From Octopus sinensis (lineage: Eukaryota), in assembly GCF_006345805.1 (NCBI RefSeq), contig NC_043017.1:12958001-13022000 (forward strand): 64,000 nt of DNA, read 5' to 3'. How positions within the stretch are numbered: the stretch's first letter is position 1; every line of letters begins with the position of its first letter. The position numbers were made by a program, and so were the translations under genes. The notes beneath the pieces were generated by a model, which worked only from the letters and a program-made list of their open reading frames with translations, searched no databases and was not told the DNA's origin. Positions 1-64,000 of this stretch are shown in pieces.

Positions 1-320
1 GCTCGTGAAATTAACGTGTAAGTGGCTGAGCACTCCACAGACACGTGCACCCTTAACGTAGTTCTCAGGGATATTCAGCGTGACACAGAGAGTGACAAGG
101 CCGGCCCCTTGAAATACAGGTACAACAGAAACAGGAAGTAAGAGTGAGAGAAAGTTGTGGTGAAAGAGTACATCAGGGATCACCACCACCCCTTGCCGGA
201 GCCTCGTGGAGCTTTAGGTGTTTTCGCTCAATAAACACTCACAACGCCCGGTCTGGGAATCGAAACCGCGATACTATGACCGCGAGTCCGCTGCCCTAAC
301 CACTGGGCCATTGTGCCTCC
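1..320 (-). mobile_element. tRNA-derived SINE family S2 (GTGGAGGCGCAATGG head), cut by the window edge
   Basis: A box/B box (GGTTTCGATTCC) head; matches other copies. Confidence 0.85.
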
Positions 321-639
321 TGTATATATGTATATATATGTGTATGCATATGTGTGGTGTGTGCATGTGTTTGTGTATCTGTGCTTGTCACCCCAACATC
401 ATTTGACAACCAATGCTGGTGTGTTTACGTCCCCGTTACTCAGCGGTTCGGCAAAAGATACCGTTAGAATAAGTACTAGGCTTACAAAGAATAAGTCCTA
501 GGCTCCATTTGCATCTACTAAAGGTGGTGCTCCAGCATGGCCGCTGTCAAATGACTGAAACAAGTAAAGGAATACAATTCCTAATAGTATTTAATTATAA
601 AAAAATATAGTAGGATTTTTTAAAACATCAAATGATATA

Positions 640-720
<81 letters not shown>

Positions 721-1164
721 TTGTGAGTCTGTGTTTGTCCCCCTAGCATTGCTTGACAACCGATGCTGGTGTGTTTACGTCCCCGTCACTTAGCGGTTCG
801 GCAAAAAGAGACTGGGCTTTTGTAAGCCCAGTACTTATTCTGTCGGTCTCTTTTAACGAACCGCTAAGTAACGGGGACATAAACACACCAGCATCGGTTG
901 TCAAGCAATGCTAGGGGGACAAACACAGACACACAAACACACACACGCATATATGTGAACCATCAAATGAGGGTTCACACAGGTAAATAGAAATCAATGG
1001 GGTCTATCAGGGGGAAATGGTTGAGGATCACTGGGTTAATCTATGCTGTGGGGTAGGGATAGACATAAAAATTAATGAATGAACACACACACCATCTTCC
1101 TCTCACTACCACCATTGCCATCATCATCTTAATTATCGTCATACAAGTCTTTTTCTTTCTTTCT

Positions 1165-1363
1165 TTTTAACTTGTTTCAGTCATTTGACTGCGGCCATGC
1201 TGGAGCACCGCCTTTAGTCGAGCAAATCGACCCCAGGACTTATTCTTTGTAAGCCCAGTACTTATTCTATCAGTCTCTTTTTGCCGAACCGCTAAGTGAC
1301 GGGGGACCTAAACACACCAGCATCGGTTGTCAAACAATGCTAGGGGGACAAACACACACACAC

Positions 1364-1395
<32 letters not shown>

Positions 1396-1793
1396 GGCAG
1401 AAACGTTAGCACACCGGGTGAAATGCTTAGCGGTATTGCGTCTGTTCAAATTCCGCTGAGGTCGACTTTGCCTTTCATCCTTTCGGGGTCAATAAATTAA
1501 GTACCAGTTACGCACTGGGGTCGATGTAATTGACTTACTCCGTTTGTCTGTCCTTGTTTGTCCCCTCTATGTTTAGCCCCTTGTGGGCAATAAAGAATCA
1601 CATATATATATATATATACATATATACGACGGGCTTCTTTCAGTTTCCGTCTACCAAATCCACTCACAAGGCATTGGTCGGCCCGAGGCTATAGCAGAAG
1701 ACACTTGCCCAAGATGCCACGCAGTGGGACTGAACCCAAAACCATGTGGTTGATAAGAAGGCTATTTACTACTACACAGCCCCTCCTGTGCCT
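1165..1793 (-). mobile_element. SINE family S1 (AGGCGCAGGAGTGGCTGTGTGG head, central TA/TG microsatellite) with a nested S3 SINE (1396-1597, +)
   Basis: tRNA-like head, CORE-like CACCTTGGGCAAGTG, GACTGAAACAAGTAAA tail. Confidence 0.85.
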
Positions 1794-1861
1794 AACAAGT
1801 GTTCAATAATTTTTTATAATAATAAGTAAATTTCTTTGTCTTATTTTTCTTTCGTTGCAAG

Positions 1862-1998
1862 GCCTTGCTTAACAGAAAATTAAAGGATGAGGAAAGCCAT
1901 CGGGAAGATTCTAAACTACTGTCATGCAGTGGTCCCTCGAAGCTGCCTCCTACGCACAAACTGTCGGAAAATATCCAGAAAGAGGAAGAGATCCCCAA
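1862..1998 (+). CDS. CCDC180: CCDC180-like internal coding exon A (phase 0-2)
   Basis: ttgcaAG acceptor, GTAAGA donor; open frame ALLNRKLKDEESHRED...EEEIP; phase matches exon B. Poorly conserved sequence, so assigned by linkage. Confidence 0.75.
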
Positions 1999-2055
1999 GT
2001 AAGAGAAGAGAAAGAAAAACCCATTTTGTTTTTGTTAACATTGATTGTCTGAATG

Positions 2056-2439
2056 TGGAAGCACTCCGTCGGTTACGACGATGAGGGTTCCGGTTGATCC
2101 GATCAACGGAACAGCCTGCTCGTGAAATTAACGTGTAAGTGGCTGAGCACTCCACAGACACGTGTACCTTAACGTAGTTCTCGGGGATATTCAGCGTGAC
2201 ACAGAGAGTGACAAGGCCGGCCCTTTGAAATACAGGTACAACAGAAATAGGAAGTAAGAGTGAGAGAAAGTTGTGGCGAAAGAGTACAGCAGGGATCACC
2301 ACCATCCCTGCCGGAGCCTCGTGGAGCTTTTTAGGTGTTTTTGCTCAATAAACACTCACAACGCCCGGTCTGGGAATCGAAACCACGATCCTACGACCGC
2401 GAGTCTGCTGCCCTAACCACTGGGCCATTGCGCCTCCAC
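2056..2439 (-). mobile_element. SINE S2, full length
   Basis: Complete head to GAGTGCTTCCA tail; TGTCTG(A/T)ATG TSD. Confidence 0.9.
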
Positions 2440-2548
2440 TGTCTGTATGTATGATGTAACTGTAGGAAGAGTGGTTGTCTTGGTGACCGTGAAAGTAGTG
2501 ATGGTTGAAGTTGTACAGCCACAGGACATGATGAGATTAAGTGTTTAA

Positions 2549-2767
2549 CCCTTTAGCATTTAAACCGGCCATATCCGGCCCAAATATTCCACCCTTTTTA
2601 TGTTCAGACCAGCCAGATCTGACCTCTCACACGTACCCTAAAATGTCATTCAAAAAACGATCAATCACATCATTGAAATCTCGAAGCTATGAGATAAGCC
2701 ATGATTAAATCAAAACAATGTGAATAAATAAGCATTATTTTCATAGAATAATCTGAATACTAAAGGG
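2549..2767. mobile_element. piggyBac-like MITE; a second copy at 2773-4997 is split by the RTE 3' array
   Basis: TTAA-CCCTTTAG...CTAAAGGG-TTA ends. Confidence 0.8.
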
Positions 2768-2945
2768 TTAGACCCTTTAGCATTTAACCCGGCCATATCC
2801 GGCCCAAATATTATACTTGTTTTATGTTCAAACAGGCCAGATCCGGCCTCTCACACATACCCTACAATGTCAATCTAAATATAAACACTCACCTCATCAA
2901 AATCTTGAAGCTACAAGATAATGCAGGATTAATTAAAAACAATCC

Positions 2946-4950
2946 GGATCGTGGCCGATGCCAGCCCCGCCTCGACTGGCTTCCATGTCGGTGGCACGTA
3001 AAAAGCACCATCCGAATCGTGGCCGATGCCTGCGCCGCCTTGACTGGCTTCCGTGTCGGTGGCACGTAAAAAGCACCATCCGAATCATGGCCGAAGCCAG
3101 CGCTGCCTCGACTGGCTTCCGTGTCGGTGGCACGTAAAAAGCACCATCCGAATCGTGGCCGAAGCCAGCGCCGCCTCGACTGGCTTTCCGTGCTGGTGGC
3201 ACGTAAAATGCACCATCCGAATCGTGGCCGAAGCCAGCCCCGCCTTGACTGGCTTCCGTGCCGGTGGCACGTAAAAAGCACCATCCGAATCGTGGCCGAA
3301 GCCAGCGCCGTCTCGACTGGCACCCGTGCCGGTGGCACGTAAAAAGCACCATCCGAATCGTGGCCGATGCCAGCCCCGCCTCGACTGGCTTCCGTGTCGG
3401 TGGCACGTAAAAAGCACCATCCGAATCGTGGCCGAAGCCAGCGCCGCCTCGACTGGCTTCCGTGCCGGTGGCACGTAAAAAGCACCATCCGAATCGTGGC
3501 CGAAGCCAGCGCCGTCTCGACTGGCTTCCGTGCCGGTGGCACGTAAAAAGCACCATCCGAATCGTGGCCGATGCCAGCCCCGCCTCGACTGGCTTCCGTG
3601 TCGGTGGCACGTAAAAAGCACCATCCGAATCGTGGCCGAAGCCAGCGCCGCCTCGACTGGCTTCCGTGCCGGTGGCACGTAAAAAGCACCATCCGAATCG
3701 TGGCCGATGCCAGCGCCGCCTTGACTGCCTTCCGTGTCGGTGGCACGTAAAAAGCACCATCCGAATCGTGGCCGAAGCCAGCGCCGCCTCGACTGGCTTC
3801 CGTGTCGGTGGCACGTAAAAAGCACCATCCGAATCGTGGCCAATGCCAGCGCCGCCTTGACTGGCTTCCGTGTCGGTGGCACGTAAAAAGCACCATCCGA
3901 ATCGTGGCCGAAGCCAGCTCCACCTCGACTGGCTTCCGTGTCGGTGGCACGTAAAAAGCACCATCCGAATCGTGGCCGAAGCCAGCGCCGCCTCGACTGG
4001 CTTCCGTGTCGGTGGCACGTAAAAAGCACCATCCGTATCGTGGCCGATGCCAGCGCGCCTCGAATGGCTTCCGTGCCGGTGGCACGTAAAAAGCACCATC
4101 CGAATCGTGGCCGAAGCCAGCGCCGCCTCGACTGGCTTCCGTGTCGGTGGCACGTAAAAAGCACCATCCGAATCGTGGCCGAAGCCAGCGCCGCCTCTAC
4201 TGGCTTCCGTGCCGGTGGCACGTAAAAAGCACCATCCGAATCGTGGCCGAAGCCAGCGCCATCTCGACTGGCACCCGTGCCGGTGGCACATAAAAAGCAC
4301 CATCTGAATCGTGGCCGAAGCCAGCGCCGCCTCGACTGGCTTCCGTGCCGGTGGCACGTAAAAAGCACCATCCGAATCGTGGCCGAAGCCAGCACCGCCT
4401 CGACTGGCTTCCGTGTCGGTGGCACGTAAAAAGCACCATCCGAATCGTGGCCGAAGCCAGCGCCGCCTAGACTGGCTTCCGTGCCGGTGGCACGTAAAAA
4501 GCACCATCCGAATCGTGGCCGATGCCAGCGCCGCCTCGACTGGCTTCCGTGTCGGTGGCACATAAAAAGCACCATCCGAATCGTGGCCGAAGCCAGTGCC
4601 GCCTCGACTGGCTTCCGTGCCGGTGGCACGTAAAAAGCACCATCCGAATCGTGGCCGAAGCCAGCGCCGCCTCGACTGGCTTCCGTGCTGGTGGCACGTA
4701 AAATGCACCAATCTGACCGTGGCCGATGCCAGCCTCGCCTGGCTCCAGTGCAGGTGGCACGTAAAAAGCACCCAACTACACTCACGGAGTGGTTGGCGTT
4801 AGGAAGGGCATCCAGCAGTAGAAACATTGCCAGATAAGACCGGAGCCTGGTGCAGCCTCCTGGCTTCCCAGATCCCCGGTCGAACCATCCAACCCATGCT
4901 AGCATGGAGAACGGACGTTAGACGATGATGATGATGATGATGATGATGAT
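2946..4950 (+). mobile_element. 5'-truncated RTE 3' UTR with about 27 tandem 68-bp units and (GAT)n tail
   Basis: Unit GTGGCACGTAAAAAGCACCATCCGAATCGTGGCCGAAGCCAGCGCCGCCTCGACTGGCTTCCGTGTCG; terminal segment matches the 3' end of the RTE at 33714-34260. Confidence 0.9.
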
Positions 4951-5512
4951 GAATAAATAAGCATTACATTTGGCTGAGAAATCTGAATGCTAAAAGGTTA
5001 AAGGGAAACAACTCTGTCTCCGTAAAAATAAAAGTCATTGAACTTCTTTGCCACATAACCATGCCCGGTATATTCTGTGGAGTGGTTGGCTTTCGGAAGG
5101 GCAGCTGGTCATAGAAATTGAACCAAACAGACTGAAAGTCTGGTGCAGCTCTTTGGCTGACCAGTATTGGTCAAACCATCTAACCCATGCCAGAACGGAA
5201 AACGACAGGTGTTAAACAATGATGATGATGATGACGATAATTGATATAATAAATGGAATTTCAATAATAAATCTTAGAGCAAGTTATAATACTCGGAAAC
5301 TCGAGTCCGTGTGTATCATAAGTTGAAGACGGGAAGGATGGCTTCCCTTTGCAAATACTGATAGGGCACAGAAAGTGTGTCTATAGCCAGCTGGAGGAGG
5401 TGTCCTCCTGGGGCTACAAACTACAGTAGCATTCACCCTTAGGGGTTAGCCATATTTAAATGGCAAATATACGTCACAAAATGGAATTTGATTTTATTAT
5501 TTCTAATTTCAG

Positions 5513-5601
5513 GAAGTTTCTATGTTACCCAGAGACCAGACCTATAAATTATGCTCTGAATGCTGAAGTCGGTGAAGTCAATGCTCTACCAGAACTCGTA
5601 G
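5513..5601 (+). CDS. CCDC180: CCDC180-like exon B (2-1)
   Basis: tttcAG/GTCAGT; KFLCYPETRPINYALNAEVGEVNALPELV, resembling the recalled human EVRGLMDTIV segment. Confidence 0.85.
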
Positions 5602-6342
5602 GTCAGTTTTTTTGTTGTCTTTTTTTTAATATTTTTTTTTTACTTTTTGTAAACCACTTAACCCTTTTACTGTGACTATCAGTTATGTCCTCCCCAAATT
5701 TCACCACCCTCAACTGCGGAAAACTGTTTTATATACCAATCTACCTTTCTTTGTAGAATGCTATATTTGAAACTATTGTCTGTTGAGAAATGTCATTTTT
5801 AAAAATTTAGTTTGTTTCAGACCTTTGACTGCAGCCATGCTGGGGTGCCACCCTGGAACTTATTTTTGTTGAGTCTAGTACTTATTCTATCAGTCTTTTT
5901 TGCCAAACCACTAAGTCACATGGCACCAGCACTGGGGAGGTCTGTTTTGGCATGGTTTTTACAGCTAGATGCCCTTCCTAATGCCAACCACTTTACAGTG
6001 TGGGCTGTAAATCGCCAAGTAACTGAAATGACAATGATCCTTTGGGTGGGGGGATATTGGAAGAGATGGCCTTGTGCCAGATTATCAATGGTTAGAGTGT
6101 TACAGAGGGACAGAAACAGGTGTTTTGCTGTATAGGAGATATATGGTTACCCAGAGAGAGAGAGTGAATACAAGAAATTAATGTGTACACTTACAAGGCA
6201 TTGATCAGCCTAGGGCTATTATAGAAAACACTGGTACTAGGGTCTGCACCATTGGATTGAACCCAAACCCATGTCATTGTGAAATGGATTTCTTAACCAC
6301 ACATCTGTGGGTTGTAGTTAAGAAGTTTTACTTCCAAGTACT

Positions 6343-6775
6343 ATGTCTGGCAGTAGGACTCTGCGCCATGCCACATAAGCAGGAGAACCCAGTCGTGGCT
6401 GTCAGACAATTTCTGCGACCACATCACCCCTAAAATCTGGCCACATAACTCTCCAGACTGCAACCCCCTTAATTGTTATGTGTGGAGCGCAGTTTAGCTA
6501 GAGACCAACAAAACTCCTTGTAACACCAAAGATGAACTGAAGGTAAGGATTAATGCAGCATTCACCAACTTAAACAAGATGGCCCTCCAGAAGAGTTACA
6601 GCAGATTCCCATGTCATCTAGAGACCATGATTGAAGCCAATGGCGATTTTATTGAATAAATTTACTCTTTAGTATTTCAAGATATTTTTTATGTAATTTT
6701 GGTAAATATATCTGTTAAAATCAGATGAGTTAAAATGGGTGTTATTTTCATTTTTGCATAATTTAGACAAGCTGT
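6343..6775 (+). mobile_element. Fragment of the same Tc1/mariner family
   Basis: Near-identical to 13430-13750. Confidence 0.8.
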
Positions 6776-7548
6776 CCAACCTGTCAGCACAGAACTTGGA
6801 CATTAAATGATGATGATGATGATGTGTGTGTATGTGCATGTATGCTTATGTATGTGTGTGTTTGTTTCTCTTTGTCTTGACATCACGTTATTGTTGTAGA
6901 TGAAAGCCATTCATTTCCGGATTTCTGTGGTAACGTGTTTGGTGATGGGAAAATACTTCCGCTGAGTGGAAACTGGTAAGAGTTGGTGACAGGAAGGGCA
7001 CCCAGCTATAGAAAATCTGCTTCAATAAACCCTGTTTGGCCCGTGCCATCATGGGAAAGGAGGACGATGATGCAGATGCTCTGTAGTGTTCAGGGTCTAT
7101 TTACATTAGCAATGCTTGTTAAATGTATGCATGTATATTTATGTAGTGACGTCATTCTTCAGTGTGAATGTGCGGGGCTGGAACCTTCTGGAAAGGCCTA
7201 AGGAAGTTCCCTAATGCACATGCGCTAAGAACTGGGAACGAGAATTCTATGGCGTTCGTTGAAGAGAGAAGACGTGTTTAACATGTTATCAGCCTATTCT
7301 CCTGTCCCAGATGCTTGGGATTTGACCGGCTCTGTTGCTGCTGGAGTTGTTGTGAGGTTTATCTTTACAAATGTTTAACTTCAGTCTTGCTGTACCTACA
7401 CCAAGTGGTTACCAATTTACTAACGTGCCTTCTTTATGTAAATAACGAAATAAAGTGTCATATTTTCTAAGGTTGCTTTCTTGTTCCTGACGCCGGTAGT
7501 TTTTTGGAATCAAAGAAGGAAATTGTGTTGCACCCAAACAGTGCAAAT

Positions 7549-7950
7549 AGGCGCAGGCGTGGCTGTGTGGTAAGAAGCTTGCTTCCCAACCACATGGTTC
7601 CGGGTTCAGTCCCACCGCTGGCATCTTGGGCAAGTGTCCTCTGCTATAGCCTCGGGCCGACCAAAGCCATGTGAGTGGATTTGGTAGATGGAAACTGAAA
7701 GAAGCCTGTCGTATATATGTATATATATATGTGTGTTTGTGTGCCTGTGTTTGTCCCCCTAGCATTGCTTGACAACCAATGCTGGTGTGTTTACGTCCCT
7801 GTCACTTAGCGGTTTGGCAAAAGAGACCAATAGAATAAGTACTGGGCTTACAAAGAATAAGTCCCAGGGTCGATTTGCTTGATTAAAGGCAGTGCTCCAG
7901 CATGGCCGCAGTCAAATGACTGAAACAAGTAAAACAGTAAAACAGTAAAC
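7549..7950 (+). mobile_element. SINE S1, full length
   Basis: Same head and tail. Confidence 0.9.
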
Positions 7951-8082
7951 AGTGCAAAAGACCCAACCTGTTCCAGACAGTTCCTTTACATTTACTACTC
8001 CTCCCCTGCTGTAATAGTTCTTCAATTAATTATCATTAGCTAAATTAAGGAAATATAATTTTTTAACCATCTTTTATTGTAG

Positions 8083-8137
8083 TTGACAAGCATTCATCTG
8101 ATGTTGCCAAGAGAATCAAAGACAAACGACTAAAACT
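8083..8137 (+). CDS. CCDC180: CCDC180-like exon C (1-2)
   Basis: ttgtAG/GTAAGT; VDKHSSDVAKRIKDKRLK; phases fit both neighbours. Confidence 0.85.
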
Positions 8138-8171
8138 GTAAGTAATTTATTTTTCTTTTTTTCTAAACAGT

Positions 8172-8535
8172 TCTTAATGAAGACGAAAGGGAAGATCTGT
8201 AAGAGTTGTGTGAGAGCTGCGATGCTGTATGAGAGTGAGATATGGTGTTTGAGGGAGAAAGAGATGGCAATTTTGTGAAGGACTGAGAGAGCAATGGTGA
8301 GAGAAATGTTTGGCGTGAGGCTGTTTTGGTAAGAGGAGGACTGAGGATTTGATGAGGATGCTGGGGTTGGAGGAATCGGTGGAACGGCTGGCAAGGGCAA
8401 ATGGAGTGTGGCAGTATGGGCAAGTGTTGGGGAGTGTGTTTTGAAGATTGGTGCTAGAGCTTGAGGTAAATAGACAGCGAAAGCGAGGTAGACCGAAGAA
8501 AAAATGTGGAGCGAACTGGTGGAGGAGGTGTGAGT
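8172..8535 (+). mobile_element. Degenerate RTE LINE C-terminal fragment
   Basis: KGKICKSCVRAAMLYESEIWCLREKEMAIL. Confidence 0.75.
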
Positions 8536-9162
8536 TTGAGGGACATTTGACAGTTACTTTTAGTAAATCAAGTCACTACATAGATGTGATGTTGTTTTGC
8601 TAACAGTTCTATGATCAAATGTAGATGTTCATTTTCAAAGATGGTAGGGGTATGATTTGGCTGTTATTTTGGGCATGTCAGGTAATTATGTTGGGGGCTT
8701 CCCCATGATGTTGTTGTTTAGTCTCCAGGTCAGTCTTTACAGAGCAGATTTATGGGGCTCAGCTCAGCTTGGCTTGGCTCAGCTCAACTTGGCTCCACTT
8801 GAATTGGCTCAGCTCGGCTTGGATCAGCCCATTGGCTCAGCTGCCCTTTCCCACAAGGGATATTGGGCAGAGAAGATGGCTGGATGGAAATATTCATGTA
8901 ATGTAGAAATTTGGACAGTGAGGCAGTTCTTGGAATGAAGGGCTGCTCGTGAGATTTTGGAGGTAGGCTGAGATGAGATCAAGCTTTTCACAATTGGAAG
9001 TAAGATGTAAATAACTGGTTAGAAAAGTCCCTTAACTCAACGCATCTATTACAAAGGTTTCTGCCAATATAGATCATTACTAATGGTTTCTGGTTCCTTC
9101 TGTTTTACTTTATTACAAAAATCAGTTCAGAGCCTTGTATAATGATATCCATTCTTTTCTAG

Positions 9163-9214
9163 ACACGAGGCATCTCTGGAAGATATGTACCAGGATCTTG
9201 GGGTCATCAATTCT
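9163..9214 (+). CDS. CCDC180: CCDC180-like exon D (2-0)
   Basis: ttttctAG/GTAAGT; HEASLEDMYQDLGVINS vs recalled human YESALASFQEEIAQVGK. Confidence 0.85.
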
Positions 9215-9323
9215 GTAAGTTTCTTGTATTTAATAATCTGTGTAATGCTTCCTTGATTTTGGATCATTTTTTCTCTTCTTGGATATTTCTCATGATTGAA
9301 TATAATAATAATAATAATAATAA

Positions 9324-9530
9324 TATTATTAATAATTGTGTACAGTGCTCAGATGCACTACAACTCATCTAAAGTGTATATATAATCAGGTGTAGTTTCG
9401 GCGGATTTCGGAAAGCATGAGGGCCTTAAAGGAAGCAGTGTCATGGCAGTCAACAACTGACGCAGGCAGTTTGTTCCATGCTTCAGCAACTCTGAGCGTG
9501 AAGAAATGTTTCCGAAAGTCATGGGATCAC
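9324..9530 (-). mobile_element. CR1/L2-like LINE 3' fragment
   Basis: Minus frame KHFFTLRVAEAWNKLPASVVDC; the same terminus recurs near 46860. Confidence 0.7.
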
Positions 9531-10402
9531 ATGGAGATCAAAAAGGTGTTCAGTGTTGTTGTTGGTGAGGTGGTTGATAACTTTGTGGGTGTTTACCATT
9601 CCAGTTAGTTGTCCATTCCTAAATTTGAACCTTCATTGTTCCTAACTAAGTTCTTCTGTTCAAACCATTTTCTTGTTTCTATTGATAATTCTTCCTGTTT
9701 GATGTAGCTTGCGTTTATTTAGATAATTATTTCTAGCAACCAAACAATAAGATGTTATACATTGCTGGTCACAATGTGCTTCCTCTTGTTGTTGAAGCTT
9801 TCAAATGATGCCATCCTCCACTGGTTAGGCAAGTAGACCAACATTCCCCTGAATGGAAAGCTAGTCCACCACAGGGTTACCTATTTATAGCTGAATTGAC
9901 TGAAGCGACAGGAAATGAAGTACTTTGCTCAACATAACATGCTGCTGGTCTGAGAACCAAAACCAGTCTTGCAAAACTGAGTAAATATAAATTGAATACT
10001 CTATACTTTGTCTGGTGGCCATGGCAAAAATTTGAAAGTTTTGAGATCCGACACTTTCTTCTTTGAAGAAGACTTTATCATCTTCAAATTCTTCAAGTAA
10101 CACTTGAAGAAGAAGGTAAAGAGTGGTGAGTATAGACTAAGGAAAACTGCTGAAGCGGGCCCTTTCCTTTGACAGTAAAGGTGATCTAGGATCTTTGAGT
10201 TTGCTGATTGGTTCCAGATTGCTCCTTGTTGGTCATCTGTTCTATTCCAAAGTTAACTTTGGCATTCATCCCTCCAAGATTGATAAAATAAACTAGCAGT
10301 CAAATACTGGGGTCAATGTAGTTGACTTTCCTGCTCCCATAAAATTGCAGGCCTTCTACTAAATATTTGAAACCCTACTTTTTTTTTAAAATTTTTTAAT
10401 AG

Positions 10403-10507
10403 AACATTGAAGTTATGCTTGAAAATTGCTGCAAACATTTCTCTGAGAAGGTGACGAACATCGACAAAATTACAGAAAGCCTGCTTGATATCGATGCAAC
10501 TGATAAG
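10403..10507 (+). CDS. CCDC180: CCDC180-like exon E (0-0)
   Basis: ttaatAG/GTATCA; NIEVMLENCCKHFSEKVTNIDKITESLLDIDATDK. Confidence 0.8.
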
Positions 10508-10603
10508 GTATCATTTTAATTTTCTTACAGTTCAAGATGGATAGATGACAATGCTGTTACTGTGAGCTGCAACAATGTTGGGGTGCTCTAGCATTTTGGT
10601 TAA

Positions 10604-11034
10604 CCCCTTACCCGGCAGAAACGAATATATGCGTTTTGACCGAAATCATTTTTTTTCTATCTCTGGCGAGTTAACTCGTCAAAAGATAGACTCGCCAAAA
10701 TCGACAGCAAACGAGTTCCTTTTAACCCCTTACCCGGCAGAAACGAATATATGCGTTTTGACCGAAATCATTTTTTTTCTATCTCTGGCGAGTTAACTCG
10801 TCAAAAGATAGACTCGCCAAAATCGACAGCAAACGAGTTCCTTCGTCTAAAAACGGGTTAACTCGTTTCTGCCCAAAGCGGTAATTTAAAATCAATATTA
10901 TTGAATTAAAATTCATAATAAATAAGGTTTGAAATATACCTCGAAATCACCATTCAAAACATAGTAAAATAAAACAATTAAAAATTATGTCTGAAAAAAT
11001 ACATTTATTTTCAAAATAATTGTTGGGTAAGGGG
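10604..11034. mobile_element. Second piggyBac-like MITE family with a tandemly duplicated left end (about 122 bp)
   Basis: TTAA-CCCCTTACCC...GGGTAAGGGG-TTAA; left end repeated at 10726. Confidence 0.8.
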
Positions 11035-11312
11035 TTAATGTAGTAGGAGCGGGCATGGCTGTGTGGTTAGGGAGCTTGCTTCCTAGCTACATGGTTTCGG
11101 GTTCAGTCCCACTGCGTGGCACTTTGGGTAGGTGTCTTCCACTATAGCCCCGAGTCGACTGAAGCTTTGTGATTGAATTCGGTAGGTGGAAGTTACTGCC
11201 GTGTGTGTATGTGTGCATATAGCTGCTCAGTGCCTCTCCGAAAGAGAGAGAGAGAGTGTGTCCTTTAAAGGAATCAAACATGGGATTCATAATTTATGAA
11301 AAAATACTTTAA

Positions 11313-11507
11313 CCCTTTAGTGATCAGATTATTCTGTCAAATGTAATGTTTGTTTATTTATATTGTTTTGAATTAATCCTACATTATCTTGTAGTTTAGA
11401 GATTGCAGTGATGTGATTTTTTAGTTTTAGAATGACATGGTAGGGCTGAGGTGAGAGACGAGATCTGGTTAGTTTGGCCGGATATGGCCGGTTTGAATGC
11501 TAAAGGG
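11313..11507. mobile_element. piggyBac-like MITE
   Basis: TTAA-CCCTTTAG...CTAAAGGG-TTAA. Confidence 0.8.
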
Positions 11508-11662
11508 TTAAGATGCATAACATATTTTATAGATATACCTGCTCAAGTACCGTAAAAGCATGAAACTATTAGTAACACTTTCAGTTGTGTATTTCTATTC
11601 ATATTTATCTCTCACTGGATGGAGTTCTTTTTCTATTGATTCTACCTCTATTGGATCTTTAA

Positions 11663-11881
11663 CCCTTTAGTATTTAAACCGGCCATATCCGGCCAAAATA
11701 GCTAATCTGTTTTATGTTCAAACTGACCAGATCCAGGCTCTCACACCTACCCTACAATGTTATTCTACATTAAGTAATTACACCATCAAGATCTTGAAGA
11801 TATGAGATAATGCATGATTAATTCAAAGCAATGGGAATCAATAGGCATTATGTTTGATTGAATAATCTGAACGCTAAAGGG
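11663..11881. mobile_element. piggyBac-like MITE
   Basis: TTAA-CCCTTTAG...CTAAAGGG-TTAA. Confidence 0.85.
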
Positions 11882-11987
11882 TTAAACTGTATATATGTGT
11901 GTGTGTGTGTATGGATGGACGGACGGAAGGATGCATGCACGAACACATATATGTAAAATGTATATTTTATTTATTTATTTAATTTTT

Positions 11988-12650
11988 TGGCTCAAAAAGC
12001 AAAAGCAAGGCCATGTAGGGGGACATGGAGTTATGTACAGGGAGGGTGTTCATACAAAGAGTTCCGGCCATTTCTGGTCAAGAGAGACTTTGAACCAAGC
12101 GGTCGTTAGGGGAACATGGAGTTATGTACAGGGAGGGTGTTCATGCAAAGAGTTCCGGCCATTTCTGGTCAAGAGAGACTTTGAACCGAGCGGTCGTTAG
12201 GGGGACATGGAGTTATGTACAGGGAGGGTGTTCATACAAAGAGTTCCAGCCATTTCTGGTCAAGAGAGACTTTGAACCAAGCGGTTGTTAGGGGGACATG
12301 GAGTTATGTACAGGGAGGGTGTTCATGCAAAGAGTTCCGGCCATTTCTGGTCAAGAGAGACTTTGAACCGAGCGGTCGTTAGGGGGACATGGAGTTATGT
12401 ACAGGGAGGGTGTTCATACAAAGAGTTCCGGCCATTTCTGGTCAAGAGAGACTTTGAACCAAGCGGTTGTTAGGGGGACATGGAGTTATGTACAGGGAGG
12501 GTGTTCATGCAAAGAGTTCCAGCCATTTCTGGTCAAGAGAGACTTTGAACCGAGCGGTCGTCGGCATCTTCACTAACTCGTCCGGCAGCTTATTCCACAG
12601 ATCCGCAACCCGGACAGAGAAAGCCCCTCTCCTTCGAACGTATGCGTACA
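11988..12650 (-). mobile_element. CR1-type LINE 3' end with its last 91 bp amplified six times
   Basis: Minus frame RRGAFSVRVADLWNKLPDELV; single-unit relative at 43886-44080. Confidence 0.8.
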
Positions 12651-12669
12651 TGTCTATGTCTCATTTCAG

Positions 12670-12804
12670 AATCTACTGAAGTACACATATGAAGAACTCA
12701 ATAAGTTGCAAGCTGATATCCAAAACCACACAGAATGTAAGCTGAAGTATATCCAGTATTTAGATAACCAGTTTCATGAAATTGAAAATTCCAGAGTATC
12801 CCAG
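12670..12804 (+). CDS. CCDC180: CCDC180-like exon F (0-0)
   Basis: atttcAG/GTATTT; NLLKYTYEELNKLQADIQNHTECKLKYIQYLDNQFHEIENSRVSQ vs recalled human NLEDYTIQAL...LEFSRTDK. Confidence 0.85.
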
Positions 12805-13032
12805 GTATTTCCGATCACATATTTTTTATTATCTTTTCCTTATTTCAGACGTTGGACTGTGGCCATACTGTGGCACCATATAAAGTGTTTAGTTAAACTA
12901 ATCAATCTTAGTGATAATTTTTTTGTGTCTGTACTTATTCTATCAGTTTCTTTTGGTGAACCTTTAAGTTACAGGGACTTGAACACACCAACACTAGTTC
13001 TCAGGCACTGGGAAGACAAATACAAAAACATA

Positions 13033-13744
13033 TACAGGGTGCAGTGGGTAAATTGTCACTATTTTATACTTTTAATTTCACATACACACATATTTTGTTT
13101 TTCATTTTATCAACTGCACAGTATGGTAGGGTCAGTTGGGCACCAACTGTGTGAAACACAACACCATGATGCAATTCACAATGCCAGAAATTTGGAAACA
13201 ACATGCTGTACTGCTTGACATTCATGCTGGAAGCTCCAAAACATGTACCAAGAGTGATAAAAATCAAACATCCAGTCAACATCATGGTGCTTGGAGTGAT
13301 CACTAGTGATGGTGATGTTATGCCTCCATTCATCTTCCCACACAGCCTCAGACTCAACACCGAGGCCTACATCAAGTGCCTGGAAGAGATAGTATTGACT
13401 TGGATCTAGAGGGTGGCAGCTGGAAGACCCTATGTCTGACAACAGGACTCTACACCATGCCACATAAGCAGGAGAACCCAATCGTGGCTGTCAGACAATT
13501 TCTGCGACCACATCACCCCTAAAATCTGGCCACCTAACTCTCCAAACTGCAACCCTCTTAATTGTTATGTGTGGGGCGCAGCTGAGCGAGAGACCAACAA
13601 AACTTCTTGTAACACCAAAGATGAACTGAAGGTAAGGATTATGGCAGCATTCACCAACTTAAACAAGATGGCCATCCAGAAGAGTTACAGGAGATTCCCA
13701 TGTCATCTGGAGACCATGATTGAAGCCAATGGCGATTTTTTTTG

Positions 13745-13750
<6 letters not shown>
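13033..13750 (+). mobile_element. Tc1/mariner-superfamily transposase relic, internally deleted
   Basis: TA-CAGGGTG end; IMVLGVITSDG, QQDSTPCH, WPPNSPNCNPLNCYVW with stops. Confidence 0.85.
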
Positions 13751-13790
<40 letters not shown>

Positions 13791-13900
13791 ATATATATAT
13801 GTAACGGGAAGCTTTATGAAAATAAACAAAATACGAAGGCAGGTGGAGTACAAACAAACAATTGTATTAGTATGGCGCTCAGGAATATAAATAAAACAAG

Positions 13901-13938
13901 TCTTTTACGTTTCGAGACTATGCTCTTCAACAGAAAGA
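13901..13938 (-). ncRNA. Minimal hammerhead-like motif (A6U variant)
   Basis: TCTTT-CTGTTGA-A-GAG catagt CTC-GAAAC-GTA-AAAGA. Confidence 0.55.
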
Positions 13939-14398
13939 TACACAGAAAAGAAACACGGAGAGAAACAAGGAGAGAAAAAAAATGCATGCAGAAGCTAGCG
14001 ATTCAACATGGCGATCTGTACATGTTTGTTTGTCTATGTTTGTTTGTCTATGTTTGTCCCCCCAACATTGCTTGACAACTGATGCTGGTGTGTTTACGTC
14101 CCCATAACTTAGCAGTTTCGCAAAAGAGACTGATAGATTGAGTATTAGGCTTACAAAGAATAAGTCCTGAGGTTGATTTGCTCGACTAAAGGGCAGTACT
14201 CCAGCATGGCCGCAGTCAAGTGACTGAAGCAAGTAAAGAGTAAAGAGTATACGATGTATGGATGCCAGGAAAATGTTTTCAGACTTTTAGTGAGCACTTG
14301 TTTCATACATTTTCTGAATATAAAGCTTTCTTTTCATAGGTCCCAAGGAATATTGGGAATGTTCAGCATATATTATGTAGAGATGTTAAGGAAATGGA

Positions 14399-15278
14399 TG
14401 GAAGCACTCCGTCGGTTACGACGACGAGGGTTCCGGTTGATCCGATCAACGGAACAGCCTGCTCGTGAAATTAACGTGTAAGTGGCTGAGCACTCCACAG
14501 ACACGTGTACCCTTAACGTAGTTCTCGGGGATATTCAGCGTGACACAGAGAGTGACAAGGCCGGCCCTTTGAAATACAGGTACAGCAGAAACAGGAAGTA
14601 AGAGTGAGAGAAAGTTGTGGTGAAAGAGTACAGCAGGGATCACCACCATCCCCTGCCGGAGCCTCGTGGTTACGACAACGAAGGTTCCGGTTGATCCGAA
14701 TCAACGGAACAGCCTGCTCATGAAATTAACGTGTAAGTGGCTGAGCACTCCACAGACACGTGTACCCTTAACGTAGTTCTTGGGGATATTCAATGTGACA
14801 CAGAGAGTGACAAGGCCAGCCCTTTGAAATACAGGTACAACAGAAACAGGAAGTAAGAGTGAGAGAAGGTTGTGGTGAAAGAGTACAGCAGGGATCACCA
14901 CCATCCCCTGCCGGAGCCTCGTGGTTACGACAACGAAGGTTCCGGTTGATCCGAATCAACGGAACAGCCTGCTCGTGAAATTAACGTGTAAGTAGCTGAG
15001 CACTCCACAGACACGTGTACCCTTAACGTAGTTCTTGGGGATATTCAATGTGACACAGAGAGTGACAAGGCCAGCCCTTTGAAATACAGGTACAACAGAA
15101 ACAGGAAGTAAGAGTGAGAGAAGGTTGTGGTGAAAGAGTACAGCAGGGATCACCACCATCCCCTGCCGGAGCCTCGTGGAGCTTTAGGTGTTTTCGCTCA
15201 ATAAACACTCTCAATGCCCGGTCTGGGAATCGAAACTGCGAGTCCGCTGCCCTAACCACTGGGCCATTGCGCCTCCAC
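14399..15278 (-). mobile_element. SINE S2 with its 255-bp 3' part triplicated; 14-bp TSD
   Basis: TSD GA(T/C)GTTAAGGAAAT; repeat junctions at 14667 and 14922. Confidence 0.9.
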
Positions 15279-15362
15279 GACGTTAAGGAAATATGTCCTG
15301 TGTGTCACAGATGATACACAGGTAAAGGGTTAATCCATCTAATCTGTATCATTCTCTTGCAG

Positions 15363-15458
15363 ATACAAACTGTTTTGTCCAATTACAAGACTTCTTTTCA
15401 AGAAATAGCTTACCTCACAACACCGGAGGTATATCGCCTGATGGAGAGTGAAGTGCAG
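15363..15458 (+). CDS. CCDC180: CCDC180-like exon G (0-0, 96 nt)
   Basis: ttgcAG/GTAATT; IQTVLSNYKTSFQEIAYLTTPEVYRLMESEVQ, strongly matching the recalled CCDC180 motif SYLMRPEVYRLINEEA. Confidence 0.92.
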
Positions 15459-16356
15459 GTAATTAAGCCTTTTTTTTTTTATCACCATTTTCATAATTAC
15501 AATTTTCTGTGTCACTCAAGTAATTAAATTATCATCTGGATAATTGAAATTCTCAATGGGAGAGTTTATTCACCTTACACACACGCACACACACACACAT
15601 ACAAACAAGCAAGCAAGCTTTATCATTTATGATCTCAGTCCAATCCAACTTATTACTTCACTTATTGCTTGATATACTAGAAACAACAGTTAAATCCACC
15701 TTAGATTACTCTCTGCTGTCTTGGAAAAAGAGAAGGATACATTAGATAATATATATTTCTTTACTACCCACAAGGGGCTAAACATAGAGGGGACAAACAA
15801 AGGGATTAAGTCGATTACATCGACCCCAGTGCGTAACTGCTACTTAATTTATCAACCCCAAAAGGATGAAAGGCAAAGTCGACCTCGAAACGTAACGACA
15901 GACGAAATACTGCTACGAATTTCGCCCGGCGTGCTAACGTTTCTACCAGCTCGCCGCTGGTATATTAGATAATATAGTGGTGAATACACTACCTGAGAGA
16001 TGGATGGGATGATCATGGTTGGAGTGTCTTTGATCATAAGTCTGCTTAGTCAGTTAATCCTGGGGCTAAACTACAACAAACACAACAGTAACAATAACAA
16101 CCACCACCACAGCAGCTACAGTAACAACAACAGCAACACCATCACCAACAACCACAACACTAACAACAGCAACAACCACAGACCTACCATCTGATTCTGT
16201 TCTTTTTCTGTCTTTTCAATTGACCCCAAAAGAATGAAAGGTAAAGTCAACCTCAGTGGCATTTGAACTCAGAACAAATTTGAACGGCAGACGAAATACA
16301 GCTAAGCATTTCGCCCAACATGCTAACAATTCTGCCAGCTTGCCACATTAGTAGTA

Positions 16357-16402
<46 letters not shown>

Positions 16403-16419
16403 TGGTAGTAGTAACAATA

Positions 16420-16449
<30 letters not shown>

Positions 16450-16450
<1 letters not shown>

Positions 16451-17036
16451 ATGCCCTGATGCAGTACCAGGCAGTGGCTATGCCCTGATGCAGTACCAGG
16501 CAGTGTCTCTCATGGCTTCTGATCTTAACTGATTAGAAGTGTTATCATGTACATTGTTTTGTCTTGGTATAAAAGATGGGCTACAGTAAATATTCTGCTC
16601 AATACCACAGATTTGCTTGTCAGTTGTTTGACCTTAACCAGTTGAGCATGACCCTTAGTGGCTGACGATATGTGCATCTCTGATCACGAGCAGGAGTAGT
16701 GGGGGAGCATCATAGCCATGTGTTGAGAGGGATTCTTTGGGGTTTGAATAATTCACCTCTGGAAACATGGGTGGTTCTTTCAACATTCTTAAAAAACCCT
16801 TATTCAGGGACCTTTTGAGCGGGATGGGCTACTCAACCCGAAGAAAATTCTAACTGGGCCCCACCTGCAAGGTCATGTGCTGTTTATCTTGATATGAGAT
16901 TACCATGTCGCGCACATATGGTTGTGATGCATGTGCCTGGTGTACCCTTGTCAGACGGGTAGTCATGATGGGTATATTGGGCTTCGTATATTTTACCCCA
17001 GTGTCACTTTGATGGCATGAACTGCTCTCTCACTCA
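16450..17036. mobile_element. About 590-bp non-coding interspersed repeat flanked by (AAT)n; partial copy at 39605-39893
   Basis: Two near-identical copies in the window, both in AAT tracts; 29-bp duplication at the left end. Confidence 0.75.
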
Positions 17037-17092
17037 ATAATAATAATAATAATAATGATGATGATGATGTTATCAATTTGGTTTTATTTCAG

Positions 17093-17256
17093 ATTATCAA
17101 CCAGACCTTGTTGAATAACAAACAAAGCTACACTGATATTTATACCCAATTACTCCTGGTTAACATAGAACAAGATCGGAAGCATCATTTAAACTGGAAG
17201 TCAATCATGACTCTTTGGAGAAACAAGAACGTACAGGAAATTCTTGAAAGATTCAG
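17093..17256 (+). CDS. CCDC180: CCDC180-like exon H (0-2)
   Basis: atttcAG; IINQTLLNNKQSYTDIYTQLLLVNIEQDRKHHLNWKSIMTLWRNKNVQEILERF; weak GTTACT donor abutting a SINE tail. Confidence 0.85.
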
Positions 17257-17261
17257 GTTAC

Positions 17262-18088
17262 TCTTACTCTCTTTTACTCTTTTACTTGTTTCAGTCATTT
17301 GACTGCGGCCATGCTGGAGCACCGCTTTTAATCAAGCAAATCGACCCCGGGACTTATTCTTTGTAAGCCCAGTACTTATTCTATCGGTCTCTTTTGCCGA
17401 ACCGCTAAGTGACAGGGACGTAAACACACCAGCATTGGTTGTCAAGCAATGGTGGGGGGGACAAACACAGACACACAAGCATATACACACACACTTATAT
17501 ATATATACATATATACGACAGGCTTCTTTCAGTTTCAGTCGAGCAAATCGACCCCGGGACTTATTCTTTGTAAGCCCAGTACTTATTCTATCGGTCTCTT
17601 TTGCTGAACCGCTAAGTGATGGGGATGTAAACACACCAGCATCGGTTGTCAAGCAATGCTAGGGGGACAAACACAGACACACAAGCATATACACACACAC
17701 TTATATATATATACATATATACGACAGGCTTCTTTCAGTTTCAGTCGAGCAAATCGACCCCGGGACTTATTCTTTGTAAGCCCAGTACTTATTCTATCGG
17801 TCTCTTTTGCTGAACCGCTAAGTGATGGGGATGTAAACACACCAGCATCGGTTGTCAAGCAATGCTAGGGGGACAAACACAGACACACAAACACACACAC
17901 ACATACATAAGTATATATACATATATACGACAGGCTTCTTTCAGTTTCCGTCGACCAAATCCACTCACAAGGCATTGGTCGGCCCGGGGCTATAGCAGAA
18001 GACAATTGCCCAAGATGCCACGCAGTGGGACTGAACCCGGAACCATGTGGTTGGTAAGCAAGCTACTTACCACACAGCCACTCCTGCG
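17262..18088 (-). mobile_element. SINE S1 with an internal 206-bp triplication
   Basis: Units start near 17331, 17538 and 17744. Confidence 0.9.
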
Positions 18089-18619
18089 TTGAGTTTTTTT
18101 CTTTTTTCTTTTTTGTTTTGTTTTTTTCTTTTCTAAGGAAATCTTTAAATAATGCACAAGAAAATTTTCCAGTTTTCATTTCCTCTGATTTATCTGTTGT
18201 TCTATTGTCTTCTTGTTTTAGTCATTTAACTGCAGCCATTCTAAGGCACTGCTTTTAAGGGTTTTCCCCATTAATCACATCAACCCCAGTAATTATATCA
18301 GTCTAGTGCTTATTTTATCATTCTTGGTTTATTGGCCAGTTACACTCGAGACTGCTCCAATCTGGCCAGCCCCAAGAAAATCTAAGCTAAGAGCACTAGA
18401 TTCTTTGGAAGAAAGCAAGCAAAAAGAATTAGGGAAGGACGAGAAAGAGAGAAAAAGAAAGGAAAGGGACAGAGTGAGGTAAAGGAGGAGGGAAAGTGAT
18501 GAGAATGAAGAGAAGGCTAAGAAATGTGAGAGAGGGGGAAAAACAAAAAGAAAAGTGGAAAGAATGAAGAAAGTGTGAAGGGGTCTAAAAGAAAGAGTAA
18601 AAGAGTCATACAGAATTTA

Positions 18620-19590
18620 TATATTCTACTCCCTTTATCTCTTCTCTCTTTCTTCTCCGCCCCCACTTTTCTTACTTCTTCCCCCTTCATTCTACGCCCC
18701 TTCCAACTTCTCCCCTTTACACTCCTCCCTTCTTACTACTCTTCTCCTTCTCACTTCTCCTCCCCTTCCCACTTCTTCTCCCCTTCCCACTTCTCCTCCC
18801 CTTCCCAATTCTTCTTTCCCACTTCCCCACTTCCCTCTTCTCCCCTCTCCACTTTGTCTTCCCTTCCCACTTCTCCCCATCCCACTTCTCCCCTGATTTC
18901 ACTTCCCATTCCCCCTGTCCTCTCCTTCCCACTTCTCCTCTCTTCCCACTTCTTCTCCCTTTGCCACTTCTTCCCTTTGCCACTTCTCCCTTCCCACTTC
19001 TTCCCTTTCCCACTTCTCCCCATCCCACTTCTCCCCTGATTTTACTTCCCATTCCCCCTGTCCTCTCCTTCCCACTTCTCCTCTCCTTCCCACTTCTCCT
19101 CTCTTCCCACCACTTCTCCCTTTCCACTTCTCCCCTTCCCACTTCTCCCCTTTCCACTTCTCCCCATCCCACTTCTTCCCTTATTTCCCTTCCCATTCCC
19201 CCTGTCCTCTCCTTCCCACTTCTCCTCTCCTTCCCACTTCTCCTCTCATCCCACTTCTGCCTTTGCCACTTCTTCCCTTCCCACTTCTCCCCTTTCCACT
19301 TCTCCCAGCTTGCCACTTTTCCTCTCCTTCCTACTTCTTCCCTTTCCCACTTCTCCCTTCCCACTTCTTCTTCCATTCCCACTTCTTCCCTTATTTCCCT
19401 TCCCGTTCCCCCTCTCCTCTCTTTCCCACTTCTTCCCTTTCCCACTTCTTCCCTTTCCCACTTCTACCCCTTCCACTTCTTCTTCCATTCCCACTTCTTC
19501 CCTTATCTCCCTTCCCATTCCCCCTCTCCTCTCTTTCCCACTTCTCCCCCCCCCTTCCTACTTCTTTGCCCTTTCCCACTTCTCCTTCTC
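18620..19590. repeat. Polypyrimidine/polypurine minisatellite (CCCACTTCT-type)
   Basis: About 1 kb almost free of G on the + strand. Confidence 0.95.
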
Positions 19591-19668
19591 TAGGAACTCT
19601 ACCAGAAAAATTTGAAAAATTTCTCAAGACATTTCAAATGATTCTATTCTAATTTTCATTTTCTCCAG

Positions 19669-19788
19669 ACGATACATGTTGACCACAGCCTCTACCAAAC
19701 CGAAAGAAGTTCAAATCTTACTTGATGAGATAAACACTAAATTTTCAAATGTATTAAATGAATATAAAGAACATTTACAATTTCTCAG
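19669..19788 (+). CDS. CCDC180: CCDC180-like exon I (2-2)
   Basis: ctccAG/GTATGT; RYMLTTASTKPKEVQILLDEINTKFSNVLNEYKEHLQFL. Confidence 0.85.
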
Positions 19789-19875
19789 GTATGTTCTACA
19801 TTTTCACTCACACAAAAACCATTTGTCATTTTTTTTCTGTGTGTAGTTATTCCTTTATTGCCCACAGTGGGATAA

Positions 19876-20208
19876 ACATCATCATCATCATTGTTCGACC
19901 GTGGTCGAGACAATGGAATTTACCATGCTACGCCAGACTTGACGGTCCATCATGGCATGACGGAGGTCCTGTTGCTGGATGCCTGTATCCCTGGAGATTA
20001 CATCAGGGTAGGAGAGTGTGCGCCCTCTGGTATTGCGAGTAGATGGCTTCCAGAGGAGAAGAGTAGAAATTACTTCTTTTTCAGCTCTACAACAATGTCC
20101 AGCAAACTGGACTCTCCTACCTTTCACAAGAGATGACACAGGTGGTAGTTTCCCATATATTTGCATTTTGGTTGGAAGGCGCTTCCACGAGAGATTTTGA
20201 GCTCTCAT
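19876..20208 (-). mobile_element. 3' end of another RTE-type LINE with (GAT)n tail
   Basis: RRVQFAGHCCRAEKEVISTLLLWKP...RGRTLSYPD...MMDRQVWR. Confidence 0.85.
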
Positions 20209-21264
20209 AAGGGCTAAACATAGGGGGGACAAACAAGGACAGACAAACGGATTAAGTTAATTACATCGACCCCAGTGCATAACTGGTACTTAATTTATCG
20301 ACCCCGAAAGGATGAAAGTCAAAGTTGACCTCGGCGGAATTTGAACTCAGAATGTAACAGCAGACGAAATACCACTAAGCATTTCGCCCATGCAAACGAT
20401 TCTTCCAGCTCACTGCCTTGCCAAATGTAAATGGCCATTCATCAGATAAAATCTTGGTTGTGTGCATGGGTCAGTTGTGATTTCTATGTGGCAAAATGTG
20501 GGATCAAATCCAATGCTATAAAAGGGTTTTAGTCAAACAAATCAACCCCAGTATTATGGTTTTGAACCATTAAATTATGCAGATGTAAACAAACCAACAC
20601 CAGTTGTCAGATAGGAAAAGAAGACACACATGCACACACCGAAAACACACACACACACATGCGTATATATACACACACAACAGGATTCCACACAGTTTCT
20701 GTCTACCAACTACACCCGCATGGCATTGGTTGACCCAAAGCTATAGTTGAAGATGTTTGTGCAAGATGTCACACACTGGAACTGAACCTGGAATCAAACG
20801 GTTGTAAAGCGAGCATCTTAACCACACAGCCATATCTACATTTGTATATATATATTTGTGTGTGTGTGTAATGATTGTGCATGTGTGCCTGTGTATATGA
20901 GTTTGTATGTCTATGTGTGTGTCTGTGTATACAATGTGTGTATGTGTGTGTGTGTAGATATATACACATACATATACTTTTTTTTGTAGAATGGCATTGT
21001 AGTTGTCAGCACTGATTGAGCAGGCCTATAATCAAAGACATTCCAGCCTTGACCATTCCATTTGTTGTATATCTGGGACTACACTGTCCAATATGTCCTT
21101 CCTGTTTTAAGATGGTAGGCTATAATTTAAGGGAGTCTGACTGTTGTTACCAGCAGATCGAGCACACACACACACCCCCATAGGGACTTGTGATCATGCA
21201 ATGGTTAGTACACCCACATTGTACCCCAACATTCTTGTGGTATTGTAGCAATGTCACAACAAGG

Positions 21265-21665
21265 CGATGAGCTAGCAGAATCGTTAGCACGCCGGGAGAC
21301 ATGCTTAGCGGTATTTCGTCTGCCGCTACGTTCTGAGTTCAAATTCCGCCGAGGTCGACTTTGCCTTTCATCCTTTAGGGATCGATAAATTAAGTACCAG
21401 TTACGCACTGGAGTCGATGTAATCGACTTAATCCGTTTGTCTCCTCTGTGTTTAGCCCCTTGTGGGTAATAAAGAAATAGGTATTTCATCTGCCGCTACG
21501 TTCTGAGTTCAAATTCCGCCGAGGTCGACTTTGCCTTTCATCCTTTCGGGGTCGATTAAATAAGTTCCAGTTACACACTGGGGTCGATATAATCGACTTA
21601 ATCCGTTTTGTCTGTCCTTGTTTGTCCTCTCTGTGTTTAGCCCCTTGTGGGTAGTAAAGAAATAG
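21265..21665 (+). mobile_element. SINE family S3 (Nin/Deu-like domain), tandem pair
   Basis: GTTCAAATTCC B box; GACTTTGCCTTTCATCCTTTCGGGGTCGATAAATTAAGTACC resembles the Nin/Deu domain. Confidence 0.85.
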
Positions 21666-21771
21666 GTATTGTAGCAATGCTGTAGACATGTCTGGGTGGC
21701 AAAATAAGCATATAAAAATGTTTTAAAGTATATTTGATATTGTAAACCTGTTTTCTTTTAAATTTGAATAG

Positions 21772-21851
21772 GAGTTTCTTGCCACCAAAATGCACGAAAG
21801 CTTTTGTTGCAGAATGGTTTGGAAGAATAAACGAGGTAACGGAAAAACTAA
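21772..21851 (+). CDS. CCDC180: CCDC180-like exon J (2-1)
   Basis: gaatAG/GTAAGT; SFLPPKCTKAFVAEWFGRINEVTEKL vs recalled human [26 protein letters not shown]. Confidence 0.9.
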
Positions 21852-21951
21852 GTAAGTAACGAGAGTTTGATGTAATAAAGAGTTAAAGTTTCTATTCATC
21901 ACTCAGGAACACATATACACTTCATCATATATGTGTGTGTTTGTGTGTGTG

Positions 21952-21993
<42 letters not shown>

Positions 21994-22033
21994 GATAAAT
22001 CTCAGAGCGAGTTATAAACAGTAGCAGCAACAC

Positions 22034-22429
22034 ATCGTGACGTATATTTGCCATTTGAATATGGCTAACCCCTAAGGGTGGATGCTACTGTAGTTTGTAG
22101 CCCCAGGAGGACACCTCCTCCAGCTGGCTATAGACACACTTTCTGTGCCCTATCAGTATTTGTATATGTATATGTATTTGTGAAGGGAACCGAATTCTCG
22201 TCGACAACTATGATTGTCACACGCCGATGACGGGTCAATACCCTGAAACTCGAGTCCGTGTGTGTCATAAGTTGAAGATGGGAAGGATGGCTTCCCTTCG
22301 CAAATACTGATAGGGCACAGAAAGTGTGTCTATAGCCAACTGGAGGAGGTGTCCTCCTGGGGCTACAAACTACAGTAGCATCCACCCTTAGGGGTTAGCC
22401 ATATTCAAATGGCAAATATACGTCACGAT
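22034..22429. repeat. Foldback element, about 129-bp inverted arms
   Basis: 22034-22162 pairs with 22301-22429 (one mismatch); deleted copy at 5268-5477. Confidence 0.92.
22218..22262 (+). ncRNA. Type I hammerhead ribozyme motif (U4C variant) in the loop of a foldback element
   Basis: CACACG-CCGATGA-CGGG tcaata CCCT-GAAAC-TCGA-GTC-CGTGTG. Confidence 0.7.
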
Positions 22430-22452
22430 ATATATATATATATATATATATA

Positions 22453-22880
22453 GGGGGAAAGTAAGAAGAAAAATAAGCGAAAATGCACATTGGACATCAA
22501 AAAAATTAAAGGCTTTTTATGAAAAAGTAACGATAGATATATACAATTAGATGAACTGAGGTAGGAATAAAAGTAATAAAAGGCATTATTGTGAATTGTT
22601 AAAGAGATTTAAAAGCATACCGGTTTCATAAATTTACTAATCATTGCTTTGAATGCACACCATTCATTAATCGGTGTGCATTCAAAGCAATGATTAGCAA
22701 ATTTACAAAACCGGTATGCTTTTAAATCTCTTTAACAACTCACAATAATGCCTTTTATTACTTTTATTCCTACCTCAGTTCATCTAATTGTATATATCTA
22801 TCATTATTTTTTCATAAAAAGCCATTACTTTTTTTGATTTCCAATGTGCATTTACGTGTATCTTTCTTCTTACTTTCCTC
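22453..22880. repeat. Long hairpin, about 210-bp arms and an 11-nt loop
   Basis: Centre GCACACC-attcattaatc-GGTGTGC; right-arm sequence recurs at 52960-53085. Confidence 0.9.
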
Positions 22881-22964
22881 TTACATTTCCACGTGTAGTT
22901 TCTATTTTCTTTTGTAACATATTTCTATTGTTTATTTAAACCTTGCCAAGATAAATATTTAAAC

Positions 22965-23028
22965 CACCTGATGAATGACTGTAACTCGAAAATTTAAAGA
23001 AATTAACAGCCATGAAACGATCGTAGTG
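22965..23028 (+). ncRNA. Type I hammerhead ribozyme motif with intact core
   Basis: CAC-CTGATGA-ATGACTGT...ACAGCCAT-GAAAC-GATC-GTA-GTG. Confidence 0.8.
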
Positions 23029-23167
23029 ATATATTAATTATATTTTTTAATAATTTTGTTATATATTTAAATTATATAAATTAAATAATCTTATGTATTG
23101 GCTTAAGTTTTTCATTGTATGATTTGCCTAATAGTGGTTTTGTCTCTAATTTAATATAATATATATA

Positions 23168-23199
<32 letters not shown>

Positions 23200-23400
23200 A
23201 ACATATTTCTGTTATATATATATAAAGGTTGTGTCTTGCAAACTTTTCAATAGTCCTAAAAAGGTTGCAAGACGCAACGAAAATTTAAGAAAATAAAGAT
23301 AAGTAAGTGGAAGTTTTTACCAGTGAGTGTGTTACATTATAAGGCACAAAAAGAAAATGACTCTCCCCAGACACAACAGTATATATATATATATATATAT

Positions 23401-23572
23401 AGGCGCAGGAGTGGCTGTGTGGTAAGTAGCTTGCTTACCAACCACATGGTTCCGGGTTCAGTCCCACTGCGTGGCACCTTGGGCAAGTGTCTTCTACTAT
23501 AGCCTCGGGCCGACCAAAGCCTTGTGAGTGGATTTGGTAGACGGAAACTGAAAGAAGCCCGTCGTATATATG

Positions 23573-23607
<35 letters not shown>

Positions 23608-23791
23608 CTGTGTTTGTACCCCCAACATCTCTTGACAACCGATGCTGGTGTGTTTATGTTCCCGTCACTTAGCAGGGAGACCGATAGAATAAGTACTGGG
23701 CTTACAAAGAATAAGTCCCGGGGTCGAGTTGCTCGACTAAAGGCGGTGCTCCAGCTTTGCCACAGTCAACTGACTGAAACAAGTAAAAGAG
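23401..23791 (+). mobile_element. SINE S1
   Basis: Same head and tail. Confidence 0.9.
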
Positions 23792-23804
23792 TATATATAT
23801 AGCA

Positions 23805-24060
23805 CTTTGTGAAAGCCCTGTGGAAGTCCTCCAAAGTGAAGGTATCCAGCACTCTTGTCACAGCCTCCTTCATCATGGAGAACAACCAAAAGTCACAGTA
23901 AGCAAGGTCTGGATTGTAGGAAGGATGAGGGACAGTTTTGATGCTTATTTCTATCAAGTAGTTGACTACCAAGGTCGAATCATGGACTGATGCATTGTCC
24001 TGATGCAGGTGCCGCTGACCCAAGAGGTAGAACTCTGGCCCTTTGCAATAAAGTCTGTTC
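23805..24060 (-). mobile_element. Mariner (DD34D-type) transposase fragment
   Basis: LHQDNASVH...VPHPSYNPDLAYCDFWLF. Confidence 0.85.
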
Positions 24061-24153
24061 CAATGAACGATTTGTTGACAGGAGAAATGACAGTAATATA
24101 GCTGCTTGTAGCTCCTCATGATGTGTATTCATCACCTTAGCACATCTTCATTT

Positions 24154-24789
24154 GTGGAGGCGCAATGAGTGACACAGAAAATTGTAATTATGAAAATGGG
24201 GATAAAAAAGGCTTGATACCTGCACTTCACTCTCCATCAGGCGATATACCTCTGGTGTTGTGAGATAAGCTATTTCTTGAAAAGAAGTCTTGTAATTGAA
24301 CAAAACAGTTTGTATCTGCAAGAGAATGATACAGATTAGATGGATTAACCCTTTACCTGTGTATCATCTGTGACACACAGGACATATTTCCTTAACGTCG
24401 TGGAGGCGCAATGGCCCAGTGGTTAGGGCAGCAGACTTGAGGTCATAGGATCGCGGTTTCGATTCCCAGACCGGGCGTTGTGAGTGTTTATTGAGCGAAA
24501 ACACCTAAAAGCTCCACGAGGCTCCGGCAGGGGATGGTGGTGATCCCTGCTGTACTCTTTCACCACAACTTTCTCTCACTCTTACTTCCTGTTTTCTGTT
24601 GTACCTGTATTTCAAAGGGGCCGGCCTTGTCACTCTCTGTGTCACGCTGAATATCCCCGAGAACTACGTTAAGGGTACACGTGTCTGTGGAGTGCTCAGC
24701 CACTTACACGTTAATTTCACGAGCAGGCTGTTCCGTTGATTCGGATCAACCGGAACCCTCGTCGTCGTAACCGACAGAGTGCTTCCATC
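24154..24789 (+). mobile_element. Composite insertion: SINE S2 (24400-24789) plus captured 5' flank carrying antisense CCDC180 exon G
   Basis: 13-bp TSD CACATCTTCATTT at 24141-24153 and 24790-24802; 24166-24399 is the reverse complement of 15279-15518. Confidence 0.9.
24220..24315 (-). pseudogene. Inverted duplicate (pseudo-exon) of CCDC180 exon G
   Basis: 93/96 identical to 15363-15458; AG and GT retained on the minus strand. Confidence 0.92.
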
Positions 24790-24811
24790 CACATCTTCAT
24801 TTTCTCTCTCA

Positions 24812-25220
24812 CTTTACTCTTTACTCTCTTTTACTTGTTTCAGTCATTTGACTGCGGCCATGCTGGAGCACCGCCTTTAGTCGACCAAATCGACCCCGGG
24901 ACTTATTCTTTGTAAGCCCAGTACTTATTCTATCGGTCTCTTTTTTGCCGAACCGCTAAGTGACGGGGACGTAAACACACCAGCATCGGTTGTCAAGCAA
25001 TGCTAGGGGGACAAACACACACACACACACACAAACACACATATATACATATATATACATATATACGACAGGCTTCTTTCAGTTTCCGTCTACCAAATCC
25101 ACTCACAAGGCATTGGTCGGCCCGGGGCTTTAGCAGAAGACACTTGCCCAAGATGCCACGCAGTGGGACTGAACCCAGAACCATGTGGTTGGTTAGCAAG
25201 CTACTTACCACACAGCCACT
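24812..25220 (-). mobile_element. SINE S1
   Basis: Same family. Confidence 0.9.
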
Positions 25221-25389
25221 CTCTGCTCACTTATAATAACACAATGTCTCGCTAATATTTTAACTCAATGATGATTTATTTTGAAAATATGTTTAAAATA
25301 TATTGTATCTGGTTTAACTTTTTTAACATTCAGAATACTCTGTCAAATGTTATGCTTATTTATTCATTTTGCTTTTAATTTATCATACA

Positions 25390-25984
25390 CTAGCAGTATT
25401 GCCTGGCGTTGCTCGGGTTTGTAAGGGAAATAACTATATAAGCATTTTTAGAGAGTTATAGCCAAAAAATAGCAAAAAAATGCATTAAAAATGGAAATAA
25501 AAAGTGTGACGTTCAGGAAGTTTGATTCAAGCCCTCAAACGATAGAATTTCCTCTGTGTTTCATCGGTTCACTTAACCATATATATAATACTAGCAGTAT
25601 CGCCCGGCGTTGCTCGGGTTTGTAAGGGAAATAACTATGTAAGCATTTTTAGAGAGTTATAGCCAAAAAATAGCAAAAAAATGCATTAAAAATGGAAAAA
25701 AAATGATGGTAAATTTTTTTTTTAATCGTTGACTTATCGTAGACATTTTTAGAGAGTTACTTCCCTTATATAATAGCGAAAAAATGCATTAAAATGGAAA
25801 AAATGATGGTAAATTTTTTTTTAAATCGTAGACTCATCGTAGACGCGCGCTAATACCCAGAAGGGCTTGATATGAATCACGACTATAAGATACCCAGTTT
25901 TGGTTAAATTGCACTGCAAAATGTGTGAGTAAGGAATCTAAATCGTAGGAGACAGACACACAACCTTACTTTTATATATAAAGA
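25390..25984 (-). mobile_element. Non-autonomous Helitron (25591-25984) plus an extra 3' fragment (25390-25500)
   Basis: Reverse complement of 44883-45266; two CTAG ends. Confidence 0.8.
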
Positions 25985-26304
25985 TTATATTTTAACTTTG
26001 GGATTTTAATGATGTGATTTTATTTTAGAATAACACTGTAGGGTAGGTGTGAGAGGTTTGGTCTGTCCAGTTTGAATGTAAAACAGGAATATTTGGACCA
26101 GATGTGGCCAGTTTGAATACTAAAGAGTTAAAGATTATAGTTTTAAGAAAAATCTCAACCCCTCTAAACATTTAAAGCGTCTCTCCATTGCACCACCTTG
26201 TGAGCTCTCAATACCATACCTGATGTAATTAGATGACAGGGTTTTTGAGACAAACCTAATTGTGTGATAATCCAGATATCAATTCAATGAAGAACACAAA
26301 GGAT

Positions 26305-26460
26305 AGGTGCAGATGTGACTGTGTGGTAAAAAGATTGCTTCCCAACCACATGGTTCTGGGTTCAGTCCCATTGCATAACACCTTGGGCATTTTTTATAGC
26401 ATCATGCTGACCAAAGCTTTGTGAGTGGATTTGGTAGATGGAAACTCAAAGAAGCCCATC

Positions 26461-26500
<40 letters not shown>

Positions 26501-26846
26501 CTGTGATTCCTCCATCACCATTTGACAACTGGTGTTGGTTTGTTTACATCCCCATAACTTAGCAGTTCAGCAAAAGAAGTTGATAAAACAAGTACCAGAC
26601 TTTAAAAAAAGTACTTGGGTTGATTCCTTCAAAGTAGTGGGGTTGATTCTTCGTAGCGGTACTCCAGCATGGCCACAGTCTATTGACTGAAACAAGTAAA
26701 AGGTTAAAGATAAATGAGCAACCACATGGTTCCAGGTTCAATCCCACTGCGTGGCATCTTGGGCAAGTGTCTTCTACTATAGCCCCGGGCCGACCAATGC
26801 CTTGTGAGTGGATTTAGTAGACGGAAACTGAAAGAAGCCTGTCGTA

Positions 26847-26891
<45 letters not shown>

Positions 26892-27104
26892 TTGTGTGTC
26901 TGTGTTTGTTCCCCTAGCATTGCTTGACAACCGATGCTGGTGTGTTTACGTCCCCGTCACTTAGCGGTTCGGCAAAAAGAGACCGATAGAATAAGTACTG
27001 GGCTTACAAAAAGAATAAGTCCCAGGATCGAGTTGCTCAAGTAAAGGCGGTGCTCCAGCATGGCCGCAGTCAAATGACTGAAACAAGTAAAAGGTTAAAG
27101 ATAA
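26305..27104 (+). mobile_element. Two tandem S1 SINEs (diverged 26305-26710; younger 26718-27104)
   Basis: Same family. Confidence 0.85.
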
Positions 27105-27192
27105 ATGAGCAATTCCAATACAATTTTGATTATTAATTACTACCAATTAATTTTGATTAGAGACTTTATTTCTCTTTTATTGCAATTTTCAG

Positions 27193-27281
27193 AAAAGGAG
27201 AAACGGGAATTCCTGATAAACATGAAAGCGGAATATGAAAAGTGTAACCTACTATGTTTAGAAAAAATGCAAGAAGAAGAG
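27193..27281 (+). CDS. CCDC180: CCDC180-like exon K (1-0)
   Basis: ttttcAG/GTATGT; KEKREFLINMKAEYEKCNLLCLEKMQEEE. Confidence 0.88.
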
Positions 27282-27330
27282 GTATGTGCGGCCTTTTTGT
27301 TCTTAATATTTTATTATATTTATATATTTA

Positions 27331-27618
27331 CTAGCAGTATCGCCCGGCGTTGCTCGGGTTTGTATAAGCATTTTTAGAGAGTTATTTCCCTTATATAATA
27401 GCAAAAAAATGCATTAAAAATGGAAAAAAATGATGGTAAATTATTTTTTAAATCATAGACTCATCGCAGACGCACGCTAATACCCAGAAGGGCTCGATAT
27501 GAATCACGACTATAAGATACCCGGTTTTGGTTAAACTGCACCGCAAAATGTGGGAGTAGTTAGGAATCAAAATCGTAGGAGACAGACACTCACGCAACCT
27601 CACTTTTATATATAAAGA
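27331..27618 (-). mobile_element. Non-autonomous Helitron, internally deleted, just after exon K
   Basis: Same termini. Confidence 0.8.
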
Positions 27619-28248
27619 TATACATAAAAAGCACCATCCGTACATGGCCGTTGCCAGCGCCACCTCGACTGGCTTCTGTGCCGGTGACACATAAAAAGCA
27701 CCATCCGAACGTGGCCGTTGCCAGCGCCACCTCGACTGGCTTCTGTGCCGGTGGCACATAAAAAGCACCATCCGAACGTGGCCGTTGCCAGCGCTGCCCC
27801 GACTGGCTTCTGTGCCGGTGGCACATAAAAAGCACCATCTGAACGTGGCCGTTGCCAGCGCTGCCCCGACTGGCTTCTGTGCCAGTGGCACATAAAAAGC
27901 ACCATCCGAACGTGGCCATTGCCAGCGCCGCCCCGACTGGCTTCTGTGCCGGTGGCACATAAAAAGCACCATCCGAACGTGGCCATTGCCAGCGCCGCCC
28001 CGACTGGCTTCTGTGCCGGTGGCACATAAAAAGCACCATCCGAACGTGGCCGTTGCCAGCGCTGCCTTGGCTGGCTTCCGTGCCAGTGGCACGTAAAAAG
28101 CACCCACTACACTCGCGGAGTGGTTGGCGTTAGGAAGGGCATCCAGCTGTAGAAACTCTGCCAGATCAGACTGGCTTCCCAGACCCCGGTCGAACCGTCC
28201 AACCCGTGCTAGCGTGGAAAACGGACGTTAAACGATGATGATGATGAT
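27619..28248 (+). mobile_element. RTE 3' UTR copy with about 7 tandem 67-bp units and (GAT)n tail
   Basis: Same unit family and terminal GAGTGGTTGGCGTTAGGAAGGGCATCCAGC motif. Confidence 0.9.
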
Positions 28249-28481
28249 GATTTTAGACATGGAAGCAGACGTGGCTACGGGTCCAGGCATGGCTGTGTGG
28301 TAAGAAGCTTGCTTCCCAACCACATGGTTCCAGGTTAAGTCCAACTACATGGCACCTTGGGCAGGTGTCTTCTACTATAGCCTTGGGCCAACCAAAGCCT
28401 CATGCAATGGAAACTGAAAGAAGCCTATCATATATATCACCATCATTTAATGTCCATCTTCCATGCTGGCCTCAGTTGGAC

Positions 28482-28513
<32 letters not shown>

Positions 28514-28594
28514 CATATATATACACACATATATATATATATATACACACACATACATATATACACACACACTCACACACATACACACACACAT

Positions 28595-28635
<41 letters not shown>

Positions 28636-28711
28636 CATATATATACATATATCTTTAGTAGAAATACGTAAGTCCAGGAGAGTAGCGCACTCTAAGATGT
28701 AGAGCTGTTAA

Positions 28712-29080
28712 TATTATAAAGGGGGCCAGTTTATGGGGTTACCCTGGGTTTCTCGCTCATAAGGGGTTTAGCCTTATGGCATATCTTCAGACCCCAAACA
28801 CTGCTGGCCTTAGAACTCTTCAAAATAAGGTTGGAGAAATGCCTCTTTATAAAAAAACTTACATACACACACACACACACGCACACACACGCAAGAGAAC
28901 AAAAAGCACCCATGCTGGTGTCATGCAAAAGCGTACCAACTTCTCATAGAGAGGCATTTCCCCCTCCGTATTTTGAAGAGGTCTTAGACCAGCAATATTT
29001 GAGGCATGAAGGTACGCCACAAGACAAACCCCTTATGAACATGAAACCTAGAGTAACCCCATAAACCAGCCCCCTTTATA

Positions 29081-29083
<3 letters not shown>
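28712..29083. mobile_element. MITE-like element with about 60-bp imperfect TIRs
   Basis: TATTATAAAGGGGG..GTTTATGGGGTTAC / GTAACCCCATAAAC..CCCCCTTTATAATA. Confidence 0.7.
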
Positions 29084-29164
<81 letters not shown>

Positions 29165-29179
<15 letters not shown>

Positions 29180-29548
29180 TGAAGTTGTGTGTCTGTCTCC
29201 TACGATTTAGATTCCTAACTACTCCCACATTTTGCGGTACAGTTTAACCAAAAGCGGGTATCTTATAGTCGTGATTCATATCAAGCCTTCTGGGTTTTAG
29301 CGCGCGTCTACGATGAGTCTACGATTTTAAAAATAATTTACCATCATTTTTTTCCATTTTAATGCAGTTTTTCGCTATTATATAAGGGAAGTAACTCTCT
29401 AAAAATGTCTACGATTTAAAAAAAAATTTACCATAATTTTTTTTCCATTTTTAATGCATTTTTTTGCTGTTTTTTGGCTATAACTCTCTAAAAATGCTTT
29501 ATAGTTATTTCCCTTACAAACCCGAGCAATGCCGAGCAATACTGCTAG
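29165..29548 (+). mobile_element. Non-autonomous Helitron (same family)
   Basis: Near-identical to 44883-45266. Confidence 0.85.
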
Positions 29549-30540
29549 TATGTATATATATTGTGAAATTTGATTTAGAATTGCTAAATTGAATTTTTCC
29601 CTGTAAGTTTTGGAATTATAATATTCCCTAACAATGATGATTATGTATAATGACTGTAACAAGTAAAAGATATATTTGCATTTCTATAGTCGAAATATGG
29701 CTGTGTAGTTAAGAGGTTTGCTTCCAAACCACATGGTTTCAGGTTCAATCTCACTGCATGGCAATATGAGTGAGTGTCTTTTATTGTAGTCCCAAGCCAA
29801 CCAAAGCCTTGTGAGAATGGAACGCCAGTCCAATGCAGGATTACTCCATTTACAGCTGGGTGGATTGGAGCTATGTGAAGTGAAGCATTTTGATAAAGAA
29901 CACAACATACTGCTAGTCTGGGAATTGAAACCATGGTTTTGTAATTGGGGGTGTAACACCCTAACCTCTAGGCCACATGTCTTTGCATGTATATATTTAA
30001 CTGTAAAGGGCGGCAAAATGCTTAGTGGTATTTCGTCTGTCGTTACGTTCTGAGTTCAAATTCCACCGAGGTCGACTTTGCCTTTCATCCTTTCGAGGTT
30101 GATAAATAAAGTACCAGTTTCACACTGGGGTCGAAGTAATCGACTTAATCCCTTTGTCTGTCCTTGTTTGTCCCCTCTATGTTTAGCCCCTTGTGAACAA
30201 TAAAGAAGTATATATTTAACTGTAAATATGTGTATATATTTGAATGTGAATGTGTATGCATACGTATGTCTGTGTGTGTGTCATCATCATCACCACCATT
30301 ATCACTTAATGCCTGTTTTCCATGCTGGCATGGGTTAGATGGTTTGACAGAAGCTGTCAAGGTTTCTATAGCTGGAGGCTCTTCCTGATGCCAACCACTA
30401 TACAGAGTGCACTGGGTGCTTTTCACATGGTGCTGGCATGGGTGCTCTTTTACATGACTCCAATACAGGTGCTTTTTGTTTTCTTGTGTGTGTGTGTGTT
30501 TTATACATCATTTCCCCAGTTTCCATATTTTCTCCCACAG

Positions 30541-30663
30541 GAGGCACTGGTTGAAACTTATGCTTGCACAGAAGAAAAGGCATCGGAATTATCTACTAGA
30601 TACATGTTACCACTTATCCAACTTCAACAGAAGAATTTTGAATGTTCTCTGTCCACTTGGGAT
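30541..30663 (+). CDS. CCDC180: CCDC180-like exon L (0-0)
   Basis: cccacAG/GTAAGT; EALVETYACTEEKASELSTRYMLPLIQLQQKNFECSLSTWD. Confidence 0.88.
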
Positions 30664-31273
30664 GTAAGTTCTTTTATTGCCTCTTTCACATTTTCACCAA
30701 ACACATCACAGGGTCAAATGTGTTTGACCCTAATCCTAACCCTAACCCTGACCTTCTAACAGATAGACACTACTAGTATCTTTCATCCTACGTGTGCATA
30801 TGTATGTATGTATGCATATGTGTGTGTACGTGTATATATTAATTGCTAGCTGTGGCACAGTATTTCATTTTGCAACCATAACATACTGCCGAGTATTTTA
30901 AAGGTTTACAAGTCAATAATGTCATTTTCAGCTCTATATTTTATGTCAAACCAGTAAAAAGCAGAAAAGGACTACGTGGTTAAGAAGCCTGTGGTTTCAG
31001 GTTCAATCCTGAAACATATATACATGGAAGTCTTTCATGTATGTGTGTGTGTGTGTTTATTTTGTCTTTCACCACTGCTCAACAACTGATGTTGGTTTGT
31101 TTACATCCCTGTAACTTACCAGTTTGGTAAAGGAGACAAATAGAATAAGTACCAGACTTTAAAAAAAAAAGTACCAGAGTTGCTTTTTTTTCAACTAAAA
31201 CTTCTCAGAGCAGTGCTCCAGCATGGCCACTGTCAAATGACTGAAACAAGTAAAATGATAAAGACAAAAAAAA

Positions 31274-31730
31274 CATGGTTCCGGGTTCAGTCCCACTACA
31301 TGGCACCTTGGGCAAGTGTCTTCTACTATAGCCCAGGGCTGACCAAAGCCTTGTGAGTGGATTTGGTAGACGGAAAATGAAAGAAGCCCGTCGTATATAT
31401 ATATATATGTGTGTGTGTGTGTTGTGTGTGTGTGTATATGTTTGTGTGTGTGTGTATGTGTGTGTGTGTATATGTTTGTGTATTTGTATATATGTTTGTG
31501 TGTGTGTGTGTGTGTGTATATATGTTTATGTGTCTGTGTTTGTCCCCCCACCAACATCGCTTGACAACCGATGCTGGTGTGTTTACTTCCCCGTAACTTA
31601 GTGGTTCAGCAAAAGAGACCGATAGAATAAGTACTAGGCTTACAAATAATAAGTCCTGGGGTTGATTTGCTCGACTAAAGGCGGTGCTCCAGCATGGCCC
31701 ACAGTCAAATGACTGAAACAAGTGAAAGAG
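31274..31730 (+). mobile_element. SINE S1 ending just upstream of exon M
   Basis: Same family. Confidence 0.85.
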
Positions 31731-31765
31731 TAAAACCTCATTGTAGCATACCTCATTTATTTCAG

Positions 31766-31939
31766 GATGATATTACTAAAGAAGTGATGTGCACCTCTAA
31801 GAAGGTCGACAAAGTATATGCCTACATCTCTGCCATTGCGGACATATGGCTAAACCATACACAGGAACTGGACGTTCAAGAACAAAAGCTGAATCAGATG
31901 TTAACGGATAACAGAGAAAGACACAATATTGATACCCTG
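31766..31939 (+). CDS. CCDC180: CCDC180-like exon M (0-0)
   Basis: atttcAG/GTAAGT; DDITKEVMCTSKKVDKVYAYISAIADIWLNHTQELDVQEQKLNQMLTDNRERHNIDTL. Confidence 0.9.
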
Positions 31940-31944
31940 GTAAG

Positions 31945-32905
31945 TTCATCATCAACATTGTCAGCATCCTCACCATCATCATCATTGTCATCATCCTCAT
32001 CATAATCATCATCATCATCATCATCCTCCTCATCATCATCGTCATTTCCATTGTTGTTGTCATCCTCATTATCATCCTCATCATCGTCTTCATCATTGTT
32101 CTCTTTGTCAGCATCCTCACCATCATCATCATTGTCATCATACTCATCATAATCATCATTATCATCATCCTCATCTTCGTCATCATTTCCGTTGTTGTTG
32201 TCATCTTCATCGTCATTGTCATCCTCATCATCATCATCATCTTCATCATTGTTCTCTTTGTCAGCATCATTGTCAGCATCCTCGCCATCATCATCATTGT
32301 CATCATACTCATCATCATCATCATCTTCACCATCGTCGTCATTTCTGTTGTTGTTGTCATCTTCATTGTCATTGTCCTCATTGTCATCCTCATCGTCATC
32401 TTCATCATTGTTCTCTTTGTCAGCATCCTCACCATCATCATCATTGTCATCATAATCATCATTGTCATCATCCTCATCATCATCATCATTTCCGTTGTTG
32501 TCATCTTCATCATCATTGTCATCCTCATCATCATCATCCTCGTCGTCTTCATCATTGTTCTTTGTCAGCATCCTCACCATCATCATCATTATCATCATCC
32601 TCATAATCGTCATCATTTCTGTTGCTGTTGTCATCTTCATTGTCATTGTCCTCATTGTCATCTTCATTGTCATTGTCCTCATTGTCATCCTCATCGTCGT
32701 CTTCATCATTGTTCTCTTTGTCAGCATCCTCGCCATCATTATCATTGTCATCATAATCATCATTATTATCATCCTCATCACCGTCATCATTTCCGTTGCT
32801 GTTGTCATCTTCATCGTCATTGTCATCCTCATTATCATCCTCATCGTCATCTTCATCATTATTCTCTTTGTCAGCATCCTCGTCCTCACCATCATAGTCA
32901 TTGTC
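31945..32905. repeat. Cryptic (CAT)n array with a higher-order period of about 150 bp
   Basis: Marker CTTTGTCAGCATC near 32101, 32254, 32413, 32560, 32714 and 32864. Confidence 0.9.
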
Positions 32906-32968
32906 ACCTGCACATTACCAGTAATTTGATAACAGTAATTATCAACCATCTTCCATTGTCTTTGAAAG

Positions 32969-33084
32969 GCTGAAGAAGCAAGGCTGGACACTGTCCTTGA
33001 TGCCCTCCGACAAGGAGCCGATGCAACAGTGCTTGAAAACAACCTCGCTTCTGCCATCGCTACACTCAATCGACTGAAGGCCAG
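32969..33084 (+). CDS. CCDC180: CCDC180-like exon N (0-2)
   Basis: tgaaAG/GTAAGG; AEEARLDTVLDALRQGADATVLENNL vs recalled human [21 protein letters not shown]. Confidence 0.9.
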
Positions 33085-33427
33085 GTAAGGTAGAGAAGTA
33101 CCCCACCATTTCCATTACTTGATGGTGGCGATAGCAGTAGAGGGAAAGGTGATGACAATGAGAGTGATGGTGAATATGATGTTGGTAATGATGATTGTGA
33201 TGGTGGAGAGAGAGGAGTGATAAGGATGATTATCATGGCAGAATTGAGCTTGATGAAGATGGAGATGGTGGGAAGGATAGTGATAGTAGCTGTGGTCATT
33301 ACAGAGAGGACAAAGTTTTGATGAGGGTGATGATGGTGGTAGTGATGCTGATGATGATTATCATCATAGAGTATAGTAGTAGCAGTAGCAGTGGTATTTG
33401 ATAATGCTAGTCATTTTGTTTGATGTG

Positions 33428-33432
33428 TTATA

Positions 33433-33467
<35 letters not shown>

Positions 33468-33713
33468 AATAATGATAATAATAATAATGATGATGATGAT
33501 AATAATGATAATAATGATTATAATAATGATAATAATAATGATGATGATAATAATAATGATAATAATAATGATAATAATGATATGATAATAATAATGATAA
33601 TAATAAAATGATGATGATGATAATAATAATAATGTATGTATAATAATGATAATAATAATAATGATGATGATGATAATAATGATATATAATAATAATGATA
33701 ATAATAATGATGA
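33428..33713. repeat. (AAT/GAT)n microsatellite, left flank of the RTE
   Basis: Direct reading. Confidence 0.95.
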
Positions 33714-36700
33714 TCATCATCATCATCATCATCATCATCGTTTAACGTCCGCTTTCCATGCTAGCATGGGTTGGACGGTTCAACTGGGGTCTGGGAAGCC
33801 CGAAGGCTGCACCAGGCCAGTCAGATGTGGCAGTGTTTCTACCAGCTGGATGCCCTTCCTAACGCCAACCACTCCGAGAGTGTAGTGGGTGATTTTATGT
33901 GCCCACGACACAGGTGCCAGACGAGGCTGGCAGACGGCCACGCTCGGATGGTGTTTTTTTTATGTGCCACCGACACAGGTGCCAGACGAGGCTGGCAGAC
34001 GGCCACGCTCGGATGGTGTTTTTTATGTGCCACCGACACAGGTGCCAGACGAGGCTGGCAGACGGGCCAGCTCGGATGGTGTTTTCTTATGTGTCACCGA
34101 CACAGGTGCTAGACGAGGCTGGTGGACGGCCACGCTCGGATGGTGTTTGTTACGTGCCCTCAGCACGGAGGCCAGTCATTGCGGTACTGGCTACGGTCAC
34201 GTTCGGATGGTTTTCTTATGTGCCACCGGCACTGGTACCACAGGATACAAATTCCATTGATGTTCATCTATTTTGATTTGGTTCGATTTGATTTGATACG
34301 ATTCGATTCGATTCTCACTTGCCTCAACAGGTCTTCACAAGTGTCACAAGAAGGAAGGTATGCACAGGTGGACTGACTACGTCCCAGGTAGGGGCCACGG
34401 ATTATGGCTTCACTAGTCTTGCGGGTCTTCTCACGCACAGCATACTTCCATAGGTCTCGGTCTCTAGTCATTTCCATGGTGAGACCTAACGTCCGAAGGT
34501 CGTGCTTCACCACCTCGTCCCAGGTTTTCCTGGGTCTACCTCTTCCACGGGTTCCCTCAACTGCTAGGGATTGGCACTTTCTCACACACCTCTCTTCATC
34601 CATTCTCGCCACATGACCATACCAGCGCAATCGTCTCTCTTGCACACAACAACTGATGCTTCTTAGGTACAACATTTCTCTCAAGGTACTAACGCTCTGT
34701 CGAGTAAGTACACTGACATTACACATCCATCGGAGCATACTGGCTTCGTTCCTCACGAGCTTACGCATGTCCTCAGCAGTCACGGCCCATGTTTCACTGC
34801 CATGTAGCATAGCTGTTCGTACACATGCATCATACAGTCTGCCTTTTACTCTGAGCGAGAGGCCTTTAGTCACCAGCAGAGGTAAGAGCTCCCTAAACTT
34901 TGCCCAGGCTATTCTTATTCTAGCAGTTACACTTTCAGCGCACCCACCCCCACTACTGACTTGGTCACCTAGATAGCGGAAACTATCAACTACTTCTAGT
35001 TTTTCCCCCCGGAAAGTGACAGAAGTTGTTTTCTGCAGATTTTCGGAGGTCAGTGCTCCAGAGCACCTGCCACATACAAAAACTATCTTCCCAGTTAGCC
35101 TACCTTTGACATTGCTGCACCTCTTATGTGTCCATAGCTTACACTGGGTACATCTTATAGAGTTTCTACCTACACCTTTTCTACAGATCGAACAGGGCCA
35201 TCTTCCTGATGATATTTGTGGGTTTTCTACCTTTCTACTTATTAGTACTTTGGTTTTAGCTAGGTTGACTCTAAGGCCCCTCGATTCTAAACCCTCCTTC
35301 CACACCTGGAACTTCTCCTCCAGTTCTGATAGTGACTCAGCGATTAGAGCGAGGTCGTCAGCATAGAGGAGCTCCCAGGGGCAACCGGACTTGAATTCCT
35401 CCGTTTTGCCTGGAGGACTATGATAAATAGGAGGGGGCTGAGTACTGAACCCTGGTGGACCCCAACCTCTACTTTGAATTCTTCTGTGTACATGTTGCCA
35501 ACTCTAACCTTACTTACGGCATCTCTGTACATGGCTTGCACAGCCCTCACCAGCCATTCATCTATCCCTAGTTTCCTCATTGACCACCAGATGAGGGATC
35601 GGGGGACCCTATCAAAGGCTTTCTCCATGTCAACAAAAGCCAGGTACAGGGGCTTATCCTTGGCTAGGTATTCTCCTGCAGCTGCCTTACCAGGAATATA
35701 GCATCAGTGGTGCTTTTCCCTGGGACAAACCCAAACTGCATCTCATCTAAACTAACTCTCTCTCTAATTAGTTGGGCTAAGACCCTCTCCGTAACCTTCA
35801 TTACCTGATCCAACAGCTTGATACCTCTGTAATTATTTGTATCCAGGGCATCACCTTTACCTTTGTAGCAGTTGACTAGTATGCTGCTACACCAGTCATT
35901 GGGTATGACTCCTTCGTGTATCACCTGGTTGACTATACGGGTGACTAGGTTATAGCCGACACTGCCAGATATTTTGAGCATCTCTGCAGTAATTCCTGAT
36001 GGGCCTGGGGCTTTCCCTGTCTTCATGCTCCTAACTGCCTTAGCTACTACGGAACTATCAACTCGGATAGCTGGTCCCTCTGTTGGGTCAACATTTGGCA
36101 GACTCTCTTTATCCCATTCATTTTCTTTATTCAGCAAACTTTCATAGTGGCATCTCCAAACCTCTCTCTTTGCATCCTCATTTAGCGCAAGTGAACCATC
36201 ATCCATGCGAACACACTTCTCTCCTACCACATCACGATTCTCTCTCACACACTGTCTTGCAACACGAAATACCTCAAGTCTTTCATCCTCACGGCTCAGA
36301 ACATTGGCAAATTTTTTCTTATCCGCTTCCCCTCTGGCTATATAAACTTGTCTCCTAGCTTCCCTTTTGGCTGTCTGATACAATTCCCTGCTACCACCGT
36401 TCTTCCAGTCCCTCCAAGCCTGTCTCTTTTGTCTAATAGCCCCGTCAACCACCGTGTTCCACCACCATGTTACTCTGGGTCGAGATGGTACTTTGCTCCA
36501 TCCACAGATCTGGTCAGTGGCTGTCAGCAGATTGTCCCGTAGGAATCTCCAGTTGTCTTCCACATTAAGTGAAGCTATATCCCCTTCTATTTCGTCAGAG
36601 GCTTCGAGTAGTATGTCTCTAAATCTCTGTGCATTTGCAGGATCTTTAAGCTTCCAGACCCTTCTCCTCCAAGCTGGTCTTCTTCTGGGCGACCATTTAG

Positions 36701-37497
36701 CTCTGATCCTGAAGTCGCTAACTACTAATCTATGTTGGGGAGTACATTCTTCGCCTGGGAAGGTTTTGGCATTTATAATCAGCCCTCTTTCCCTTTTTCT
36801 GGCAAGGATGTAGTCAATCTGGCTGGTGTGTCTGCCAGAACGGTAGGTGACTAGGTGAGAGGTGGGTTTCCTGAAGTGGGTATTGCAGACCATAAGGTCA
36901 TTTGCATCGCAGAACTCCAGCAGCCTGGTTCCCTCCTCATTTCGAGAGCCAAAACCGTGGCCTCCATGGATGCCATGGAAGCCCCTGACATGTCGTCCAA
37001 CATGTCCATTGAAATCACCTGCCACGAAGAGAAGGTCACTGTCATTTGTCAATGAGGTAGTCCGCAATAGGGTGTCATAGAATTGGTCTTTTGTCCTTCC
37101 GGTAGCCCTGGTTGAGGGGCATATGCCGAGATGATGGTAGCTGTCCTATGGTGAAGAACTAATCTAATTTTAATTACTCTGTCACTTATTCTGACTACCT
37201 CGATTACCTTACCTATCCATTTCTCCGCGAGAAGTATACCCACGCCCCCGATACCGTCAATGTTCCCTGCCCAGAAAATCTTGTACCTGTGTTCCTTGCC
37301 CGTGAGGAGCCTAGCAGAACCTCCTCTCCACCTTACTTCCTGGATACAGCATACATCCACACGTCTCCGTTCAAGCAGCTCTACAATCTCTCCAGACCTA
37401 CCTTTCAATGTGCCAACGTTGAGCGTGCCAACTCTGAGGGTTTGGGAGGTGTGGGCATCAGAGACCCTGGGACGAGGACAGCAGTGTCATGTACCTG
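33714..37497 (-). mobile_element. Near full-length RTE-clade LINE (APE endonuclease + RT), three -1 frameshifts, 3' UTR with tandem repeats and (GAT)n tail
   Basis: LRVGTLNVGTLKGRS, VCCIQEVRW, GDFNGHVG, IDYIL, QFGFVPGKSTTDAIF, VHQGSVLSPLLF, LLYADD, RLRWYGHV. Confidence 0.95.
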
Positions 37498-38169
37498 AAA
37501 AGAAAGCTTGCATTTGGCAGATTTCATATGGAAACTCTAGACTACAACCTGCATACTTTTCACAATTTTTGCGCTATATGTTCAGATAAACCCTACATAG
37601 GTGCTAGTGGGGGAGGGGGTAGTTCCGGTATTAGGGTAGAAACTTCCGGTATCGGTGGTGGGGGTGGGAGGGCGGGCGACAAAATCGAAGCAACTAGTTT
37701 GAATACTATATTGAGGGGGAAAAATAATTAATTAGATAAATGACTGAATGAAAGCCAGAGAGAGAATGAAAATAGATAAATAATAAAAAATACGGTAGAG
37801 AATGGAAATAGATAAATAATGAAAAAAAACGGTAGAGAATGAGAATAGATAAATAATGAAAAAAATACGGTAAGAGACGAGGGGGCATATTTCGGAGGGG
37901 AATGGATAAACATCGAAGATGGCCCTGAAGGAAAATAAACTTTAAAAATGCAATGCGTGAAGTCGCCATGTTTAGAGAATAGGGGAACGAAGGGAGAACA
38001 GATCAAGCTATCCAAACAAAACGCTTAAAAATATGAAAAGAGCAGGATGAAATTGACTTAGCTGGCCATTTTTGGAAGTCTGTGTTTTCTCTGAGGTGTA
38101 GCGAGTGAATAGGGATCAGATACGATCGCACGCTGGCTTTTATAAGGGAATTAGGGAAGGGGACGGAAA

Positions 38170-38204
<35 letters not shown>

Positions 38205-38531
38205 CGAAGCAACTAGTTTGAATACTATATTTGAGGGGGAAAAATAATTAATTAGATAAATGACTGAATGAAAGCCAGAGAGAGAATGAAAATAGATAAA
38301 TAATAAAAAATACGGTAGAGAATGGAAATAGATAAATAATGAAAAAAATACGGTAGAGAATGAGAATAGATAAATAATGAAAAAAATACGGTAAGAGACG
38401 AGGGGGCATATGGTCTGCAATACCCACTTCAGGAAACCCACCTCTCACCTAGTCACCTACCGTTCTGGCAGACACACCAGCCAGATTGACTACATCCTTG
38501 CCAGAAAAAGGGAAAGAGGGCTGATTATAAA

Positions 38532-38534
38532 ATA

Positions 38535-38569
<35 letters not shown>

Positions 38570-38696
38570 AATAATGATAATAATAATAATGATGATGATG
38601 ATAATAATGATAATAATGATTATAATAATGATAATAATAATGATGATGATGATAATAATGATAATAATAATAATGATAATAATAATGATGATGATA

Positions 38697-38731
<35 letters not shown>

Positions 38732-38851
38732 AATAATGATAATAATAATAATGATGATGATGATAATAATGATAATAATGATTATAATAATGATAATAAT
38801 AATGATGATGATAATAATAATGATAATAATGATAATGATAATAATAATAAT
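38532..38851. repeat. (AAT/GAT)n microsatellite, right flank of the RTE block
   Basis: Direct reading. Confidence 0.95.
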
Positions 38852-39092
38852 CACAGTTTCAAAATTTGGTACAAGGCCAGTAATTTTGGGGCCGGTGCTA
38901 AGTCAACTACATCAATCCCAGTGTCCAACTGGTACTTATTTTACTGACCCTGAAAGGATGAAAAGCAATGCCAACCTCAGCAGAATTTGAACTCAGGATA
39001 TAAAAATAAATGATGTGCCACTAAACATTGTGCCCAGCATCGCAACAATTCTGTGAACTCACCACCTTAAATAATAATAATAATAATAATAA

Positions 39093-39567
39093 TAAAACAT
39101 GCCTCTTCATTGATATGACTGTCCTAATCGATATAAATGTATCTGTCAAGACCTACCAGAAACTGAGCAAATATAAAGATCTGGAAATAGAAATCAGCAA
39201 AATGTGGAACCTGAAGACTAAAACAATAGCTGTTGTCATAGGTGCCCTGGGAATGATAGCAAAAGGGGCTGGTTGCTACCTAACACAGATACCAGGAAAC
39301 CCCAAAATGGCAGAAATTCAAAAGATAGTGCTCATGGGAGCTGCTCATATCCTACACAAAATACTTTCTATGTGATCTCAAGTTTTAAAACAAACATAAT
39401 TTTTGTATGGTTTCTTAAACATTCTCTAGAACAACACTATGTACAAAACCAAATATACGGCATCCTAGGCATAACACCAACAAGAACTTCCAACTTGTTA
39501 TCTCTTGAGGTCTCTGGGTGAGACTTGGAGCCAATTTGTACAAATGTAAAGCAAAAGTCAAACATAA

Positions 39568-39580
<13 letters not shown>
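39093..39580 (+). mobile_element. R4/Dong-like non-LTR retrotransposon 3' fragment (restriction-like endonuclease) between (TAA)n tracts
   Basis: KTCLFIDMTV...KLSKYKDLEIEISKMWNLKTKTIAVVIGALG; TAA flanks fit the known Dong target preference. Confidence 0.8.
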
Positions 39581-39603
<23 letters not shown>

Positions 39604-39892
39604 TGGAAGTGTTATCATGTACATTGTTTTGTTCATTCAACATCCTTAAACAATCCTTATTCAGGGACCTTTTGAGTGGGATGGGCTACTCGACCAGAAG
39701 AAAATTCTAACTGGGCCCCACCTGCAAGGTCATGCGCTGTTTATCTTGATATGAAATCACCATGCCGTGCACATATGGTTGTGATGCATGTGCCTGGTGT
39801 ACCCTTATCAGATGGGTAGTCATGATGGGTATACTGGGCTTCGTATATTTTACCCCAGTGTCACTTTGATGGCATGAACTGCTCTCACACTC

Positions 39893-39928
<36 letters not shown>

Positions 39929-40105
39929 CCTTTCTACTATAGGCACAAGGTCTGAAATTTGGGAGAGGGGTATAGTCAATTATATCGACCCTGAAAAGAT
40001 GAAAGGCAAAGTTGACCTCAGTGGTATTTGAACTCAGTGCAAAGGCAGACGGAATGCTGCCAAGCATTTTGCCTGGTGTGTTAACAATTCTGCCAGCTTG
40101 CCACC

Positions 40106-40141
<36 letters not shown>

Positions 40142-40452
40142 GCAATGAATATTATTGTTCTAATGATTTCATGCAAACCTGTGCTGTACCAGCTGAGTGC
40201 AAGTCAAGAGTGATGTCACTACATTGAGCTAGACACTGCTGTGAGGCTGAGCCCCAAAAAAAAAAAAACATGCCTGACGGTGCTGGTCAAGATGATGCAC
40301 CAGCCCGTCTGAGATCGTGTTGCACTAGATGGCATCCTGCTTTGTTTTGGGAAGACCAGATATCTACAAAGAGGGAGAGAGAGATTTACTTCCACAGGGC
40401 TAGAGCTAAGCTGATACCATGTCGCATTGGCCACCTCACCAATCACAAAATG

Positions 40453-40792
40453 ATATCTAGGGCCGTTGCCAGCCTCGGGCCGTTGCCAGCCTCAGGCCAT
40501 TGCCAGCCCCGGGCCGTTGTCAGCCTCGCCTGGCCCCCGTGCTGGTGGCACGTAAAAAGCACCATCCGATCGAGGCCGTTTGCCAGCTTCGCCTGGCACC
40601 TGTGCCAGTGACACGTAAAAAGCACCTACTACACTCACGGAGTGGTTGGCGTTAGGAAGGGCATCCAGCCGTAGAAACATTGCCAGATCAGACTGGGCCT
40701 GGTGCAGCCTTCTGGCTTCCCAGACCCCAGTTGAACCGTCCAACCCATGCTAGTATGGAAAGCAGATGCTAAACGATGATGATGATGATGAT
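40453..40792 (+). mobile_element. RTE 3' UTR fragment, (GAT)n tail
   Basis: Same terminal motif. Confidence 0.85.
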
Positions 40793-40860
40793 GTTTGTGC
40801 TCTAATAGATTCACAAACCCATTAGAGTATCAGACAGCATTCCATCTAGCATTTAATTCA

Positions 40861-41256
40861 TCTCTCTTTTACTTGTTTCAGTCATTTGACTGTGGCCATG
40901 CTGGAGCACCGCCTTTAGTCGACCAAATCGACCCCGGGACTTATTCTTTGTAAGCCCAGTACTTATTCTATCGGTCTCTTTTGCCGAACCGCTAAGTGAC
41001 AGGGACATAAACACACCAACATCGGTTGTCAAGCAATGCTAGGGGGACAAACACAGACACACAAACACATACACACACATATATATATATACATATATAT
41101 ACGACAGGCTTCTTTCAGTTTCTGTCTACCAAATCCACTCACAAGGCATTGGTTGGCCCGAGGCTATAGCAGAAGACACTTGCCCAAGATGCCACACAGT
41201 GGGACTGAACCCGGAACCATGTGGTTGGTTAGCAAGCTACTTACCACACAGCCACC
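40861..41256 (-). mobile_element. SINE S1
   Basis: Same family. Confidence 0.9.
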
Positions 41257-41502
41257 CCAGCACTCTCTTCAAGTTTTCTATTGAAATTTTGTAGGGGCTG
41301 ACTTGTCAGCTTTCATCCTTCCTTCAAGGATCCAATGTAATCAGGTAGAAGTTAAGTTCTACCGGGGTCCATTTCTGCAGTTTCACCCTAACCTTCACAC
41401 ATACACAAAAATATTCATTGCTGTGTGTTGAAATTAAATAATGACTTCAGGTTCTCTCCATTGTTCTGATCAAATGTTCCATGGAATTCTTTTTTCTGTT
41501 AG

Positions 41503-41623
41503 TTACCAGTTTTTCCATGCCAAACAAATTAGCATGACTACCCTATACATTCCATTGGTGAAAGAAAAATTATACCTATACGAAAGAGACCTCTGCAAAT
41601 TCTTCAAACTTAGGAGATACGGT
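41503..41623 (+). CDS. CCDC180: CCDC180-like exon O (2-0)
   Basis: ctgttAG/GTAAGT; YQFFHAKQISMTTLYIPLVKEKLYLYERDLCKFFKLRRYG vs recalled human [34 protein letters not shown]. Confidence 0.9.
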
Positions 41624-42201
41624 GTAAGTCTTTATTTGTTATTCCATTTGAAGTACATATGCACACACACACACACACACACACATATAAAAGAACACAG
41701 GTGGAGTTTGAAAACTCATAAGAGCTATGAGCAAAAGGAGTCAGTTTAAGTTCCCTGTTTCTACCTGTGTTTAAAATCACCTGGTGATAATGGATTTTTC
41801 TCATTATGTAATTGTAGCAATCAAACTATTCATCAATAGAAAAAATGCTGCTGAAACAACTGTTGTGTGTATCTTTAAACTTCATTTGTGTTCTTCAGTT
41901 ATACAAACACTACACCTGTAACCATCCCTAGGTTGAATCTAGAACTTGCACTAGATCAGGAATCTCACCTATGATCATTTTCATATATGTCAAAACTTTG
42001 TTAACGTGACATCAAAGTCTGCCGTTTTAAGCGCAACTAAAAAACAAACCCGAGCAACGCCGGGCTATACTGCTAGTTATATATATGATAGAAATTGCAA
42101 ACTTGTCAGAATTCCTAAATTTAAAATTACAATAAAATTTGGCGTTATCTTATTCTCCTATATCAGGATGATACATAAAAGTGGACAATTTCAAAAAGAC
42201 T

Positions 42202-42536
42202 TATGGTGATGTACTTGCATAGCAAGTGATTTGATCTGAGATCATGTGCTGAAACGAAAACAATTGCAGCGTGGAAGGTGTTTGTAAGCCATTTAAGAAA
42301 CACACAAAAGCCGTTCGATTCACTTCAACATCTAAGTTTAATTTGTCAAAATATTTTCATCGCTTTAAGGCCGCGACCTGTTCACTGATTTTTGCACGGA
42401 TTTTTGTCAGTGAACAGGTCACGGTCTTAAAGCGACGAAAATATTTTGACAAATTAAACTTAAATGTTAAAGTGAATCGAACGGCTTTTGTGTGTTTCTT
42501 AAATGGCTTACAAACACCTTCCACGCTGCAATTGTG
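42202..42536. repeat. Foldback element (arms about 130 bp) with a 12-bp TSD
   Basis: Arms span 42260-42535; TTCAAAAAGACT at 42190-42201 and 42537-42548. Confidence 0.88.
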
Positions 42537-42676
42537 TTCAAAAAGACTGATCTACCTAAAAATGATTAGAATTAACAAATAGCAACTGCTCTCAGACCAG
42601 AATTTTCAATGACCATTTGGCTGTATTGATGTGGGATATTCCTGAGTAATTCTGTCTAGATTTATTATATTTTCAG

Positions 42677-42874
42677 AAACAACCATTCAGCCAAGCTGAC
42701 CCAAATGATGACTGCATTTGTACTGACCCAGCTGAGTCAGGCAGTACATCAACTGAATCGTCTAGAAAATCTTCCTCAAAAATGGTCATATCACCAAGTC
42801 AGCAACCCCTTAAGTTATCTGCACAAACTGAAAAGCCTGGCTCCCATTTGGATCTTCTAGCACCTAAGACTCTG
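42677..42874 (+). CDS. CCDC180: CCDC180-like exon P (0-0), Ser-rich linker; last exon found in window
   Basis: ttttcAG/GTAAGT; 66 open codons KQPFSQADPNDDC...LLAPKTL. Confidence 0.78.
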
Positions 42875-43408
42875 GTAAGTTTATTCCTTTAGTTGTGTTC
42901 TGTTATTCTTTTATTCGTTTATTCACCAACGTTCCACACAGCTGCCCTTATTTGTTACATAACAAGATGTTTCAATAGATTAAAAGAAATTAAATTCCCT
43001 CCATCATCGTTTTTATCATCCACTTTTCCATACACACACGGGTGGCTAGAATTTGAGGTGGATTTTCTATGGTTGGCTGCCCTTCCTGTCACCAACTTGT
43101 TTCCATGGAAATATTTCCCCAGGGCCAGACTTGGTTTGGCAGAATATTGGAAATGAATGACACCACTTCCCTGACTGACATTTGTCTTCGATTATTATAT
43201 GATGTCAAAACAAGGAGACAATAAAACACACATACACACACACACACACACACATATGTGTATACGTACTATAGGTTTCTTTTAGTTTTCATCTACCAAA
43301 TCCACTCACAAGGCTTTGGTTGGCCTGGAGCACGCAGTGGGTCTGAACTCAGAACCATGTAGTTGGGAAGCAAACTTCTTACCACACAGCTATGTCTAAA
43401 TTACTCGT

Positions 43409-43640
43409 TAAGGCGGCGAGCTGGCAGAGACGTTAGCACGCCGGGCAAAGTGCTTCGCGGTATTTCGCCCGTCGCTACGTTGTGAGTTCAAATTCCGCCG
43501 AGGTCGACTTTGCCTTTCATCCTTTCGGGGTCGATAAATTAAGTACCAGTTACATACTGGGGTCGATGTAATCGACTTAATCCGTTTGTCTGTCCTTGTT
43601 TGTCCCCTCTATGTTTAGCCCCTTGTGGGTAATAAAGAAG
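43409..43640 (+). mobile_element. SINE S3
   Basis: Same family; further copies at 15757-15957(-), 20213-20420(-), 30005-30208(+), 38880-39065(-), 52575-52806(+), 53968-54140(-), 58750-58978(+). Confidence 0.88.
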
Positions 43641-43885
43641 CAGATAATTAATTGGAATATGTTAATTTTGGTGTAGGGAGGGGATCGGGGTATGATTTCT
43701 TGGATCTAGTCTAATCCAGTGGTGATCTGCCCTTCAGCTGGTACTGTGCATGTGACCCTTCTCCAACACTCTCTATACAACCTGGGAAGGCCCTTACCTG
43801 CCCCACCCCCTGCTGTCATGAATGAGATTGCTGGAACTTCAGTTACCATTAATAGACTTAGGATGAGTTAAGTTAAGTTAACTTT

Positions 43886-44080
43886 TTAGCTCAAAAAGCA
43901 AAAAGCAAGGCCATGTAGGGGGACATGGAGTTATGTACAGGGAGGGTGTTCATGCAAAGAGTTCAGGCCATTTGTGGTCAAGGGAGACTTTGAACCGAGC
44001 GGTCATCAGCATCTTCACTATCTCGTCCGGCAGCTTATTCCACGGATCCGCAACCCGGATGGAGAAAGCCCCTCTCCTTC
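43886..44080 (-). mobile_element. CR1-type LINE 3' end (single unit)
   Basis: Homologous to 11988-12650. Confidence 0.75.
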
Positions 44081-44461
44081 GATTGAGATGAAATCATCGC
44101 AGATAGAGCTTTTCGGAGTGACCCCACAGCCAACACTCTGGAGCTGGAATGGCTTTCCAATGCCTTCTCCAATCAGGAGGGATTTGAACTCAGAATGTAG
44201 AGAGTTGGAATATATAACGTGAAGCATTTCTGCTATGTCATCAATTCTACCACTCTTCCACCCACAGGGCAATGTAAAATGAAGTGTTTTGCTCAAGATC
44301 ATAATGTGCTGTATGCTCCAAGAATCAAACCCACAATCTAGTGATTGTGAGTATAACCCCCTAACCAAAAGGCCATGCACCTTCATGATTTTTTGGAATA
44401 GCCCCAGTTCAACCAATACCCTGAGTGAATTTGCTAGATGGAAACTGTGTGAAGCCCCTCG

Positions 44462-44493
<32 letters not shown>

Positions 44494-44882
44494 AGTGTGT
44501 TTGCTTCTTCTTCTACCTGTTGCTTGGCAGCCAGTGTCAGTTTGTTTACTTCCTCATTACTTAGTGGTTTGGCAAATGACAAACAGAATAAACGCAAGAT
44601 TTTTAAAAAAAAGAAATGTAAGTACTGGGTTACATCTTTCTGACTGAAACCCTTCAAGGCAGAACTCCAGCATGGCCGCAGTCCAGTGACTGATACAAGT
44701 CATCATCATCACTTAGCATCTGCTTTTCCATGCTGGCATGGGTTGGATGGTTTGATTGAAACTGGTAAGCTGTTGGGCTACACCATATTCCAATCTGATT
44801 TGGCATGGTTTCTACAGCTGGATGCCTTCCCTAATGCCAACCACTCCAAGAGTGTAATGGGTGGTCAAATGGAAGAACTTAA

Positions 44883-45266
44883 TCTTTATATATAAAAGTG
44901 AAGTTGTGTGTCTGTCTCCTACGATTTAGATTCCTAACTACTCCCACATTTTGCGGTGCAGTTATCTTATAGTCGTGATTCATATTGAGCCCTTCTGGGT
45001 ATTAGCGCGCATCTACGATGAGTCTACGATTTTAAAAAAAAATTTACCATCCTTTTTTTCCATTTTAATGCATTTTTTCGCTATTATATAAGGGAAGTAA
45101 CTCTCTAAAAATGTCTACGATGAGTCAACGATTTTTAAAAAAATGTACCATCAATTTTTTTCCATTTTTAATGCATTTTTTTGCTATTTTTTGGCTATAA
45201 CTCTCTAAAAATGCTTATATAGTTATTTCCCTTACAAACCCGAGCAACGCCGGGCGATACTGCTAG
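44883..45266 (+). mobile_element. Non-autonomous Helitron
   Basis: A|TC 5' end, subterminal CCCGAGCAACGCCGGG hairpin, CTAG|T 3' end. Confidence 0.85.
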
Positions 45267-45544
45267 TCTGAAATAAGACTAAAAGAAATTTTTTTAAATG
45301 CTTTTGTAATAGAAACATTTTCTTGTCTTTTATTTTTGAACGTTAAAATAAAAAAAGTTTTGGAAAAAGTGAAAATGTTAAAAATAGTCATTTTGGTAAA
45401 ATATTGGTTGGTAAAATAGCTACCAGTCTGAGAAATATGAATAGTGGTGTAATGAGGAATTCAAAAACAACCTTTTTGAGTCAATGCCACATCAAGTCTG
45501 TGGGTCATGACTGGAATTGGTAAAGGAATAAAAGAATATACATG

Positions 45545-46082
45545 TGTGTGTGTATGTTGTTTAAATACAGGTGTGTGTCTGTGTGTGTGTGTGTATGAAT
45601 GCATATATGTGTGTGTGTATGTTGTTTAAATACAGGTGTGTGTCTGTGTGTGTGTATGTTGTTTAAATACAGGTGTGTGTCTGTGTGTGTATGCATATGT
45701 GTGTGTGTGTGTGTGTGTTGTTTAAATACAGGTGTGTGTCTGTGTGTGTGTATGTATGCATATATGTGTGTGTGTGTGTTGTTTAAATACAGGTGTGTGT
45801 ATGTATGCATATATATATGTGTGTGTGTGTCTGTGTGTATGTTTAAATACAGGTGTGTGTCTGTGTGTGTATGCATATGTGTGTGTGTGTGTGTTGTTTA
45901 AATACAGGTGTGTGTCTGTGTGTGTGTATGTATGCATATGTGTGTATGTTGTTTAAATACAGGTGTGTGTCTGTGTGTGTATGTATGCATATATGTGTGT
46001 GCGTGTATGTATCCATATATGTGTGTGTGTATGTATGCATATATATGTGTGTGTGTATGTATGCATATGTGTGTGTGTGTGT
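45545..46082. repeat. TG-rich minisatellite with fixed TGTTTAAATACAGG core
   Basis: Core repeated about 8 times at variable spacing. Confidence 0.9.
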
Positions 46083-46812
46083 AAGTGGTGGCACAAAGCA
46101 GTGATGGAAAATATACAGACTTTAGGTTAGTTCTCAAGTCATATAGATTCACAAGACCAGTTTCTCAGTTTTTGTGGCATATATATATTCCTCACCTGAA
46201 CAGGATGCACGTCCGTCACAGGATTACTCATTTCTGCCAGCTGAGTGGACTGGAACAACATGAAATGAAGTGTTTTGCTCTAGAACACAACGCATCGCCC
46301 AGTCCAGGAATCGAAACGACAATCTTACAATTGTGAGTCCATCACCCTAACCTCTAAGCCATGCACTTCCATGAGGTAAAATATGTTTGGGACATATTTC
46401 TGCTTCTGAAGACAATATCATTGCATTTACCATGGAGAGAAAGATTTTCAAACATATTTGATCTAACCTAAAGTTTCTTTATATATATGTGTGTGTATGC
46501 AAGTGTGTGTGTGTGTACATATTTATGTGTATTTGATGTGTGTATATATATATATATATATATCTAACCGATCTAACATGGCGACTGATATATATATATA
46601 TATATATATATATAGCAATTAAGGACAACTACTTAATAAGGAAAACTTAACAAGAAATTGTCAGGTAGATAGCGTGAAAACCTCATAAGAGAATAAATTT
46701 CGAAAATAATTATTTCTTATTGAACATATTAATTTATATATAGAGGGCATTATACATACATGCCAGAGGGCATTATACATACATATACATACATATATAT
46801 ATATATACATAC

Positions 46813-46843
<31 letters not shown>

Positions 46844-47137
46844 ATAATAATAATAATAATTGTGTACAGTGCTCAGGTGCACTACAATATATATCACCAT
46901 GACCGTCACTGACCAGGCTGTCAGATGTTGCTACACATCGCTGGTCACAATGCGCTTCGCATTGTTTTAGCCTTTAAATGACGCCACCCCGCAGGCTAAG
47001 CGAGCAGGCCTATATATATATATATATGCGTGTGTGTGTATGTATGTATGTATGTATGTATGTATAATGCATGTGTGTATATATGTGTGTGTGTACATAT
47101 ATACATTTGTATATGTGATGTGTATATAATGCATGTG

Positions 47138-47184
<47 letters not shown>

Positions 47185-47194
47185 CAGACACATT

Positions 47195-48367
47195 TCATAA
47201 CCGGCTAACTTCCATGATTTCTTCATCTTTGTTCTGTTCAGGATCGTCATTTTGCTCAAACAATGGGTTGACCATTTTCCGTTCCACTTGGGTAATCTCA
47301 GCTCCACCCACATGCCAAGAATTAGTCTTGTGGTTCAATTCACTTAATATTTCATCTTCATGATTGAAATCATCCGATCCCAGGGCATTTCTGTCGGTGT
47401 TCCTCATCCACCGAGTATTACGCATCTGAGCTTTCTCTCTTTCTTGGGCATTTTCTGGCACTTCAAGACCCTGTGGTTTCATTCCGATTGTGATTGGTGT
47501 GTCGATCCGCATTTCAGTGTTGTCTGCCATTTCCAGCTTGAACTGGAATGAATATTCCACCTCAATCAGGTCACAGTAGTCTAGGTTAGATTCTGGGATA
47601 TAAGGAGGGACAGCTAAACGCACATTTCTCCACTTTCGACCTTCGCAGTACCCCATTTCGTATTCGTCTCGCCGCTTGTTTACCACCTGTAGGAAACTGA
47701 TGCTTTTCTTCTGTGCATGGTAAGTACTGTTCATCAAGAGGGAAGCTTGAATTGCATAGATAACTTTAGGACTTCGGTTTGTAATATCGGCATCAATAAG
47801 TATATCTTCCCCAGGGACTAAACCTGATTTTTTTATTGTCACATCCATCAATATCTTACCAAATGTACACCCCTTCCATGCTTTCTTCTGGTGTGTTATA
47901 TTTTTTGGCTTTAAGAGTGCGGCAGACAATGGTAATGGTCTGACAATTAAGAAAGGCTCGCTGGTAATGTTAGTTTCACCAACTCTGTCTCCAGAAATAA
48001 TTGCTTTTAATACGTACGTCACATTACCGTATTTTCCGATGAAGGAAGAGGGTAAATTATATGGTAGCTGATAGTCAAAAGGGAAATTATGTGGACCGGC
48101 ATTCAAACTCAGTGGTTCTGTATTCTTCATGTCCATAATCAACTTTGAGGCGTCCATGTATATCTCGCTTGCTTGGTTTTGTTGTTGATTGTCTTCCCAA
48201 CAGACCCGCCCCTCACCAAGAACACTGATCATAATGGTTCGGAGTAAAGTTGGACTGGAGAGAGATAGCTGTATAGATCCCCGGAGTATCTCACCTGGTT
48301 GATATTGATAATGTTCGTCGATATCATGTTCTAAGTTTATCGTAAAATGTTTCACAGACATATCCAT
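47195..48367 (-). CDS. Intronless alpha-arrestin (arrestin domain-containing protein), 390 aa, nested antisense
   Basis: YQPGEILRGSIQL, AGPHNFPFDYQLPYNLPSSFIGKYGNVTYVLKA (Arrestin_N) and GLVPGEDILIDADITNRS, IEVEYSFQFKL, TPITIG (Arrestin_C); uninterrupted non-repetitive ORF. Confidence 0.93.
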   Translation of the reverse strand: MDMSVKHFTINLEHDIDEHYQYQPGEILRGSIQLSLSSPTLLRTIMISVLGEGRVCWEDNQQQNQASEIYMDASKLIMDMKNTEPLSLNAGPHNFPFDYQLPYNLPSSFIGKYGNVTYVLKAIISGDRVGETNITSEPFLIVRPLPLSAALLKPKNITHQKKAWKGCTFGKILMDVTIKKSGLVPGEDILIDADITNRSPKVIYAIQASLLMNSTYHAQKKSISFLQVVNKRRDEYEMGYCEGRKWRNVRLAVPPYIPESNLDYCDLIEVEYSFQFKLEMADNTEMRIDTPITIGMKPQGLEVPENAQEREKAQMRNTRWMRNTDRNALGSDDFNHEDEILSELNHKTNSWHVGGAEITQVERKMVNPLFEQNDDPEQNKDEEIMEVSRL

Positions 48368-48774
48368 TTTTCACAATGTCACACTACCTCCAGAAAGGAG
48401 GTTCAAAGAATCCAGCAAAAAATCTTTTTGTCACAAAGGATATTTGACTAAATTTTTTTTTATTCTATTATTAAAAATAGATTTCTTATGTGTTATAGAC
48501 ACATATTTTTGTTTTGTTTTTTGGGGATTTTTTTTTTTTTTTGTAAAATCCAGTGAATTTTAAATTAATTCCTCTTTAATATTTCGAAAATTTTACTATA
48601 GTTTCCCAATGGCATGGCAGACTAGAATCATTTAACTGTCTTGTACTTTTCTTCAGTGTAAATCTGAAACCAAAAAAAAAAAGAAAAGAAAAGGAAATTA
48701 TAAATTTTCTTCATAATGCATTTTATCAACAAGCACATATATAAGCACAATATCACATTTGTCCACACACATAT

Positions 48775-49097
48775 AGGAGCACTCCGTCGGTTACGACGAC
48801 GAGAGTCCCAGCTGATACGATCAACGGAACAGCTTGCTCGTGAAATTAACGTGCAAATGGCTGAGCATTCCACAGATACATGTACCCTTAACGTAGTTCA
48901 CAAGGAGATTCAGCGTGACACAGAGTGTGACAAGGCTGGCCCTTTGAAATACAGGTACAACTCATTTTTGCCAGCTGAGTAGACTGGAGCAACGTGAAAT
49001 AAAGTGTCTTGCTCAAGGACACAACGCGTCGCCGGGAATTGAACTCCCGACCTTACGATCATGAGCCAAATGCCCTAACCACTAAGCCATGCGCCCT
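48775..49097 (-). mobile_element. SINE, S2-type tail with a Meta-like central domain
   Basis: TTGAGCAAGACACTTTATTTCACGTTGCTCCAGT on the minus strand. Confidence 0.8.
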
Positions 49098-50186
49098 CGT
49101 CCACACACATACATGGCACCAACATGAATGCTTTTTATTCAGCACCAGTACAGGGCTCTTGCATAGGTGCCAGAAATCTCAGTCCTTTTTCATCTCCTCC
49201 ATGAGGTTTAGTGTCTTGTGGTCATCCTTCAGTATTTCAGAACCATGGAATTTCTTAAGGACGCAGTGTTCTGGCAGCTAACAACTAACAGGGGTAGTTT
49301 AATCCTTGTTTTGACAAATTTGAATATGAAAAAATATTTTCTGAAAACCATGGATGCTACATTGTATTTTGTATTTTATAAGCATGTCCACTGGTGGTAG
49401 AGATATTGAATTCAGAAAGTTGGCCTAAGTTGTTGGAAAGATGATAAATAGTTTTGTGGGCTTCTACCAAGTCAGTCCCTAGAATTTTGAAGTTTTAATG
49501 AGTTGATTCCCTAGGAAGCAAGATGTTTATGATATGGTGACTGATAAAGAGCATTCCAGGAGATGCAAACTGTAAATGTGGACAGACCTTGGTCCTCCAT
49601 AGCTTTAAATAGATGACCAGCAAGTGCCTGATAATTGACCTTATTGAGTAAACTTTTTTGTTGACAATGGTTTAATCAGGGAGCATTGACAATGACCTTA
49701 TGACCTTTGTATGTGTTTATCATCATCATTATCATCATTTAGAAATTGTTTTCTATGATGGCATGGGTTAGATGGTTTGACAGAAATTCCCTTTAACTGA
49801 GTGAGGAATGTCTTTGAGATGGTGGGAGACTGCTTCATGTTGAGAGGTTAAAGTAGGATAGAGATGAGCCTAGGTGTTTTTGCTGTGGAAGAGATACATG
49901 ACTACTTCACATTATATAAGCATTAGTGGGAGTAGTTGAGAAAATAAAGATTGTGGAGAGGAGTTGCTAGTGTGTGTGTGTGTAGGCCTTTCTGTTTGGT
50001 CCCCTACCACTGCTTGACAACTGGTGTTGGTGTGTTTACATCCCCATAACTTAGCAGTCCAGCAAAAGAAACCAATAGGATAAGTGCCAGGCTTCAGAAA
50101 ACAAGCACTGGAGTTGACTTGTTCATCTAAAATTCTTCCAGACAATGCCCCAGCATGGCCACAGTATATATAATATATATATGTAA

Positions 50187-50233
<47 letters not shown>

Positions 50234-50237
50234 ATAT

Positions 50238-50296
<59 letters not shown>

Positions 50297-50311
50297 ATAT
50301 ATATACATACA

Positions 50312-50375
<64 letters not shown>

Positions 50376-50393
50376 ATTATATATATATATATA

Positions 50394-50429
<36 letters not shown>

Positions 50430-50434
50430 TATGT

Positions 50435-50682
50435 ATATGGCACATAAAAAGCACCATCCGTTCGTGGCCGTTTGCCAGCTCTGTCTGGCACCTGTGCAGG
50501 TGGCACGTAAAAAGCATCCACTACACTCACGGAGTGGTTGGCGTTAGGAAGGGCATCCAGCCGTAGAAAGACTGCCAGATCTGACTAAGCCTGATGAAGC
50601 CTTCTGGCTTCACAGACCCCCAGTTGAACCGTCCAACCCATGCTAGCATGGAAAACGGACGCTAAACGATGATGATGATGAT
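50435..50682 (+). mobile_element. RTE 3' UTR fragment
   Basis: Same terminal motif and (GAT)n. Confidence 0.85.
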
Positions 50683-50978
50683 ATATAGAGAGAGAGAGAA
50701 AGAAAGATACACATGTGTGTGTGCGTGTGTATTATACACGTGGATGTGTGTGGTGTGTGTGACAGCACACCGTATACAAACATACAAACAAAAGGTCAGA
50801 AGAAGGAAACAAGAAGCAGAAAGGAAGAAAAAAAGGAGGTAGGCAAGAGAAGTGAAAGCCTAAGTTGGTGCAATGTTTAAATAGCCTAAAAGCATAGTGG
50901 TATTAATCTTCAATGGAATTTACGCAAACATACAAAGATAAAAGGGAGAAAGTAAGCCATATAACAACAACAACAACG

Positions 50979-50979
<1 letters not shown>

Positions 50980-51011
<32 letters not shown>

Positions 51012-51497
51012 GTACTACTAATAATAATAATAATAGTAATAATAGTACTAATAGTAATAATAATAATAATAGTAATAATAATAGTAATAATAATATAATA
51101 ATAATAGTATAATAATAATAATAGTAATAATAATAGTAATAATAATAGTAATAATAATAATAGTAATATAATAATAATAGTAATAATATAATAATAATAA
51201 TAATAGTAATAATAATAAAATAGTAATAATAATAATAATAATAGTAATATAATAATAGTAATATAATAATAGTAATAGTAATAATAATAATAATAGTAAT
51301 AATAATATAATAGTAATAATAATAATAGTAATAATAATATAATAATAGTAATAATAATAGTATAATAATAATAATAGTAATAATAATAATAATAATAGTA
51401 ATAATAATAATAATAATAGTAATAATAATAATAGTAATAATAATAATAGTAATAATAATAATAATAATAGTAACAACAACAACAACAGTAATAATAG
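50980..51497. repeat. (AAT/AGT)n microsatellite
   Basis: Direct reading. Confidence 0.95.
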
Positions 51498-51711
51498 CGC
51501 TACAGAATAAACATTGTCATAAATGGGAAAAGATCTCAGGTTATGGAGGTAAACAACTCTATTGTCTTACCTCTCCTTTCACCACCATCACCATCACCCC
51601 TGTCTTTAAATATGTACCCTTCAATTATTATTCTTGTCTAAGTTCCCCTACAAACTATGAAAATTCACTTACGTTCCCACCAATTTATATTCAGATTATT
51701 ATTGTTATTGC

Positions 51712-51753
<42 letters not shown>

Positions 51754-52260
51754 GTGTTGGTGGTGACAGAGGGAGCTACTGCCCTTTAGGGAATCTTTTG
51801 GTTGAAGTGTAGGTGAGCGTGATGGAAATGAGAATGGCCCTAATGAATGGGCAAGTTCTCAGCATTTGCCTGTAGGTCAGAGAATACAGGTGAGAGAGGG
51901 AACTTGCACCTGGTAGTTAAGGTAATCCTAGATCTATAAAGTTCTTAGATTGGCCTTGTTTGACTGCCCATCCCCTTTGGGGACAGCTCATTTCATTTCT
52001 TTTGTGTATTTTTTTTATTCATAACTGATTCTGCATCTCTCCACCCCTGCTCCCTCACCAACTACTATGTTTGTGATTTGTCCTTATGTTCCCCCAATAC
52101 ATAGCCCTTGTGGCAAATAAGGAAAGGATTATTGTCAAATGCATGCATACTCCCAGGTTTCAGCATCCGGTGGCTGATTTACCTACTTTTTATTGGTGCA
52201 GGCATGGCTTATAGGTGCAGGAGGGGCTGTGTGGTAAAAATCTTGCTTTCCAACCATATA

Positions 52261-52555
52261 TCATCATCATCATCTTCGTTTAACGTCCACTTTCCATGCT
52301 AGCATGGGTTTGATGGTTCAACTGGGGTCTGGGAAGCCAGAAGGCTGCACCAGGCCCAGTCTGATCTGGCAATGTTTCTACAGCTGGATGCCTTTCCTAA
52401 CGCTAACCACTCCGTGAGTGTAGTGGGTGCTTTTTACGTGCCAACGGCACAGGTGCCAGACGAGGTTGGCAAACAGCCACGATCGGATGACACTTTTTAT
52501 GTGCCACCGGCACGAGTCCAGTCGGGGCAGCGCTGGCAACGGCCACATTCGGATG
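52261..52555 (-). mobile_element. RTE 3' UTR fragment
   Basis: (CAT)n-CGTTTAACGTCC... reverse complement of the same end. Confidence 0.85.
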
Positions 52556-53386
52556 GTTGTATATATATATATATAAGGCGGCGACTGGCAGAAACGTTAG
52601 CACGCCGGGCGAAATGCGTATTCGTTTTTCGTCTGCCGTTACGTTCTGAGTTCAAATTCCGCCGAGGTCGACTTTGCCTTTCATCTTTTCGGGGTCGATA
52701 AATTAAGTACCAGTTGCGCACTGGGGTCGATGTAATCGACTTAATCCCTTTGTCTGTCCTTGTTTGTCTTCTCTGTGTTTAGCCCCTTGTGGGTAGTAAA
52801 GAAATATATATATATATAATCTGTGTCTTTGTGTCAGCATTTGTACCCCCAACACCACCATTTGATGACCACTGAGCAAGATCGTTGCCAGTGCCGCTGG
52901 ACTGGCTCCTGTGCAGGTGGGCACCTAAAAAGCACCATTTGAGTGTATATATCTAACATTACTTTTTCATAAAAAGCCTTTACTTTTTTGATTTCCAATG
53001 TGCATTTTCGCATATTCTTCTTCTTACTTTCCCCTTACATTTCCTCATGTAGTTTCTATTTTCTTTTGTAACATATTTCTGTTATATATATATGTATGTA
53101 TATATATATATAAGGCGCAGGAGTGGCTGTGTGGTAAGTAGCTTGTTTACCGACCACATGGTTCCGGTTTCAGTCCCACTGCATAGCACCATGGGCAAGT
53201 GTCTTCTATAAGCCTTGTGAGAGGATTTGGTAGACGGAAACTGAAAGAAGCCCATCGTATATATGTGTATATATATATATACCAGAGTAAACACATAAAT
53301 GTGAAACAAGGTGGAAAAAAAGAGTACTCAAATACCAGTGGTAGAGTAATATGCTTTATTTAAAGCAGCAGAAAATTCAACAAAAT

Positions 53387-53424
53387 CTGTTACTCTGAGT
53401 TTCTCGTTGCTGTTCATCAGACAG
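53387..53424 (-). ncRNA. Type I hammerhead motif, left arm of the palindrome
   Basis: CTGT-CTGATGA-ACAGCAACGA-GAAAC-TCAGA-GTA-ACAG; stem II disrupted. Confidence 0.6.
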
Positions 53425-53470
53425 TTTTTGTTAGAATGGAACCGATATATCGGTTCCATTCTAACAAAAA

Positions 53471-53508
53471 CTGTCTGATGAACGGCAACGAGAAACTGAG
53501 AGTAACAG
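53471..53508 (+). ncRNA. Type I hammerhead motif, right arm of the palindrome
   Basis: CTGT-CTGATGA-ACGGCAACGA-GAAAC-TGAGA-GTA-ACAG; stem II weak. Confidence 0.7.
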
Positions 53509-53540
53509 ATTTTGTTGAATTTTCTGCTGCTTTAAATAAA

Positions 53541-53577
<37 letters not shown>

Positions 53578-54242
53578 TGTGTATATGTTTGTGTGTCTGT
53601 GTTTGTCCCCCCAACATCGCTTGACAACCAATGCTAGTGTGCTTACGTCCCCGTAACTTAGCGATTCAGCAAAAGAGACTGATAGAATAAGTACTAGGCT
53701 TACAAAGAATAAATCCTGGGGTCGATTTGCTCAACTAAAGGCGGTGCTCCAGAATGGTCACAGTCATATGACTGAAACAAGTAAGAGTCCAGGAACCTTT
53801 TGATACCACCTCATATACTGTATGTTGGAGGTAGTATAAATATACTACCTGTTGGAGGTGATATATATACTGTATGTTGGAGATGGCATATATACTGTAT
53901 TGGTGGGTTTACATACATATTGTTATATACCTTGTGATGGATGTGTGAACTATATTCTTTTCTGCTCTAGGCACAAGACCCTAAATTTTGGGAGAGGGGA
54001 CCAGTCAATTAGATTAACCCAAGTATGCAACTGGTACTTAATTTATTGACCCCGAAAGGATGAAAGGCAAAGTCGACCTTGGTGGAATTTGAACTCAGAA
54101 TGTAAAGACAGACAAAATACGGCTAAGCATTTCGCCCAGCAATATTGATATGGCAGTATTACATGTTGGAGTTATAAAGCTGCTTTTGCTGGAAGTATTA
54201 TAATTAGTATTATAATTATAATTAGTCAAGCTATTTTGTAAG

Positions 54243-54637
54243 GGAGTGGCTGTGTGGTAAGTAGCTTGCTAACCAACCACATGGTTCCGGGTTCAGTCCC
54301 ACTGCGTGGCACCTTGGGCAAGTGTCTTCTGCTATAGCCCCGGGCCGACCAATGCCTTGTGAGTGGATTTGGTAGACGGAAACTGAAAGAAGCCTGTCGT
54401 ATATATGTATATATATGTATATGTATGTATGTGTATGTGTTTGTACCCCTAGCATTGCTTGACAACCGATGCTGGTGTGTTTATGTCCCTGTCACTTAGC
54501 GGTTCGGCAAAAGAGACCGATAGAATAAGTACTGGGCTTACAAAGAATAAGTCCCGGGGTCGATTTGCACGACTAAAAGGTGGTGCTCCAGCATGGCCGC
54601 AGTCAAATGACTGAAACATGTAAAAGAGAGCAAAGAG
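54243..54637 (+). mobile_element. SINE S1
   Basis: Same family. Confidence 0.9.
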
Positions 54638-55145
54638 TATCTATACACGAGACAGAATTAAGTCATAAATGAAATAAACTGTTGTGATGTCATCAGTGAA
54701 CAATCTCATTGGATATATCCAAAACTAGTATAGAAAGCTATATAGCAGCTACAATACCTCCATATATGACAGGAATGGGACGGGTCAGGGAATTGTGGAT
54801 GTCTGTGGTTCCCACTGGCTTATTACACAGTATGATTTGATTGCTTTAGCACTGAGAAAGTTCTTTCAGCCACACCACTAAAAAAAAAAGACAGTAGTTA
54901 ATTGTGTGATAGTGAACAAAGATATATTCTTTTACAATAATCATAAATGCAAAGCTATACATTCAAGAATTTTTATTCCATAGGTGGAGTTAGTTTCTTT
55001 TTTTTTTTTTTTCATGGAAAGCTGGGGAGTAGGGTTTACAGAGATAAAGATATGTAGGGCGCAGAATTAGATAGATATTAATATTAATAGACTAATAGAT
55101 ATAGAGATAGATTCCTTTTATGTTTTTTTTTTGCTTTTGTTTTTA

Positions 55146-55554
55146 CTCATTTACTTGTTTCAGTCATTTGACTGTGGCCATGCTGGAGCACTACCTATAG
55201 CCGAGCAAATCGACCCCAGGACTTATTCTTTGTAAGCCTAGTACTTATTCTATCAGTCTCTTTTGCCGAACCGCTAAGTTACGGAGACGTAATCACACCA
55301 GCATCGGTTATCAAGTGATGTGGGGGGGGGGGACAAATACATCACACAAACATACACACACACACATATATATATATACACACATATATACGACGGGCTT
55401 CTTTCAGTTTCCATCTACCAAATACACTCACAAGGCTTTGGTTGGCCCGAGGCTATAGTAGAAGACACTTGCCCAAGGTGCTACGCAGTGGGACTGAATC
55501 CGGAACCATGTGGTTGGTAAGCAAGCTACTTACCACACAGCGACTCCTACGCCT
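55146..55554 (-). mobile_element. SINE S1
   Basis: Same family. Confidence 0.9.
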
Positions 55555-56046
55555 GTACAGTTTGTACAGTTCTTGAATTAGGTGAGTCATAAGAGAGAAT
55601 AGTATTCAGAAACTTGTGCTGTAGCTACTTAGTATTAAAAGACGACTTTATATTAATGTCTGCCCGTAAGGTGTAACTGTGTGAAAGAGGTGAGTTTTAC
55701 AGTTTCGATAGAAACAACTACATGAGTTGGTAGAGAGAGTTAGTTTTTTAAAGCAGGGATGAAAACATAATTTATTTGCTTCTATAGTGAACTTTGAATA
55801 CAATTTAAAATGAATTCATTCATTATTATGACTTACAGGAAACTGAGAGAGAGCGTCAGAATTTCACAGCTTACTTTATATTTAACATACAAAGCAACAA
55901 AAACACATTATTTATTTTTATATTGCTGAATGGGAAACAACATTAACAATGGCAACATTGACAGCATAAACAACAGCAATAACAATCCATTTGCACTTGA
56001 GCACTGTATACAATAAGTTCAGTATTATATTTTTGATATTAAGAGT

Positions 56047-56392
56047 GAAGGCGCGTGACTCAGTGGTTAGAGCGTCGAGCTTACGATCGTGAGGTTGTGA
56101 GCTCGAATCCCGGAGCGGGCTGCATGTTGTGTTCTTGAGCAAGACACTTTATTTCACGTTGCTCCAGTTCATTCAGCTGTAGAAATGAGTTGCGACGTCA
56201 CAGGTGCCAAGTTGTATCGGCCCCTTTGCCTTTTCCTTGGATAACACTGGTGGCGTGAAGAGGGGAGGCTGGTATGCATGGGCGACTGCTGGTCTTCCAT
56301 AAAAACAACCTTGCCCGGACTTGTGCCTGGGAGGGTAACTTTCTAGGTGCAATCCCATGGTCATTCATGACCAAAGGGGGTCTTTACCCTTT
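56047..56392 (+). mobile_element. tRNA-derived SINE family S4 with Meta-like domain
   Basis: GACTCAGTGG A box, GCTCGAATCC B box, TTCTTGAGCAAGACACTT. Confidence 0.85.
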
Positions 56393-56511
56393 TATATTTT
56401 TGATTAAAAGACAAAACAAAAAAAAACATAGAATTTATTGTTGAACTGAATGCTTCCATCTCCTAATATAATAATAAGCGTAGTGCCTTTATGTATTTGT
56501 GCATGTATCAT

Positions 56512-56962
56512 TATCATCATCATCATCATTTAACATCTGCTGTCCATGCTAGCATGGGTTGGACGATTTGACTGAGGACTGGTGAACCAAGATGGTTGCA
56601 CCAGGCTCCAATCTGATCTGGCAAAGTTTCTACAGCTGGATGCCCTTCCTAACGCCAACCACTCCGAGAGTGTAGTGGATCCTTTTACGTGCCACCGGCA
56701 TGAGGGCCAGTCAGGCGGTACTGGCAACGGCCATACTCAAATGGTGTTTTTTACATGCCACCTGCACTGGCAATGACCTCACTTGAATGTTTTTCCACGT
56801 GCCACCAGCATTTTTACATGCCACCTGCATGGAAGCCAGTCAGCTGCTCTGGCAACAGTCACACTCGGATGGTGCTCTTAGCGCTCCACTGGCACAGGTG
56901 CCAGTCATCGAATTTGATTGGATTTTGATTTCACTTGCCTCGACAGATCTTCGCAAGCCGAG
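56512..56962 (-). mobile_element. RTE 3' UTR fragment abutting the older LINE
   Basis: Matches 33714-34340 including TCACTTGCCTC. Confidence 0.8.
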
Positions 56963-56964
56963 TT

Positions 56965-59900
56965 TAGTGTCCAATGAAGGTGTACATAGACATAGAGGCA
57001 GAATAGTTGGCAGAGGTTTGTTTTCCATGGGTTCACAAATGAGATTTCAGGCCTGCAAAAGAAAAGCATGGTCTGTCACAAACTGTGCACACAAAGAAAT
57101 CGTTGTGATTCACCTTCTTGATTGTAACATTCTTCCTTAAATCTCTTTTGATTCTTACATACATTATCTTGGACTCTTCAAACACTTTCACTCCACTCCA
57201 CACTTTTGTTCGCCATCGAGCTTGATTCAAAGCAAGGGTTTCCATGTCCTCTGGGACCATTCCAAGTGACTTCATCACAGTAGTCCTTATGCCGTCCTTA
57301 AACCTTTCTTTAGGTTTACGCCGATAGCGTTTCCCCTCTGCAAGCTCACCATAAAACAGCTGTTTCAGCATCTGTTCATCTTCCATTCGAACAATATGGC
57401 CACACCATCTCATTTGGTTTCTCAAAATCATCTCTTTAATTGAAATGATGCCTGCAGATGCAAGGACATCTGTGTTTGGAGTAAAAGAACTTCATTTAAT
57501 GTTTAAAATACGATGAAGGCATTTTTGGTGGAATTGTTCTAACAATTTAAAATGTCTTCATAACATATTTATGTTTCACAAGAATACAACAGGGATAGTA
57601 AGACAAATGATTTGTAAAGAGCCAGCTTTGTATTCTTATTTATGTCACTGGCACCAAACGTGTGACTCCAAGTCACCAAATGCTTTTGCTGCTCTTTGAA
57701 TTCACAGATGTACTTCTGTATCAAGATTTCCATCATTTTGTACAGAGCTTCCAAGGTGGATGAACAAATTGACAACCTCAAGTAACTTACTCTTAACAAA
57801 AATTTTAGTGGGGTTACAAACGGTACCACATGCAGGTTAATGCATTACAACTATATTTTTCAAGTTGATGGTCAAGCCAAACTCATTACAAGCTGGGTCA
57901 AATGCTGATACAAGAGATTCCAGAATAACTGACAAGATTGCAATCATTAGCATATAAAAGCTCCCTAATGAGTGAAGTGAAAACCTTCATTTTGAATTTC
58001 AGTCTGGTCAGATTAAAAACATTCCCTGTTGTTCGATATTTTTTGTAAATACCCTCCTCAGAGTTTTGAAAAACATATGACAACACAATAGCAGTGTATA
58101 TTGCAAAGAGGATGGGTGCTTCAAGGTCTCCTTGCTTTACTCCATTTTCCATGGGAAAAGATTCAGAGAGCCTACAACCAAAATTAACTCTAGCTTTCAT
58201 ATCTTGATGCAAGCCCTGATCATGTTTTTCTGGACAACCTATTTTCCTTAGAATTAGCCACGGAGCATTTCAATTAGCAATTTCGAATGCTTTGCTCAAA
58301 TCAACAAAGCAATAGTATAGAGCAAGATTCTGTTCAATGCACTTTACTTGCAATTGTCTGATAGTAAAGATACAATCAGATGTGCCCCTGGAGGAATGAA
58401 AACCATACTGAGTTCAGACACTATATTTGGTATTATGAAGGTATTTAAATGTTCCAACAAAATGTGAGCAAGTACCTTTCCAACCACAGGCAAAAGCGAA
58501 ATCCCACAAAAATTACCACACAGATCCTTTGGCCCCGATTTATAGAAGGAGACTGAAATAGCATCAATCCAGTCTTGAGGCACTTTCTCTGACAAATTAA
58601 TATATTTAAGAGTTCAAACATGTTGTCACTCCCATATTTCAAGACCTCTGCACAGACCCTGGAGACTTATTGTTATTCAACTTATTCACAGTTAAATAAA
58701 TGTCATTTAGAGCTGGTTCAAATGCCATCTCCTCTATAATTGGAAGAAGGTGGCGAGCTGGCAGAAACGTTAGCACGCCAGGCAAAATGCTTAACGGTAT
58801 TTCATCTTTCGTTACGTTCTGAGTTCAAATTCCGCCGAGGTCGACTTTGCCTTTCATCCTTTCAGGGTCGATAAATTAAGTACCATTTACGCACTGGGGT
58901 TGATGTAATTGACTAAATCCGTTTGTCTGTCCTTGTTTGTCTCCTCTGTGTTTAGCCCCTTGTGGGTAGTAAAGAAATATATAACTGGAAGGTGTTCGAT
59001 TTTTTCTATCATCCTCATGTCAGCGGATAATGGCCCATTCAAAAGTGCAGAAAAATGTTCTACCCAACGCTTATGAATAGAAGTGGTGTCAGTGAGAAGC
59101 AAATGTTCATTTGCTGTCCTCACTGGAGCTATTGAAGAAGATTTTGGGTCCATATAACTCCTTAACATAAGAGTTCAAACCCTTGAAGTCATTTTTATCA
59201 GTTGCTTCTTGCACCGTTTTTGCTCTATCATTCCACTATTCCTGTTTAATTTTCCTTAGAGCAGTCTGCACTTTCCCTTTCAGCTTTTTGTAAGCTTCAT
59301 TTGAGTTAGGGTTCAAGGACTGAGAAAGAAATGTATTGCCTAAGCATTGTTTTTCTAAAAGTAGATCATGAATTTCTGTTGATCTGTCTGAGAACCAGTC
59401 ACTGGATTTATGAGATTTAAATCCCACTGATGAACTTGCAGCCTGAAATACTTTTGTTTTGAAATCTTCCCATAGATTGTTTGGGTCAAGATTAATACTT
59501 TCTATAGCAGTGGTTTTCAACCAGGGTTCTGCCAGTACAGTCCAGGGGTTCCGCAAGAAGTTACAAAATTGCTAAAATCGGCAGTAATTTTAAATTTTCC
59601 TGTGCAGATATGTGTGCCTAAGACTATTAAATTATTGCACAGGGGGTTCCCCAAACCAGTGGAATGTTTCCTTGGGGTTCTGCTCCAGCAAAAAGTTTGA
59701 AAAGCACTGTTCTATAGCATCATGGAATCTTTGCAAGTTGCTTGATGATTTAAAGTTTGCCGCATTTAACCTTTTGGGTACCTTAGGACCAGACTGTCGG
59801 TTTTTAGGTATTATTGAAAAATTTGTATTTCCACACACTAGACGATGCTCCTCTCATGGCCCAAACACTAGAAACTTCTTTCGGATCATGTTTTCTGATC

Positions 59901-59992
59901 AAAATATAATCTATGAGATGCATGTGTTTAGTTCTTGGGTGCATCCAGGTGGTTTTATATTTATCTATCTGCTTAAAGAGTGTTGGTAACAA
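56965..59992 (-). mobile_element. Degenerate RTE/BovB-like LINE with stops and frameshifts, interrupted by a SINE and a hAT MITE
   Basis: HLIDYILIRK, CGNFCGISLL, GVKQGDLEAPILF, LLYANDC, LLYSCET, QMRWCGHIVRMED in different frames. Confidence 0.9.
59508..59709. mobile_element. hAT (Charlie-like) MITE
   Basis: CAGTGGTTTTCAA...TTGAAAAGCACTG ends with a perfect 8-bp TSD TTCTATAG. Confidence 0.9.
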
Positions 59993-61014
59993 CTAGATTA
60001 TACTCAGTACAAAATATCACAAGAGCTACTCCCTTTTTATTACATTTTCCAATCCCATATCAACCTAAAACAGGCCATGAAACATAGTCCTTTCCAACTC
60101 TTGCGTTGAAATTTCCCAAATATGACCCGCTTGTAAGAAATTGGTACTTTTCCCACATTTTCACACCTAAACACACGCACACGTCAAGATCACCAGCCCT
60201 CTTTCATACGCACATACGTACTCTCTTACACACACACACGCACCTTCATTTTGGGAACACTACTACTTTGTTATCGAAGAAAATGTCCCAGTGTAACAGG
60301 ATGAATATGTGTGAGCATGATTGTATATATTATGTGTGTGTGTGTGTTGCATAGATAGATAGACGTTAGTGTCTCAGCCCTCCCATTTGCCTTGCCCAAT
60401 ATTCCATTCAAGCCTATCCTATCTTACGTTTCCTTAAAAGACCGTCTGTCGACATTCACTCATTGTTTCTTTATATATTCCTGTACATTTAATGCCTTGG
60501 TTCCCAAATAATAAATGAAGCCATTTACAACTCATTGTTCAATTAAAAGAAAATGAACCGGTGATGAAACGACACGAATATAAGTCGTTCCTGTTCACAT
60601 ATGAGAAGAAAAGCCAAACAAGCTTGGTATGTATGTATATAGATAGATAGATAGATAGATAGATGTGTGATTGTGAGAACGTGCTGGTTATACGCGTGTA
60701 TGTCACAGGTAATTTTGCAAGCCAAGGTCACCAGAGACAACCAGTACGTAGTAAATATGCGACAGGTGAATATTCAATTGACCATTAACATAGTTCTTAA
60801 ATTAAATATTTAAGTGGCTGGCTGAACCACTCTAAAAGTTTTTTTTCCTTGTATAAATAAATAGATTAGTTCTTCCTTTTCTTTTCTTTTTTTTTTTTTG
60901 TATGGCTTTAAAAAATGACATGACATTCTGGATGGAATCATGACAGCTATTTAAAACATTTCATACAAAAGGTTACATTCGCTTTTGTGTGGCTTTGTAA
61001 TAAATATTACATTT

Positions 61015-61041
61015 ATATATATATGTGTATGTATGTATGTA

Positions 61042-61072
<31 letters not shown>

Positions 61073-61333
61073 TATATATATGGTGTGTGTGTGTGTGGGT
61101 GATATATGTGTGGTGTGTGGTGTATATATATGTGTGTGTGTGTGTGTATATATGTGTGTGTGTGTGTGTGTATATATGTGTGTGTGTGTGTGTGTGTATA
61201 TATGTGTGTGTGTTGTGTGTATATGTGTGTGTGGTGGTGTGTGTATATATATGTGTGTGTGTATTATGTGTGTTGTGTGTGTGTGTATATATGTGTGTGT
61301 GTGTGTATATATGTGTGTGTGTGTGTATATATG

Positions 61334-61367
<34 letters not shown>

Positions 61368-61560
61368 TTATATATGTGTGTGTGTGTGTTGTATATATAT
61401 ATATGTGTGTGTGTGTATATATATATGTGTGTGTGTGTATATATATGTGTGTGTGGTGTATATATATATATATGTGTGTGGTGTGTGTGTATATATATAT
61501 TATATTATATATATGTTGTGTGTGTAATATATATATATTATATATATATAATATATATAT
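61015..61560. repeat. (TG)/(TA) compound microsatellite
   Basis: Direct reading. Confidence 0.95.
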
Positions 61561-62230
61561 ACAGAGAGAAGAGAGAGAGAGAGATATTACTTTGTGAAAA
61601 TGTCATAATACCTATTAATAATACACATACACCTGTCTTATTTTGTATCAGTGCTATATATTTATATATACGTGAGGGCACATGGCCTAGTAGTTAGGAT
61701 GTTGCACTCACAATTGTAAGATCGTGATTTCAGTTCCAAAGCGTGGTGGTGTGTTATGTTCTTGAGTAAAACACTTCATCTCCACGATGCTCTGCAATCA
61801 CTTTGACACCTGACACGTGGTACACCTGTGTGCACCTGTTCAGACAATGTTGATTTGATGGAGAGAGTGAGCTTGTGTGCAGCACGGACATTTGATCACT
61901 ATAAACAAACCATTTGCTGAACACTCATACATCGTCTTCAATGGGAGAGTCCATCATAATATATATATATATATATATATCACTTTGATCACTTTGACCG
62001 ACCAGTCTGTCAGGTGTCCATTTGACACCCGTTGGTCACAGCACGCTGTCCACTCCTCTCTGGATCACGCCTTTCTCATCCACGTGATCCCAATCGACGA
62101 TATATATATATATATATAAATAAATAAATAGCTAATCCAAACATGAAAGTACAAAGAGAAAACACAACGCAAGGACATGGAATAAGTATAGTGTTATTGG
62201 ACGCTCAGGAAAGGAAAGAAAGAAGGAGGA

Positions 62231-62263
62231 TTTAATGTTTCGAGCGGAGCTCTTCATCAGAAA
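62231..62263 (-). ncRNA. Minimal hammerhead-like motif (stem III mutated)
   Basis: TTT-CTGATGA-A-GAGC tcc GCTC-GAAAC-ATT-AAA. Confidence 0.5.
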
Positions 62264-62348
62264 CATAGGAAAACAGAAGATCCAAGGAAGAGAAGATGGA
62301 GGAAAAAATATCGTCAACGATACACACGCGCGTCACATATTGATATAT

Positions 62349-62693
62349 AAGGGAAACACGACCCCTTCGGTCATGAATGCCATGGGATTGCACCTAGAAA
62401 GTTACCTTCCTAGATACAAGTCCCGTGCAAGGTTTTTTATGGAAGGCCAGCAGTCGCCATGCATACCAGCCTCCCCTCTCCACGCCACCAGTGTTATCCA
62501 AGGGAAAGACAAAGGTCGATACAGCTTTGCACACAGCGACGTCGCAACTCATTTCTACAGCTGAGTGAACTGGAGCAACGTGAAATAAAGTGCCTTGCTC
62601 GAGAACACAAACCCGCAGCCCGGTCCGGGATTCGAGCTCACAACCTCATGATCGTAAGCTCGACGCTCTAACCACTGAGCCATGCGCCTTCAC
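62349..62693 (-). mobile_element. SINE S4
   Basis: Reverse complement of 56047-56392. Confidence 0.85.
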
Positions 62694-62742
62694 ATTATTG
62701 ATATATAATATATATAATATATATATATATATATTTATATAC

Positions 62743-62957
62743 AGGAGGTGCTGAAAAGTTCATGGCTTTAGGTAAAAGAAAATATAGGTAGATCTGTTAA
62801 TTATGATTTTATTCAACATATTCCCCTCTCAGATTCACACAATTATTGCAGAAGTCCTTCACTTTTTCTAAGCCCTGTAAAAGAACTCGGAAGATTGGGC
62901 CTCCAGCCAGGCTTTTCACAACACCCTTTTAGCTAGGAACTTTTCAGCACCTCCTCA
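62743..62957. mobile_element. Mariner-like MITE
   Basis: TIR GGAGGTGCTGAAAAGTTC / GAACTTTTCAGCACCTCC. Confidence 0.75.
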
Positions 62958-63243
62958 TGTGTGTGTGTGTGTGTGTGTGTATGTGTGTGTTTTAAAATAG
63001 ACACCTAGTCAGACAAACCTAGTAACATCATTGAGGCCATCAAATTGACCAACCATATAGGCAGCAGAGATGATTGCTCAAAGTAGCAGTGGATCAGGAA
63101 ATGATACTTTTTACTGGACACAAGCTGGCATTTGACCAATCCTGCCTGGATCACCTGGGTGGGGATGTCTGATTGTTAAGACCCAAAATGCCCAGTGACC
63201 CTCCAGGTAAAAAAAACCACTGTTTATGTGTCCAGGTGCATCA

Positions 63244-63621
63244 AGAAGCTTGCTTCCCAACCACATGGTTTCAGGTTCAGTTCCACTGTGTGGCTACTCT
63301 AGCCTCAGGCTGACCAAAACCTTGCGAGTGGATTTGGTAGATGGAAACTGAAAGAAGCCTATTGTATATATATATATATACACACACACACACTCACACT
63401 CATCTTGTGTGTGTGTGTCTTTGTATCTGTGTTTGTCCCCAACCACTGCTTGATGAGCAGTGTTGGTGTGTTTACATTTCTGGAACTTAACAGTTCAGCA
63501 AAAGGAACTGATAGAATAAATACCAGGCTTAAAAAAAAAGAGTAGTGGGGTTGAATCATTCAAATGAAAATTCTTCAAGGTGGTTCCCCAGCATGGCTGC
63601 AGTCTCATAACTGAAACAAAT
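63244..63621 (+). mobile_element. SINE S1, diverged
   Basis: Same family. Confidence 0.8.
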
Positions 63622-64000
63622 AAGGGATTTATTTTCTATGCTGGTATGAGTTGGATTCTTGAGCAGACGCTTGTGATCCAGAGGACTGCTCCAAGCGCCA
63701 ATGTCTACTTTGGCATGGTTTCTATGGCTGGATGTCCTTCCTAATGCCAACCCCTTTAAAGAGTGTACTGGGTGCTTTGTATATCGCACCAGAGAGGTCA
63801 CCAAGTAACTCACAAGAGTAAACCCCGTTAAGTGAGATGTGAGTGGATTTGAGGATGGTGACTTTATGGCGGGTGTTGAAAGGTATGATAGATGGATAGG
63901 AACAGGTGTTTTGCTGTAGATACATAGTTACCTTAGTTGGAAAAGACAGAAAATAGTGGGGATGATGCTGAGGTATGCCCTCGAGTTACAGGAAAATGAA

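Follow-up and report, generated by a model that had tools for sequence, protein, structure and literature searches.

An antisense copy of a coding exon beside a SINE in a CCDC180-like gene of Octopus sinensis: a candidate scar of break repair between inverted repeats

The host gene, its S2 elements and the composite insertion

The locus described here lies within a gene on the + strand of the Octopus sinensis genome, and the window, by which we mean the whole 64-kb stretch of DNA that was analysed, contains its features as listed in Table 1. A gene call of 1480 residues on the + strand spans the locus and carries DUF4455 and DUF4456, and judged by these two domains the host gene is CCDC180-like; an intronless ORF with an arrestin domain lies inside it on the opposite strand. 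Protein searches with single exons (exon G and one other exon) gave no candidates, and a chimeric query then recovered a DUF4455 protein of Octopus bimaculoides (P0006) together with the arrestin orthologue. Alignment of this protein to the window produced sixteen collinear exons on the + strand. The seventh of them, exon G, matches positions 104-138 of Pfam DUF4455 by itself (E = 5e-4) and directly and collinearly continues the exon before it, which matches positions 59-104, while the concatenated exons reach 8e-27. By its sequence, exon G is a genuine coding exon, since its domain match continues that of the preceding exon and the concatenated exons score better.

Table 1. Positions of the host gene exons, the S2 elements and the parts of the composite insertion
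Feature	Position	Strand	Remark
Window	GCA_006345805.1, CM016879.1:12958001-13022000		Octopus sinensis
S2 cut by the window edge	1-320	-	used in the consensus
Exons 1-8, starts near	1856, 5511, 8076, 9164, 10403, 12688, 15363, 17090	+	P0006 alignment
Reference S2, one unit	2056-2439	-	TSD ACAT[A/T]CAGACA (11 bp); without ATC extension; defined the S2 ends
Source TSD, 3' side of the element	14385-14395	.	GTTAAGGAAAT on the + strand
Source S2 SINE	14396-15278	-	one head and three tandem 255-bp units; ends ...GCTTCC+ATCC
Source units	A 15177-14923, B 14922-14668, C with tail 14667-14396	-	
Donor segment of the host gene	15279-15518	+	copied part
Source TSD, 5' side of the element	15282-15292	.	GAC (+ strand; GTC in SINE sense, 15279-15281) separates TSD from head
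Exon G	15363-15458	+	seventh of sixteen; Pfam DUF4455 match; present in P0006
Exons 9-16, starts near	19667, 21770, 27192, 30544, 31760, 32966, 41498, 42671	+	P0006 alignment
Composite, 5' TSD copy	24141-24153	.	CACATCTTCATTT, 13 bp; two occurrences only in the window
Composite, stray S2 head (nt 1-14)	24154-24167	+	GTGGAGGCGCAATG; starts at the canonical S2 5' end and abuts the TSD
Composite, captured host segment	24168-24399	-	reverse complement of 15279-15516 by pairwise alignment
Composite, exon G copy	24220-24315	-	93/96; encodes ...VLFNY...
Composite, copy of source 5' TSD and GTC	24386-24399	+	ATTTCCTTAAC at 24386-24396
Composite, complete one-unit S2 SINE	24400-24789	+	near the family consensus; ends ...GCTTCC+ATC
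Composite, 3' TSD copy	24790-24802	.	CACATCTTCATTT, the same 13-bp direct repeat
Arrestin-domain ORF	47195-48367	-	intronless; inside the DUF4455/DUF4456 gene

Four copies of the SINE, which we call S2, are present in the 64 kb. The reference copy begins with GTGGAGGCGCAATG directly after its own TSD, and the TSDs measure 11 bp in the reference, 11 bp in the source and 13 bp in the composite. A fifth element, at 48.8 kb, has only the 3' module of S2 and is flanked by a 13-bp TSD, with TA following the shared tail. The consensus of the family is a weak one, having been built from four elements only. Within S2, a box A-like TGGCCCAGTGG fits the consensus TRGCNNAGTGG and a box B-like GTTTCGATTCC agrees at 10 of 11 positions with GGTTCGANTCC; neither ARAGORN nor Rfam gave a tRNA match for the S2 head. 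Exact-pattern scans of metagenome and prokaryote-genome collections for more S2 copies gave 0 matches, and none of seven ORFs from the window was matched in an exact look-up. The window contains remnants of a LINE, among them endonuclease and RT; none of the LINEs in these 64 kb has a tail that matches that of S2, whose partner may be located in another part of the genome.

The composite (24141-24802) sits in the intron of the CCDC180-like gene between the exons at 21770-21856 and 27192-27287. To its left, an ORF at 23766-24119 resembles a mariner/Tc1-like transposase remnant by eye only, with no match in Pfam. Within the 64 kb the direct repeat CACATCTTCATTT is found at 24141, at 24790 and nowhere else, and the stray head is 14/14 identical to the S2 5' ends at 24400, 2439 (-) and 15278 (-), with the result that nt 1-14 of S2 are found twice in the composite, at 24154-24167 and again at 24400-24413. 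Between them the captured segment runs, in this order, through intron, exon G, intron, the source's 5' TSD and GTC. It differs from the source by 5 substitutions and 2 indels, one of 5 bp in an A-run (A6 versus A11) and one of 1 bp. At the junction with the stray head the two regions share a TG microhomology (24166-24167 and 15517-15518; caaTG/AGTGAC vs cttTG/AGTGAC, with the slash marking the junction), and the segment ends at 15518 if the TG is counted.

The original prediction, made from the letters of this stretch, had described much of this layout. The 13-bp TSD and the 14-nt S2 head proved to be exact, and pairwise alignment confirmed the reverse complement of 15279-15518, the agreement of the exon G copy with its source at 93 of 96 positions and the complete identity (84/84) of the 84 bp adjoining the SINE. 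It was also right that a complete S2 and then the TSD follow, although the start of this S2 had been placed a few bases off, and that only the 5' TSD of the source was copied, although the source does not start at 14399 but at the position given in Table 1. Homology running past either TSD had been named as a sign of duplication at the DNA level; in alignments within the window, homology to the source region reached no further than 24166 on the left and 24791 on the right. Taken together, the 13-nt repeat, the 14/14 head and about 620 bp of homology cannot have arisen by chance. Judged by the parts that were carried over, the direction of copying is from source to copy, because the copy holds the source's 5' TSD and GTC and is without the source's 3' TSD.

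Descent and age of the copy

The source S2 lies 9 kb from the copy, in cis and inverted, and both of its TSDs are intact. Its head has lost 14 bp between direct repeats of TCGCGGT, a private deletion, and carries 3 private substitutions, and its 3' part consists of three 255-bp units, so that the state attributed to it earlier, a 14-bp loss in the head and a triplicated 3' part, is confirmed. We aligned the S2 of the copy with the three source units, two other S2 copies and the fifth element with the 3' module. The S2 of the copy is consensus-like with few private changes, and at least 10 source-private changes are absent from it, comprising the 14-bp deletion together with 3 substitutions of the head and 7 of units A and B. 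The S2 alignment contains no substitution common only to copy and source. The 7 substitutions shared by units A and B are found neither in unit C nor in the copy or the other S2 copies, which leaves 7 private substitutions on the A/B lineage against 1 in unit C and 1 in the unit of the copy. Had the triplication followed the copying, the binomial probability of at least 7 of 9 would be 0.008, and the Poisson probability, with the clock taken from all copy-source differences, 0.003-0.03. By this distribution of substitutions, the tandem array of the source looks older than the duplication of the flank, and the proposal that the source was triplicated after copying is disfavoured. The related claim that the copy keeps the ancestral state holds for one residue of exon G, an F as in O. 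bimaculoides, but is disfavoured for the tandem array, which is seemingly older than the duplication.

Two further features bear on the descent of the elements. After GCTTCC, copy and source both have a 3' extension, ATC(C), where the reference at 2056-2439 has none and the 48.8-kb element has TA. The copy and units A and B read GATTCGG where the other elements read GATCGG, a single-base length variant in an assembly that is based on long reads. The divergence between copy and source is 6/375 in the SINE and 5/232 in the flank (Fisher p = 0.76); overall the two differ by 11 substitutions, by several indels including the 14-bp one and by one unit versus three, which amounts to 2-4 % plus indels.

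For comparison with a related species, an O. bimaculoides locus (L002) orthologous to 37-58 kb of the window was used, in which non-coding DNA is 88-95 % identical and no S2 was found. As dated by these divergences, the duplication is much younger than the split between O. sinensis and O. bimaculoides, since the flank has diverged by 2.2 % only, compared with an interspecies identity of 88-95 %. The exon G copy encodes ...VLFNY..., the O. bimaculoides state, where the functional exon now reads ...VLSNY...; the presence of F in both the copy and O. bimaculoides points to a nonsynonymous change from F to S in the functional exon after the duplication.

Within the source, unit C is nearer to the consensus than the rest of the element, with 1 private substitution compared with about 3 in 115 bp of the head and 7 in 255 bp of A/B (p = 0.035 for the asymmetry; Fisher p = 0.046 for head versus unit C). 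This asymmetry would be accounted for if unit C had undergone gene conversion from a young S2, which may have been the copy itself.

Proposed break repair and the competing explanations

From the observed architecture and junctions, we infer a break and an order of events by which the composite would be a DNA repair scar: a pre-existing S2 would have been broken and repaired from the inverted S2 9 kb away, with expansion of the inverted repeat. To this reading we assign a probability of about 0.5. At the outset, a one-unit S2 would have retrotransposed into CACATCTTCATTT, with a TSD and canonical ends as in any S2 insertion, and its head would later have suffered a double-strand break separating nt 14 from nt 15. 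On the side of the SINE body, the 3' end could then have invaded the homologous inverted S2 9 kb upstream, where synthesis would have copied the head from nt 14 to nt 1, left the homology and gone on for 238 nt of flank, crossing GTC, the donor's 5' TSD, the intron and exon G and stopping 58 nt into the intron beyond. The new strand would finally have been released and joined to the other broken end, that is S2 nt 1-14, at the 2-nt TG microhomology. The product expected from these steps, namely TSD, head nt 1-14, 232 bp of source flank, full S2 and TSD, is the observed layout, and the S2 inverted repeat, about 390 bp long before, would have reached about 620 bp, with a coding exon in antisense now included. 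In a variant of this scheme, the invading break end may be replaced by a template switch during replication, from one of the inverted S2 copies to the other (FoSTeS/MMBIR type).

This reading draws its strength from the stray head, which in break repair is the recipient's own 5' end and must therefore begin at S2 nt 1 beside the TSD, as is observed. Furthermore, one of the junctions lies in long homology (the S2 body, 390 bp) and the other is the 2-nt TG join, and such a pair of a long-homology and a microhomology junction would be the signature of coupled homologous and end-joining repair. Given the density of S2 noted above, an independent inverted S2 within 10 kb is expected, and ectopic repair prefers nearby donors. 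Random retrotransposition to within 10 kb of the source has a probability of ~7e-6 (for a genome of ~2.7 Gb); however, only local events were visible to the original prediction, and the relevant quantity is the ratio of local events and not this raw value. In our judgement, which rests on rough priors and not on measured rates, the ratio of local repair-type to local retrotransposition-type events strongly favours repair. An older source array is harmless for break repair and awkward for an RNA copy of the source. Two observations put demands on the break repair reading itself. The sharing of ATC(C) and of the TT in GATTCGG means that both SINEs must be siblings of one master, and a flank divergence that is not below the SINE divergence would mean that the break had to follow both insertions closely.

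The original prediction had explained the composite by SINE-mediated 5' transduction. Its direction, from source to copy, stands; its RNA route does not stand in the same way, as break repair at the DNA level yields an identical structure. According to this model, an RNA antisense to the host gene would have started at or upstream of 15516-15518 and run through exon G into the source S2; the RT of a partner LINE would have started at the S2 tail, copied the SINE and 238 nt of flank, switched to nt 14-1 of an S2 RNA and inserted the product at CACATCTTCATTT. We regard this as possible, but favour break repair over it. In agreement with 5' transduction, the whole unit is flanked by the TSD and ends at the S2 tail, and the captured segment is contiguous with the source's 5' end, bringing along the source's 5' TSD and GTC without its 3' TSD. 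The ATC(C) extension common to copy and source, and the TT common to the copy and units A and B, would follow from direct descent, the divergences of SINE and flank are statistically equal, as for a single event, and the captured flank is free of a TTTT run in the SINE sense. Moreover, transduction from upstream promoters together with template switching has been documented for SVA and L1 (PMC12593883). However, the model has to account for the separation of the TSD from the transduced segment by 14 nt of S2 head, which it does by an ad hoc extra template jump after which the insert has to begin exactly at S2 nt 1, and it requires a putative antisense transcript. The landing site is 9 kb from the source, against the random expectation given above, and we know of no local bias of LINE-mediated insertion. 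In addition, the 14-bp deletion and the 3 head and 7 A/B substitutions of the source must all be later than the copying; otherwise the template was a three-unit RNA from which two units disappeared through a crossover within the first 54 nt of the unit. The chronology stated with the model, a source triplicated later, is disfavoured (p = 0.003-0.03). The lack of any substitution exclusive to copy and source also speaks against it.

Intermediate schemes inherit parts of both explanations. In RNA-templated break repair, the broken S2 head would have been primed on an antisense read-through RNA and extended into the flank by RT before end joining; this gives the same architecture and junctions and explains the 14-nt head, and LINE remnants with endonuclease and RT do lie in the window, but it needs a break as well as a putative antisense RNA, and neither splicing nor a tail marks an RNA intermediate, so that we consider it improbable. 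More improbable still is a nested insertion, in which a 5'-transducing S2 would have entered a resident S2, using its nt 1-14 as a 14-bp TSD, with later collapse of the tandem pair by homologous deletion. A length of 14 bp is near the local TSD range of 11-13 bp and the end product matches; nevertheless, the scheme calls for the same improbable local landing, for a target exactly at resident nt 1 and for a deletion that left no hybrid trace. We also considered, and rejected, the possibility that the 232-bp piece was retro-inserted independently into the head of the SINE, making a 14-bp TSD, as this needs a coincidental end exactly at the boundary of the source SINE.

That the composite is a simple inverted segmental duplication, or an artefact of the assembly, is in our view about as remote a possibility as nested insertion with collapse. 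Homopolymer indels such as A6 versus A11 could be sequencing errors, but homology stops exactly at the 13-bp direct repeat on both sides, copy and source are set apart by 11 substitutions, a 14-bp indel and one versus three units, and a mis-join would make neither a TSD nor a canonical SINE 5' end. The end of homology at the TSDs was thus the ground for dismissing plain segmental duplication, and an artefact was dismissed on account of divergence, indels and TSD.

Consequences and comparison with known systems

Whichever way it arose, the inverted copy would place a long intramolecular dsRNA over a coding exon, and makes the origin of substrates for editing or for circular RNA testable. Exon G and its flanks are predicted to pair with the inverted copy over 231 bp with a dG of -404 kcal/mol, compared with -67 for shuffled controls; with the S2 arms included, the pairing extends over about 620 bp, and both arms lie in one pre-mRNA. 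The inverted repeat encloses three exons (17090-21856), of which the first spans 17090-17257 and the last 21770-21856. Cephalopods recode heavily by ADAR editing. As a rather doubtful consequence of the predicted pairing, the antisense exon G copy might act as a newborn editing-complementary sequence, which could drive A-to-I editing of exon G, back-splicing or the skipping of the three enclosed exons.

The locus offers a clean and datable case (~2 % divergence) of SINEs moving or duplicating exon sequence within a gene. If it was made by repair, the dense intronic SINE pairs of octopus would be seeds for the growth of inverted repeats that engulf exons; if retrotransposition is true, the range of exon-carrying 5' transduction would widen to include a Pol III-type SINE of a mollusc, here reinserted locally. 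A more general lesson is that a TSD-flanked SINE with a duplicated 5' flank is, taken alone, no proof of an RNA intermediate. Either mechanism is already known, and the locus is a further example.

Exon capture by 5' transduction is known for SVA. As in SVA and L1 5' transduction, host DNA contiguous with the source's 5' end reappears here together with the element inside one TSD, and for both of these elements such transduction is an established process that starts from upstream promoters and is at times accompanied by template switching (PMC12593883). In contrast to them, the element here would be a SINE of tRNA type, with a putative internal Pol III promoter, and the copy lies 9 kb from its source and has an extra 14-nt head. 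tRNA-derived SINEs, among them OK, OR1 and OR2, have been known in octopus since Ohshima & Okada (1994, as cited in PMC4824008); S2 has dispersed copies and TSDs as they do, and its head with box A-like and box B-like sequences is a candidate counterpart of their tRNA-like head. If the composite were nevertheless a retrotransposition product, its 5' part would come from a second RNA through a short microhomology join, a likeness to U6-L1 type chimeras. Such chimeric retrocopies, made by template switching of the LINE RT, were reportedly described by Buzdin et al. in 2002; there the second RNA is present whole or in large part, whereas only 14 nt would have been copied here.

The closest parallels for the break repair that we favour come from one-sided invasion. 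There, one end invades an ectopic homologue and is extended by synthesis into the flank of the donor; microhomology or NHEJ closes the far end, and a duplication of recipient sequence results. Richardson and Jasin are said to have treated coupled homologous and end-joining repair in 2000. One-sided invasion and coupled repair of this kind are attributed to Puchta (1998, Plant J 13:331), as cited in PMC4762383. The known cases are experimental, with induced breaks, whereas ours is a fixed germline event that we infer from the structure of the locus. The composite can also be set beside the expansion of inverted-repeat boundaries in plastid genomes, reportedly described by Goulding et al. in 1996. 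There the repeat is not a nuclear locus with SINE arms 9 kb apart that was closed by end joining, as it would be here; the process is formally the same, in that the second arm serves as template for mending a break in the first, and synthesis past the border enlarges the repeat.

Source SINE, exon G and the insertion site

The source S2, a copy on the minus strand of a SINE family with a tRNA-like head, contains three tandem units (A, B and C), and its parts differ in the number of private substitutions that they carry. Only one is found in unit C and the tail (14396-14667), which lie near the consensus, whereas approximately ten are present in the head together with units A and B (14668-15278). 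Unit C may have undergone gene conversion by a younger S2. In exon G, a coding exon of the DUF4455 host gene, the functional version (15363-15458) has S (TCC) at a residue that is F both in the inverted copy and in O. bimaculoides, and this F to S replacement is nonsynonymous and arose recently on the branch leading to O. sinensis. The insertion that carries the inverted copy is flanked by an inverted pair of abundant-SINE-family copies, approximately 1 kb apart, and the right-hand copy has its 5' end only about 5 bp past the end of the 3' TSD.

Features in and around the DUF4455 gene
Feature	Position	Strand	Description
91-bp repeat array	12016-12561		91 bp, 6.0 copies
S2 array	14414-15179		255 bp, 3.0 copies
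Abundant SINE family array	17335-17961		206 bp, 3.0 copies
Abundant SINE family, left copy	23392-23791	-	
Abundant SINE family, right copy	24808-25238	+	
Non-LTR retrotransposon	34268-37408	-	frameshifted
Arrestin-domain gene	47195-48367	-	intronless, 390 aa, Arrestin_N + Arrestin_C
Chimeric SINE	48773-49100	-	tRNA-like head differing from that of S2, S2 3' module

Tandem arrays and other local duplications

Within the window, SINE or repeat bodies have repeatedly been amplified internally in tandem, and two of the arrays, each of exactly three copies, are less than 3 kb apart. Long arrays of a minisatellite-like repeat (2889-4905, 27448-28107 and 33771-34276; repeated ...GAFYVPPARKPVEAALASATIRMVLFTCHRHGSQSRRRW...) give rise to spurious ORFs in several frames, the longest reaching 612 aa. 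The exon at 10403-10516 is followed, about 85 bp downstream, by 122 bp duplicated in tandem at 100 % identity (10600-10843); this duplication either arose very recently or is an artefact of the assembly. A stretch of 123 bp occurs in two inverted copies with 100 % identity (36772-36894 and 38409-38531); the arms are approximately 1.5 kb apart, and one of them sits in the LINE endonuclease/RT ORF region. A further local template switch could account for this pair, as could an assembly artefact.

Nested gene, non-LTR element and chimeric SINE

One intron of the DUF4455 gene harbours the arrestin-domain gene in antisense orientation; its product shares 96 % identity with the protein from O. bimaculoides, where the gene has the same nested position. 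The non-LTR retrotransposon gave weak, below-gathering Pfam matches to Exo_endo_phos (endonuclease), RVT_1 (reverse transcriptase) and a PHD-like finger. Because its 3' end has no similarity to the S2 tail, this element is not the obvious partner LINE.

In the chimeric SINE, a head different from that of S2 (GAGGGCGCATGGCTTAGTGGTTAGGGC...) is joined to the S2-type module, which runs from TTGTACCTGTATTTCAAAGGGCC to the end, and the TSD is approximately 13 bp (TATGTGTGTGGAC). This SINE looks lineage-specific, since the alignment with O. bimaculoides breaks off precisely at position 48773, the 3' end of the element, and its composition suggests that modules are shuffled among octopus SINE families.
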